In this document: positions 1-64,000 of the stretch, piece by piece
How the letters are laid out: each line of letters starts with the position of its first letter
Numbering within the stretch: position 1 is the first letter of the stretch
Origin: Macrostomum lignano
Lineage: Eukaryota
Length of the DNA stretch: 64,000 nt
Reading direction: 5' to 3'
NCBI GenBank assembly: GCA_002269645.1
Contig: NIVC01000245.1
Coordinates: 496,001 to 560,000, forward strand
Notes under the pieces: generated by a model
Database searches by the model: none
What the model was told of the DNA's origin: nothing
The model's input: only the letters and a program-made list of their open reading frames with translations
Translations under genes and position numbers: made by a program

Positions 1-906
1 AATGTGCTGTTTAACGACTGAAAACGCATTTAATTTTAACTACATATATGAGTCCATGGATGAGTCAATGGAGTTTTCCATGATATGAGTCTAACTTGCA
101 GCCAACAATGTTCTCAGGTAGATTCTAAAATACTACTTTCAATTTACAGTTTATTAGTTGAGGGGTGGATACATATCCGTGGAACATGCCGCGTGTATTT
201 ATAAGTTCAGTGATTCCCTGAATTGAAGTTTTTTGCGATTATCTCCTTGATCCTCATTAGGGTAGGGCAGGTAGGTAAAATAGTTGTTTTTTGTCGGCAG
301 GAATGTCAAGTGTTAGTGGACTAATAACTTTAAAATGTTTTACATACAAAGCAGTGCGGCAGTTTCAAACCCCACAGTACCGGCTTTGTTCGACCTTGCA
401 GGCTGCACGCTTTACGCCTCACAGGCATTTTCTACATCTATTCATATTTCAGAAAAAAAATTGTAAAGTTAAAATGCTGGAATTAAAACTAAACAGTGCA
501 TTCAATAAGCGATTGACCAGTGTATTGTAGGAGCATAAAATCCATAAACTGCAGAAGGACGGTTTTGATATTAGGGCTGAAAATTTTATAGCTTTCTCGA
601 TAAAAAACTTTTCAGGGTGTAGAAATCATAGAGATTTACGTGCAGCTGGAACGTTTCTCCAGGGAGCTTTTTCTATGTGACAAATTAATTATTCGCGTAA
701 GTAGACTCATGACTAATCGATTACTACAATGATTGACGTCGTTAATTGCGGTGCAACTTAATTTAGCAGTGGATTAAGGACAGTAACTAATTTACGACTC
801 AAAATATCATTAATAAGCTAATAAAATTAAGGTGTCTTGAAATAAGAAGCTTTTCTCGTGGCATAATCGAGTAAATAGCAAGTTATTAATTATTGTCAGC
901 AAAGTT

Positions 907-3900
907 TCATTCCGAGTTGCTACTGCAGCACTGCGACCTGCGAATCTTCATGCAGAGCAGTTCTCCAAGCAGCAGAGCCAGTCCAAATCCGTAAAGCGCT
1001 CCGGTGACAGCGAAACAGCCCGCTACAACATCGAGACTGATCGCTGGTGCAGCGGAACTGCTCACTCCAGTGTTACAAGCGGTGATATTGTTCGACGCGT
1101 CGTACATGTTCGTCACTAGCTGCAGTTGACCGGACTCTCGGAACTTTCGAATGCTGTCGGGGTACATAATTACAGGCGTGGTTATATTATTTGCTACTTG
1201 TACTGGTCAAGTAAGGGGGCCGATTCCCAGTGGTCCACGCGGCGTTCTGGTGTGCCAGCGGCCAGGCTCGATTCCGAGTGCAGTCACATTAATTTGGGGC
1301 TGAATTGGAATCTCGACTTAGTTCCGCTTGTGAAATTAGGGCCAACCCCCAAGGCACAGTGAAGTGTACATGACTAACGATAAATAAAATCAGGGCCGCT
1401 GTGCACTCCCGTGTGAGTGTGTGCCTGCGCGTATGACTGCGTACGCATCCAGGCGCTTGTGTGCCTGCTCAGGGGAGTCGGCGGGTGGGCAGTGATTCCT
1501 CTCGCCGGTTGTGTACGAGGTAACAATGTCGCTTAAAATGCGCCAGGGTGCTAACAGCCCCCTGCCTCTGATTCGGCATCCTAGAACTGCTTACGAAGGA
1601 GGACTTGTAATAAAGGATACTTCAGTCTGCAATAAACAAACTGTAGCTTAGAGTATAGCACAAAATATTCCTCAATCAATATTAAAAATATGAGCTAATA
1701 TAAAATGAATATCGATTTGTCGACAGAACATCGTATTGATGCAAGAGCAGAGCAGTGCAGATAACTATAGTAAGTTTTTAGGGTCGAACCCAAGAAACTT
1801 GACAGAGTCGCACCCTTGTAAATTTCCAAAAAGGTAAATGAAACTTTCGACGTAGCAAGCACCTTCTGCAAGCTGTGCGAGTTTTCTACTGAGTAGTATA
1901 TACTACTGATACTCACTAGTAGTCCATCAGCTGGCCAAAGAAGGCATCCTCGGGGTACAAAAACGCCACAGTAGCCGCATTGAACACTTCGTCAGCGAAG
2001 TACACGCGAGAACAATTGAGCTTGGCCATGGCTTTCATTGCCATTAAATCGCTCATGCAGGCTATGTTGCTATGCAGTGACTGAAATTGGTGCGTTGTGA
2101 AAGGCAAATAAAAAAAACTTGTATGCGCAATTTCTCCCCTAAGCTTCGTACGTATAGACAAGTATTATTTAACTAAAAGAGAGAACACGTAAAGTCTAAT
2201 AGGAACGTCTGTCTTGAATGCGTCTCTAATTAACAGTAGAACTACCAAGGGGGAATTTCCATTGGCATTGAATGCATTAGCCTTATGGAAAAAATCCGAC
2301 CTTCTGGCAAAATCGTCGAATATCTCGACGGTCCCAAAGGCTGGCGACTTGATTCTTGTTTGAGAAGGTGCTAAACAAAAATTTAGCCGTGTTCTTGAAT
2401 TTCGTGCGCCTGCGTTACTCCTTTCCGGCGCAGCAGAATGCCGTCCCCCCACCTTTGGTAGTTCGACGGGCGGAAAATTGGCTTGGTATTCTTACTATTT
2501 AACTGACCCAGAGATTTTACAGAAATTGTGCCTTTTTGTCGAAAGAACACGAAATTAGGGTTAGGGTCATGGTTAAGATTAGGGTTAGGTTTAGGGTTAA
2601 GGTTAGGGTGAGGGTTAGGGTTTGGGGGAATTGCTGAGATTTCAAGGCTTACGGGGGAATAGCTAAGATGTCAAGGCGTGAACGCTTTGTTTATTGCAAG
2701 GAGAAGCTACATGTAGTTTACTCAAAAAAATCATTAAATTTTTTTCTCTCCAACACGGGGAGCTGACTGCTAGTCCTATAAACCAAAAATGGTTTGCCGG
2801 TAGGTATCTATGTGATCGATTTCAGAAAAAAACGGCTCAAACTAATGTATCCCAAGCCCTGTTTTAGGCCTACCAAACTCGGGCACTCAGGCGCAGGAAC
2901 CATGATGTCAGCGATCTGCTTGTAGATGCCAGACGTGCTGCTTTTTAACATAGTGTCCAAATTACTACCCGGAATGTAACCAGGTACGACGTCAGTTTGC
3001 GCGACCAAATCCTGCAGCGTCCTTATTGACAATTCCGTGGTTGTGATCGTCAGAAACGATGTAAGAAAGGCTGAAGATGAAGTCAAAGTTAATATGACAA
3101 CACTGCTCAAAATATCTGAATTTAAATCTCATCATGTACATGTGCGTACATGTAACTTGGCGATTACCTGTATAAGCCGCATAAATGATAACATTGAAAA
3201 ACCACCAGAAAGCAAGGACCACCCGAGGAGACGTAGCGTAGGGATAGAAATCCTGTCCCTGCTGCATGAAGCTGCCGATTATGGTCCACAGGTACTCGAA
3301 GTAGCTGGCCTCGTCACTGATAGCGCCCTCCAGGCCCAGATTGATGGCGGAGAACGGGGAAAAGTACGCAAGCAACCAAAGAGCGAATGCGGCAACTAAG
3401 AATGAGGCAGCCAGACAGGCCCACACCTGCCAGTGCAGAGGGAGGAACACGTTCCACATCTTGGACGCTTCTTGTGGTCTCGGAATCAGAATGGCGTTGT
3501 AGTCGGGGTACAGGTCTGCCGAGAAGTCAATCACAGTATCTCGTACGGTTGTTTTTGTAAACGACCCGGCGGAGAAGTCGACCACCTCGAAAAAGACGTT
3601 TAGAAAATAAAATTATGATGCTGTTGAGTACTGAAATTTTTAAAGGACTATGCAAAACGAAAATGCTGACAACAAAATACCAGCGTAACATCTCATCTCA
3701 AGATGCTCATTTTAGATTCTCGTTCTGATTACTAATTGAATTCAATTTTTCGAGAGGACCGGTGTCGCCTCACTGCACCGACATTTTAAAAAGTACGACA
3801 AAACTGTTTGCTTGACAAACCCCCTGTTGAGTCTCTCCAACGCAGCCGGTGAAGATCCTGGAGCCGGGATTCGGGCGACCCCACTCTCCGTCGTAAGGTT

Positions 3901-6720
3901 TCTTGAGGACGTATCTGAAATTTTCAAGAGCGGGCATGTGAGTGGATTGTCTCGCACTTTTACACTCCAATTTTCTCACGTACCGAAAGTTCAATTTAGA
4001 AGCCAGATATTTAAGGATATCTGGAGCCATTCCATATCCTTTGTAAAAATTATCGCCCAGATCTTCAATTAAACCGGCGGACGGAAAATCCTTGAAAAAA
4101 ACAAGAAATTGGCTTAAGTCCTCTCGATTTAAAAAATAAAATTTGTGATATTTTTACGAAATTATTACCATAGGACAGCAAACGACCAACGTAGCATTCT
4201 TGAACCCGGTGAAGGTGTTGGGAAACACGAATGCACCGCCGCTCTTGTGGAACAATTTCCTCAACGAGCCGCTGCTGAACCGACCGCTCAGCTCGAACCG
4301 AGCTGCCACTCCCGACTGCTCGGTGAATGACGCAACGATCTCAACGCCCTGAGCGTTGAAGAATCCTGTTGTCGAGTTGTAGGAAATCTCACCGCGACCC
4401 GAGTCGAAGCTCGATAGCTGAGATGAGACAGAGTGGCGAGTGCAACTGCTCACATCTGTGATCAGTTAACGATGAGCAGTAAAATGCACAATAAAGTGAG
4501 CAGCGAGCACGAACTCACAGACATGACTTTGCTGAGCACTTGAGCACCAGACGACCACGGCTGCAGAGGAAAGCATGACGCGTTGCTCTCTCGGAATCCT
4601 GGCTGAGTCAGCGAGTCTGTGAGAGCCTTCGCCAGAGCCTCGATCGCATCCACGAGACGGATGTCCAGTGTCTGTGCGAGATTTCGGTTGATAGGAGATC
4701 GAGTACATATAGTTATGTGAGTGAGTGAGCTTTGATGCTCTCAGTGTGTTGGTGATTGAGCAAGGTAGGGCAGGGCAGGGCAGGGAAGGGCAGGGCAGGG
4801 CAGGGCAGTGCAGGGCAGGGCAGGGCAGGGCAGGGCAGGGCAGGGCAGGGCAGGGCAGGGCAGGGCAGGGCAGGGCAGGGCAGGGCAGGGCAGGGCAGGG
4901 CAGGGCAGGGCAGGGCAGGGCAGGGCAGGGCAGGGCAGGGCAGGGCAGGGCAGGGCAGGGCAGGGCAGGGCAGGGCAGGGCAGGGCAGGGCAGGGCAGGG
5001 CAGGGCAGGGCAGGGCAGGGCAGGGCAGGGCAGGGCAGGGCAGGGCAGGGCAGGGCAGGGCAGGGCAGGGCAGGGCAGGGCAGGGCAGGGCAGGGCAGGG
5101 CAGGGCAGGGCACGGCAGGGCACAGCACGGCAGCTGGCGCTCACCCGAATGCTGTCGGTGTCGCAGCTCGGAAAGACGTCTCTCACTGCAGGCGGACAGT
5201 CCGATGGCCGATTGACGCCAGTTGTGCCTCCTCTGAACAGAGCCAGGTTGCAGCTGTTGGGACACACCCGCATCAGGTGGGACTTGCTGAGTCCGCCGCT
5301 GTCAATCACGAGCCAGAAGTAGTTCTGCTGCATGACGCTGGAGTTCGCAGCGGCTGCCGCGATGCTTTGCACGTTGCGAGGCGTCGCCATGACGATGGCG
5401 TTGAACAGGCGCTTCTTCATGAGGCGTCTGAGCTTCTCGGAGAGAAGATCTCCGCTGAGTGTGGGGTCGACATTGAAAGGGACGGAGCTGATGCCGATGC
5501 TTGACAGTTGCGTCTGCAGCAGCTGTATGAAGCCATTCTCTGTGAGATAAGAAATGTAGAGTGGAATTTGAGTTACAGTTCTATTAACTAATTACTACGA
5601 GCTATTAATCGCAGCAGCATCATAAAAATACTTGTAGTTATTAAATTAGCAATTACCGTTGGATGAGTCGTACAAAATGGCCACTTGTTTTTCATCCAGG
5701 GTCGAGATGACTTCGGCTGCAGCGCCGATAACCTCAGACACTGAGTGACTGCCAATGACCCCGTACCCTAAAGGGTCAATAGCTTGTGTTTTTCGAATTG
5801 CATTGGAAAATATTTTTCGCAATTGGTGATTTAGTAAGTGTAACTTACTGTGTCACGGTCACAGGTTTGTTAGAAGGAACCCTAGGAACACTTAGTTATC
5901 ACAGAATATTTTGTGCTTTGTTATAGTCTAGTGTAGTCTAGTAGTCTCTTTTTTATCGGAAACATCTTGAAAGAGAAAGAGCGGTAAAAATAGCCCGAGA
6001 AAATGACTTCATAAAACATTATTTGTCAGTAATTTTAGCTTACTTGAGTTATTTTTCGAAAATTAACCGAACTCCGATAGATTTCATGATTTTTCACTGT
6101 TACTCACGAAAATATCCCTCCTCGCACAGAGCGGTTGGCAGGGCGATGAACGGCAGTTGCAGGGACTTGGACAGCGAGCTCAGGTCCGAGAGGAGACCGC
6201 AGCTGCCGATTGCCAGAAGTGCTGACAGACCTGACTGGGAGCAAACTAAAATCGCGAGTGGCTAACACTTTTGATATGTTGGATTCCGTTGACCCATAAG
6301 CATAAAGATGCGACGCTTACTTTCTTGATCACTATCACTATTAATTCGGCATGGGCAAAGTGGAGTTGGGTCCTCATGAGCGCCAAACTCATCATCAAAC
6401 TTGACGCCGGTTTTGTGCCCGAGAACCCCAACTTTCATAACGATGTGACTACAGTTACAGACTAGTTTCAACCGCCTAAATCTAGGATACTCACCTTTTT
6501 TAGCAGCCTGCTGAGCTCCATCCGCGGACACCTGCACAATTGCATGCGACATTGAGTGGCCTGGCAACAGTCTCCAGTTTGAGTTCACCCGTCTGCTCAC
6601 AGCCAGATCAATGAGGGAGCTGCTCACTGCATTCTGCTCAATCACAACTGCCAGCTTGAAGTCCAGGCCAGAGGTGGCTGACATTGAATTCAACAGTAAG
6701 ACAAAAGTGGTCAGTTTCAT
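907..6720 (-). CDS. Ionotropic glutamate receptor-like protein, paralog A; complete, 12 exons, about 832 aa (signal peptide, ATD, S1, M1, pore loop, M3, S2, M4)
   Basis: Hand-spliced exons on the minus strand: 6720-6495, 6245-6108, 5767-5657, 5539-5145, 4671-4519, 4417-4169, 4090-3984, 3914-3821, 3585-3168, 3070-2874, 2080-1917, 1153-907. Phases are compatible throughout, total 2499 nt, no internal stop. Motifs: QVAILYD (ATD), PDILKYLASKLNFRY and PYDGEWG (S1), FTKTTVRDTVIDFS, GSFMQQG pore, WWFFNVIIYAAYTAFLTSFLT (M3), hydrophobic M4. All introns are GT-AG. Subfamily not assignable by eye. Confidence 0.92.
2555..2622 (+). repeat. Degenerate (TTAGGG)n interstitial telomere-like repeat, about 11 units, in intron 10 of A
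   Basis: ttagggttagggtcatggttaagattagggttaggtttagggttaaggttagggtgagggttagggtt read directly from the sequence. Confidence 0.8.
2745..2841 (+). mobile_element. Helitron-like 3' end (weak hairpin + CTAG) fused to a short Helitron 5' fragment, in intron 10 of A
   Basis: ctgCTAG|TCCTATAAACCAAAAATGG...GTGATCGATTTCAGAAAAAAACGGCTCAA matches the 5' ends of the Helitron units at 37029, 39710 and 59756. Confidence 0.6.
4767..5133 (-). repeat. (CCCTG)n / (GGGCA)n pentanucleotide array, about 70 copies, intron 4 of A
   Basis: Near-perfect 5-mer array starting about 12-15 nt after the exon 4 donor site. Confidence 0.97.
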
Positions 6721-7574
6721 TTCGTAAAGGGTTGAGTATGCCAGCATGCTCAAAGCAGATAAAAAAATCCGGCCATCGTAAATATTAATCAGCTCTTTCT
6801 ATTATACTGACAATTCACAACTGCATTTCGACTGTAGATTTTCTCTTCATCTCTCATCGGGAACCAATCACAGATTATTGGCCTGAGACGACCCTTTATT
6901 GTCCGAGTGAATTGGTTTTTTATTCTACGAGTATTAATATGAACTCCTACCTGAAAATTCATTTTATTTTTCCCTTTGGCCCCTTCATGGCGCCTTTGAG
7001 GATAGCGCTATTAGTGCTGGCGCCCCTTGGTGCGAAAGCCCCTGGTGCTAGAGCCCCTTGGTGCTAAAGCCCTTTGGTGCTAAAGCCCCTTGTTATTGGC
7101 CTGAGACGAACCTTTAATGGTCCCATTATATTTTAATTTTCTATAACAATATATTTCTTACACAATTCCAGTAAAAAGATTGAACCGTGACGATTAAAAG
7201 AAAAACGCTCGGTGCATTGATAGTAGGTTGAATAAAGTTACCAAAGAAAAGCTTTTATTTTTAATGAAGCCGTAGAAAAAGATATTTTAATTAGGAGAGC
7301 AGTTTCCTTCTTCAAAATGACATGCTAAATGACAATTCACAAACCCTAATTTTCACAACGTCGAAACCAGAACCTTTCATAAGACCTATATTTCATAAAC
7401 CCTAATTTTCACAACGTCGAAAATAAGCAATGCAGCAGATTTCACAAGACCTAAATTTCACAAGCCCTAAATTTCATAACACCTAAAAGGCATGCACAGA
7501 ATTTCAAAAGCCCTAAATTTCACTATCTCTAAATTTCACAAGCTCTAAATTTCACTATCTCTAAATTTCACAAG

Positions 7575-9134
7575 CTCTAAATTTCACAACGCCTAAAAAC
7601 ACTATGGAGGTACAATCTTTCATAAGACCTAAATTTCACAACGCCTAAAAACACTATGGAGATACAATCTTTCACAAGACCTAAATTTCACAACGCCTAA
7701 AAACACTATGGAGGTACAATCTTTCATAAGACCTAAATTTCACAACGCCTAAAAACACTATGGAGGTACAATCTTTCATAAGACCTAAACTTCACAACGC
7801 CTAAAAACACTATGGAGATACAGTCTTTCACAAGACCTAAATTTCACAACGCCTAAAAACACTATGGAGATACAATCTTTCACAAGACCTAAATTTCACA
7901 ACGCCTAAAAACACTATGGAGGTACAATCTTTCATAAGACCTAAATTTCACAACGCCTAAAAACACTATGGAAGTACAATCTTTCATAAGACCTAAATTT
8001 CACAACGCCTAAAAACACTATGGAGGTACAATCTTTCATAAGACCTAAATTTCACAACGCCTAAAAACACTATGGAGATACAATCTTTCACAAGACCTAA
8101 ATTTCACAACGCCTAAAAACACTATGGAGGTACAATCTTTCATAAGACCTAAATTTCACAACGCCTAAAAACACTATGGAGGTACAATCTTTCATAAGAC
8201 CTAAATTTCACAACGCCTAAAAACACTATGGAGGTACAATCTTTCATAAGACCTAAATTTCACAACGCCTAAAAACACTATGGAGATACAATCTTTCACA
8301 AGACCTAAATTTCACAACGCCTAAAAACACTATGGAGGTACAATCTTTCATAAGACCTAAATTTCACAACGCCTAAAAACACTATGGAGGTACAATCTTT
8401 CATAAGACCTAAACTTCACAACGCCTAAAAACACTATGGAGATACAATCTTTCACAAGACCTAAATTTCACAACGCCTAAAAACACTATGGAGATACAAT
8501 CTTTCACAAGACCTAAATTTCACAACGCCTAAAAACACTATGGAGGTACAATCTTTCATAAGACCTAAATTTCACAACGCCTAAAAACACTATGGAAGTA
8601 CAATCTTTCATAAGACCTAAATTTCACAACGCCTAAAAACACTATGGAGGTACAATCTTTCATAAGACCTAAATTTCACAACGCCTAAAAACACTATGGA
8701 GATACAATCTTTCACAAGACCTAAATTTCACAACGCCTAAAAACACTATGGAGGTACAATCTTTCATAAGACCTAAATTTCACAACGCCTAAAAACACTA
8801 TGGAGGTACAATCTTTCATAAGACCTAAATTTCACAACGCCTAAAAACACTATGGAGGTACAATCTTTCATAAGACCTAAATTTCACAACGCCTAAAAAC
8901 ACTATGGAGGTACAATCTTTCATAAGACCTAAATTTCACAACGCCTAAAAACACTATGGAGATACAATCTTTCACAAGACCTAAATTTCACAACGCCTAA
9001 AAACACTATGGAGATACAATCTTTCACAAGACCTAAATTTCACAACGCCTAAAAACACTATGGAGATACAATCTTTCATAAGACCTAAATTTCACAACGC
9101 CTAAAAACACTATGGAGATACAATCTTTCATAAG
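7575..9134 (+). repeat. 52-bp tandem repeat, about 30 copies, with a 624-bp (12-mer) higher-order period
   Basis: Monomer aagacctaaatttcacaacgcctaaaaacactatggag(g/a)tacaatctttca(t/c). Rare variants recur 624 bp apart (aaac at 7790 and 8414; gaagta at 7971 and 8595). Confidence 0.95.
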
Positions 9135-9609
9135 TACTGAATCGAGAGCCCGTTTTAGTGACAGTTAATTAGCTCATGTGGTAGCTACACTCTACAGCGT
9201 AGAGCGTACATGTATGTTGCCCAAAGTACTATCAAATAGCACATAAATTCTCTTTGCTGGCTTAATTAACTATAACGACTTGCATAAGTCACATAAAATT
9301 GCAAATTATCATTCTCATCTTCAAGGGCTACCGTAGTATAGTGGTAGCTAATCTAATTCTGAGTTTCAAATTTTCAAACTCAATCCAAAGTCCGTTTATT
9401 AAAAATTCATGAAGTGAAAACATAGGATTGACAAAATGGCACAAGATTTTTTACAATAAGTTTTCAAATTCCAACTATCTTTCAACCACTCCTTTCCAAA
9501 ATCAATCTTGTATTTCCTTTTTCAAATCGATTCATACAATAAACGAGTGAGTATAAACCCCTCCATTACTCTTTACTCACATTACCCATTAACACTTCAC
9601 CAAAGAAAC

Positions 9610-9612
<3 letters not shown>

Positions 9613-9692
<80 letters not shown>
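9613..9692 (+). repeat. (AG)40 microsatellite
   Basis: Read directly from the sequence. Confidence 0.98.
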
Positions 9693-9696
<4 letters not shown>

Positions 9697-11139
9697 TTGA
9701 AAAGACAACGCTTTTCCAGAGAACCCCGAAAACTTAACATGAAATCCAAGATGAGCACACCCATATGCATTTTTACACGCCAGATAGTACGCCAGATTTC
9801 AAAAAGTAAAAAATTGTACGCCAAGTGTGCACCAAAAGTCGTGAGTGTACGCCGGATTAATCCGGCGTACCACCCCTCTTCCGGACTATGGATTTTTACT
9901 GGTGTTGCAACTTGGAAACTTGAAAAAAAGTCTTCTAATTTTAAACTTTCGAAGTCCATTCAGGTAGAATCTTTTTTGTAATAAACTTTCCAAGTAGCGC
10001 TACCTGGTTTTGCAACATGAGAAACATTAAAACTTCATTTATGTACCACACTACCAAGTACCAGTAGCAACTGAGTCCTGACTTGAAAAGTTTGCAATTG
10101 AGGTAGCCAATTTTATTTTAGCAATCAATAATACTTGTATCCGTATGCTTGCCTTTTACTACGTAATTCACGCGTGCTTTTAGACGTTGTGAAATTTAGG
10201 TCTTATGAAAGATTGTCTCTCCATAGTGTTTTAGGCGTTGTAAAATTTAGGTCTTGTGAAAGATTGTATCTCTATAGTGTTTTTAGGCGTTGTGAAATTT
10301 AGAGCTTATGAAATACTGTGCACAACTTTTCGACGATGTGAAAATTAGGGTTTATGAAATTTAGAGCTTATGAAAGTTTGTGTCTTGCGACGTTGTGAAA
10401 TTTAGGGCTTGTGAAAGCGACCCGCTAAATGCAGTGTTCGCATACGTCATTGTTCCTGGCTGTAAAATTTTGTTTCTGTCTATCTAATGCGCTGTCCACA
10501 GTCACAGCAAACTCAATTACCGCTTTTATTGGGTATTTTGTGTGATGGCTGTTTTGCTTCCGTGACAATTATTGCAGACAGAGTGTCCATTGGTTGAGCA
10601 ATGATGCACGGAAGCAATTATCTACGAAGTAGCTCAATGTATTGGCATTGTTTCGACTAATGAGCGTGGATAGTATCCTTTTGATGTCAATTTATATATG
10701 GCTAATTTTTTGTTAATCAAATAAACATCAATAAAACTAAGTAAAAACACTGTATGTTTCCATAGCAAAACAAGCGGATCACGACAATGCTGCAGAGCAA
10801 ATAATTCAATTTGCAAATTAAAGACGTCAGACTGGCTACATGTGATCAGTCTGAATTGTTCAGAGCCTTCACCGACAACACTGCCGCCTCTGGTTGACCG
10901 ATAGAAAAGTAACAGAGCATTCACATAGTTATTACATTGTAACAAAATTCCTGGGTTACTTATAGGGATTTTTGAGCAATAGGACAAGCAAGATTCTCTA
11001 TTTTTTTGGCATTTATGACCGTAATAATTCAATTTATGAGCGTAATAATTTAGGGCGTTAACGGTATGGAAATCCGCGTCAAAATATATTCTATTATAGG
11101 GTCAAAGTTTCATGCTTTAATAGCGCAGAATTTTTACAG

Positions 11140-11241
11140 TCGCAACAGTTAAGGGAAAAAGAGGTCATCATACATGTAACTTATGATATGTCCCCAGGGT
11201 ACACTATGAAAAATCTAATCTATTCAGTAGTATGTGCAGGG
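11140..11241 (+). pseudogene. Decayed relic of iGluR exon 3 (3' part) plus the start of intron 3, most similar to paralog C
   Basis: caacagttaagggaaaaagaggtcatcata...tatgatatgtccccagggt...aaaatctaatctatt aligns by eye with C 16053-16145 (caacacttgaggaaaaaagaggtcatcata...tacgacatgtctcagggt...aaaatctaatatatt). Confidence 0.55.
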
Positions 11242-11403
11242 CTCGAAATTGAAATGGTATAGCAGCTACCATAGAAAAAGTCTTGGCTGTGCAAGTCCCA
11301 ACCACAGATACTAAAATACGAGGTATCTAGATGGGCCACTCAGGCATAACGGGTGTCCCAAAAAAGGGTAACTCTTTGTGCGCTAACTGCGAGTAATCCG
11401 TTT

Positions 11404-11915
11404 TGCCTGTCACCCTGTAATTCAACAGTTCGACAGAAAACATCTGTCAGTTTTTCCTTCGTCTTTTCTTGGATTTCCACCAACTGAACGCAGCCATTGT
11501 TACAGCTTTCGATTGGATTCGACAGAACCGGGCGGATGCTGTTCGCAATGCAGTTGACGGCTTCCTTGGTCGGCTCCGTGAGTGCATTGAAAATGATGGG
11601 CATCATTTGCGGCACAGGCAGCTTGGTAACTTCCTTACTTGTTAATGCTGTTCAGTGTTACCTGGTCGCCATGTTGTCTTTTGTTCAAATAAACTGGAGG
11701 ATTTTGACCACAGTCTCAGAGTGTATGCTCAAGGATTTTTATACGGCAAAGATTGTCTATGGCCGCTGTCTATCGCAATGTTTGACAGAAAACGAGCAAG
11801 CGTACATTTCTAAGCTCAATAACTCGCCTCCTGAATAAGTTTTTGCGGCCACATTTTCTGGGGAAAAACTTACAGATGTTTTCTGTCGAACTGTTGAATT
11901 ACAGGGTGGTAGGCA
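11404..11915. repeat. 54-bp inverted repeat (11404-11457 and 11862-11915) flanking about 400 bp
   Basis: tgcctgtcaccctgtaattcaacagttcgacagaaaacatctgtcagtttttcc versus ggaaaaacttacagatgttttctgtcgaactgttgaattacagggtggtaggca; 3 mismatches. Confidence 0.85.
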
Positions 11916-12714
11916 TAGGCATAAATACTTAGTAAAACAGCTTTCTACGAGTTCAGCTTTCAGTTCAAGTAAGTATGAATGGTTGTGTACTTTGTTTACT
12001 TACTAAGTTGTATCAGCCTGTTTCAAATATTTTAGGACGCTCTAGAGATGCTGGTCGGCGAGGCGTGCTGTTAGTCGACAGAGCTAGGGCCCCTGATAAA
12101 TTGACTGCCTTCAATGCTGTCGACAGAATTGTCTCGTGGGCACTATTCATTACGTCAGCTTCGAGCCTGGATTTTGTTACCTCCGGAGGCTGGATTGTTC
12201 AATGTCAGGATTTCGCTGCCTGAAGGCAGCCATCAAACGCCAGCTGGCTCAACCACAACTGCAAGAGAGCTCGACACTCCGCCTGATGGTCATTCGCTAC
12301 GAGAGTGGCGAATCCTTGTCCTACAGAGGGTTGCAGAGGACGCAACCCGTGAAGTGACCGTTGCAAAATGCGGAGGCTGGTACCGGCAGATGCTGAGGTT
12401 TATTCCAGCCTGACTTGACGACATCCGACGCTAAAGCTTTTATTTGTTTATTGTAATGTTCTGTTTTAGATTTTCCCAATGATAAGTAAACGACTTGTGT
12501 TATAGCACTGGATATCTAACGTTATATGATTAGAATGATCAAATTGATGCCCCCAGGATTAAATTGAACTCCGCTATGCCAACGAGTGTCGACCATAGAC
12601 AGAAAATTTTCAGTCTCGCAAGTCTGATTTTCGTATCTATGATTAAATTAAAAGCTTGCAGTACCAACTAGGTCGCAAAAAGGAATATTTTAATTTATAA
12701 GTTGAAAGTTCGGA

Positions 12715-13496
12715 TCTAGTATACCTTTTCCACTCCAAGTCTGTCACAAGTAACTTCAAATCTGCCGTAGATAGCAGAAAGGCATACATTCAGCTCGCAA
12801 GCCGAGCGCCAACTTAAGAGTCTATGGTTAAAGCTCAGATCAATTCTGTCAAAAGTAATTTCAAATCTGTCCACTGAACAGATAGGGAGTTGGAACCAAA
12901 GCAGTAAAGACTAGAAAACTTCTTTATAGACAGACCCAGATTTTAACAGTGAAACTTATTCGTCTATGGCAATCTTATATATAAATTCTGTCACAAGTAA
13001 GTTCAAATCTGTCAGAGATATATATGTTGGTTAGAGAGCTGGGTGATCGCGCCGCCGCAGCGCAGGCTGCGATGACATTGCACAACTGGCGACTGAGCAT
13101 TCTGATTCGCGAATTGCATGCCAGCATGCCTCATCTGACACATGACCACTTCCTACGATGGCACCTGCACACGTTGAGTTACGGACAGGCCTGCTTGGAT
13201 CGTCGCGATATTTTTGTTTGAAATATCTATGCAACTGATTGACTGTAGCAGACATGTTAGCATAGTGAATTACAGAATTTGTTGCTTTAATTTGAGAGCA
13301 CTGTTCAAAATAAACCTTTGTTTCGTTATCTGTTCAGTGGACAGATTTGAAATTACTTTTGACAGAATTGATCTGAGCTTTAACCATAGACTATTCAGTT
13401 GGCGCTCGGCTTGCGAGCTGAATGTATGCCTTTCTGCTATCTACGGCAGATTTGAAGTTACTTGTGACAGACTTGGAGTGGAAAAGGTATATTAGA
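12715..13496. mobile_element. MITE-like element with about 165-bp terminal inverted repeats
   Basis: 12715-12883 (tataccttttccactccaagtctgtcacaag...ccactgaacagata) is the near-perfect reverse complement of 13327-13496. A subterminal motif is repeated internally at about 12987-13012. Superfamily not determined. Confidence 0.85.
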
Positions 13497-14507
13497 CTGT
13501 TAGACTGAATATATATTAACGAGTAGCTTTGAGCTTCAGCTTTGACTGAAAAAGTGATCAAACCACTAAAATGCTTTATCCGTCCAATCTGTCTATGGCA
13601 TCTCACTAACTCTATGGCACTGTTTTGTACCCGAACTGTTAACTGTTAACTAGGGGTACATGCTGTATACTTACTCGTAATTCGAAACATATAGGCGCAA
13701 GGATCATATATACACAAGATGGGCCACTAATTAACCGCTTATGTGGTCACAGAAGCCAATGTAAACAATTCTGCATCTCGTAATAGCGCAAAATTCAACT
13801 ACTCAACTCAATTTTGTCAGTAATATCCGCAGTGCATGTATCATTCTTAATTTGATTGAGTAGCTTTTTATTTAATTCATGAAAAATTCTATCACATTCT
13901 CAAAAAATAGCGTCTATGTCCCTAAGCTACTGAACTCAAAATTTAAGCAACCCATGTCGGCTTTCTTCGCACTTTTCACGAAAAACAGCGGTCGAGCTTT
14001 CCCTATTGCCGCAATACAAATGGCCTCTCTGCGGAATATAAGATCTATAGCCGAGTCTAGTTAATCCGGTCTAGTAAGCAGCCTAGATAAGATGAAAGAA
14101 GTTCTCTCAAAAGCAAGAATAAACCTTGTTGTGGAGCTGGAGTTGATCCAGAGAGACTATAGATGTCGACAGCGAATGTTCCGACTGGTGCCTCAACAAC
14201 CAGTTTCTGATATAGAAATAGAAAATTATTCGACTCACCAGGTAGCTGATTAATCTCGTTGAATTGGTAGACACAAATTTACGAAGACGAAAACCAAGCA
14301 ACAAGAGCCTGTCATTTATGCTGCAGTTGGATCTATCAATGTCAAACCTTGGAACAGGATGTTCGCGTCAAACCTGGCCACTTTTAGATAGTCTAGCCCG
14401 TCTGGGTTAGTTTTTATGCGAACAGCCCAGAGTCACTCACTACACTAAACTCATACGTGGGCATTGCTTAGGTGTCAAAGCAAATAGAATTCACTTTTCG
14501 TCCCTTG

Positions 14508-14545
14508 CTTATTGGGCGCCCCGAAGGGGGGCACTAGATTGCTAG
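14508..14545 (+). mobile_element. Solo Helitron 3' terminus of the unit-4 subfamily
   Basis: cttattgggcgccccgaagggggg-cactagattgCTAG|T is almost identical to the unit-4 end at about 59716-59755 (hairpin cccc-gaag-gggg, then CTAG). Confidence 0.75.
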
Positions 14546-14958
14546 TCACTGCACTAAATGCCTACTTCTACTAAGGGTCCTGAAAGATTCGAGATACTAA
14601 GAAATAAGCAGGTAGATAGTGAAAAGGGACGAACAATGCAGGTATCTTTTCTACATAGAGCCAATTGCGAAAGAAGTTTGTAGGCAATGACTATCTGTTA
14701 AATATAATATACATTTGCACTTCAATGCTAAGACATTCTTATAAAAATGTACAATTCTGTTTTCAATTAACGTTTTTATGACATGCTACCATACTTATTT
14801 TGGCCGGAATCTGAGTCATAGCCGCTAATCTTCCAATCGTACCCTGGAATTGGTTAGAAACTGTGATTCGTTAAAAACTCACTACACAAAAAGGAGCTAT
14901 TAAAGTACAGTAACTAAAATGATTGTTGTCTTAATCCTTTCCAAGAACTTTGTTAACG

Positions 14959-17900
14959 ATGTTGCCGATAGCATCGGTGCTATTGGCATGCTTTGTGTCA
15001 GCCACCTCTGGCCTGGACTTCAAGCTGGCAGTTGTGATTGAGCAGAATGCAGTGAGCAGCTCCCTAATCGACCTGGCTGTGAGCAGACGGGTGAACTCGA
15101 ACTGGAGACTGTTGCCAGGCCACTCAATGTCGCATGCGATCGTGCAGGTATCCAAGGATGGAGCTCAGCAGGCTGCTAAGGAGGGTGAGTAGCTTGGCTG
15201 CAAGCATGCCATGCTTGAGTAAATTAGATTTAAAATTATTCGTTTGGTTAGTCTGACGCAATTATTGAATATCTATACATTTGGGTTGTGGTTGTAGTTT
15301 TGACTATTGTCTTTTATTGTGCTCGAAATACATGAGAGTAAGGGTAAGCGTTAGCTTAACTCAATTCCAGTGTGCTCTCAGTCCAGTCTGTCAGCTCTTC
15401 TGGCAATCGGCAGCTGCGGTCTCCTCTCGGACCTGAGCTCGCTGTCCAAGTCCCTGCAACTGCCGTTCATCGCCCTTCCAACCGCTCTGTGCAGCAGCAC
15501 ACATTTTCGTGAGTAAAGTTAAATCATGAGTGTTAAACAGACTTGTTTATCTTACATTCTGTACAGTTAGCAGCTTTCAATTTTGGCTATCATTACAAGC
15601 GAAGTAAATCAAGTAAGGAATGGATTTTCTCTTGTAAATTGATTGACAGTTATAAAAAGTGTTTACTAACTACAATCGTATTTTATTACTGACTACCAAG
15701 AGTTATCCCACAAAAGTCTGATTTGACAGCAATAGACTTGACATTAACAGTTGATATTCAGGCTATTAATGTCAGACAATTGTTCTGTCTGTGGTAATCA
15801 AATGGGAACACCTATTTATCGATTTATCAAAATCGATATGCATATCATATAGCTGCAATAATACCAGTCAATATTTCTCTCGTTCTAAAATAAGATGCGA
15901 AAATAACTTTTTCTGATGTCATGTACTTTTAGAGTTTCAGAAGTTTCAGACTTTAATATTGTGCAGAGATACTTTATTATTTCCTTGCAGACTACGGCGC
16001 TGTTGGTAGCCACAGGGTGACTGAACTACTGGAAGCAACCGTTAAAACAATTTCAACACTTGAGGAAAAAAGAGGTCATCATATTTTACGACATGTCTCA
16101 GGGTAAGCTTGGAAAATCTAATATATTAAACAGTAATGCACAGGGATCCTTTCACTAGTAATATTTGCCCTCTTCACTTTTGGGGCAACAAAGAAAAGAA
16201 TATTTTTCTGAATAAAATGTAGATTTTGAAATTTCACAGGCAACAACTGCTAGTTTTTTTAGGAAAATGAAAGCCTGAAAGCCAGCTTATTAGCAATTCC
16301 CCCATAAATCTTTTGTGTTTGACATGTCTCCTCTTCTTTTGTGCTCGGCATGACGATGTTTCTCCCAACTTTCCCATCCTATTTGTCTCATCGTTCGCGC
16401 TTTCAGTCAGCGCAGCCTTCTTTGAATACATAATTTGCGATTGCTTTGTTTAATGAGCTCCAAACTGTTGGGAAGTCATTTCAGGCTACAAAGAGACTTT
16501 AAAAATTAGCTAGCTTTTAGTTAGCAAGCAAGATCAAAGAGGACTTCTTTCGTCCATTGAATTGCATATCGATTCATTAGTTCGCCCTTTAGAGCAACTC
16601 CGAGCTATTTATATTTCAAAGAAAGCAAGCATCCTGACGCCACGATGACTGACTACTTGAGTTCGTGTGTACTATAAGACAAGTCGATTTCAGCCTCTGA
16701 AATGATGCAACTGTATTATTGATAATAGTGCCAGCTAGCAGAAGCTAACAAAGATTAAGCTTTGCTAGTCTAGGAATAACTAAATGAACCCTGACACTAA
16801 GGAAGCTACTGAGACACCAAGGCTCAGACGAGCTTGTTATCAGTCGTAAAGCCTTTTCTTGTCTTCTTCATCTTCTTATGGTCTGAAAAGCTAACAGTAG
16901 TGACTATGCTCGTGTTCACAACTTATAGCGTGCAGTTTGTACTTTTTCCCAATAACTACGCTCTTATTAAAGAACACTGAAGAGTTTTAATAAGCCGTCC
17001 ATGCTTTGTCAATGATTAACTTCCCAAAGAAGCTACATGTAAGTAAGACTAGTCTAAGGTACCAAGACAGAATACCACGTCCGGGAAAACTATTCGAGAC
17101 AAGGTTCTAAGCATGCGGCCCGTTTTGACCTTAAAACTTGATGCAAAATTCGCGTACACTTGTGCAGACACTATTATTTATCTAATTTCAAAGAGAATGG
17201 CTTCATACAGCTGCTGCAGACGCGACTCTCGAGCATCGGCATCAGCTCCGTCCCTTTTAACGCCGACCCCACGCTCAGCGGAGATCTTCTCTCCGAGAGG
17301 CTCAGACGCCTCATGAAGAAGCGCCTGTTCAACGCCATCGTCATGGCGACGCCTCGCAACGCGCAAAGCATCGTGGCAGCCGCTGCGAACGCCAGCGTCA
17401 TGCAGCAGAACTACTTCTGGCTCGTGATTGACAGCGGCGGACTCAGCAAGTCCCACCTGATGAGGGTGTGTCCCAACAACTGCAACCTGGCTCTGCTCAG
17501 AGGAGGCACAACTGGCGTCAATTCGGGTGAGCGCCAGCTGCCCTGCCCTGCCCTGCCCTGCCCTGCCGATCTTGCTAAAATACCTTTTGATCTCTCATTT
17601 CTTGCATTTTCTTCCATTTGTCGTTTAGTAATTGTAGGTAATTCTTCCTGTCATTGACATTACAAGCCTGTAGAAAAAAGGCTATTACTTAGTAACTCAT
17701 TTGATCTCGTTATTATATTATGACGCCAACATGATACAGTCTACACTGACTTTTCTCGAAAAAAATTGTCTATGGCCATTGACTACCTCCAAAAACAGTC
17801 TCTACCTATGCCAAGACAAGGAATTCTAAATCCAAGACTAAATCTAAATTTAGAATTTTTTGACCAAGACTGTGTGCTATTGTCTCTCTAGACAATAGAC

Positions 17901-18470
17901 TTTTAGACTATAGGGAAACTATTCAATCACATACACTCACAGAAGAATATTCCAATAATACTCGATCTCCCATCAACCGAAATCTCGCACAGACACTGGA
18001 CATCCGTCTCGTGGATGCGATCGAGGCTCTGGCGAAGGCTTTCACAGACTCGCTGGCTCAGCCGGGATTCCAAGAGAGCAACGCATCATGCTTTCCTCTG
18101 CAGCCGTGGTCGTCTGGCGCTCAAGTGCTCAGCAAAATCATGTCTGTGAGTTCGTGCTCGCAGCATTTGACAGCCCACTTTATTGTACATTCCACTGCTC
18201 ATCATTAACTGATCTCAGATATGAGCAGTTGCAGTCGCCGCTGTCTCATTTCAGCTATCGAGCTTCGACTCGGGTCGCGGTGAGATTTCCTACAACTCGA
18301 CAACAGGATTCTTCAACGCTCAGGGCGTTGAGATCGTTGCATCATTCACTGAGCAGGTGGGAGCGGCAGCTCGGTTCCAGCTGAGCGGTCGGTTCAGCAG
18401 CGGCTCGCTGACGAAATTGTTTCAGAAGAGCGGCGGTGCATTTGTGTTTCCCAACACCTTCACAGGGTGA
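14959..18470 (+). pseudogene. iGluR-like paralog C: exons 1-6 only (signal peptide + ATD), ending in an in-frame TGA; carries a +1 nt lesion (exon 3) and a -62 nt lesion (exon 4)
   Basis: Exons 14959-15184, 15371-15508, 15991-16102 (112 nt versus 111 in A/B; extra A near 16065-16071), 17194-17526 (333 nt versus 395), 17993-18145, 18255-18470 (...FPNTFTG*). Default reading is a pseudogene; possible rescue by cryptic acceptors is covered in findings. Confidence 0.85.
17541..17565 (+). repeat. (CCCTG)5 in intron 4 of C; same site as the arrays in A and B
   Basis: gtgagcgccagctg followed by ccctg x5. Confidence 0.9.
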
Positions 18471-20720
18471 TGTTCGATCGATTTTTTGCAGTTTTTGGAC
18501 AACCTGCCTTTGGGCGAAACATTTTCAGAGGTTTTTATGAAAGTTTTTATTGTACTTTTAGCCCATGCTGGTATTTAGTTGGCTTATTTCCCACTCGCGG
18601 CTTCTTTCGACAACAATTTTATCGATCAAGTTTTTAGATTGTGTCGCACCTGCTATTATGCAAGTGTATCAACGACCAGTGAAGGAATTACGACCGTATA
18701 ATTATAAGTTTAAAAGTTCTAGTATTGAACCAAAAATTGAGCTGCAAAGCCAAAGCGAGCGACGTGGAAACAGAGGGCGGCGTGCAGATAAATAAGCGGG
18801 TGAGCAGCCCCCACCCCACAGAGGGGTAGAAAGGACGGCGCACAAAGGCGGCACAATGTACAGCGCGAGGGGTGGATGGCTAACACCATTTCACTCCAGG
18901 CTCACAAAGGATCAAAAAAAGATCACAAAAAGTGATCGAAACACTAAAACGGACAATGGTTTATCCGTTTAATCTTTCTATGACAAAATATAGCCGTGTT
19001 ATGCGTAAAATCACGGAAGTAGATTAAATTTATTAACTTGAAATGGCTTATTGGCACTGATCATTTTCTAAATAACTCACTTATATGAGTCACAAAAATC
19101 GCACTTTATTCGTGTACTCTAAAGTTAATAATCTTTGTACTCGTATCTTTTTTCAGCTTTAATTTCTTCACCCATTTGACTAATAAATTTGACTAAATTT
19201 TTTACGAAGAGCTACCGTACGCTCGTACATACCCAGCATCTGAACTAGTTTTATTCAACTGAAATGAACAATTAAGATTTTTCCATACGACTCCTTCCTA
19301 TCACTTGACGAAAACCGTGTATATGACGGGTACAAACATTTCTGCAAGTACCGCGGTTGCATCTAGGTTTTTATTAAACTTAATTTATGATAAGAAGAAT
19401 TAAAATATAGCTAGTAGAAACACTAGAATTCCTGATATGGAACAAACTACTGATTAAAATATCATTAGTAGCAACCGAAGCTACATTTTCTCAAAATTTC
19501 ACACACCAACTATGGACAACTGTGTGATTGCCCATTCAATCGATAAAATAGCTCTTCTGCTATTTATAATCGATATAATCTATAATCATCTGCAATGCAT
19601 GTAACTCTTCGGCTGCTTCTGCCCACTTCGTGAGGGCTACTACAATTACTCCCAATAATTTTAAGGTAAATATCTCTAAACCCTTTTCTCCATAGCACTT
19701 TCAAACGTAGCTTGCGAATTAGCATACATGTATCTTCACAAATTTTCATTCTTTGAATTGTAGTCTTGGATAAGAAAAAAGTTCTTATGAAACAGCAACT
19801 TTCTACAATACTACAGAGCTCGTACAGAGCGACACTAACGTCTTGAGAGTGACAGCCTTTAGCTTTAGTACAAGATGTGCAGCAGAATACTCCGTAGAGA
19901 GTTGCAAGCGTTTTTACGTGTTTTTGTTGCTCGATTTTACGCAAGTTCTGTGTTGGATTTTGGGTAGCTCATGTATCAAATAAAAGGAAAACTATATCAG
20001 AGTGATTTAGATTGCATTGTTTGATTGCCTCTGTATTGTGTTTCAATAGAAGGACTTAATAAACTTGTTCAAAGTAATGCCAGTCATAGCTGGGTGATTC
20101 AGTAGTCACAGACGGTCATTCTGCTGGGTCGACCCTACTGTTCGCGCAGCAGTCCAGCCGCTTCAGTCTCGCCAGCACCAACTCGCCAGCCAGCAGGAGC
20201 AGACCGACAGCAAAGAAGCAGCCGGTGACAACAAAGCAGCCGGCCACCGTGTCCAGACCGATTGACTCGGCGCCAGTGTAGCTCGCGTCACTATCGCCTT
20301 CGCTGCACTGGTCATCAGAGTCGGTCTTGTAATACTTGTCGAATAGCAGCTGGAGCTGACCGGTCTCGCTGAGTTTGCTCAGACTGAAAAATAGGTACAG
20401 TTTGTTTAAATTTGGTGCAAATTTGATTTTGCAGTGCTGCGGATGCACAGGGAGTTATAATTTGCGAAAAAATGCAGCAATGTTTCAATGCGTTATGAAA
20501 ATTTCAAAAACAAATAAGGAACCGCTCAATTTTCTTAAAAAATTCAGATGCTGGAAAATACAAGAAATGACGATTGCTACGGAGAACCACAGAACACGGA
20601 GAAAGTAAAAAAACAATTAAAGAACCAACAATCAATTCTGGCTACTTTTAAAGACCACAAACATGAAAGCAAAATAAGTGCGGTTAAAAGAGCAGAAGCT
20701 ATCATAAAGCAATTTTAAAG
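18466..20720. repeat. Segmental duplication, copy 1 (partner: 28683-30493 plus 49570-49683)
   Basis: Collinear diverged matches, e.g. gtgatgttcgatcgattttttgcag / gtgatgttcagtcgatttttgaag; caagtgtatcaacgaccagtgaagga / caagtgtgtcaatgaccactgaagga; exon 12 of B versus D; intron 11 of B versus D. Confidence 0.85.
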
Positions 20721-23700
20721 CATTAAAAATCCGCGCCTAGGTATTGCATCACGACAGCTTTTAAAGTGCTCGTAAAAGCAAAAGGCATACTCCCTCTGCG
20801 TCTTACTAAAAGTCCACCGCCGGACCGTATATGGCGTCCTCGGGATAAGTGAACGCTACGGTTGCCGCGTTGAACAAATCGTCAGCTACGTACGCCTTCT
20901 TGCAGTTGGACCGGGCAACGAAACGCATCCGGGAAGCGTCGCCAAGACAAGCTACGCTACCAGTTTCCAGAGTCTGAAAATGTTTTGACAGAAGGTTAAA
21001 CGTGCTAAATATCCTGCATCAATGACTACTGAATCAAACGACTGCGCACCTCGTACGGACAGTTCGGCGCGTCCAGAAGCAGGCCTCCAATTTCGCCGTA
21101 GATGCCAGAGTCGGACGACTTCATCAACTGGTGAGCGCTGGTGCCGGGTATGGCTCCGGGTCTGATGGCAGTCTGGGAGGCCAAGTCCTCCAGCGTTTTT
21201 ATTGGTAGCTGGGTCACACTTACCGTCAGCATTGAGGTCAGAAACGCTGTGATATGGAAGATAAGCAAGAATTGCAAGTTTTTACTCATTTAAATGATTT
21301 ACCACTCGCACCCCGAGCTCACCAGTGTAGGCCGCATACACAATCACTTGGAAGAAGAACCAGAATGCCAGAGAAACTCTTGGCGACGTGGCGAACGGAT
21401 AAAAGTCCTGGCCCTGCTGCATGAAACAGCCAGTGACGCACCACAGGTATTCGAAGTAGCTGATCTCGTCACGGATCGAGTACTCGAGTTGCAGATTGTA
21501 GGCTGAGAACGGAGAGTAGTAAGCCATGATCCAGACGAAGAATGCGGCCACAAACAGAGAGGCAGCCAGACACAGCCACAGCTGCCACGTCAATGGAAAG
21601 AAAACATTCCACATCTTGGTGGCCGGCTTTGGTTTCGGAACCAGGATGGCGTGGTATTCAGCGAAGAGCGCGGCGGAGTAGTCGATCACGGCGTCACGAA
21701 CAGTTGTCTTGGTGAATAATCCAGCTCCAAGGCTAACAATCTAGAAAAAGAGAAATTATGGTTTGCCCTCCTAAAACGGTATAAAAAGACACTACAAATT
21801 AAACAAAATGTTCTCACGTCTTGCTGCAGCTCTCCAATGCAGCCAGTGAAAAATGGCGAGCCTGCAACGGGAGCGCCCGGCTGGCCGTCCGAGGGCCTCT
21901 TCAAAATATACCTGCATCGGTATCGTTTGACGTGACCGTTAGTATTGCTTTTTATGTAGACTTTATAATAAGTAAAACAATTTATTTGTTACTTGAGCTC
22001 CTTTCCTGTGCAATCCTTAGGTCTCTCCGAACACCTTGGTAATCGCTGAACTTGGCAACGACACATTTATTGGAAGTGGCTTCGTTCCTGATTTGGTGGA
22101 ATACCTTTCGAAGAAGTTAAACTTTCGGTATGCTTTTTATTTTAAACAGTTAACGTACAGTCGGAGCACAAATCATAATTGTAGCATTGTTGAACCCCGT
22201 GAAGGTGTTGGGAAACACGAATTCAGCGCCGCTCTTGTGGAACAGTTTCGTCAGCGAGCCGCTGCTGAACCGACCGCTCAGCTCGAACCGAGCTGCCGCT
22301 CCCACCTGCTCAGTAAATGACGCAACGATCTCGACGCCCTGAGAGTTGAAGAATCCTGTTGTCGAGTTGTAGGAAATCTCACCGCGACCCGAGTCGAAGC
22401 TCGATAGCTGAAATGAGACAGAGTGGCGAGTGCAACTGCTCAAATACCTGTAGACCTGTTAATAATGAGCAATGAAATAAGCGTCGAAGTGAGCAAAAAC
22501 GCTGCAATGAAAAAATCAAATGCAGAAACCAAAAACTCACAGACATGACATTGCTGAGCACTTGAGCGCCAGACGACCACGGCTGCAGGGGAAAGCATGA
22601 CGCGTTGCTCTCTCGGAATCCCGGCTGAGTCAGCGAGTCTGTGAGAGCCTTCGCCAGAGCCTCGATCGCATCCACGAGACGGATGTCCAGTGTCTGTGCG
22701 AGATTTCGGTTGATGTTAGATCGAGTATTAATGTGAGCACAGTTACACTGCTGCTGACTATTACTGCTCAAATAGATTCAGAGCAAATCGAGCAGAGCAA
22801 AGCAGGGCAGGGCAGGGCAGGGCAGGGCAGGGCAGGGCAGGGCAGGGCAGGGCAGGGCAGGGCAGGGCAGGGCAGGGCAGGGCAGGGCAGGGCAGGGCAG
22901 GGCAGGGCAGGGCAGGGCAGGGCAGGGCAGGGCAGGGCAGGACAGGCAGGGCAGGGCAGGGCAGGGCAGGGCAGGGCAGGGCAGGGCAGGGCAGGGCAGG
23001 GCAGGGCAGGGCAGGGCAGGGCAGGGCAGGGCAGGGCAGGGCAGGGCAGGGCAGGGCAGGGCAGGGCAGGGCAGGCAGGGCAGGGCAGGCAGGGCAGGGC
23101 AGGGCAGGGCAGGGCAGGGCAGGGCAGGGCAGGGCAGGGCAGGGCAGGGCAGGGCAGGGCAGGGCAGGGCAGGGCAGGGCAGGGCAGGGCAGGGCAGGGC
23201 AGGGCAGCTGGCGCTCACCCGAATGCTGTCGGTGTCGCAGCTCGGAAAGACGTCTCTCACTGCAGGCGGACAGTCCGATGGCCGATTGACGCCAGTTGTG
23301 CCTCCTCTGAGCAGAGCCAGGTTGCAGTTGTTGGGACACACCCTCATCAGGTGGGACTTGCTGAGTCCGCCGCTGTCAATCACGAGCCAGAAGTAGTTCT
23401 GCTGCATGACGCTGGCGTTCGCAGCGGCTGCCACGATGCTTTGCGCGTTGCGAGGCGTCGCCATGACGATGGCGTTGAACAGGCGCTTCTTCATGAGGCG
23501 TCTGAGCCTCTCGGAGAGAAGATCTCCGCTGAGCGTGGGGTCGGCGTTGAAAGGGACGGAGCTGATGCCGATGCTCGAGAGTCGCGATTGCAGCGATTCT
23601 AAAACTCTTCCTCCTGCAAATATTTGGAAAAGTTTGAGGAACTTTGGAATTTATTCATGTCACCTATACTGAGTAGTCACAATCATGATTTAATAGTATT

Positions 23701-25134
23701 TTGACACTACCTACCATTTGTCTGGTCATACAAAATTGCAATCTCTTCCGCTCGAGTGGACTCCATTACAGAAATTGCTGCGTCCAGAATCACAGATGTT
23801 TCGTGGTTGCCGAAGACCCCAAATGCTGCGGGTTAAATATGATAGCTTTGTGGAGTCAAACAAGCCTCTTTTCTTTATTAAAGACAAAAAGTCTCTTTGA
23901 AGTGGGTGCGCCTGTTGGTCTCTGTTTCCTTGTTCAAAACAGTCAGACACTGGACCTGCCGTTTATTATATTCTTGTTGTCAGAATCGCTGTCAACACGG
24001 AAATTTCTCTCGGCTGATCAATTCAAATCAGACTAGAAATTATTTTGACATGGCATGCAAACCTCCGCTTGCTTGATACTTGATACGACTTAGTGCGATG
24101 CTAAGCTTGAATCGTTTAGGAAGTTGTTGGAGCATTCCCTCTTTGGTTACTCTTCTGATTTTTCAAGCGAACTGGATGTTAGCAATAGCATTGACCACTC
24201 GACTGCTCACGAAGTTTAGTGGGGCTGCACAGAGCGGTTGGCAGGGCGATGAACGGCAGTTGCAGCGACTTGGCTAGCGAGCTCAGCTCCGTGACGAGAC
24301 CGCAGCTGCCGATTGCCAGTAGAGCTGACAGACCATCCTGAGAGCACACTGGAATGGCGAGTAACATAGAGGATATTTAGCTGGGACGGAGCCGAGGAAA
24401 AGAATGGGTCAAAAACAAGCAGTATCGGCCAACTAGAGCTCGAAAATACACTTTTACTCGTACATTATTTTAGCAGCAGTTGAATTTTTAGAGAAGACTG
24501 CTGACGATACAAAAATTTGGGAGTAAGTAGATAGCTTGTGGGGTACAGGTGTAGTAAGTATAATAGAGTTAATTATATAAAAGGATTCCAATTTTACACA
24601 ACAAATGCAGGTTAAGCATTGATGTTTTCGACTGCCATTGGACTCACTGCTAATCATCAAGGCTAATGTTGGTGGGTTGGATCTTATCAACCCGCTAGTA
24701 TACTCGGTTAATATAATGTAGGTGAAATTGTAATGCAAGCTTAGTGAAGTTTCTCGGAGCAAAATACAATCGAGTGCAATCCTAGATGCGCACTGGTGCT
24801 ACCAAAAAAATTTAAGGACTCGTAGGGGTGTCGAAGTTCCGGAACGTACCAAGCCCTGTGGAATTGAGTCTCTGAAGTGATAGCAAACAAAATAGCTCAG
24901 TCATTCACCTTCTTTAGCAGCCTGCTGAGCTCCATCCGCGGGCACCTGCACGATTGTGTGCGACATTGAGTGGCCTGGCAACAGTCTCCAGTTCGAGTTC
25001 ACCCGTCTGCTCACAGCCAGGTCGATGAGAGATTCATTTACAGCATTCTGCTCAATCACAACTGTCAGATTGAACTCCAGGCCTGAGGTGGCGGATGTTA
25101 AGTACAGAAAAAGAAAATATTGTAACAGCTTCAT
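20116..25134 (-). CDS. Ionotropic glutamate receptor-like paralog B; 12 intact exons (840 aa if all are joined), but exon 7 is on the opposite strand, so status is unresolved (recent pseudogene, trans-spliced, polymorphic inversion or misassembly)
   Basis: Minus-strand exons: 25134-24909, 24348-24211, 23825-23715, 23613-23219, 22693-22541, 22407-22159, [exon 7 on + at 22021-22127], 21911-21818, 21740-21323, 21246-21050, 20973-20807, 20383-20116. Exon sizes and phases match A. Motifs FTKTTVRDAVIDYS, GCFMQQG, AYTAFLTSMLT. No stops in any exon. Confidence 0.85.
22021..22127 (+). CDS. Inverted exon 7 of paralog B (start of the S1 ligand-binding lobe)
   Basis: ccttag|GTC TCT CCG ... AAC TTT CG|gtatgc. 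It is 107 nt, phase 0 to 2, exactly like exon 7 of A. VSPNTLVIAELGNDTFIGSGFVPDLVEYLSKKLNF aligns without gaps to DFPSAGLIEDLGDNFYKGYGMAPDILKYLASKLNF (14/35 identical). Confidence 0.93.
22803..23207 (-). repeat. (CCCTG)n / (GGGCA)n array, about 80 copies, intron 4 of B
   Basis: Read directly; same intronic position as in A and C. Confidence 0.97.
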
Positions 25135-25369
25135 TCCAGGACCGTCAATTTATTGATGCAATGGATTTCGAGTATTTTTTGAGTGGTAACTCGAGCTGAA
25201 TCAGGCTTTTTAATGTAAATATGCACCATGCTAGCCAATAAGAAATTCTAGCCAATTGCAGGCAACATTTAGCAACTTTTTAAACTATTTTTAAAGCTTT
25301 ATCTAAAGCGAATATCATTTTATTAAGTGCTAATTTTTTAACAAACCTTGTTTTTTCACTAACAATGAT

Positions 25370-25513
25370 AACAACAACAGTAACAACAACAACAAAAACA
25401 ACAACAACAACAACAACAACAACAGCAACAACAACAACAACACCAACAAAAACAAAAACAACAACAACAGCAACAACAACAACACCAACAAAAACAATAA
25501 TACCAACAACAAT
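25370..25513 (+). repeat. Imperfect (CAA)n trinucleotide microsatellite just upstream of paralog B
   Basis: Read directly from the sequence. Confidence 0.95.
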
Positions 25514-25769
25514 GGTGTCAGCCAGCGGAAGTCATTGGTCGCCAGGAACTAGCTCAATGGGCGATCTCCGCCTCCTCGCTGCATCCGCCTTACGATAAGT
25601 CAAGTTAATTCAAGACGTTGTCAGCCAGTCATGCGAGTCATAAAAGGCAAAGAAACCGTACGTGAGCACATACTAACACAGAGTTCACAGTGGACTTGAT
25701 TTTCTCATCGCACCTAACACAAGGAAAATTAACGACACCCAAAAAATCGGAGTTAGAAACCGGATCCGA

Positions 25770-25890
25770 GGTTTGACTTTTTGGAAAATCTGGCAAATAG
25801 GCTTGGTGCGGTAGCACCTGGATGCCAGTGCTGCCTAGGTGATCCTTGTTCTTCACCGACACATACGTTGTCCTAGCATGGGACCCCACC
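25770..25890 (-). mobile_element. Possible highly decayed mariner transposase fragment
   Basis: Minus-strand translation SHARTTYVSVKNKDHLGSTGIQVLPHQAYLPD resembles the mariner HDNARPH...EVLPHPPYSPD block. The similarity is weak. Confidence 0.35.
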
Positions 25891-26189
25891 TAGCAGACAC
25901 TACATGCTGCATATCTCATCAATATGTCTTTTCATGTCTTCTACAACCTTCCTCTCCATGAGATGTCCGCCCACCTCAATCGGGTTCTCAACAATTGCAA
26001 TTTTCTTGCCAGCAGTGCGAGACCGTCTGACCCATCAAAGCTGGAGCGCAGTCGGTCGATGATGCGGCAGACTTGACTTTGGGACAGACCCCATCCTTGG
26101 TAGGTGTCCTACAAGTATTAATCATTCCAAAGCCAATTTCCCTGCCTCAAAAAATAGCGTAGGGGTAGCCTCAGGTATGAAAGTTCTTA

Positions 26190-26690
26190 CGAGGGACACT
26201 AAAAAAGCCCACTGCTGCTGGACTTTCTGCCGCACAAGCAGACAGTCACGGGTGCCTACTACGCCGATCTGATTGCCCTCAAGGCCTCAAGGCAATCAAG
26301 GAGAATCGGCGGGGAGTGCTGAGCCGTGGTGTAGTGCTGCTGCAGACCAACACACCTGCCCACACCAGTGGACTGACAAAGACAGCAGCTGTCAGCGTAT
26401 CAGAGCTGCCACAACCCTACCTATTCACCAGACCTTGCCCCCAGCGAATTTCACAGCTGTTTCCGCATCTCAAGCGGGCACTCCGTGGGCAGCGATTTAA
26501 CACTGATGATGCACCGGAGGATGCTGCGACCTCCTGGATCGAGGGGTGCTCAACGCAGTTTTTCAGAGTGGTATCGAAGCACTGCGATCAAAATGTCACA
26601 AAAGTGCATCTTGGTAGAAAAAAGCTGGTTGTATTTGCCCCAATTCTCTCTCCGTCACACCGAGGCTCAGAACCTTTTCAGTGCCCCTCG
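26190..26690 (+). mobile_element. Internally deleted mariner (Tc1/mariner) element, 501 bp, TA target duplication
   Basis: TA|CGAGGGACACTAAAAAAG ... CCTTTTCAGTGCCCCTCG|TA termini. Frameshifted transposase C-terminal motifs: LLDFLPHKQTVTGAYYADL, RGVVLLQTNTPAHTS, YSPDLAPS-like, LFPHLKRALRGQRF. Confidence 0.9.
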
Positions 26691-27149
26691 TATATAAGTG
26701 AGCGGCCAAGAGATGGCTTCAGAAAGAAAGCTTAAAATGATGGACAGTTTTGTTGCTCATATTTGTCCAGGACTACTGATTTCAAGGGACGGGGAACTAG
26801 CGAGATCAAAGTTTTTTAAAAAAGCTGACAGATACCTCTGACTTACCTCGATAAAATTCGGAAGTGCAATACTTCATTTCTCACGTTTGCTTTTATCTTT
26901 TGGCTCGTGAAGGCTCGGACGGTCTGCTTCTTTGATAAACGTTCATTTTGTTTGAAGCCAGACACGCAGTCTGATCAGCGTGTAGCTGGTGTGTAGAAGA
27001 AGTTTATCGGAAGCTGAATTCAGTAGTTAAGAAGACTAAAAGATTTTGTGCTATATGTGTGAACCGATAGGAAAAAATTAAAACATTGCAGCCTCTAGAA
27101 CTTTTCTCCATTAATCGCTAGTTTCCTCTCTAATAATGAATAATGATAA

Positions 27150-27385
27150 GATTTGAAGACACCAGCCCTAATGGGCGATTAGTAACCGACTCTGAAGGCT
27201 GCGTACGGCTGTTCAGTCCAAGGACTGAGTGGTCGCCACACAGCCTCAATTCCTAATTCTGGTGCATTTCACAAGAATTGTGTGCTGAAACAATGCAGAG
27301 TTGAGCGTCTTGCTCCAGGACACAAATGTTTTAGTGTGATCGGGATTCAAATCCCCGGCCTTCCCCGTCTCTAGAATGTAGTAGT
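27150..27385 (+). mobile_element. Possible SINE-like fragment
   Basis: Contains cttgctccaggacacaa...cgggattcaaatcccc, resembling the common CTTGCCCAAGGACAC...GGATTCGAACC block of metazoan SINE tails. Boundaries are approximate. Confidence 0.3.
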
Positions 27386-28186
27386 TCCTGTGTACAACAA
27401 TTTTTTATCAATGCATCAAGACAATTTTACAAGAGCATCAGTCCTATATTTTGACGGAAATCTCTCGTAGGAATCAAATGGGTCTTCTAATGCTTGTTAT
27501 GAGTAGTTCTAACTCGTGTCATAGCAAAAGAGTAAAAGCACTTAAAAATCGTACAGTTTATCAGTTCATTGCCCATGATATGATATTATTTATGATATGT
27601 TATGATTATTTTGGTTCATTCATTCGGAAGTTTAACTTCGAACTTCCAAGCAAAAACTTCCCTACAGAGGTTGCCAGCAGCAAGCTCTCTCATAAATTCT
27701 TTCTCAGCCTTCAAACCTCAGCCTTTTGAATTTTGAGCTCATTGAAATCATGTCTAATCATCGACTTCCATGCAGAAATGATCAGCATTATCAACCTTCT
27801 CCGTCTATTCCTGTCTATTGTAACACGATATACGAAGATTACAATACTACTCAATGCTTGGTTTGTCTTGCGCTCAAAACTAAGTATTGAATCCTACATT
27901 TACACGTCTGTTTTGATTTGCATCCTTATCCTGATGATAACTATGGGGTAAAGAGGTCAAGTTTTCGAGACTTAGTTTTATTTCTACTCATAAACGACAA
28001 TAAACTCCCTGATTTCTTTAGAGGTATTAGAGATCGAATTATTGAAGCGTTCTTCTAAGCCTTTTTAATGTTCGAAATGTGCGCTGCAAAATATAAGGTT
28101 TTGAAGAAGTTTTTTCAAAACGACAGCCGCAACTGCGGATTTTAAAAGCGCTCCCTCAATTATTTGTTTTTCTGTTGCTCCCACAG

Positions 28187-28686
28187 ATGGACAATAACAA
28201 CAAGGTCGCTTGCATGGGTGACGTAGCACTGATCGAATACCTGGTGCAAATGAACTGCAGTCGCTGGTACTTATAGTCAAGGAAGTTTTCAACGCCGCGA
28301 CTGTGGCCTTCATAATGCCAGAGGATGCTGTGTACGGAAAGGCTGTCAACTACTATAGTAAGCGAATTTTCATTTATCGATGACGACTACGCACGTAGAG
28401 CTTTGATCAGTCAAAAAGGTTGGTCGCAACCCTGCAAATTTTATTCAGCATGCACCAACTACACGAGGCAGGCCAGATCCCGATGCTGAAACAGAGATAC
28501 TTCCAGCCGGAGACTGGTGCGGCCTGTGTCAGAAGAACCTCGAGCAACGCTGGGTCCGTCGATGCGATTAATTTAGGCATTGTGGCGGGTCCGTATGCGG
28601 TAGCCGGCTGTTTCTACGCGATGGGCTTGGCGCTGCTTGCTGGAGAATTCGTGGCAGCCCGGCGGCTTCACCCTTCACCGACGTGA
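28187..28686 (+). pseudogene. iGluR-like 3' remnant C': exon 11 (28187-28357; two 2-nt TA insertions, in-frame stop) and exon 12 (28429-28686)
   Basis: VACMGDVALIEYLVQMNCSRWY / EVFNAATVAFIMPEDAVYG is homologous to exon 11 of A and B. The exon is 171 nt versus 167 in B. Exon 12 encodes M4 and a stop. No exons 8-10 were found on the plus strand upstream. Confidence 0.85.
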
Positions 28687-29930
28687 TGTTCAGTCGATTT
28701 TTGAAGATTTTGGAGAACCTACTTTTGGCGAAAAAATTGGCAAGTGTGTCAATGACCACTGAAGGATTTATAAGCTGAAATCTTTAGTATCTAAAGTAGC
28801 GTGGATCACTAAAAATATAAAACGCATTTTCCATCAAATATTTTCATGAGGCAATAGCTGTGTTAGTACGAGTACTCGAAATAGGTATTTTGTATAAAAT
28901 GACGAAATGAACTTGCATTGGTTGACGTGAAGCGGCGTATTGACACTTATAAATTTTCTATAAAGTAACTCACTTATATCTACCAATCTAAATTTTCCTC
29001 TCCCTATTTGTATGCTCTGAATTTGTAAATGCGGCTATAGCCTATATCTATTATAAGCCTTGTTTTCTCAATTAAGCCTACTAAGATTTCATTAGTAGAA
29101 TCTCTCATGAAGCAGGCGCATGCTTGCAGCCTCTGCTCGGGTTTAAAAAGCCATTTTAAGCAGCTTCAATTCAATAATTCTACTAGCTAATAAATTTGAC
29201 TAATTTCTTAACAGTTACTTACTCAGCATCTTAGCTGGTTTGAATGCGGTTTGTTGCATCAGTACGAGTCCTCTCTATCACTTTGACCCAAATCTATATG
29301 GCCCAGATTGAAGCAAAATTTCTGCAAATACCGCGGTTTTTATAAGTAGCTATAATATAAAAACGAAGAATTCCTGATTGAAAGCAAACTACTGATTAAA
29401 TTATCTTAAGTAGAAAGGAGAAAAAGGATTCCTACTAAAAAGCTCAGCAATTAATTATGGGCGACTTTTATGATTACCTGATTAAAAAAACGATTTTAAA
29501 ATAGCTAGCTAGTTCTCTTCTGCCAGAGGCTGAGGTCAGAGACTACTTTGAGTAGTCCCTGGCTGAGGTGTCTCTCACGCCCCATTCCCTATGCACACTT
29601 CAGGTGGGCTACAATTGCTCCCATGAATCATATAAAGGTAAATTTTCTTTTTCAATCCTACGAGTAATTCTCTGAGGCACTTTCAAAACTACCTTGCAAT
29701 TTAGCACTCCTTCACAACATTTGTCAATTGCTTTGAATTGTAGTCTTAGATCAGGGATTCCTGATCATGGAGTATTTGCTTGTATGAGTAAAAAATAAGT
29801 GAAAAAATATATCAGAATGATTTAGATTGCATTGTTTGTTTGACGCTGTGTTGCGTTTCAATAAGAGGACTTAATAAACTTGTTCAAAGTAATGCCAGTC
29901 ATATCTGGGTGATTCAGTAGTCACAGACAT

Positions 29931-30198
29931 TCATTCCGCTGGGTCGACCCGAGTGTTCGCGCAGCAGTCCAGCCGCTTCAGTCTCGCCAGTACTAACTCG
30001 CCAGCCAGCAGAAGCAGACCGACAGCAAAGAAGCAGCCGGTGACAACGAAGCAGCCGGCCACCGTGTCCAGACCGATTGACTCGGCGCCAGAGTAGCTCG
30101 CGTCACTATCGCCTTCGCTGCACTGGTCATCAGAGTCGGGCTTGTTGTACTTGTCGAATAGCAGCTGGAGCTGACCGGTCTCGCTGAGTTTGCTCAGA
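29931..30198 (-). pseudogene. Orphan exon 12 (M4 + C-tail) of paralog D, a duplicate of the 3' end of B
   Basis: Translation is nearly identical to B exon 12 (YYKT>YNKP, T>S, S>T). Intron 11 homology continues to 30493, resumes at 49570-49683, then ends. Confidence 0.88.
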
Positions 30199-30974
30199 CT
30201 GAAAAATAGGTACAGTTTGTTTAACTTTGTCTGTTTAAATTTGGCGTGACTTAAAATTTTGTGCATAGAAATTTATGACAAGGAAAAAACTGCCAAAATG
30301 TTTTGGTATTACTTCAAGAAAACTTTATCAAATTGAACGGTACTTGAAAGGAGAGACATTACCTCGCAAGAAGGCACTGAAGCGTTAGTGAAAGAAAGAT
30401 TTCCATATAAAATTGACTGCCAAGATGGCTATGGAGTAGCCGGATGGAAAGGTAAAAATAATTTAAAGAACTAGCAGTCAACACTAGCTACTATCTAAAT
30501 ATACTAAATCTTCCAATATACTAAAAATGAGTTGTCTGTCGGTATGCGATAGATTTCAAAAAAATTGGCTCAACCGATTTTCTTCAAACTTGCACCATTT
30601 GATCAGAAATTTTCCTGGCACGGTACATGCATCCTGGCTAAGAAATTGCTCAATATTAAAGGGATTAAATATTCGAAAAACATGCTTCTTTGCAAAGGTC
30701 AAGCAGCTCTTTCGACCTGAAATGCATTGTAAGAATGCTAGAGAAAAAACTGACTGACTGAATTCCAATTGTGATAAAGATTACATCACAACCAGTTGAA
30801 AACAGTGCCGAACAAATGCACACAAAACTTGATTTAAATTGCGTAACAATATTGCTAACTTAAATTGAGACTGATACTGGCTGACTGAGAAATTGATTAT
30901 GTCATAACTTTTTACTCTAACCGATTTGCTATAAGAATTTAATTATAAGGGCCACAATTCATGATCTCCAATTG

Positions 30975-31055
30975 AAAAGAGATAGCATAGATGCGAACAG
31001 ACTGGACTGCTAATGCAGCGATCTGGGTTCGAATCTTAGTAGTGCAAAAAGATTT
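30975..31055 (+). other. tRNA-like relic (GCT anticodon loop, intact T arm/B box, downstream T-run), repeated in each Helitron unit (also about 37510-37595, 40180-40268, 50565-50655, 60235-60322)
   Basis: CTGGA-CTGCTAA-TGCAG-CGAT-CTGGG-TTCGAAT-CTTAG. D arm and acceptor stem are degenerate. Confidence 0.65.
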
Positions 31056-31099
31056 TCTTATTCAAAAACCTTAAAAACACAAAATGCTAAACACAAAAA

Positions 31100-34000
31100 A
31101 GCACAATGTCAAACATTAAAGAGCCACCATGTCGACCAGTAAAGAGCCACCATGTCGACCATTAAAGAGCCACCATGTCGAACATTAAAGAGCCACCATG
31201 TTCAACATTAAAGAGCCACCATGTCAAACATTAAAGAGCCACCATGTCAAACATTAAAGAGCCACCATGTCGAACATTAAAGAGCCACCATGTCTAACAT
31301 TAAAGAGCCACCATGTCGAAAATTAAAGAGCCACCATGTCTAACATTACAAAGCCACCATTTCAAACATTAAAGAGCCATCATGTCGAACATTAAAGAGC
31401 CACCATGTCTAACATTTAAGAGCCACCATGTCTAACATTAAAAAGCCACCATTTCAAACATTAAAGAGCCATCATGTCGAATATTAAAGAGCCACCATGT
31501 CCAACATATATGTGACTTCATGTCAAACATTAAAGAGCCACCATGTCTAACATTAAAGAGCCACCATTTCAAACATTAAAGAGCCACCATGTCTAACATT
31601 AAAGAGCCACCATGTCAAACATTAAAGAGCCACAATTTCAAACATTAAAGAGCCATCATGTCGAACATTAAAGAGCAACCATGTCTAACATTAAAGAGCA
31701 ACCATGTCTAACATTAAAGAGCCACCATGTCAAACATTAAAGAGCAACCATGTCAAACATAAAAGAGCCACCATGTCGAACATTAAAGAGCCACAATGTA
31801 GAATATTAAAGAGCCACCATGTCAAACATAAAGTGACTTTATGTAAAACATATAAGTGACTTCCTGTCAAACATATAAGTGACTTTTTGTCAAACATTAA
31901 AGAGCCACCATGTCAAACATAAAAGAGCCACCATTTCGAACATTAAAGAGCCACCATTTCGAACATTAAAGAGCCACCATGTCAAACATAAAAGAGCCAC
32001 CATGTCTAACATTAAAGAGCCACCATGTCTAACATTAAAGAGCCACCATGTCTAACATTAAAGAGCCACCATGTTGAACATTAAAGAGCCACCATGTCGA
32101 ACATTAAAGAGCCACGATGTCGAACATTAAAGAGCCACCATGTCGAACATTAAAGAGCCACCATGTCTAACATTAAAGAGCCACCATGTCGAACATTAAA
32201 GAGCCACCATGTAAAAAATAAAAGAGCCACCATGTCGAACATTAAAGAGCCACAATGTAGAATATTAAAGAGCCACCATGTCAAACATAAAGTGACTTTA
32301 TGTAAAACATATAAGTGACTTTATGTAAAACATATAAGTGACTTTATGTAAAACATATAAGTGACTTTATGTAAAACATATAAGTGACTTTCTGTCAAAC
32401 ATATAAGTGACTTTTTGTCAAACATTAAAGAGCCACCATGTCAAACATAAAAGAGCCACCATTTCGAACATTAAAGAGCCACCATTTCGAACATTAAAGA
32501 GCCACCATGTCAAACATAAAAGAGCCACCATGTCTAACATTAAAGAGCCACCATGTCTAACATTAAAGAGCCACCATGTCTAACATTAAAGAGCCACCAT
32601 GTCGAACATTAAAGAGCCACCATGTCTAACATATATGTGACTTCATGTCAAAAATTAAAGAGCCATCGTGTCGAACATTAAAGAGCCACCATGTCTAACA
32701 TTAAAGAGCCACCATGTCTAACATTAAAGAGCCACCTTGTCGAACATTAAAGAGCCACCATGTCGAACATTAAAGAGCCACCATGTCCAAAATTTATGTG
32801 ACTTCATGTCAAACATTAAAGAGCCATCATATCGAACATTAAAGAGCCACCATGTCTAACATTAAAGAGCCACCATGTCGAACATAAAAGGACCACCATG
32901 TCAAACATTAAAGAGCCACCATTTCAAACATTAAAGAGCCATCATTTCGAACATTAAAGAGCCACCATGTCTAACATTAAAGAGCCACCTTGTCGAACAT
33001 TAAAGAGCCACCATGTCGAACATTAAAGAGCCACCATGTCCAAAATTTATGTGACTTCATGTCAAACATTAAAGAGCCATCATGTCGAACATAAAAGAGC
33101 CACCATGTCAAACATAAAAGGACCACCATGTCGAACATTAAAGAGCCACCATGTCTAACATTAAAGAGCCACCATGTCGAACATTAAAGAGCCACCATGT
33201 AAAAAATAAAAGAGCCACCATGTCGAACATTAAAGAGCCACAATGTAGAATATTAAAGAGCCACCATGTCAAACATAAAGTGACTTTATGTAAAACATAT
33301 AAGTGACTTTATGTAAAACATATAAGTGACTTTATGTAAAACATATAAGTGACTTTATGTAAAACATATAAGTGACTTTCTGTCAAACATATAAGTGACT
33401 TTTTGTCAAACATTAAAGAGCCACCATGTCAAACATAAAAGAGCCACCATTTCGAACATTAAAGAGCCACCATTTCGAACATTAAAGAGCCACCATGTCA
33501 AACATAAAAGAGCCACCATGTCTAACATTAAAGAGCCACCATGTCTAACATTAAAGAGCCACCATGTCTAACATTAAAGAGCCACCATGTCGAACATTAA
33601 AGAGCCACCATGTCTAACATATATGTGACTTCATGTCAAAAATTAAAGAGCCATCGTGTCGAACATTAAAGAGCCACCATGTCTAACATTAAAGAGCCAC
33701 CATGTCTAACATTAAAGAGCCACCTTGTCGAACATTAAAGAGCCACCATGTCGAACATTAAAGAGCCACCATGTCCAAAATTTATGTGACTTCATGTCAA
33801 ACATTAAAGAGCCATCATATCGAACATTAAAGAGCCACCATGTCTAACATTAAAGAGCCACCATGTCGAACATAAAAGGACCACCATGTCAAACATTAAA
33901 GAGCCACCATTTCAAACATTAAAGAGCCATCATTTCGAACATTAAAGAGCCACCATGTCTAACATTAAAGAGCCACCTTGTCGAACATTAAAGAGCCACC

Positions 34001-36000
34001 ATGTCGAACATTAAAGAGCCACCATGTCCAAAATTTATGTGACTTCATGTCAAACATTAAAGAGCCATCATGTCGAACATAAAAGAGCCACCATGTCAAA
34101 CATAAAAGGACCACCATGTCAAACATTAAAGAGGCACCATGTCAAAAATTAACAGCCACCATGTCTAACATTAAAGAGCCACCATGTTGAACATTAAAGA
34201 GCCACCATGTCGAACATTAAAGAGCCACGATGTCGAACATTAAAGAGCCACCATGTCGAACATTAAAGAGCCACCATGTCTAACATTAAAGAGCCACCAT
34301 GTCAAACATTAAAGAGCCACCATGTCAAACATAAAAGAGCCACCATGTCGAACATTAAAGAGCCACAATGTAGAATATTAAAGAGCCACCATGTCAAACA
34401 TAAAGTGACTTTATGTAAAACATATAAGTGACTTTATGTAAAACATATAAGTGACTTTCTGTCAAACATATAAGTGACTTTTTGTCAAACATTAAAGAGC
34501 CACCATGTCAAACATAAAAGAGCCACCATTTCGAACATTAAAGAGCCACCATGTCAAACATAAAAGAGCCATCATATCAAACATTTAAGAGCCACTTTGT
34601 CTAACATTAAAGAGCCACCATGTCAAACATTAGAGAGCCACCATGTCAAACATAAAAGAGCCATCATGTCAAACATTTAAGAGCCACTTTGTCTAACATT
34701 AAAGAGCCATCATGTCAAACATTTAAGAGCCACTTTGTCTAACATTAAAGAGCCACCATGTCAAACATTAGAGAGCCACCATGTCAAACATAAAAGAGCC
34801 ATCATGTCAAACATTTAAGAGCCACTATGTCTAACATTAAAGAGCCACCATGTCAAACATTAAAGAGCCCCCATGTCAGACATTGAAAAGCCACCGTATC
34901 AAACATAAAAGAGTTACCATGTAGAACATAAAAGAGCCATCATATCAACAAAAAGGAGCCACCATGTCAAACATAAAAGAGCCACCATGTCAACATAAAA
35001 GAGCCACCATGTCAAACATAAAAGAGCCACCATGCCAAACAAAAAAGAGCCATCATGTCGAACATAAAAGAGCCACCATTTCGAACATAAAAGAGCCACC
35101 ATGTCAAACATATACTATACGTGTCTCTATGTCAAACATTAAAGCGCCATCATGGTGAAAATTAAAGAGCCACCCTCTCAAACATAAAAGAGCCACTATG
35201 TCAAACATATATGTGACTCCATGTCAAACATTAAACATAAAAGAGAGACCATGTCAAAACATTATTGAGCCACCATGTCAAAACATTATTGAGCCACCAT
35301 GTCAAAACATTATTGAGCCACCATGTCAAACATTAAAAAGCTTGTTTGTTTACTCATAAAAGAGATAAAACACATAAAAGAGCCACCATGTCAAACATAT
35401 ATGACTCCATGTCAAACCTTAAACATAAAAAAGACACCATGTCACACATAAGGGAGCCGCCATGTCAAACATAGAAGAGCCACCATGTCGAACATTAAAG
35501 AGCCACCATTTCAAACATTAAAAAGCTATGATGTCAAACACAAAAGAGCCACCATGTCAAACATAGAAGAGACACCATGGCAAACATAGAGGAGCCACCA
35601 TGTCAAACAATAAAGAGCTACCATGTCAAACATAGAAGAGCCACCATGTCAAACATTAAAGAGCTATCATGTCAAACACAAAAGAGCCACCACGTCAAAT
35701 ATAGAAGACACCATGTCAAATATAGAAGAGCCACCATGTCAAACATTAAAGAGCTATCATGTCAAACACAAAAGAGCTACCATGTCAAACATAGAAGAGC
35801 CACCATGTCAAACATTAAAGAGCTATCATGTCAAACACAAAAGAGCTACCATGTCAAACATAGAAGAGCCACCATGTCAAACATTAAAGGGCCACCCTGT
35901 CAAACACAAAAGAGCTACCATGACAAATATAGAAGAGCCACCATGTCAAACATTAAAGAGCCACCATGTCAAACATTAAAGAGCCACCTCTTAAAAAAAA
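31100..36000 (+). repeat. 23-bp minisatellite (gagccaccatgtc(a/g/t)aacat(t/a)aaa), about 210 copies, with internal duplications of about 1 kb
   Basis: Read directly; the marker cacaatgtagaat recurs 988 bp apart (32251 and 33239). Confidence 0.95.
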
Positions 36001-36099
36001 GAGACACCATTTCAAACATAAAAAGAAGTGTCATGCCAAACAAAATGGAACCATTATAAAGCTAAGGAAATTGCTGCACTAGCTACTTGTTCTCTGGTG

Positions 36100-36900
36100 G
36101 ATGCTTGCTATTTAAGGATGGATAGTTGCTATCAGGGGGATGCTTGCTCTTGGGGGTGGAGAGTACTTGCTATCTGAGAGGGGGTTGCTAGATATCTATA
36201 AGGTCTCTTTGTATCCAGGTTATGCTTGCTCAGGGTTTGCTTGCTGTCTGGGGGATTCTTGCGATCTGGGGGATGCTTGCTATCTGGGGGATGCTTGCTA
36301 TCTGGGGGATGCTTACTATCTGGGGTCTGGGGGAATGCTTGGTATCTGGGGATGCTTGCTATCTGGGGGATGCTTGCTATCTGGGGGATGCTTGCTATCT
36401 GGGGGATGCTTACTATCTGGGGTCTGGGGAATGCTTGGTATCTGGGGGATGCTTGCTATCTGGGGGATGCTTGCTATCTGGGGGATGCTTGCTATCTGGG
36501 GGATGCTTGCTATCTGGGGGATGCTTGCTATCTGGGGGATGCTTGCTATCTGTGGGATGCTTACTATCTGGGGTCTGGGGGAATGCTTGCTATCTGGGGG
36601 ATGCTTGCTATCTGGGGTTGCTTTCTATCGGGGGATGCTTGCTATCTGGGGTTGCTTTCTATCGGGGGATGCTTGCTATCTGGGGTTGCTTTCTATCGGG
36701 GGGATGCTTGCTATCTGTGGTTGCTTTCTATCGGGGGATGCTTGCTATCTGGGGTTGCTTTCTATCGGGGGGATGCTTGCTATCTGGGGGATGCTTGCAG
36801 TCTGGGGGATGCTTGCAGTCTGGGGGATGCTTGCAGTCTGGGGGATGCTTGCTATTTGGGGATCGATGCTTGAATGCTGTCTGAGGATGCTTGCTGTCTT
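36100..36900 (+). repeat. 18-bp G-rich minisatellite (gggggatgcttgctatct) of unit 1; shorter blocks at about 39330-39570, 49280-49420, 59100-59510
   Basis: Read directly from the sequence. Confidence 0.93.
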
Positions 36901-37028
36901 GGGATGTTTTGTTTTTAAGAGGGAATGTCTGTTGTTTTTTATGAAGGCTTTTTTTGCTGTCTATTTGTTATTTGTAAAGAACAAGGATTCTATCCAGATG
37001 TCCCCCATCGGGGGGCAAAGATTGCTAG

Positions 37029-39709
37029 TCCAATATACTAAAAATGAGTTGTCTGTATGTATGTATGTGGGTAGGTATGCGATAGATTTCAGAAAAAAAT
37101 GGCTCAACCGATTTTCTTCAAACTTGCACCATTTGATCAGAAATTTTCCTGGGACGGTACATGCATCTTGGCTAAGAAATTGCTCAATTTTAAAGGGATT
37201 AAATATTCGAAAAACATGCTTTTTTGCAAAGGTCAAGCAGCTCTTTCGACTTGAAATGCATTGTAAAAATGCGAGAGAAAAAACTGACTGACTGAATTTC
37301 AATTGTGATAAAGATTGCATCACAACCAGTTGAAAACAGTGTCGAAAAAATGCACACAAAACTTGATTGAAATTGCGTAACCATATTGCTAACTTAAATT
37401 GAGACTGATACTGGCTGACTGAGAAATTGATTATGTCATAACTTTTTACTCTAACTGACTTGCTATAAGAATTGAATTATAAGGGCCACAATTCATCTTC
37501 TCCAATTGAAAAGAGATAGCCCCGATGCGAACAGACTGGAATGCTAATGTAGCGACCTGGGTTCGAATCTTAGAAGCGCAAAATAATTTTTTTATTAAAA
37601 CACCTTAAAAACAAAAAAAACTGCTAAACATAAAAAAAGCGCAATAGAAGAGCCACCATGTCAAACCTAAACCACCATGTCGAATATAAAAGAGCCACCA
37701 TATCGAACATAAAAGAGTTACCATGTTAAAAATTAAAGAGCCACCATGTCAAACATTAAAGAGCCACCTTGTCAAACATAAAACAGCCACCATTTCGAAA
37801 ATTAAAGAGCCACCATGTTGAACATTAAAGAGCCACTATGTCGAACATTAAAGAGCCACCATGTAAAACACTAAAGAGCCACCATATCAAACATTAAAGA
37901 GCCACCATGTCAAGCATAAAAGAGCCACCATGTGAAGCATAAAAGAGCCACCATGTCGAACATAAAAGAGCCACCATGTCAAACATTAAAGAGCCACCAT
38001 GTCAAACATATACGTGACTCCATGTCAAGCATAAAAGAGCCACCATGTCAAACATTAAAGAGCCACCATGTCAAAAATTAAAGAGCCAACATGTCAAACA
38101 TTAAAGAGCCACCATGTAAAGCATATATGTGACTCCATGCCAAATATATACATGACTCCATGTCTAACACATACGTGACTCCATGTCAAACATCAAAGAG
38201 CCATCATGTCAAACAATAAAGAGCCACAATGTAGAACATTAAAGAGCCACCATGTAGAACATTAAAGAGCTACAATGTAGAACATTAAAGAGCCACAATG
38301 TAGAACATTAAAGAGCCACAATGTCAAACATTAAAGAGCCAAAATATGTAGAACATTAAAGAGCCACAATGTCAAGCATTAAAGAGCCACCATGTAGAAC
38401 ATTAAAGAGCCACAATGTAGAACATTAAAGAGCCATGATGTCAAACATTATAAAGCCATCATGTCAAACAATAAAGAGCCACAATGTAGAACATTAACGA
38501 GCCACCACGTCAAACATTAAAGAGTCATCATGTCAAACAATAAAGAGCCACCATGTCGAAGATTAAAGAGCCACAATATGTAGAGCATTAAAGAGCCACA
38601 ATGTCAGGCATTAAAGAGCTACCATGTAGAACATTAAAGAGCCACAATGTAGAGCATTAAAGAGCCACCATGTCGAACATTAAAGAGCCACCATGTCTAA
38701 CATATACGTGACTCCATGTCAAACACATACGTGACTCCATGTCAAACATTAAAGAGCCACCATGTCAAAAATTAAGAGCCACTATGTCAAACATTAAAGA
38801 GCCACCATATCGAACACTAAAGAGCCACCATGTCAAACATATACGTGACTCCATGCCAAACATTAAAGAGCCACCCTGTCGAACGTTAAAGAGCCACAAT
38901 ATGTAGAACATTAAAGAGCCACAATGTAGAACATTATAGAGCCACCATGTCAAACACTAAAGAGCCACCATGTAGAACATTAAAGAGCCACAATGTAGAA
39001 CATTAACGAGCCACGATGTCAAACATAAAAGAGCTACCAAGTTAGACATAGAAGAGCCACCATGTGAAACATATATGTGACTCCATGTCAAACATTAAAG
39101 AGCCACCGTTTCTAACAGTAAGGAGCCACCATGACAGACATAAAACTGGCAAGATGTCAAACATTAAAGAGCCACGATGTAGAACATTAAAAAGCCACCA
39201 ATTCAAACATAAAAAAGTCACCATTTCAAACACAGGAGAGACATTTTCAAACGTAATAAGAAGCGTCATGCCAATCATAAAGGAGCCCCTAGAAAGCTAA
39301 AAGGAAATGTTGCACTATATACTTTTTGTCTGGTGGATGCTTGCTATTTAAGGATAGATACTTGCTATCTGGGGGTTCTTTCTATCTGGGGTGCTTGCTA
39401 TCTGAGGGATGCTTGCTATCTGGGGGTGCTTGCTATCTGGGAGTGCTTGCTATCTGGGGGTGCTTGCTATCTGGGGGTGCTTGCTATCTGGGGGTGCTTG
39501 CTATCTGGGTGCTTGCTATCTGGGGGTGCTTGCTATCTGGGGGGGAGGGGGGATGCTTGCTGTTTTGGGATGTTTTCTTTTTGCATTGCGCTTCATTTGA
39601 GCAGTTTTTCTGCTGTCTTTGTGAAGACTCTATTTGGCTGTCTTTTTGTTACTTGTAGAGAACAGAAGTTCTTTCCAGATGTCCCCCATCGGGGGGCGAA
39701 GATTGCTAG
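37029..39709 (+). mobile_element. Helitron-like unit 2 (2.7 kb; 23-bp array about 37640-39230)
   Basis: Starts TCCAATATACTAAAAATGAG directly after the CTAG of unit 1; ends cccccatcggggggcgaagattgCTAG. Confidence 0.87.
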
Positions 39710-42700
39710 TCCTATATACTAAAAATGAAATGTCTGTAACTAATTAGCTATGCGATAGATTTCAGAAAAATTGGCTCAACCGATTTTCTTCAAACTTGCA
39801 CCATTCGATCAGAAATTTTCCTGGGACGGTACATGCATCTTGGCTAAGAAATTGCTCAATGTTAAAGGGATTAAATATTCGAAAAACATGCTTTTTTGCA
39901 AAGGTCAAGCCAAATTTTTTACTTGAAATGCATTGTAAGAATGCTAGAGAAAAAACTGACTGGCTGAATTACGATCGTGATAAAGATTGCATCACAACAA
40001 GTTGAAAACAGTGCCACAGAAACGCACACAAGACTTGATTGAAATTGCGTAACCATATTGCTAACTTGAATTGAGACTGATACTGGCTGACTGAGAAATT
40101 GATTATGTCACAACTTTCTACTTCAATTGACTTGCTGTAAGAATTGAATTATAAGGGCCACAATTCATGTTCTCCAAATGAAAATAGATAGCCCAGATGC
40201 GAACAGACTGGGATGCTAATGTAGTGACCTGGGTTCGAATCTTAGTAGTGCAAAAAGATTTTTTTATTAAAACACATTAAAAACACAAAACTGCTACACA
40301 TAAAAGAAGCACAATGTCAAACATAAAAGAGCCACCATGTCAAACATATATGTGACTCCATGTCAAACATATACGTGACTACATATCAAACATATACGTG
40401 ACTCCATGTCAAACATAAAAGAGCCACCATGAAAACATATACTTATGACTCTTTGTCGAACATAAAGAGCCACCATGTAAAGCATTTACGTGACTCCATG
40501 TCAAACACATACGTGACTCCATGTCAAACATTAAAGAGCCACCATGTCATATGGTAAGGAGCAACCATGTCAAACATTAAAGAGCCACTATGTCAAAAAT
40601 TAAGAGCCACTATGTCAAACATTAAAGAGCCACTATGTCAAAAATTAAAGAGCCACCATGTCAAACATATACGTGACTCCATGCCAAATATATACATGAC
40701 TCCATGTCAAACATTAAAGAGCCACTATGTCACACATTAAAGAGCCAACATGTCAAACATATATGTGACTCCATGTCAAATATATACGTGACTCCATGTC
40801 ACACATAAAAGAGCCACCATGTAAAACATATACATATGACTCCATAACAAACATTAAACAGCCACCATGTCGAACATTAAAGAGCCATTATGTCAAACAT
40901 AAAAGAGCCACCATGTCAAACATTAAAGAGCCACCATGTCAAACATATACGTGACTCCATGCCAAATATTTACATGACTCCATGTCAAACATTAAAGAGC
41001 CACTATGTCACACATTAAAGAGCCAACATGTCAAACATTAAAGAGCCACCATGTAAAGCATATATGTGACTCCATGCCAAATATATACATGACCCCATGT
41101 CTAACACATACGTGACTTAATGTCAAACATTAAGAGCCACCCTGTCGAACGTTAAAGAGCCACAATGTAGAACATTAAAGAGCCACAATGTAGAACATTA
41201 AAGAGCCACAATGTAGAACATTAAAGAGCCATGATGTCAAACATTAAAAAGCCATCATGTCAAACAATAAAGAGCCACAATGTAGAACATTAAAGAGCCA
41301 CAATGTCAAACATTAAAGAGCCACCATGTCGAAGATTAAAGAGCCACAATATGTAGAACATTAAAGAGCCACAATGTAGAACATTAAAAAGCCACAATTT
41401 CGAACAATAAAGAGCCACAATGTCCAACATTAAAGAGCCACCATGTCGAACATTAAAGAGCCACCATGTCTAACATAAAAGAGCCACCATGTCAAACATA
41501 AAAGGGCCACCATTTCAAACAGAAAAGAGCCACCATGTCAAACATATATGTGACTCCATGTCAAACAGTAAAGAGCCACCATGTCAAGCATAAAAGAGCC
41601 ACCATGTCGAACATAAAAGAACCACCATGTCCAACATAAAAGAGTCACCATGTCAAGCATTAAGGAGCCGCAATGTCAAACATTAGAGAGCCACCATGTC
41701 GAACACAGAAGAGCCACCATGTCAAACATAAAAGAGCCACCATGTCGAACATTAAAGAGCCACCATGTAAAACATATACATGCTATCAAACATTAAAGAG
41801 CCACCATGTCAAACATATATATGACTCCATGTCGAACATTAAAGAGCCACCATGTCAAACATTAAAGAGCCACCATGTCTAACATTCAAGAGCCACTATG
41901 TCGAACATAACAGAGACAACATTTCAAACATAAAAGAGCTATCATGTCAAACATAAAAGAGCCACCATGTCGAACATAAAAGAGCCACCATGTCGAACAT
42001 AAAAGAGCCACCATGTCGAACATTAAAGAGCCACCATGTCAAACATAAAAGAGCCACCATGTCAAACATAAAAGAGCCACCATGTCGAACATTAAAGAGC
42101 CACCATGTCAAACATTAAAGAGCCACCATGTCGAACATTAAAGAGCCACCATGTCAAACTTGAAACAGCAACCATGTCAAACAGTAAAGAGCCACCATGT
42201 CAAGCATAAAAGAGCCACCATGTCTAACATAAAAGAACCATCATGTCGAACATAAAAGAGCCACCATGTCGAACATAAAAGAGCCACCATGTCAAACATT
42301 AAAGAGCCATCATGTCTAACATTAAAGAGCCACCATGTCTAACATTAAAGAGCCACCATGTCTAACATGAAAGAGCCACCATGTCTAACATTAAAGAGCC
42401 ACCATGTCGAACATTAAAGAGCCACCATGTCTAACATAAAAGAGCCACCATGTCAAACATAAAAGGGCCACCATTTCAAACATAAAAGAGCCACCATGTC
42501 AAACATATATGTGACTCCATGTCAAACAGTAAAGAGCCACCATGTCAAGCATAAAAGAGCCACTATGTCGAACATAAAAGAACCACCATGTCCAACATAA
42601 AAGAGCCACCATGTCAAGCATTAAGGAGCCGCAATGTCAAACATTAGAGAGCCACCATGTCGAACACAGAAGAGCCACCATGTCAAACATAAAAGAGCCA

Positions 42701-45700
42701 CCATGTCGAACATTAAAGAGCCACCATGTCAAACATAAAAGAGCCACCATGTCAAACATAAAAGAGCCACCATGTCAAACATATATGTGACTCCATGTCA
42801 AACAGTAAAGAGCCACCATGTCAAGCATAAAAGAGCCACTATGTCGAACATAAGAGAACCACCATGTCGAACATAAAAAAGCCACCATGTCAAACATTAA
42901 AGAGCCATAATGTCAAAAATTAAAGCGGCACCATGTCGAACATTAAAGAGCCACCATGTCTAACATATTTGTGACTCCATGTCAAACATTATAGAGCCAC
43001 CATGTCAAACATTAAAGAACCACCATGTCTAACATAAAAGAGCCACCATGTCAAACATAAAAGGGCCACCATTTCAAACATAAAAGAGCCACCATGTCAA
43101 ACATATATGTGACTCCATGTCAAACAGTAAAGAGCCACCATGTCAAGCAAAAAAAAGGGCCACCATGTCGAACATAAAAGAACCACCATGTCCAACATAA
43201 AAGAGCCACCATGTCAAGCATTAAGGAGCCGCAATGTCAAACATTAGAGAGCCACCATGTCGAACACAGAAGAGCCACCATGTCAAACATAAAAGAGCCA
43301 CCATGTCGAACATTAAAGAGCCACCATGTAAAACATATACATGCTATCAAACATTAAAGAGCCACCATGTCAAACATATATATGACTCCATGTCGAACAT
43401 TAAAGAGCCACCATGTCAAACATTAAAGAGCCACCATGTCTAAAATTCAAGAGCCACTATGTCGAACATAACAGAGACAACATTTCAAACATAAAAGAGC
43501 TATCATGTCAAACATAAAAGAGCCACCATGTCGAACATAAAAGAGCCACCATGTCGAACATAAAAGAGCCACCATGTCGAACATTAAAGAGCCACCATGT
43601 CAAACATAAAAGAGCCACCATGTCAAACATAAAAGAGCCACCATGTCGAACATTAAAGAGCCACCATGTCAAACATTAAAGAGCCACCATGTCGAACATT
43701 AAAGAGCCACCATGTCAAACTTGAAACAGCAACCATGTCAAACAGTAAAGAGCCACCATGTCAAGCATAAAAGAGCCACCATGTCTAACATAAAAGAACC
43801 ATCATGTCGAACATAAAAGAGCCACCATGTCGAACATAAAAGAGCCACCATGTCAAACATTAAAGAGCCATCATGTCTAACATTAAAGAGCCACCATGTC
43901 TAACATTAAAGAGCCACCATATCTAACATGAAAGAGCCACCATGTCTAACATTAAAGAGCCACCATGTCGAACATTAAAGAGCCACCATGTCTAACATAA
44001 AAGAGCCACCATGTCAAACATAAAAGGGCCACCATTTCAAACATAAAAGAGCCACCATGTCAAACATATATGTGACTCCATGTCAAACAGTAAAGAGCCA
44101 CCATGTCAAGCATAAAAGAGCCACCATGTCGAACATAAAAGAACCACCATGTCCAACATAAAAGAGCCACCATGTCAAGCATTAAGGAGCCGCAATGTCA
44201 AACATTAGAGAGCCACCATGTCGAACACAGAAGAGCCACCATGTCAAACATAAAAGAGCCACCATGTCGAACATTAAAGAGCCACCATGTCAAACATAAA
44301 AGAGCCACCATGTCAAACATAAAAGAGCCACCATGTCAAACATATATGTGACTCCATGTCAAACAGTAAAGAGCCACCATGTCAAGCATAAAAGAGCCAC
44401 TATGTCGAACATAAGAGAACCACCATGTCGAACATAAAAAAGCCACCATGTCAAACATTAAAGAGCCATAATGTCAAAAATTAAAGCGGCACCATGTCGA
44501 ACATTAAAGAGCCACCATGTCTAACATATTTGTGACTCCATGTCAAACATTATAGAGCCACCATGTCAAACATTAAAGAGCCACCATGTCTAACATAAAA
44601 GAGCCACCATGTCAAACATAAAAGGGCCACCATTTCAAACATAAAAGAGCCACCATGTCAAACATATATGTGACTCCATGTCAAACAGTAAAGAGCCACC
44701 ATGTCAAGCATAAAAGAGCCACCATGTCGAACATAAAAGAACCACCATGTCCAACATAAAAGAGCCACCATGTCAAGCATTAAGGAGCCGCAATGTCAAA
44801 CATTAGAGAGCCACCATGTCGAACACAGAAGAGCCACCATGTCAAACATAAAAGAGCCACCATGTCGAACATTAAAGAGCCACCATGTAAAACATATACA
44901 TGCTATCAAACATTAAAGAGCCACCATGTCGAACATTAAAGAGCCACCATGTCGAACATAAAAGAGCCACCATGTCGAACATTAAAGAGCCACCATGTCA
45001 AACATAAAAGAGCCACCATGTCAAACATAAAAGAGCCACCATTTCGAACATTAAAGAGCCACCATGTCAAACATTAAAGAGCCACCATGTCGAACATTAA
45101 AGAGCCACCATGTCAAACTTGAAACAGCAACCATGTCAAACAGTAAAGAGCCACCATGTCAAGCATAAAAGAGCCACCATGTCTAACATAAAAGAACCAT
45201 CATGTCGAACATAAAAGAGCCACCATGTCGAACATAAAAGAGCCACCATGTCAAACATTAAAGAGCCATCATGTCTAACATTAAAGAGCCACCATGTCTA
45301 ACATTAAAGAGCCACCATGTCTAACATGAAAGAGCCACCATGTCTAACATTAAAGAGCCACCATGTCGAACATTAAAGAGCCACCATGTCTAACATAAAA
45401 GAGCCACCATGTCAAACATAAAAGGGCCACCATTTCAAACATAAAAGAGCCACCATGTCAAACATATATGTGACTCCATGTCAAACAGTAAAGAGCCACC
45501 ATGTCAAGCATAAAAGAGCCACCATGTCGAACATAAAAGAACCACCATGTCCAACATAAAAGAGCCACCATGTCAAGCATTAAGGAGCCGCAATGTCAAA
45601 CATTAGAGAGCCACCATGTCGAACACAGAAGAGCCACCATGTCAAACATAAAAGAGCCACCATGTCGAACATTAAAGAGCCACCATGTCAAACATAAAAG

Positions 45701-48700
45701 AGCCACCATGTCAAACATAAAAGAGCCACCATGTCAAACATATATGTGACTCCATGTCAAACAGTAAAGAGCCACCATGTCAAGCATAAAAGAGCCACTA
45801 TGTCGAACATAAGAGAACCACCATGTCGAACATAAAAAAGCCACCATGTCAAACATTAAAGAGCCATAATGTCAAAAATTAAAGCGGCACCATGTCGAAC
45901 ATTAAAGAGCCACCATGTCTAACATATTTGTGACTCCATGTCAAACATTATAGAGCCACCATTTCAAACATTAAAGAACCACCATGTCTAACATAAAAGA
46001 GCCACCATGTCAAACATAAAAGGGCCACCATTTCAAACATAAAAGAGCCACCATGTCAAACATATATGTGACTCCATGTCAAACAGTAAAGAGCCACCAT
46101 GTCAAGCATTAAGGAGCCGCAATGTCAAACATTAGAGAGCCACCATGTCGAACACAGAAGAGCCACCATGTCAAACATAAAAGAGCCACCATGTCGAACA
46201 TTAAAGAGCCACCATGTAAAACATATACATGCTATCAAACATTAAAGAGCCACCATGTCAAACATATATATGACTCCATGTCGAACATTAAAGAGCCACC
46301 ATGTCAAACATTAAAGAGCCACCATGTCTAACATTCAAGAGCCACTATGTCGAACATAACAGAGACAACATTTCAAACATAAAAGAGCTATCATGTCAAA
46401 CATAAAAGAGCCACCATGTCGAACATAAAAGAGCCACCATGTCGAACATAAAAGAGCCACCATGTCGAACATTAAAGAGCCACCATGTCAAACATAAAAG
46501 AGCCACCATGTCAAACATAAAAGAGCCACCATGTCGAACATTAAAGAGCCACCATGTCAAACATTAAAGAGCCACCATGTCGAACATTTAAGAGCCACCA
46601 TGTCAAACTTGAAACAGCAACCATGTCAAACAGTAAAGAGCCACCATGTCAAGCATAAAAGAGCCACCATGTCTAACATAAAAGAACCATCATGTCGAAC
46701 ATAAAAGAGCCACCATGTCGAACATAAAAGAGCCACCATGTCAAACATTAAAGAGCCATCATGTCTAACATTAAAGAGCCACCATGTCTAACATTAAAGA
46801 GCCACCATGTCTAACATGAAAGAGCCACCATGTCTAACATTAAAGAGCCACCATGTCGAACATTAAAGAGCCACCATGTCTAACATAAAAGAGCCACCAT
46901 GTCAAACATAAAAGGGCCACCATTTCAAACATAAAAGAGCCACCATGTCAAACATATATGTGACTCCATGTCAAACAGTAAAGAGCCACCATGTCAAGCA
47001 TAAAAGAGCCACCATGTCGAACATAAAAGAACCACCATGTCCAACATAAAAGAGCCACCATGTCAAGCATTAAGGAGCCGCAATGTCAAACATTAGAGAG
47101 CCACCATGTCGAACACAGAAGAGCCACCATGTCAAACATAAAAGAGCCACCATGTCGAACATTAAAGAGCCACCATGTCAAACATAAAAGAGCCACCATG
47201 TCAAACATAAAAGAGCCACCATGTCAAACATATATGTGACTCCATGTCAAACAGTAAAGAGCCACCATGTCAAGCATAAAAGAGCCACTATATCGAACAT
47301 AAGAGAACCACCATGTCGAACATAAAAAAGCCACCATGTCAAACATTAAAGAGCCATAATGTCAAAAATTAAAGCGGCACCATGTCGAACATTAAAGAGC
47401 CACCATGTCTAACATATTTGTGACTCCATGTCAAACATTATAGAGCCACCATGTCAAACATTAAAGAGCCACCATGTCTAACATAAAAGAGCCACCATGT
47501 CAAACATAAAAGGGCCACCATTTCAAACATAAAAGAGCCACCATGTCAAACATATATGTGACTCCATGTCAAACAGTAAAGAGCCACCATGTCAAGCATA
47601 AAAGAGCCACCATGTCGAACATAAAAGAACCACCATGTCCAACATAAAAGAGCCACCATGTCAAGCATTAAGGAGCCGCAATGTCAAACATTAGAGAGCC
47701 ACCATGTCGAACACAGAAGAGCCACCATGTCAAACATAAAAGAGCCACCATGTCGAACATTAAAGAGCCACCATGTAAAACATATACATGCTATCAAACA
47801 TTAAAGAGCCACCATGTCAAACATATATATGACTCCATGTCGAACATTAAAGAGCCACCATGTCAAACATTAAAGAGCCACCATGTCTAACATTCAAGAG
47901 CCACTATGTCGAACATAACAGAGACAACATTTCAAACATAAAAGAGCTATCATGTCAAACATAAAAGAGCCAACATGTCGAACATAAAAGAGCCACCATG
48001 TCGAACATAAAAGAGCCACCATGTCGAACATTAAAGAGCCACCATGTCAAACATAAAAGAGCCACCATGTCAAACATAAAAGAGCCACCATGTCGAACAT
48101 TAAAGAGCCACCATGTCAAACATTAAAGAGCCACCATGTCGAACATTAAAGAGCCACCATGTCAAACTTGAAACAGCAACCATGTCAAACAGTAAAGAGC
48201 CACCATGTCAAGCATAAAAGAGCCACCATGTCTAACATAAAAGAACCATCATGTCGAACATAAAAGAGCCACCATGTCGAACATAAAAGAGCCACCATGT
48301 CAAACATTAAAGAGCCATCATGTCTAACATTAAAGAGCCACCATGTCTAACATTAAAGAGCCACCATGTCTAACATGAAAGAGCCACCATGTCTAACATT
48401 AAAGAGCCACCATGTCGAACATTAAAGAGCCACCATGTCTAACATAAAAGAGCCACCATGTCAAACATAAAAGGGCCACCATTTCAAACATAAAAGAGCC
48501 ACCATGTCAAACATATATGTGACTCCATGTCAAACAGTAAAGAGCCACCATGTCAAGCATAAAAGAGCCACCATGTCGAACATAAAAGAACCACCATGTC
48601 CAACATAAAAGAGCCACCATGTCAAGCATTAAGGAGCCGCAATGTCAAACATTAGAGAGCCACCATGTCGAACACAGAAGAGCCACCATGTCAAACATAA

Positions 48701-49569
48701 AAGAGCCACCATGTCGAACATTAAAGAGCCACCATGTCAAACATAAAAGAGCCACCATGTCAAACATAAAAGAGCCACCATGTCAAACATATATGTGACT
48801 CCATGTCAAACAGTAAAGAGCCACCATGTCAAGCATAAAAGAGCCACTATGTCGAACATAAGAGAACCACCATGTCGAACATAAAAAAGCCACCATGTCA
48901 AACATTAAAGAGCCATAATGTCAAAAATTAAAGCGGCACCATGTCGAACATTAAAGAGCCACCATGTCTAACATATTTGTGACTCCATGTCAAACATTAT
49001 AGAGCCACCATGTCAAACATTAAAGAGCCACCATGTCTAACATTATAGAGCCACCATGTCGAACATTAACGAGTCACCATGTCAAGTATATTCGTGACTC
49101 CATGTCAAACATAAAAGAGCTACCATGTCGAACATTAAAGAGCCACCATGACGAACATTGAAGAGCCGCCATGTCAAACATAAAATTTACACAATTTCAT
49201 ACATAAAAGTAAGCGTCGTGCCAATTTTAAAGGAGCCACTATAGAGCTAAGGAAATTGTAGCACTAGCTTCTTATTGTATGGTGGATGCTTACTATTTGG
49301 GGATGCTTGCTATCCGGGAGGGGGGATGCTTCCTATCTGGGGGATGCTTGCTATCTGGGGGATAGCTTGCTATCTGCTTGCAATCTGGAGGATGCTTGCT
49401 ATCTGGGGGATGCTTCATGCTGTCTTGGGATGATTTCTTTTTGCATTACACTTTATTTGAGCAGTTTGTCTGTCGTCTTTGTGAAGGCTTTATTTGGCTG
49501 TCTTTTTGTTACTTGTAGAGAACAGAGATTCTATCCAGATGTCCCCCAACGGGGGGCGAAGATTGCTAG
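39710..49569 (+). mobile_element. Helitron-like unit 3 (9.9 kb)
   Basis: Starts TCCTATATACTAAAAATG directly after the CTAG of unit 2; ends cccccaacggggggcgaagattgCTAG|T. Confidence 0.87.
40310..49190 (+). repeat. 23-bp minisatellite, about 385 copies, with a higher-order repeat of about 1.56 kb (about 5 copies, one shortened)
   Basis: Marker tgctatc at 41781, 43342, 44901, 46230, 47789 (spacings 1561, 1559, 1329, 1559). Confidence 0.95.
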
Positions 49570-49682
49570 TAGAAGACTATATTCGTCACAAAACACAATT
49601 ACTTGGGTTAAAAGAGCAAAAACTGTTAAAAATGTAGCTCATAGTTAATGAAGCAATTTTAAAGCATTAACGGGTCACTAGG

Positions 49683-49778
49683 TGGGGTGGGGAGGAAAAA
49701 GCATTAGCATGCCCCCCCCCCCAGATCATTTACTGGTGGGACATGTCCCCCTGTCCCCTCCGTTGGCGACGCCTCTGC
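49683..49778 (-). mobile_element. Probable terminal fragment of a short GC-rich non-autonomous DNA element; truncates the D intron-11 homology
   Basis: Minus strand reads cagaggcgtcgccaacggaggggacagggggacatgtccc, a style typical of small DNA transposon ends. No partner end was identified. Confidence 0.35.
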
Positions 49779-50025
49779 TATCCCCATTTCTCCATTATCG
49801 AAGCCTCAATATTTTCAAAGATTTTATCATACTGAGAATGTACTGAGAAGGTCAAGAATCACCACGATTACGATAGCTATACTGTGTTCCGATTTGGTGT
49901 GTTGTATACAGCCAATAATCGTATAAAAAACAGTGATTAAGCCGCTATACTCAGTAGCTTATATACGCATAATGGCAGAACTTTTTGAGTCGTTATTGAC
50001 TTAAACAAAAACTTGCTTTATTTTA

Positions 50026-53000
50026 TCTTACATCCTACATCTTAGTCGGTATATGTGTGTGTGTGTGTGATCGATTTTAGCAAAAACGGCTCAACCGATT
50101 TTCTTCGAATTTGCACCATTCGATCAGAAATTTTTCCGTGACGGTACATGCATCTTGGCTAAGAAATTGCTCAATATTAAAGGGATTAAATATTCGAAAA
50201 ACATGCTTTTTTGCAAAGGTCAAGCAGCTCTTTCGACTTGAAATGCATTGTAAGAATGCTAGCAGAAAAACTCACTGGTTGAATTCTGATTCTGAAATAG
50301 ATTGCATCACAATACACTTTATTTATCGTCTGTGTACTGGCTGAATTTGACACTCAATTGAATTGCGTCACAGCTTTGAGTGTGAAAGCATAGCGCAGTA
50401 CTGAATTTATATTACGTAACCATATTGTAAACTTTCATAGACACTGGTACTGACTTGCCTAAGAAATTGATTATGTCATAACTGCTTCGTGAGACTTTTT
50501 ACTCTACCTGACTTGGTGTGAGTGTTGAATTATATAAGTGGTACAACATCACTGATAACTTCGATGAGAGCTAGCCTAGAGCTGAACAGACCAGACTGCT
50601 AATGCAGCGACCTAGGTTCGAATCTAAGTAGTTTAAAAGTAGTAGTGTAAAATTTTTTATTAAAAGGTTTTATTAAAGGACTAAATAAAAACACTTAGAT
50701 TACTGCACTCGATAAGCCAAGGATTATTGCACTTGAAAAACCAAGGATTACTGCACTCGATAAACCAAGGATTATTGCACTTGATAGGCCAAAGATTACT
50801 GCGCTTGATAAACCAAGGATTATTGCACTTGATAAACCAAGGATTATTGCACTTGATAAGCCAAGGATTACTGCGTTTGATAAACCAAGGATTATTGCAC
50901 TTGATAGTAAAGAATGTTGCACTTGATAAGCCAAGGATTAATGCACTGGATTATTCAAGGATTATTGCTATTAATAAACCAAGGACTACTGCACTTGGAA
51001 AACTAAGGATTACTGCACTCGATAAACCAAGGATTATTGCACTTGATAAGCCAAGGATTATTGCACTTGATAGGCCAAGGATTACTGCGCTTGATAAACC
51101 AAGGATTATTGCACTTGATAAAACAAGGATTATTGCACTTGATAAGCCAAGGATTATTGCACTTGATAAACCAAGGATTATTTCACTTGATAAACCAAGG
51201 ATTATTGCACTTGATAAGCCAAGGATTATTTCACTTGATAAACCAAGGATTACTGCACTCGATAAGCCAAGGATTATTGCTCTTAATAAACCAAGGATTA
51301 CTGCACTTGGAAAACTAAGGATTACTGCACTCGATAAACCAAGGATTATTGCACTTGATAAGCCAAGGATTATTGCACTTGATAGGCCAAGGATTACTGC
51401 GCTTGATAAACCAAGGATTATTGCACTTGATAAGCCAAGGATTATTGCACTTGAAAAGCCAAGGATTATTGCACTTGATAAACCAAGGATTATTGCACTT
51501 GATAAGCCAAGGATTACAGCGCTTGATAAGCCATGGATTATTGCACTTGATAATAAAGAATGTTGCACTTGATAAGCCAAGGATTAATGCACTGGATTAT
51601 TCAAGGATTATTGCTATTAATAAACCAAGGACTACTGCACTCGACAAGCCAAGGATTATTGCTCTTAATAAACCAAGGATTACTGCACTTGGAAAACTAA
51701 GGATTACTGCACTCGATAAACCAAGGATTATTGCACTTGATAAGCCAAGGATTATTGCACTTGAAAGGCCAAGGATTACTGCGCTTGATAAACCAAGGAT
51801 TATTGCACTTGATAAACCAAGGATTATTGCACTTGATAAGCCAAGGATTATTGCACTTGATAAACCAAGGATTACTGCACTCGATAAGCCAAGGATTATT
51901 GCTCTTAATAAACCAAGGATTATTGCACTTGATAAACCAAGGATTATTTCACTTGATAAAAACAATAAACTTTTGCACTTGATAAACCAAGGATTATTGC
52001 ACTTGATAAGCCAAGGATTACTGCGCTTGATAAACCAAGGATTATTGCACTTGATAAACCAAGGATTATTGCACTTGATAAACAACTTTTGCACTTGATA
52101 AACCAAGGATTATTGCACTTGATAAGCCAAGGATTACTGCGCTTGATAAACCAAGGATTATTGCACTTGATAAACCAGGATTATTGCAGTTGATAAGCCA
52201 AGGATTATTGCACTTGATAAACCAAGGATTATTTCATTTGATAAACCAAGGATTATTGCACTTGATAGGCCAAGGATTACTGCACTTGATAAACCAAGGA
52301 TTATTGCACTTGATAAGCCAAGGATTACTGCACTTGATAGGCCAAGGATTACTGCGCTTGATAAACCAAGGATTATTGCACTTGATAAACCAAGGATTAT
52401 TGCACTTGATAAGCCAAGGATTATTGCACTTGATAAGCCAAGGATTATTTCACTTGATAAACCAAGGATTACTGCACTCGATAAGCCAAGGATTATTTCA
52501 CTTGATAAACCAAGGATTACTGCACTCGATAAGCCAAGGATTATTGCTCTTAATAAACCAAGGATTACTGCACTTGGAAAACTAAGGATTACTGCACTCG
52601 ATAAACCAAGGATTATTGCACTTGATAGGCCAAGGATTACTGCGCTTGATAAACCAAGGATTATTGCACTTGATAAACCAAGGATTATTGCAGTTGATAA
52701 GCCAAGGATTATTGCACTTGATAAACCAAGGATTATTTCACTTGATAAACCAAGGATTATTGCACTTGATAAGCCAAGGATTATTTCACTTGATAAACCA
52801 AGGATTATTGCACTCGATAAGCCAAGGATTATTGCTCTTAATAAACCAAGGATTACTGCACTTGGAAAACTAAGGATTACTGCACTCGATAAACCAAGGA
52901 TTATTGCACTTGATAAGCCAAGGATTATTGCACTTGATAGGCCAAGGATTACTGCGCTTGATAAACCAAGGATTATTGCACTTGATAAGCCAAGGATTAT

Positions 53001-56000
53001 TGCACTTGATAGCCAAGGATTACTGCGCTTGATAAACCAAGGATTATTGCACTTGATAAACCAAGGATTATTGCACTTGATAAGCCAAGGATTATTGCAC
53101 TTGATAAACCAAGGATTATTTCACTTGATAAACCAAGGATTATTGCACTTGATAAGCCAAGGATTATTTCACTTGATAAACCAAGGATTACTGCACTCGA
53201 TAAGCCAAGGATTATTGCTCTTAATAAACCAAGGATTACTGCACTTGGAAAACTAAGGATTACTGCACTCGATAAACCAAGGATTATTGCACTTGATAAG
53301 CCAAGGATTATTGCACTTGATAGGCCAAGGATTACTGCGCTTGATAAACCAAGGATTATTGCACTTGATAAACCAAGGATTATTGCACTTGATAAGCCAA
53401 GGATTATTGCACTTGATAAACCAAGGATTATTGCACTTGAAAAGCCAAGGATTATTGCACTTGATAAACCAAGGATTATTGCACTTGATAAGCCAAGGAT
53501 TACAGCGCTTGATAAGCCATGGATTATTGCACTTGATAATAAAGAATGTTGCACTTGATAAGCCAAGGATTAATGCACTGGATTATTCAAGGATTATTGC
53601 TATTAATAAACCAAGGACTACTGCACTCGATAAGCCAAGGATTATTGCTCTTAATAAACCAAGGATTACTGCACTTGGAAAACTAAGGATTACTGCACTC
53701 GATAAACCAAGGATTATTGCACTTGATAAGCCAAGGATTATTGCACTTGAAAGGCCAAGGATTACTGCGCTTAATAAACCAAGGATTATTGCACTTGATA
53801 AACCAACGATTATTGCACTTGATAAGCCAAGGATTATTGCACTTGATAAACCAAGGATTACTGCACTCGATAAGCCAAGGATTATTGCTCTTAATAAACC
53901 AAGGATTATTGCACTTGATAAACCAAGGATTATTTCACTTGATAAACCAAGGATTATTGCACTTGATAAACAACTTTTACACTTGATAAACCAAGGATTA
54001 TTGCACTTGATAAGCCAAGGATTACTGCGCTTGAAAAACCAAGGATTATTGCACTTGATAAACCAAGGATTATTGCAGTTGATAAGCCAAGGATTATTGC
54101 ACTTGATAAACCAAGGATTATTTCATTTGATAAACCAAGGATTATTGCACTTGATAGGCCAAGGATTACTGCACTTGATAAACCAAGGATTATTGCACTT
54201 GATAAGCCAAGGATTACTGCACTTGATAGGCCAAGGATTACTGCGCTTGATAAACCAAGGATTATTGCACTTGATAAACCAAGGATTATGGCACTTGATA
54301 AGCCAAGGATTATTGCACTTGATAAACCAAGGATTATTGCACTTGATAAGCCAAGGATTATTGCACTTGATAAACCAAGGATTATTGCACTTGATAAGCC
54401 AAGGATTACAGCGCTTGATAAGCCATGGATTATTGCACTTGATAGTAAAGAATGTTGCACTTGATAAGCCAAGGATTAATGCACTGGATTATTCAAGGAT
54501 TATTGCTATTAATAAACCAAGGACTACTGCACTCGATAAGCCAAGGATTATTGCTCTTAATAAACCAAGGATTACTGCACTTGGAAAACTAAGGATTACT
54601 GCACTCGATAAACCAAGGATTATTGCACTTGATAAGCCAAGGATTATTGCACTTGATAGGCCAAGGATTACTGCGCTTGATAAACCAAGGATTATTGCAC
54701 TTGATAGTAAAGAATGTTGCACTTGATAAGCCAAGGATTATTGCACTGGATTATTCAAGGATTATTGCTATTAATAAACCAAGGACTACTGCACTCGATA
54801 AGCCAAGGATTATTGCTCTTAATAAACCAAGGATTACTGCACTTGGAAAACTAAGGATTACTGCACTCGATAAACCAAGGATTATTGCACTTGATAAGCC
54901 AAGGATTATTGCACTTGAAAGGCCAAGGATTATTGCACTTGATAAACCAAGGATTATTGCACTTGATAAACAACTTTTGCACTTGATAAACCAAGGATTA
55001 TTGCACTTGATAAGCCAAGGATTACTGCGCTTGATAAACCAAGGATTATTGCACTTGATAAACCAAGGATTATTGCAGTTGATAAGCCAAGGATTATTGC
55101 ACTTGATAAACCAAGGATTATTTCATTTGATAAAGCAAGGATTATTGCACTTGATAGGCCAAGGATTACTGCACTTGATAAACCAAGGATTATTGCACTT
55201 GATAAGCCAAGGATTACTGCACTTGATAGGCCAAGGATTACTGCGCTTGATAAACCAAGGATTATTTCATTTGATAAACCAAGGATTATTGCACTTGATA
55301 AGCCAAGGATTATTGCACTTGATAAACCAAGGATTATTGCACTTGATAAGCCAAGGATTATTGCACTTGATAAACCAAGGATTATTGCACTTGATAAGCC
55401 AAGGATTACAGCGCTTGATAAGCCATGGATTATTGCACTTGATAGTAAAGAATGTTGCACTTGATAAGCCAAGGATTAATTGCTTATTATTATAAACCAA
55501 GGACTACTGCACTCGATAAGCCAAGGATTATTGCTCTTAATAAACCAAGGATTACTGCACTTGGAAAACTAAGGATTACTGCACTCGATAAACCAAGGAT
55601 TATTGCACTTGATAAGCCAAGGATTATTGCACTTGATAGGCCAAGGATTACTGCGCTTGATAAACCAAGGATTATTGCACTTGATAGTAAAGAATGTTGC
55701 ACTTGATAAGCCAAGGATTAATGCACTGGATTATTCAAGGATTATTGCTATTAATAAACCAAGGACTACTGCACTCGATAAGCCAAGGATTATTGCTCTT
55801 AATAAACCAAGGATTACTGCACTTGGAAAACTAAGGATTACTGCACTCGATAAACCAAGGATTATTGCACTTGATAAGCCAAGGATTATTGCACTTGAAA
55901 TGCCAAGGATTATTGCACTTGATAAACCAAGGATTACTGCACTCGATAAGCCAAGGATTATTGCTCTTAATAAACCAAGGATTATTGCACTTGATAAACC

Positions 56001-59000
56001 AAGGATTATTTCACTTGATAAACCAAGGAATATTGCACTTGATAAACAACTTTTGCACTTGATAAACCAAGGATTATTGCACTTGATAAGCCAAGGATTA
56101 CTGCGTTTGTTAAACCAAGGATTATTGCACTTGATAAACCAAGGATTATTGCACTTGATAAACAACTTTTGCACTTGATAAACCAAGGATTATTGCACTT
56201 GATAAGCCAAGGATTACTGCGCTTGATAAACCAAGGATTATTGCACTTGATAAACCAAGGATTATTGCAGTTGATAAGCCAAGGATTATTGCACTTGATA
56301 AACCAAGGATTATTTCATTTGATAAACCAAGGATTACTGCACTTGATAGGCCAAGGATTACTGCACTTGATAAACCAAGGATTTTTGCACTTGATAAGCC
56401 AAGGATTACTGCACTTGATAAACCAAGGATTACTGCGCTTGATAAACCAAGGATTATTGCACTTGATAAACCAAGGATTATTGCACTTGATAAACAACTT
56501 TTGCACTTGATAAACCAAGGATTATTGCACTTGATAAGCCAAGGATTACTGCGCTTGATAAACCAAGGATTATTGCACTTGATAAACCAAGGATTATTGC
56601 AGTTGATAAGCCAAGGATTATTGCACTTGATAAACCAAGGATTATTTCATTTGATAAACCAAGGATTATTGCACTTGATAGGCCAAGGATTACTGCACTT
56701 GATAAACCAAGGATTATTGCACTTGATAAGCCAAGGATTACTGCACTTGATAAACCAAGGATTCTTGCAGTTGATAAGCCAAGGATTATTGCTCTTAATA
56801 AACCAAGGATTACTGCACTTGGAAAACTAAGGATTACTGCACTCGATAAACCAAGGATTATTGCACTTGATAAGCCAAGGATTATTGCACTTGATAGGCC
56901 AAGGATTACTGCGCTTGATAAACCAAGGATTATTGCACTTGATAAACCAAGGATTATTGCACTTGATAAGCCAAGGATTACTGCACTTGATAAACCAAGG
57001 ATTACTGCGCTTGATAAACCAAGGATTATTGCACTTGATAAACCAAGGATTATTGCACTTGATAAGCCAAGGATTACTGCACTTGATAAACCAAGGATTA
57101 CTGCGCTTGATAAACCAAGGATTATTGCACTTGATAAACCAAGGATTATTGCACTTGATAAGCCAAGGATTACAGCGCTTGATAAGCCATGGATTATTGC
57201 ACTTGATAGTAAAGAATGTTGCACTTGATAAGCCAAGGATTAATGCACTGGATTATTCAAGGATAATTGCTATTAATAAACCAAGGACTACTGCACTCGA
57301 TAAGCCAAGGATTATTGCTCTTAATAAACCAAGGATTACTGCACTTGGAAAACTAAGGATTACTGCACTCGATAAACCAAGGATTATTGCACTTGATAAG
57401 CCAAGGATTATTGCACTTGATAGGCCAAGGATTACTGCGCTTGATAAGCCAAGGATTATTGCACTTGATAAACCAAGGATTATTGCACTTGATAAGCCAA
57501 GGATTATTGCACTTGATAAACCAAGGATTACTGCACTCGATAAGCCAAGGATTATTGCTCTTGATAAACCAAGGATTATTGCACTTGATAAACCAAGGAT
57601 TATTTCATTTGATAAACCAAGGATTATTGCACTTGATAGGCCAAGGATTACTGCACTTGATAAACCAAGGATTATTGCACTTGATAAGCCAAGGATTATT
57701 GCGCTAGATAAACCAAGGATTATTGCACTTGATAAACCAAGGATTATTGCACTTAATAAACCAAGGATTATTGCACTTGATAAACCAAGGATTATTGCAC
57801 TTGATAGGCCAAGGAATACTGCACTTGATAAACCAAGGATTATTGCACTTGATAAACAAGGATTATTGCACTGGATTATTCAAGGATTATTGCTATTAAT
57901 AAACCAAGGACTACTGCACTCGATAAACCAAGGATTATTGCTCTTAATAAACCAAGGATTACTGCACTTGGAAAACTAAGGATTACTGCACTCGATAAAC
58001 CAAGGATTATTGCTCTTGGCAAACCAAGGATTACTGCACTCGATAAGCCAAGGATTATTGCTGTTAATAAACCAAGGATTACTGCACTTAGAAAACTAAG
58101 AATTACTGCACTCGATAAACCAAGGATTATTGCTCTTGGCAAACCAAGGATTACTGCACTCGATAAGCCAAGGATTATTGCTCTTAATAAACCAAGGATT
58201 TCTGCACTTGGAAAACTAAGGATTACTACACTCGATAAACCAAGGACTATTGCACTTGTTAAACCAAGAATTATTGCACTTGATAGGCCAAGGATTACTG
58301 CACTTGATAAACCAAGTATTATTGCACTTGATAGGCCAAAGATTACTGCGCTTGATAAACCAAGGATTATTTCACTTGATAAACCAAGGATTATTGCACT
58401 TGATAAACAAATATTGCACTTGATAGGCCAAGGATTACTGCGCTTGATAAACAAAGGATTATTGCACTTGATAAACCAAGGATTATTGCAGTTGATAAGC
58501 CAAGGATTATTGCACTTGATAAACCAAGGATTATTTCACTTGATAAACCAAGGATTATTGCAGTTGATAAGCCAAGGATTATTGCACTTGATAAACCAAG
58601 GATTATTGCACTTGATAAGCCAAGGATTACTGCGCTAGATAAAGCAAGGATTATTGCACTTGATAAACCAAGGATTATTGCACTTAATAAACCAAGGATT
58701 ATTGCACTTGATAAACCAAGGATTATTGCACTTAATAAACCAAGGATTATTGCACTTGATAAACAAAGGATTATTGCACTTGATAAACCAAGGATTATTG
58801 CACTTGATAAACAAAGGATTATTGCACTTGATAAACCAAGGATTATTGCACTTGATAAGCCAAAGATTACTGCACTTGATAAACCAAGGATTATTGCACT
58901 TGATAAACCAAGGATTATTGCACTTGATTAATCAAGGATTATTGCTATTAATAAACCAAGGATTATTGCACTAGCTGAGAAGCTGATTACTGCGCTGTCT

Positions 59001-59755
59001 AAAAAAGAGATTATTGTGCTCGCTGAGACGTGGATTGTTGCACAACCTGAGAAAGCGATTATTGCATTAGCGGAAGTAACATTTGCACTAGCTACTTGCT
59101 GTCTCGTGGATGCTTGCTCTCGAGGGGGGATACTTGCTTTTTGGGAGAGGGGGTACTGGCTACTTGCATGGGATTCTTTCTATCCAGGGATGCTTGCTTT
59201 TCAGGGATTCTTGCTATCTGCAGGATGCTTGCTATCTGGGTGGATGCTTCTATAATATCTGGGGGTTGCTTGCTATCTGCAGGATGCTTCTATAATATCT
59301 GGGGGGTGCTTGCTATCTGCAGGATGCTTCTATAATATCTGGGGGGTGCTTGCTATCTGCAGAATGCTTGCTATCTGGGTGGATGCTTCTATATCATCTG
59401 GGGGGTGCTTGCTAATCTGCAGATGCTTGCTATCTGTGGTGATTCTTGCTATGAGCATTAGAGGATGCTTGCTATCTGCGATTGTTCACTTTTGGAGGGG
59501 GTTGCTTGCTGTCTTGGGAATATTTTCTATTTAGGGAAACGATATTTTGTTGACTGTTTGTTAATTTTAGAGAAAAAATGATTTTTTAATTTTGCAAACA
59601 TCTTAGTCCGTGACAATTTTACACGAATAAGGTGATTTTTTAAATGTGAAGAAGGAATTGGTGTTTAAGAAAATGTGTTTTTTTATTGTTTTCCATGAAC
59701 TATTTTTGCTCCTTTCTTATTGGGCGCCCCGAAGGGGGCCGCACTAGATTGCTAG
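50026..59755 (+). mobile_element. Helitron-like unit 4 (9.7 kb), a divergent subfamily carrying a 24-bp satellite
   Basis: Shares the conserved head and tRNA-like relic, but has a variant 5' end (A|TCTTACATCC; position less certain) and a variant 3' hairpin ggcgccccgaagggggcc followed by CTAG. Confidence 0.8.
50700..58975 (+). repeat. 24-bp minisatellite (ccaaggatta(t/c)tgcacttgataa(a/g)), about 345 copies, with irregular higher-order blocks
   Basis: Read directly; the block marker taaagaatgttgcac recurs at irregular intervals. Confidence 0.96.
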
Positions 59756-60781
59756 TCCTATATACTAAAAATGAGTTGTCTGTATGTATGTATGTGGGTA
59801 GGTATGCGATAGATTTCAGAAAAATTGGCTCAACCGATTTTCTTCAAACTTGCACCATTCGATCAGAAATTTTCCTGGGACGGTACATGCATCTTGGCTA
59901 AGAAATTGCTCAATTCTAAAGGGATTAAATATTCGAAAAACATGCTTTTTTGCAAAGGTCAAGCAAAATTTTCGACTTGAAATGCATTGCAAGAATGCTA
60001 GAGAAAAAACTGACTGACTGAATTTCAATTCTGATAAAGATTGCATCACAACAAGTTGAAAACAGTGTCGAAAAATGCACACACGACTTGATTTAAATTG
60101 CGTAACCAATATTGCTAACTTGAACTGAGACTGATACTGGCTGACTGAGAAATTGATTATGTCATAACTTTTTACTTTAATTGACTTGCTGTAAGAATTG
60201 AATTATAAGGGCCACAATTCATGTTCTCCGATTGAAAAAAGATAGCCCTGATGCGAACAGACTGGAATGCTAATGTAGCGACCTGGGTTCGAATCTTAGT
60301 AGTGCAAAAAAGATTTTTTTTATTAAAACACCTTAAAAACACGAAACTGCTAAACATAAAAGAGCCACCATTTCGAACATTAAACAGCCACCATTTCGAA
60401 CATTAAAGAGCCACCATGTCGAACATTAAAGAGCCACCATGTCGACCATAAAAGAGCCACTATTTCGAACATCAAAGAGCCACTATGTCAAACATAAAAG
60501 AGCCAACATGTCAAACATAAAAGAGCCAACATGTCAAACATAAAGAGCCACCATGTCAAACATTTAGGAGCCACCATGTCAAACATAAATGTGACTTTGT
60601 GTCAAACATTAAAGAGCCACCATGTCGAACATAACAGAGCTACCATGTCAAACATTAAAGAGCCACCATGTCAAACATTCAAAAGCCACATTGTCAAACA
60701 TTAAAGAGCCATTATGTCGTACATTAAAGAGCCACCATTTCGAACATTAAAGAGCCACCATGTCGAACATAAAAGAGCCAC
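59756..60781 (+). mobile_element. Helitron-like unit 5, truncated at its 3' end inside the 23-bp array
   Basis: Starts TCCTATATACTAAAAATGAG directly after the CTAG of unit 4; the array runs about 60355-60781; no 18-bp block and no CTAG end. Confidence 0.85.
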
Positions 60782-60862
60782 TTAAAGTTAAGGGTAAAAA
60801 CCCATGTTACTTGAGTCGGCCTTAAATGGGTAACGCCAAGCAAAGAAATAGGATTCCAGCCA

Positions 60863-60870
60863 TGACGTCA
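60863..60870. promoter_or_regulatory. Palindromic CRE/ATF consensus TGACGTCA, about 430 bp upstream of the FOXRED2 ATG
   Basis: Perfect 8-mer match only; no functional evidence. Confidence 0.25.
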
Positions 60871-61303
60871 CAGCCACATCACAGCCACTCGTAGGCAGTT
60901 AAGATAATCCATCCTAACAGTCCCGTGTGATAGTTCTAAAAATACTCGTTTTACAGCTTCTAAATCTATCATTCAAGAGCTTCAAAATTCGCTGTTACAG
61001 TTTCTAATAAAAGCTTAAACAAACTACATGTTTTCCGCAACTAAAAATTCGCATATCTACGCGCGCAAGTGCAAGCTGAGGCTTCTAATTGGAGCCACTC
61101 AAAGACAGACTGCAGAAGCTGAACAGCTGACAGAGTTTACACGAACCCTCTCCCACTCTATAGCTCAGTGAGCTTGGCAGTCTTATCTGTGCTATTAGCA
61201 GTCAAGATAACGTGCAAGATTTCCATGCATAAATGTATTTAATGCATGGAGATATTGTTGATTCCGAATCACTTGTAGACTTTTCACTAGCGACTGAGCT
61301 ATA

Positions 61304-63946
61304 ATGCAGCTGGTGGAGCAAATTCTGTTAGTAAGCGCCGTGTTCATAGTCTTAGCGGCGTCGCAATCGCTGCGAAAGCATGAGTATTGCGTCATTGGCG
61401 CTGGGCCTGCCGGTCTGCAGCTCGGCTACTTCCTCCGGGCAGCCGAGCACGATTACGCAATCATTGAACGCGGCGACAGGCCCGGAGCATTTTTCGAGAC
61501 CTATCCGCGTCACGACACGCTTATCAGCATCAACAAAAGGCGCACGGACTCGAGAAACACGGAGTATTCACTGCGACACGATTGGAACAGTCTGCTGTCA
61601 AACGATGAGCAGATGCAGATGCGCTATTACTCGATAAAAATGTTCCCAAAACGACAAGACCTGCTGCTTTACCTGAAAGACTTCAAAGAGCGATTCAATT
61701 TGAATGTTCACTTCAAGACGGAAGTCACGGGTTTGCATCGGCTGACAGAGAGCTCAGAGTATCGATTCAGTCTAGAGACGAGCCAAGGTCAATATCACTG
61801 TCAAGTTGTGATTGTAGCTACAGGCTTGTTTAAGATGAAATCCCTCAACATTACCGGACTGGAGCACACCTCATCGTATGATGACATGTCTCTAAATCCA
61901 GCCGACTACGAAAATAAGCGAGTATTAATTATTGGCAAAGGCAACACCGCCTTTGAGACGGCTGCTCACATCTACGGCCGCACCAAGCTCATCCACCTGA
62001 TGTCAAGGAACAGGGTCAGACTCGCCTGGAGCACGCATTACGTTGGCGATGTTCGAGCTGTCAATAACGAACTGCTGGACACTTACCAGCTGAAGTCAAT
62101 TGATGGTCTTCTAGAGTACGACGCCAATGATTTGTTCGTTTTGCGTAGACCCGATGGCAGTCTGGCTGTCGGTCCCAAGGATTTAGAAAATGATTTGGAC
62201 CAAACTCTATTTGAAGAAAATACTCGTGGACTGTTTGAGACAAAACTTTTGTCAAAAATCGGCAACAAAAACTCTTCATTCTCAGTTGAGTTGGAAGGCG
62301 AAGGCATTGTTAACTTTAATTATGACGTAGTTATTCGAGCAAACGGATTCGAATTCGATCGGTCATGGTTGCCAAACGTTACTACGGTGAGAAATGGCAA
62401 ATATCCGAAGATAACGCCAAGCTACGAGTCCACCGACATTCCTGGACTGTACTTCGCTGGCACTTTGACGCACAGCCTTGACTATCGCAAAGCTGCCGGT
62501 GGATTCATCCACGGCTTCCGGTACACCGTGAGAGCATTGCAGCGACACTTGGATGCGAAGCGAAATGACAGGCCTTGGCCTTCGCTGAAGCAGCCGTTGA
62601 CTGGCCTGATTGACACCATGGTACGTCGAATCAACGAAGGCTCCGGCAACTACCAGATGTTCCAGAATCTTGGCGATGTGGTTATTGTCGACAGGTGCGT
62701 CCGGGATTGACATAAATTTGCACACGTTTGCGAGCGTAGTTTCGTTAGAAATCAAAAACTCGTGGAATTTGAATAGACATTAATAAAGGAATAAGCACTC
62801 TTTGGGTCACCAGCATTCTAAAAGAACTTTTGTATTCATTTTGACCTTGCCCCCCGTCGGTAGCTAGAAACCTATAGGGATCCCGTTTGAGACCTTAATA
62901 TGTCAGACCTTAGCACCCAGTCAGAGAGAGACCTTGGCATTACACAGAAACCTTGACACCATAAAAAGACATTTTCGCTTTCCTAGAAGCCATGTCAGAC
63001 TAGAAACCATTGTAGCCAAGGTTCTCAGAACCCTGAGAGCACTGTAGCCAATCATACCAGGAAAATTTAGTAAACCAAAATTCAGACCTTCGACAGTTTT
63101 AAAAGCCTCTACATACGAGCGTAAACGCAACTTCTCTTATAAACACCGAGCAGAGCCGCCTCAAGCTTTACATTACTCGAGGAGTTCCCCCTGCGGCTGT
63201 TACCAAGCCTGCCGTCGGCCAGTGGCCACCCAGTGGGCCGAGACAGCCTGCTATTCGTTTTCGCTTTTGAGTACGGCAAGAACTTCTCCGGCCCAGCGCT
63301 CGACGTGTTTCATGAGGAGCGAGCCAGCTGCTCACCAGAAGATGCGTACGAGTGCAACTTTCTGCACCCGGTGATTTACCAATACAACTCGTTGCCGACC
63401 GATACCAGAAGTAAGTTGTTGCTTGTCGTTCGGTTAATGTGGATGAGGGCCAATCCCCCTCAATGCACCGAGTACGTACGACCTAAATGCCTGAGGATGA
63501 GAAATGAGCTTGTGTACATGCACGTTCGTGGATACTGTACGTGTGCTTGTGTTTGCTCAGGAGTCCAAGACAGGGGGGTCCAAGACTAATTATCTCCGTA
63601 ACACAGTGAGTAATCGACTTCAATTTCAGCCAGTCTACACAAAATGAGCCCGTCACACCTGCCAGAGCCTGACGCGATTATTCACCTGGTTGAAGATCTG
63701 CACACAAATTTCCGCGGCCGTTCGACTCACTTGGAACCGTTGGCGGCGTTTCTAGAAGCGGCACTCAAGCAGCCGATGTACCCGCTGTCTCTAGAGCGGT
63801 GCGCTATGCTGGCAGTGATGCATGGGTCGACAAAGCCAGCAGAGTCCTGGTGCGGTGGTAGCTCTGAATCTCGGCAGGACTCGGCAGCCATGCTCCGAGG
63901 CTGGTCAGCTGCCGATATGATGCAGCACGGCTGGAAGCAGAAATGA
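61304..63946 (+). CDS. FOXRED2: FAD-dependent oxidoreductase domain-containing protein 2 (FOXRED2/ERFAD), 3 exons, about 654 aa
   Basis: Exons 61304-62694, 63154-63410, 63630-63946; phases 2 and 1 are compatible; 1965 nt in total. Signal-peptide-like N-terminus, YCVIGAGPAGLQ, LISINKR, LRHDWNSLLS, IIGKGNTAFE, GFIHGFRY, EYGKNFSG, NFLHPVIY, IIHLVED: all characteristic of FOXRED2. Confidence 0.95.
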
Positions 63947-64000
63947 TCCCAAGCTCTCGCTTCGTGCGTTTAGCTTTCCTCAAGTAGAAGTGCTAAAACT

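Follow-up and report, generated by a model that had tools for sequence, protein, structure and literature searches.

A truncated iGluR gene copy of Macrostomum lignano, cut in its ATD-LBD linker and closed in frame by an ancestral stop codon, is probably a pseudogene

The window analyzed here, a 64,000-nt stretch of Macrostomum lignano DNA, contains a copy of an iGluR gene (copy C, + strand, exons 14959-18470) whose ATD exons run directly onto a stop codon that belongs to the far end of the gene. This raises the question of whether C encodes a secreted receptor derivative consisting of the ATD alone, as a first-pass annotation of the locus had proposed, or is a dead gene whose break happens to look neat. 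Very probably, C is a duplicated iGluR gene that has been truncated and is no longer functional, i.e. a non-processed pseudogene. We infer this absence of function from the two breaks in its frame and from the dead copies that surround it, which make an ordinary pseudogene the most likely explanation.

When the window was searched with paralog A (tblastn), A itself was found complete, B complete except for one inverted exon, C reduced to the ATD exons, and two further copies, C' and D, reduced to the last two exons and to one exon, respectively. Paralog A carries the Pfam domains ANF_receptor, Lig_chan-Glu_bd and Lig_chan, and the solved GluA1-4 and GluD1 chains align with it at E about 1e-37. 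Both A and B lie on the - strand and have clean 424-aa ATD frames with canonical splicing; the inverted exon of B is exon 7, placed on the opposite strand. C' had been treated as a gene with an exon 12, but it is a relic whose S2 exon is disabled by an in-frame TAG at 28274-28276 and by a frameshift. The neighbouring copies are thus degraded or dead, C' by its stop and frameshift, B by its inverted exon and D by its reduction to a single exon. A relaxed tblastn search upstream of C' for the S1, M1-M3 and S2 exons recovered the last two exons only, and the idea that C and C' are simply complementary halves of one gene was rejected on the same ground. Satellites of 18 kb and 8 kb adjoin the cluster. 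The best matches to the family outside Macrostomum are only 26-28% identical, which marks it as a divergent, Macrostomum-specific expansion. The coordinates of all features are collected in Table 1.

Table 1. Features of copy C, its junction and the compared copies (positions in the window)
Feature	Position	Strand	Remarks
C exon 1	14959-15184	+	ATG, ATD start, GT donor; tblastn match to A residues 6-85
C exon 2	15371-15508	+	about 90% identical to A and B
C exon 3	15991-16102	+	lineage-specific; nt identity with A and with B only about 60%
C exon 4	17194-17526	+	98.7% identical to B
C exon 5	17993-18145	+	canonical acceptor cgcacag/ACACTG, TLDIRLVD...
C exon 6 remnant	18255-18467	+	ends ...FVFPNTFTG; exon tail of 36 nt gone
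Break site in C, CCTTCAC-A-GGGT	18457-18468	+	pairs with CCTTCAC-C-GACGT at C' 28672-28684
C TGA stop	18468-18470	+	homologous to stop of C' M4 exon (28684-28686)
Post-junction island, first 58 bp	18467-18524	+	81% identical to C' 28683-28738
Flank X1, between convergent genes C and B	18467-20414	+	colinear with X2 (28683-30229)
Chain block	18660-18690		matches 28740-28770
Chain block	18996-19167		matches 28885-29068
Chain block	19154-19358		matches 29161-29338
Chain block	19412-19774		matches 29353-29754
Chain block	19978-20414		matches 29793-30229 (94%)
B terminal exon	20137-20382	-	flank X1 ends in this exon
B exon 6 (comparator)	22158-22407	-	break-point equivalent is 22194
A exon 6 (intact paralog, comparator)	4168-4417	-	runs past break-point equivalent 4204 into FKNATLVVCCPM
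C' relic, end of S2 and M4 exons	28205-28686	+	stop at 28684-28686
Flank X2	28683-30229	+	ends in relic D
D relic, lone terminal exon	29955-30197	-	94% identical to B terminal exon

The end of exon 6 of C reads CCC AAC ACC TTC ACA GGG TGA at 18450-18470, exactly as first described. To the left of the junction, C matches A and B through exon 5, intron 5 and exon 6, and the match stops precisely at 18468 (A 4204 at 91.8%, B 22194 at 88%; blastn). Beyond this point A and B stay in frame as FKNATLVVCCPM and FNNATIMICAPT, respectively, with 36 more nucleotides to the exon-6 donor. To the right, the proposed homology of the TGA and its 3' flank to C' was borne out: from 18467, which corresponds to the last base before the stop in C', C aligns with C' 28683-28738 at 47 of 58 identical positions (E 2.8e-7 in a window-wide search). 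This homology is real and not due to chance, since a colinear chain of 1.9 kb between C and C' begins at the junction. The first 58 bp stand out against the remaining X1/X2 flank, which is about 60-65% identical; considered as a shared 3' UTR element, this island is absent from A, B and D. No Rfam matches were obtained within 14000-31000 and no convincing ORF was found on either strand of the flank. For a segment at about 26180-26730, suspected to be a mariner-like transposase relic, Pfam returned no match at a threshold as loose as E = 1.

How closely does the cut follow the domain boundary? It had been placed exactly at the ATD/LBD boundary, and it does fall in the ATD-LBD linker; however, it precedes the exon-6 donor and is not an exon end. 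In a rough 827-aa model of A, the Lig_chan-Glu_bd match begins at residue 433 with profile position 27, which puts the first position of the profile only a few residues from the cut. In a refined 832-aa model of A, the alignment of GluA2 chains begins at residue 408-409, and the equivalent of the cut is Gly412. The S1 and S2 parts of Lig_chan-Glu_bd are absent from C in a tblastn search with A from 18470 to the terminal exon of B, and the pore and M1-M4 (Lig_chan), present in A, are likewise missing (tblastn). With its end at FPNTFTG-stop in the linker, the reading frame of C encodes no membrane segment.

The apparent precision has a simple candidate explanation. The GT microhomology reported at the junction is indeed there, as an overlap at 18467-18468, and 4-5 nt upstream of it both sites share a 7-nt identity, CCTTCAC (C 18457-18463, C' 28672-28678). 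Together these make the pair of break sites an imperfect direct repeat of 12-13 nt (CCTTCAC-N-G..GT), and a microhomology-guided rearrangement would therefore account for the neat position of the cut. We infer the following order of events and deletion mechanism. An old local duplication would have produced two copies of a convergent pair, each composed of a C-type gene (+) and a B-type gene (-) with flank X between them. A rearrangement in the first of these copies presumably brought the ATD-LBD linker of exon 6 up against the last base ahead of the stop codon. This was most likely a deletion, of roughly 2-3 kb by comparison with A and B, that was guided by the imperfect repeat and took the tail of exon 6 together with all exons for the LBD and the membrane segments. 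The second copy would have decayed to the relics C' and D. Later, C would have gained one base in exon 3 (+1) and lost 62 bp from exon 4, each change shifting the frame, and conversion from intact paralogs may keep exons 1, 2 and 4-6 fresh-looking. The in-frame position of the stop would be a by-product of where the microhomology lies, with a 1-in-3 chance for the frame, and should not be read as a sign that a soluble product was selected for.

That one deletion made C is thus plausible but unproven, because an insertion of the duplicated flank and gene B into exon 6 would leave an identical junction. Under such a duplicative insertion, which we consider possible but rather unlikely, a copy of the flank and gene B entered exon 6 of a full-length C gene and split it into C (exons 1-6) and C', the rest of the gene, which has since decayed to two exons. 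The order C(E1-6), X1, B, ..., C'(E11-12), X2, D is the exact outcome of a single [X+B] insertion, and by divergence C and C' fall in one lineage apart from A and B. However, the tail of exon 6 and exons 7-10 leave no trace upstream of C', so that an insertion needs further losses anyway, and the D relic requires a duplication of B as well. The present data fit both insertion and deletion and do not discriminate between them.

A third possible origin, an assembly artefact that fused two unrelated places, we consider exceedingly improbable. In its favour, M. lignano has a neopolyploid, repeat-rich genome (PMC10733133, PMC5704211), and near-identical paralog blocks are numerous in the window. 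However, misjoins arise in long near-identical repeats, whereas no more than 2-7 nt are common to the two sides of this junction, and what follows downstream is a colinear copy that is old and diverged. The same exon 5-6-stop structure is also spanned by UniProt A0A1I8H398, which may nevertheless come from the same assembly.

C shares the six-exon ATD structure of A and B and keeps its introns. Its start codon is intact, none of the six exons has a stop when read in its proper frame, and each of the five introns has GT-AG ends. The N-terminus, MLPIASVLLACFVSATSG, is hydrophobic and resembles a short signal peptide. Compared with the intact paralogs, C has three disabling lesions, i.e. the loss from the exon-6 tail through the last exon, the +1 in exon 3 and the -62 in exon 4. 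Both frameshifts listed by the first-pass annotation are real. Exon 3 measures 112 nt in C versus 111 nt in A and B, and the extra A in the run at 16066-16071 shifts the frame by +1. As this is a single base in a homopolymer, it may reflect an error of the assembly. At 17520/17521, at the end of exon 4, the 62-bp deletion shifts the frame and takes out the segment encoding RPSDCPPAVRDVFPSCDTDS, a conserved stretch of about 20 residues with two cysteines that is also preserved, both cysteines included, in the paralog proteins P0014 and P0029. The deletion is recent, as the surrounding sequence is 98.7-100% identical to B.

As assembled, the frame of C is broken after about 150 residues and meets a stop in exon 4 near residue 180. 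When the A-run is corrected, canonical splicing yields about 60 junk residues and then a stop early in exon 6. An uninterrupted frame from signal peptide to stop is therefore absent from C, with or without the +1, under canonical splicing. The exon 4/5 junction used here (DSIR/TLD) is backed by P0014 and P0029 (DWLR/TLD), and exon 5 starts with TLD in all UniProt models of the paralogs. Since exons 5-6 are out of frame with this paralog-supported junction, the FPNTFTG-stop end would never be translated. Of the proposed signal peptide plus ATD, the start codon, the signal-peptide-like N-terminus, the six ATD exons and the in-frame ancestral stop and flank are all in place, but the frame that should connect them is broken. 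The stronger proposal of a secreted ATD-only derivative is not supported: as assembled, the frame breaks in exon 3, and even with an assembly error there, the 62-bp deletion removes the cysteine segment and leaves the final codons out of reach.

A longer frame can be rescued. Only with a one-base correction in exon 3 together with a cryptic acceptor at 17942/17943, found in C only, do the exons give a 408-aa translation that ends FPNTFTG-stop and matches ANF_receptor (PF01094, 3.1e-15, residues 39-350), with 16 unrelated residues in place of RPSDCPPAVRDVFPSCDTDS. On these grounds C might be a working gene today, whose product of about 408 aa, secreted and composed of signal peptide and ATD, would serve as a decoy, an assembly modulator or a soluble binder. 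This frame is open given an A-run of 5 and the 17943 acceptor, the splice sites, start codon and signal-peptide-like N-terminus are intact, and the substitutions unique to C do not look neutral. We nevertheless regard a working gene as very improbable: it takes two separate rescues to repair a frame that ends so early as assembled, the repaired protein lacks two conserved cysteines, no gene model links exons 1-4 to exons 5-6, the adjoining copies are dead, and the clean exons are explained by gene conversion.

The substitution pattern deserves the same caution. Changes found only in C comprise 13 silent and 16 amino-acid-changing ones overall, counts that are confounded by gene conversion; without the N-terminal signal region, 9 amino-acid-changing versus 11 silent changes remain, where neutrality would give about 3:1. 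Pairwise dN/dS is 0.36-0.52 for C, similar to A versus B and again confounded by conversion. A, B and C are 88-99% identical in exons 1, 2 and 4-6, introns 4-5 included, and at least seven paralogs elsewhere in the genome have the same block. Exon 3 and the LBD/TM halves, in contrast, are far more diverged, and exon 3 is the sole ATD exon of C without sign of A/B conversion. Either conversion from intact paralogs or changes older than the truncation can account for the low ratio of nonsynonymous to silent changes in C.

A weaker form of the proposal holds that C was an ATD-only gene for a time after truncation and that its decay set in only recently. Given the identity of both its flanks to B, the 62-bp deletion arose after the last conversion by B; the stop is conserved, as are the initial 58 bp of the 3' flank, and the ratio of amino-acid-changing to silent C-specific changes is low. 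However, these changes are not datable relative to the truncation and may stem from a full-length ancestor or from conversion by the paralogs sharing the block, the one ATD exon without sign of A/B conversion is the frameshifted one, and the protein collections yielded no ATD-only relative. We therefore consider such an interval of function unlikely.

Apart from one short Logan contig, word-indexed and exhaustive HMMER protein searches for ATD-only relatives yielded M. lignano models alone, and the only protein ending at FTG in the protein collections is the automatic model of C itself. This model, A0A1I8H398 (122 aa, 'ANF_receptor domain-containing protein', M. lignano), is identical to exon 5, entered through its canonical acceptor, plus exon 6; it is partial, without a start codon, and the record is silent on truncation or function. 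No model in the protein collections joins exons 1-4 of C to exons 5-6. A literature search for Macrostomum glutamate receptors of this kind or for natural ATD-only proteins found nothing. The complete form of the proposal states that C is, or until very recently was, an expressed secreted ATD-only gene, created by a one-step microhomology-guided deletion that reused the ancestral stop and 3' UTR, with the exon-3 shift an assembly error and the 62-bp deletion bypassed through the C-specific upstream acceptor. In this combination it appears highly improbable. A product of this kind would be marked by peptides across ...GVNSEEYSNNTR... or by residues specific to C in exons 5-6.

Molluscan AChBP is a soluble homolog of the extracellular domain of nicotinic receptors, encoded by an intact, expressed gene and retaining the agonist-binding domain. 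C would resemble it in keeping, from a ligand-gated channel family, an extracellular domain alone, preceded by a signal peptide and lacking membrane segments. However, the analogy drawn between the two is loose: the frame of C is broken, and the ATD alone would remain, whereas the agonist-binding domain, which AChBP keeps, would have been lost. Compared with iGluRs of the AMPA, kainate and delta types, C has exons encoding an ANF_receptor-type amino-terminal domain but lacks the ligand-binding and pore domains altogether. A natural frame-broken glutamate receptor subunit gene with a truncated product is known in the human GRIN3B insCGTT null variant (PMC4358936). In that variant, 4 bases are inserted as a polymorphism into a gene that is complete in all other respects, while C has lost whole domains. 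C also resembles duplicated pseudogenes refreshed by conversion in multigene families: it keeps its introns, adjoins its paralogs, is near-identical to intact copies in patches, and has lesions that break its frame as well as a large internal loss. It differs from them in its oddly neat break, in a domain linker and in frame on an old stop, which looks designed.

An intact and expressed C would supply a soluble glutamate-receptor ATD of natural origin, and such a protein would offer a handle on the ATD's own role in subunit assembly, trans-synaptic binding and modulator binding. As a probable pseudogene, C exemplifies how a short imperfect repeat may yield a seemingly domain-precise deletion and how gene conversion may leave most exons of a dead copy clean-looking. 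Its main use would lie in the annotation of a neopolyploid, repeat-rich flatworm genome, where it counsels caution in reading function from tidy breakpoints.

The window has short GT-AG introns and a eukaryotic character, and the database proteins nearest to it are automatic gene models of the flatworm Macrostomum lignano, several of which match translated window exons with full or almost full identity. A rough protein of paralog A contains ANF_receptor, Lig_chan-Glu_bd and Lig_chan, the Pfam domain set of an ionotropic glutamate receptor, and can be aligned to solved chains of GluA1-4 and GluD1 (E about 1e-37). Five copies were mapped in the window by tblastn with paralog A as the query (Table). 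Among them, only A looks intact. The S2 exon of C' is frameshifted, and this copy also has an in-frame TAG at 28274-28276. Within B, the first S1 exon (…ELGNDTFIGSGFVPDLVEYLSKKLNFRY) stands on the + strand directly after exon 6, a small inversion that can be expected to disable B. The UniProt models of B, P0009 and P0002, stop at this exon or skip it.

Table. Positions of receptor gene copies, repeats and other elements in the window
Feature	Positions	Strand	Description
Paralog A	6747 to 910	-	complete
Paralog C	14959 to 18470	+	six ATD exons only
Paralog B	25134 to 20137	-	complete except first S1 exon on opposite strand (22021-22137)
Paralog C'	28205 to 28686	+	last two exons only
Paralog D	30197 to 29955	-	lone terminal exon
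Satellite arrays	31102-49185, 50698-58972, 60352-60781, 7566-9134, 10174-10313		units 23-bp (18 kb), 24-bp (8 kb), 52-bp (1.6 kb)
AGGGC/GCAGG microsatellite, intron 4 of A and B	4767-5133, 22802-23207		about 75-80 copies
AGGGC/GCAGG microsatellite in C	17538-17576		few copies only
Inverted repeat	12715-12884 and 13327-13496		170 bp, 98% identity, arms about 440 bp apart
Frameshifted ORFs	~26180-26730	+	...PTYSPDLAPSEFH... and ...LLQTNTPAHT...

From 30.5 kb on, satellite makes up nearly all of the window, and what looks like heterochromatin-like sequence adjoins the gene cluster. A short inverted copy of the 52-bp array lies at a distance of 1 kb. The inverted repeat is possibly a foldback or MITE-like element. 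The frameshifted ORFs bear a tentative resemblance to mariner/Tc1 transposases; a Pfam search gave no hit for them, even with the threshold at E = 1.

Exon 6 of C ends with ...CCC AAC ACC TTC ACA GGG TGA (18450-18470), as the first-pass annotation had read it. To the left, C matches A and B at the nucleotide level across exons 5 and 6 and the intervening intron 5, up to 18468, a position equivalent to 4204 in A and 22194 in B; exon 6 of A and B continues for 36 nt beyond this break, encoding FKNATLVVCCPM and FNNATIMICAPT, and is followed by a GT donor. On the right side, C from 18467 matches C' from 28683, the base preceding the stop of the C' M4 exon, at 47/58 identical positions (E 2.8e-7). 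Beyond it, weaker matches between the C and C' flanks continue in a colinear chain, whose last block (437 bp) holds the terminal exon of B and that of D; these two exons encode nearly identical peptides. On the strength of the match and the chain, the sequence beyond the C stop is a genuine and old duplicate of the intergenic flank that separates tail-to-tail genes of the C and B types. Every part of the first-pass observation was upheld, among them the homology of the sequence from TGA onward to the stop and 3' flank of C' and the overlap of the two sides by GT. GluA2 chains begin to align at residue 408-409 of a refined 832-aa model of A, in which the cut corresponds to Gly412; the cut thus lies within the ATD-LBD linker, in agreement with the proposed ATD/LBD boundary. 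Overall, the structural observation is correct and clearly exceeds chance.

The flank copies are only about 60-65% identical outside two islands, which makes the duplication an old one. The first island comprises the 58 bp past the stop (18467-18524 vs. 28683-28738, 81% identical); it is not shared by A, B or D and may reflect a 3' UTR element conserved in the C lineage, a short tract of conversion or chance. The second (19978-20414 vs. 29793-30229), comprising the terminal exon of B, the lone exon D and their surroundings, is 94% identical, far above the adjoining flank, which suggests a later conversion.

The 7-mer CCTTCAC is found at both break sites, 4-5 nt upstream of the junction; together with the bases that follow it (CCTTCAC-A-GGGT in C, CCTTCAC-C-GACGT in C'), it makes up an imperfect direct repeat of 12-13 nt. 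Repeats of this kind typically serve as the substrate when slippage or microhomology-mediated joining occurs. Joining guided by the repeat would place the right-hand break just before the stop codon, giving a mechanical reason for its position, and an in-frame stop would then be a 1-in-3 outcome. The junction as a whole probably formed via microhomology, which is also the best-supported explanation for the tidy break. The single deletion previously proposed, here estimated at about 2-3 kb against A and B and placed in one of two old duplicates, is the simplest history; however, a single full-length C gene whose exon 6 received an inserted copy of the flank and B would show the same order of parts, a possible, less simple course. 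Since the tblastn search with paralog A detected neither the exon-6 tail nor exons 7-10 upstream of C', further losses are needed under deletion and insertion alike.

The C gene retains an intact ATG, a hydrophobic N-terminus with the appearance of a short signal peptide, and GT-AG ends at all five introns, and its exons, each in its proper frame, contain no stop codons. The two frameshifts suspected earlier are both present: exon 3 measures 112 nt vs. 111 nt in A and B because its A-run at 16066-16071 is one base longer, and exon 4 has a 62-bp deletion (17520/17521) amid sequence 98.7-100% identical to B. As assembled, C is out of frame from the A-run, and translation ends after about 180 residues; because the run is a homopolymer, the extra A is possibly an assembly error. 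The normal exon 4/5 junction, fixed by database paralog proteins, is ...DSIR/TLDIRLVD... (matched by DWLR/TLD in paralogs P0014 and P0029), and gives clean 424-aa ATD frames in A and B. When this junction is applied to C, exons 5 and 6 fall out of frame even after correction of the A-run, and translation ends with ...SIELRLGSR-stop early in exon 6, so that the FPNTFTG-stop end is never made. A 408-aa frame with this end (ANF_receptor, 3.1e-15) is obtained only with one A removed and a C-specific acceptor at 17942/17943, and still lacks the conserved segment lost in the deletion, which encodes RPSDCPPAVRDVFPSCDTDS, with two cysteines that distant paralogs retain at the same spacing. Intron 3 of C (16103-17193) is about 1.1 kb vs. 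about 100-120 bp in A and B, probably reflecting an insertion.

An exhaustive search recovered UniProt A0A1I8H398, a 122-aa M. lignano 'ANF_receptor domain-containing protein' that corresponds exactly to exon 5 (with the canonical acceptor) and exon 6 of C and ends in FTG; this partial model, generated automatically, lacks a start codon. In protein collections with thin Macrostomum coverage, no model joining it to exons 1-4 was found, and no ATD-only relative was detected other than this model of C itself, an absence that is weak evidence given such coverage. A literature search for such ATD-only proteins found nothing.

Pairwise dN/dS over exons 1, 2 and 4-6 was 0.36 for C vs. A, 0.52 for C vs. 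B and 0.46 for A vs. B, and the changes unique to C comprise 13 silent and 16 amino-acid-changing ones (11 and 9 outside the N-terminal signal region). The pattern found in the suggested dN/dS analysis is below the neutral expectation, but it does not demonstrate function after truncation because these changes cannot be dated relative to it, the exons form a conversion mosaic, and the exon 5-6 block is common to at least seven paralogs elsewhere in the M. lignano genome. Among A, B and C, identity reaches 88-99% over exons 1, 2 and 4-6 and introns 4-5 (4191-6683, 14996-18468 and 22181-25095), while divergence is much greater in exon 3, in introns 1-3 and in the LBD/TM halves (40-69% at the protein level); the result is a mosaic produced by gene conversion. 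Exon 3, which carries a frameshift, is the sole ATD exon in which conversion from A or B is not apparent. The high-identity tract of A and B ends only 13 nt past the C break point.

With the end never reached through the paralog junction, lesions in exons 3 and 4 and damaged neighbours, the first-pass interpretation of C as a secreted ATD-only receptor derivative was not sustained. It is very unlikely that C is currently a functional secreted ATD, and a functional phase in its past is a small possibility. The best-supported reading is that C is a duplicated, truncated and further damaged copy of a receptor gene, which owes its tidy break to microhomology and its clean exons to gene conversion.

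What the first reader, a model, noticed from the sequence alone, without database searches (positions are those of the whole stretch)
21912..22158. An intact exon with its own splice sites lies inverted inside an otherwise perfect receptor gene
Gene B is on the minus strand, but the only exon-7 homolog is on the plus strand at 22021-22127, exactly between exons 6 and 8. It has canonical AG/GT sites, the right length (107 nt), the right phases and no stop. The flanking non-exonic DNA totals 140 bp versus 147 bp for introns 6+7 of A, so it is B's own exon flipped in place. Every other B exon remains free of stops and frameshifts. Possible explanations: (1) a very recent or polymorphic micro-inversion that knocks out the channel; (2) trans-splicing from an antisense transcript, as established for Drosophila mod(mdg4); (3) a reversible DNA inversion switching between full channel and ATD-only forms; (4) an assembly error. 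Options 2 and 3 would be new for iGluRs as far as I know.
Basis: partly seen in the sequence, partly recalled or inferred. Interest (0 to 1): 0.9.

Follow-up and report, generated by a model that had tools for sequence, protein, structure and literature searches.

The report
Exon flipped inside flatworm glutamate-receptor gene
One 107-base exon of a glutamate-receptor gene copy in the flatworm Macrostomum lignano sits backwards between its neighbouring exons; this is most likely a very young small inversion that has just broken one copy of a multi-copy gene, not a new way of making the protein.

Summary
Gene B (minus strand, 25134-20134) is an iGluR paralog of gene A (6720-907). Its only exon-7 homolog lies on the plus strand at 22021-22127. 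It is 107 nt, has AG/GT sites and fits phases 0/2. With it flipped in, B reads as an unbroken 840-aa iGluR; A gives 841 aa.

The exon is B's own. It is 25/35 identical to exon 7 of B's closest M. lignano paralog, G2, and A, G2 and a related ENA contig all carry exon 7 forward. The window is M. lignano: UniRef models match A and B at 100%. Two older models of B also lack exon 7. One joins exon 6 to exon 8; the other stops just after exon 6.

B sits in a rearrangement-prone cluster with dead fragments (C, D, F), gene conversion of the ATD exons ending about 25 bp from the inversion, and satellites.

Best reading (about 0.7): a real, very recent in-place micro-inversion. The 247-nt GT...AG interval then splices exon 6 to exon 8, which shifts the frame (457 aa, ATD only).

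No flanking inverted repeats support a DNA switch. Rescue by trans-splicing would need two trans junctions and has no supporting evidence, though it is not excluded. Reads and RNA-seq are needed to settle it.

The parts
20134..25134 (-). Gene B: an iGluR paralog with 12 exons (ATD, LBD, channel), intact except for the orientation of exon 7.
   Evidence: Exon map. Pfam finds ANF_receptor, Lig_chan-Glu_bd and Lig_chan.
22159..22407 (-). B exon 6, the last exon of the homogenised ATD cassette. Its donor GTACGT lies at 22158-22153.
   Evidence: The acceptor is fixed by the M. lignano protein models, which read 'NVMS|LSSFDSG'.
22128..22158 (.). Right flank, 31 nt. It holds exon 7's own donor (GTATGC, plus strand) and exon 6's donor (GTACGT, minus strand). 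The right breakpoint must lie within 22134-22152.
   Evidence: Read directly from the sequence.
22021..22127 (+). Inverted exon 7, 107 nt. It encodes VSPNTLVIAELGNDTFIGSGFVPDLVEYLSKKLNFR, the start of the S1 ligand-binding segment.
   Evidence: tblastn E = 8e-8 against A's exon 7. 25/35 identical to exon 7 of paralog G2. The Pfam Lig_chan-Glu_bd match starts inside it.
21912..22020 (.). Left flank, 109 nt. On the plus strand it holds the polypyrimidine tract and AG of exon 7. On the minus strand it holds a TACTAAC branch-site-like motif (21944-21938) 27 nt before exon 8's AG. The left breakpoint lies somewhere between these.
   Evidence: Read directly from the sequence.
21818..21911 (-). B exon 8. 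Its acceptor is ...gatgcAG and its donor is GTGAGA.
3984..4090 (-). A exon 7, the reference state: forward orientation, 107 nt, flanked by introns of 78 and 69 nt.
14977..18467 (+). Copy C: an inverted, dead copy of the ATD cassette (exons 1-6). The 3' end of exon 4 is deleted, exon 6 has a 2-nt deletion, and the copy is truncated inside exon 6.

Best explanation
A real, evolutionarily very recent in-place micro-inversion of about 190-235 bp has flipped exon 7 of iGluR paralog B in Macrostomum lignano, together with the inner parts of introns 6 and 7. Exon 6's donor and exon 8's branch site and acceptor stayed in place. On the minus strand the whole 247-nt interval is therefore a well-formed GT...TACTAAC...AG intron. 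The expected default mRNA joins exon 6 to exon 8. Exon 7 is 107 nt, so this shifts the frame and stops after 457 aa (424 aa of signal peptide plus amino-terminal domain, then 33 junk residues). That product is a likely NMD target, or at best a secreted ATD-only protein. B is therefore a nascent pseudogene, or a null or truncated allele, in a gene family with many other copies.

The inversion probably arose from ectopic repair or recombination in a cluster that is visibly unstable. What is shown: the anatomy, the exon's identity as B's own, and that the arrangement is derived. What is inferred: the splicing outcome, the recency and the mechanism of origin.
For: (1) Anatomy: only exon 7 is on the opposite strand, and flipping it restores an 840-aa ORF.

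(2) The exon is B's own and has not decayed. B-G2 identity is 25/35 for E7, 19/31 for E8 and 111/139 for E9. B-A and G2-A are both 14/35 for E7.

(3) Forward exon 7 is the ancestral state. This holds for A, for the G2 protein models with contiguous E5-E9, and for ENA contig L001, where all eleven exons detected (E3 was not) are collinear on one strand and E7 is 110 nt, the same phase class.

(4) Skipping exon 7 gives a frameshift and a stop at 457 aa. No convincing substitute exon exists on the minus strand.

(5) Two older M. lignano UniRef models are B and lack E7. P0005 reads 'ICAPTV|YLKRPSDGQ', which is E6 joined to E8. P0156 is 100% B E5-E6 followed by 'VR*', a read-through of GTACGTTAA.

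(6) Recency: 1233 nt of E7-E12 show no stop, frameshift or broken splice site. Under neutrality this becomes unlikely (P < 0.05) beyond roughly 1-2.4% divergence. For comparison, dS is 0.20 between the A and B cassettes and saturated for E7-E12.

(7) Unstable setting: the cluster holds the dead inverted cassette copy C and the fragments D and F. Gene-conversion tracts of 87-99% identity end at about 22181-22194, only 25-35 nt from the inverted segment. A (GGCAG)n array and kilobase-scale satellites lie nearby.
Against: No reads or RNA data could be reached, so the orientation in the animal and the actual splicing are unverified. The complete intactness of five downstream exons is also what one would expect if B were still functional through some rescue. 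B-specific changes in the ATD cassette are 23 synonymous to 39 non-synonymous, roughly dN/dS 0.56, which is not clearly neutral. The two older gene models come from an indel-ridden assembly that may share raw reads with the window's assembly, so they are not fully independent. The breakpoints could only be bracketed, not located.
Confidence: 0.7

Rival explanations
1. The inversion is an assembly artefact, or a variant of one haplotype or homeolog only. On this view the animal carries a normal B with forward exon 7, either everywhere or on another copy of this hidden-polyploid genome.
For: The M. lignano genome is repeat-rich and redundant, with 180-312 Mb in duplicated blocks (PMC5730564). 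An inverted paralogous cassette (C) lies 4 kb away. B's exons are perfectly intact.
Against: The flipped piece is bounded within 31 and 109 nt by B-specific unique exons, so any read longer than 0.5 kb spans it. The window's sequence is clean, with no frameshifts. Two older annotation models of B lack E7. I know of no assembler failure that produces a clean 0.2-kb inversion without duplication (own knowledge).
Confidence: 0.13
2. B is still functional. A plus-strand (antisense) transcript supplies exon 7, which is inserted between exons 6 and 8 by two spliceosomal trans-splicing events. This would be an internal-exon version of C. elegans eri-6/7.
For: Exon 7 keeps a good polypyrimidine tract with AG and a GT donor, as good as the other sites of A and B. 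All downstream exons are intact. M. lignano trans-splices a spliced leader onto about 39% of its transcripts, so trans-splicing is routine there (PMC5730564). An inversion repaired by trans-splicing is established for eri-6/7 (PMC11414722). Sense and antisense transcripts would be fully complementary here.
Against: Two trans junctions would be needed, and I know of no metazoan precedent for an internal exon (own knowledge). There are no long flanking direct repeats like the ~930-bp ones of eri-6/7; only 10-12-nt matches exist. No plus-strand exon or promoter evidence was found. The only plus-strand neighbour is the dead cassette C. The cis intron from E6 to E8 is well formed and would compete. 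Intact sites and exons are equally expected from a very young inversion. No protein with B's E6-E7-E8 was found, although those databases are incomplete.
Confidence: 0.05
3. The plus-strand exon is not B's own. On this view it is a remnant of a plus-strand paralog (cassette C upstream, fragment F with E11-E12 downstream), and B lost its own exon 7.
For: On the plus strand the order is C E1-E6 (14977-18467), then E7 (22021-22127), then F E11-E12 (28205-28662).
Against: This would need B's two halves to have been inserted 31 and 109 nt either side of a foreign exon. The exon groups with B's closest paralog G2 (25/35), whereas F's E12 is only 39% identical to B's. No plus-strand E8-E10 exist. The spacing fits two ordinary short introns.
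Confidence: 0.03
4. A programmed, reversible DNA inversion toggles B between a full channel and an ATD-only form.
For: Only the geometry: a small invertible-looking segment that contains one frame-critical exon.
Against: No inverted repeats bound the segment. The best pair is 12 nt at 83%, has one arm inside exon 8, and implies an impossible ancestral structure (and reasoning in the report). No recombinase-like ORF was seen by eye in the ORF lists of 1-30600 and 59000-64000, the satellite-filled stretch between them not being listed; the only nearby transposase-like ORF, 26316-26735, has no Pfam hit. I know of no precedent in animal nuclear genes of this type (own knowledge).
Confidence: 0.01

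Closest known systems
Intragenic single-exon (micro-)inversions that cause exon loss or frameshift, as catalogued in disease and cancer genomes (e.g. the inversion classes treated in PMC13484493)
   Same: A whole exon with parts of its flanking introns is reversed. The outer splice sites stay in place. Exon skipping and loss of reading frame are expected.
   Different: This is a germline-genome feature of one paralog in a flatworm gene cluster. The consequence is inferred, not observed.
C. elegans eri-6/7: an inversion of the eri-6 exons, repaired by trans-splicing between transcripts from opposite strands (Fischer & Ruvkun 2008 as cited in PMC11414722)
   Same: Part of a once-contiguous gene lies on the opposite strand. 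Relatives keep the contiguous form. The host has an active trans-splicing machinery.
   Different: In eri-6/7 a terminal block of exons is inverted, so one trans junction suffices. It also has its own promoter and ~930-bp flanking direct repeats derived from Polinton TIRs. Here a single internal exon is flipped, so two junctions would be needed, there are no long repeats, and there is no transcript evidence.
Drosophila mod(mdg4) / lola trans-splicing
   Same: Exons on the antisense strand contribute to an mRNA.
   Different: Those loci have common 5' exons and many alternative 3'-terminal exon sets, each with its own promoter. Here there is one constitutive internal exon and no alternatives.
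Ionotropic glutamate receptor family (ATD-LBD-TMD architecture)
   Same: A and conceptual B have ANF_receptor, Lig_chan-Glu_bd and Lig_chan domains and a YTA(F)L(TS)FLT M3 motif.
   Different: They belong to a lineage-specific M. lignano expansion. The ATD exons are kept 87-99% identical among paralogs, while the LBD and channel exons are old and diverged.

Membership tests
Ionotropic glutamate receptor (iGluR) | Amino-terminal domain of the periplasmic-binding-protein type | tested here: met
   PF01094 ANF_receptor: E = 4e-15 for B and 7e-11 for A.
Ionotropic glutamate receptor (iGluR) | Bipartite ligand-binding domain (S1/S2) and a pore-forming channel domain with the M3 SYTANLAAF-like motif | tested here: met
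   PF10613 and PF00060 both score above their cut-offs in A and in conceptual B. The M3 motif is 'AAYTAFLTSMLT' in B and 'AAYTAFLTSFLT' in A. For B this holds only if exon 7 is flipped in.
Young pseudogene or null allele caused by a micro-inversion | The rearrangement destroys the reading frame of the cis-spliced mRNA | tested here: met
   Joining E6 to E8 gives a frameshift and a stop at 457 aa. Retaining the interval gives a stop after 2 codons.
Young pseudogene or null allele caused by a micro-inversion | Relatives and paralogs show the uninverted state | tested here: met
   A, the G2 protein models and contig L001 all carry E7 forward.
Young pseudogene or null allele caused by a micro-inversion | No mature mRNA contains the inverted exon in the correct position | not testable with these tools
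   No RNA-seq was accessible. Only indirect evidence exists: the older gene models P0005 and P0156 lack E7.
Inversion repaired by trans-splicing (eri-6/7 type) | Part of the gene is encoded on the opposite strand with intact splice sites | tested here: met
   E7 lies on the plus strand with AG and GT sites.
Inversion repaired by trans-splicing (eri-6/7 type) | Long flanking repeats that give inter-transcript pairing (~930 bp in eri-6/7) | tested here: not met
   Only 9-19-nt direct repeats lie within 21700-22400. There are no self-BLAST hits for 21912-22158. Overlapping antisense transcription would itself give pairing, so this feature may not be required here.
Inversion repaired by trans-splicing (eri-6/7 type) | An independent transcript of the inverted part and a chimeric mature mRNA | not testable with these tools
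   No transcript data were accessible. Exact-sequence and homology look-ups found no B protein containing E7.
Site-specific invertible DNA switch | Inverted repeats (recombination sites) at both ends of the invertible segment | tested here: not met
   The best candidate is 12 nt at 83% (21897-21908 / 22138-22149). One arm lies inside exon 8, which is incompatible with a functional forward state.
Site-specific invertible DNA switch | A dedicated recombinase encoded nearby | tested here: inconclusive
   No recombinase-like ORF was noticed by eye in the ORF lists, which cover 1-30600 and 59000-64000 but not the satellite-filled 30600-59000. Pfam was run on only three ORFs outside the receptor genes. 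The transposase-like ORF at 26316-26735 has no Pfam hit.

The most novel reading that the evidence does not exclude
Gene B is still a working channel gene. On this reading, an antisense transcript carrying the flipped exon 7 is stitched between exons 6 and 8 by two trans-splicing reactions, in an animal that already trans-splices a large share of its mRNAs. It would be the first internal-exon, double-junction case of 'inversion repaired by trans-splicing' in a metazoan.
Probability: 0.04. Interest if true: 0.85.

Novelty: new member of a known kind. Interest (0 to 1): 0.32.

Why it matters
If it is what it most likely is, this is a tidy snapshot of gene death by a sub-kilobase inversion, caught before any secondary decay, in a rapidly rearranging receptor cluster. 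That is useful for annotating M. lignano iGluRs, where B should be flagged as disrupted. It also shows how micro-inversions escape exon-by-exon checks.

It would matter much more if RNA data showed B mRNAs containing exon 7. That would extend the eri-6/7 principle, genome inversion compensated by trans-splicing, to an internal exon in a flatworm with abundant spliced-leader trans-splicing.

The locus also shows an unusual pattern that deserves its own look. A near-identical ATD exon cassette is shared by at least six paralogs whose channel halves are anciently diverged.

Tried and rejected
(1) Three word-indexed homology searches. They identified the species and P0003-P0005. They were lossy, though: the junction-specific query returned nothing, even though P0005 shares 33 identical residues with it. 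Absence there carries no weight.

(2) Exact look-ups of window ORFs and of my spliced A and B models, to reach other assemblies or transcripts. None is on record.

(3) Rfam and tRNA scans of the window, for taxon clues or an SL RNA. Nothing was found.

(4) A search for inverted or direct repeats at the inversion edges. Only short matches came up. The 12-nt inverted pair was rejected because it would leave exon 8 without an acceptor in the forward state. The direct repeat TGCTTTTTAT (21946 / 22131) and TCGGTAT (21917 / 22125) may be a breakpoint scar, but I could not show that.

(5) A substitute minus-strand exon inside the 247-nt interval. Only cryptic AG...GT pairs without pyrimidine tracts exist, and they would encode unrelated peptide.

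(6) The idea that two nested large inversions between the inverted cassettes B and C left exon 7 behind. Worked through on paper, this would move exon 7 to the far end of the segment, so I rejected it.

(7) Locating the breakpoints by comparison with A's introns 6 and 7. There is no detectable similarity, because the 3' halves are anciently diverged.

(8) Lineage-specific Ka/Ks on the ATD cassette, to ask whether B is already neutral. This was inconclusive because the cassette is a gene-conversion mosaic.
Full report
**What is in the window.** The window is eukaryotic DNA with short introns. Self-BLAST and tblastn with exon peptides show a cluster of ionotropic glutamate receptor (iGluR) paralogs:
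- Gene A lies on the minus strand, exons E1-E12 from 6720 to 907.
- Gene B lies on the minus strand, from 25134 to 20134.
- Copy C (14977-18467) is a plus-strand partial copy holding only the amino-terminal-domain (ATD) exons E1-E6.
- Fragment F (28205-28662) is a plus-strand piece with E11-E12 of another paralog type.
- Fragment D (about 29715-30243) is a minus-strand copy of B's last exon and 3' flank, 93% identical at the nucleotide level.

Conceptual A and B both carry ANF_receptor, Lig_chan-Glu_bd and Lig_chan domains and an M3 motif, AAYTAFLTS(F/M)LT.

**Species.** Homology searches return only Macrostomum lignano proteins as close hits.
- UniRef model P0154 equals A's E5-E6 exactly.
- P0156 equals B's E5-E6 exactly.
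- P0005 matches B-specific exons at 100% wherever it is in frame.

The window is therefore M. lignano. This genome is more than half repetitive and highly redundant, and a spliced leader is trans-spliced onto about 39% of its transcripts (PMC5730564).

**The observation.** It is correct.
- Every B exon is on the minus strand except exon 7. Its only homolog in the 64 kb is on the plus strand at 22021-22127 (E = 8e-8 against A's exon 7).
- It is 107 nt, the same as A's exon 7 (4090-3984). It is preceded by a pyrimidine tract and AG, followed by GTATGC, and has no stop codon. It fits phase 0 at its start and carries 2 nt into exon 8.
- The flanks are 109 and 31 nt, 140 nt in total. A's introns 6 and 7 are 78 and 69 nt, 147 nt in total.
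- With exon 7 flipped in, and canonical GT-AG at all other junctions, B is one open frame. I first obtained 856 aa.
- The M. lignano protein models all read 'NVMS|LSSFDSG'. This fixes the exon-6 acceptor at 22407 in B and 4417 in A, and gives 840 aa for B and 841 aa for A.
- A few junctions (E3/E4, E10/E11) were picked among alternatives so that the frame stays open. The exons themselves are free of stops and frameshifts.

**Whose exon is it?** An exhaustive HMMER search with B's E6 tail through E9 found B's closest M. lignano paralog, G2 (P0006 and P0158). Its protein models have E5-E6-E7-E8-E9 contiguous.

| Comparison | E7 | E8 | E9 |
|---|---|---|---|
| B vs G2 | 25/35 | 19/31 | 111/139 |
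| B vs A | 14/35 | 18/31 | 96/139 |
| G2 vs A | 14/35 | 22/31 | 91/139 |

The plus-strand exon carries B's own phylogenetic signal, is as conserved as its neighbours, and shows no excess divergence.

Nei-Gojobori estimates give the same picture. E7's dN against A is 0.50, in line with E10-E12 (0.50-0.56), and dS is saturated. E7 therefore belongs to the old, diverged 3' half of B and is not a recent import.

A related contig from an ENA assembly (L001) carries a homologous gene. The eleven exons detected there (E3 was not) lie on one strand in order, and E7 is a separate 110-nt exon of the same phase class. Forward orientation is therefore ancestral, and B's state is derived. Flipped in place is the parsimonious reading.

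**Consequences in cis.** On the minus strand, the interval 22158-21912 begins with GTACGT and ends with ...GATGCAG. A TACTAAC motif sits 27 nt before the AG. It is thus a well-formed 247-nt intron.
- Splicing E6 to E8 shifts the frame and terminates at 457 aa, which is the ATD plus 33 unrelated residues.
- Reading through the donor stops after two codons (VR*).
- No convincing replacement exon exists on the minus strand.
- Exon 7 encodes the start of S1, and the Pfam Lig_chan-Glu_bd match begins inside it. Even an in-frame skip would be unlikely to leave a working ligand-binding domain. This last point is my inference.

**Independent hints.** Two UniRef gene models come from an M. lignano annotation that is not the NCBI Mlig_3_7 one. 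From my own knowledge I believe it rests on the 2015 assembly; no tool result confirms this. Both correspond to B and lack E7.
- P0005 reads ...ICAPTV|YLKRPSDGQ..., which is E6 joined directly to E8. Its frame is kept open only by indels typical of that error-rich assembly.
- P0156 is B's E5-E6 followed by VR and a stop.

This argues that the forward exon was not available to the predictor there either. It is weak evidence, because the assemblies may share reads and the models are fragmentary.

**How old?** E7-E12 amount to 1233 nt of coding sequence, with ten splice sites between them. If they had been unconstrained since the inversion, the chance of no stop, frameshift or splice-site hit falls below 5% once neutral divergence exceeds about 1-2.4% (indel:substitution ratios of 0.05-0.2 assumed). 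For scale:
- dS is 0.20 between the A and B ATD cassettes.
- B and D differ by 7%.
- The youngest conversion tract in the cluster (B-C in exon 4) differs by 1%.

So either the inversion is among the youngest events at the locus, or the downstream exons are still under selection.

**Setting and likely origin.** The ATD exons, introns included, are 87-99% identical among A, B and C. The same near-identical E5-E6 segment (at least 90% identical at the protein level) appears in at least three further M. lignano protein models (P0004, P0155, P0158). The LBD and channel exons are anciently diverged, at 41-69% amino-acid identity with saturated dS.

The homogenised tract ends inside the last 22-35 nt of exon 6, at about 22181 for A-B and about 22194 for B-C. 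That is only 25-35 nt from the inverted segment. C is an inverted copy 4 kb away and shares a 310-bp stretch at 99% with B.

I infer that the flip is a by-product of aberrant ectopic repair or recombination at the edge of a conversion tract. I found no diagnostic breakpoint signature. The segment edges carry only short repeats, and A's introns are too diverged to locate the breakpoints. They can only be bracketed: the right one within 22134-22152, and the left one between about 21945 and about 21990.

**The exotic readings.**
- A reversible DNA switch lacks its defining inverted repeats, and I saw no recombinase-like ORF, although only three ORFs outside the receptor genes were scanned against Pfam.
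- Trans-splicing rescue has a true precedent in C. elegans eri-6/7, where an inverted block of exons is rejoined by trans-splicing with the help of ~930-bp flanking direct repeats (PMC11414722). M. lignano's spliceosome also trans-splices routinely.
- Here, however, an internal exon would need two trans junctions, and there are no long repeats. The only plus-strand neighbour is a dead cassette, and the competing cis intron looks efficient.
- Intact splice sites and exons are expected anyway if the event is young.
- I could not reach any RNA data, so this reading stays open at a few percent.

**Verdict.** The most likely meaning is a very recent micro-inversion that has just disabled, or truncated to an ATD-only product, one paralog in an unstable iGluR cluster of M. 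lignano. This is a known kind of event, and the catch is a good one. Interest is modest unless RNA evidence shows mRNAs from B that contain exon 7.

Noticed in passing
A 6720-4191, B 25134-22181, C 14977-18467: Concerted evolution of an 'ATD cassette'. Exons 1-6 with their introns are 87-99% identical among A, B and C. The E5-E6 part recurs in at least three more M. lignano protein models (P0004, P0155, P0158). The LBD and channel exons E7-E12 are anciently diverged, with saturated dS. Exon 3 is an exception, at only 38% amino-acid identity between A and B. The tract always ends in the last ~20-35 nt of exon 6.
   Followed up: partly
17213-17522 (+) vs 23594-23285 (-): B and the dead copy C are inverted repeats, 99% identical over 310 bp, and they bracket B's exons 7-12. 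Recombination between them would flip the whole 3.7-kb 3' half of B onto the other cassette. This would not correct exon 7's relative orientation.
   Followed up: partly
4767-5133, 22802-23207, 17538-17567: A (GGCAG)n microsatellite of ~73-82 copies sits inside intron 4 of A and B, with a short remnant in C where the 3' end of exon 4 is deleted. It creates long spurious ORFs in several frames. It may be why the UniRef models of these genes start at exon 5.
   Followed up: partly
7566-9134; 31102-49185 and 60352-60781; 50698-58972; 36238-36861: Four tandem-repeat families, with units of 52, 23, 24 and 18 bp, fill about 28 kb of the window. The 23-bp array alone spans 18 kb.
   Followed up: no
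29715-30243 (-) and 28205-28662 (+): There are two orphan iGluR 3' fragments. D is a copy of B's exon 12 plus acceptor and 3' flank. It has an intact ORF and 7 synonymous to 4 non-synonymous differences from B, which looks constrained, yet no upstream exons were found. F holds exons 11-12 of a different paralog type on the other strand, so F and D are convergent like C and B.
   Followed up: partly
61304-62710 (+): An intronless 468-aa ORF has a strong Pyr_redox_3 / FAD-NAD(P)-binding match (E = 1e-44). The exact product is not on record in the contig collection.
   Followed up: partly
P0155 (UniRef A0A1I8H7C9), not in the window: Another M. lignano paralog model also ends by reading through the exon-6 donor ('...ICAPSVRKANINF'). 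This may be an annotation habit, or a sign that further copies lack a usable exon 7.
   Followed up: no
26316-26735 (+): This ORF has a mariner/Tc1-like look by eye, but it has no Pfam hit. Contig L001 from the related assembly carries DDE_3 and Tc3 transposase genes next to its iGluR gene.
   Followed up: partly
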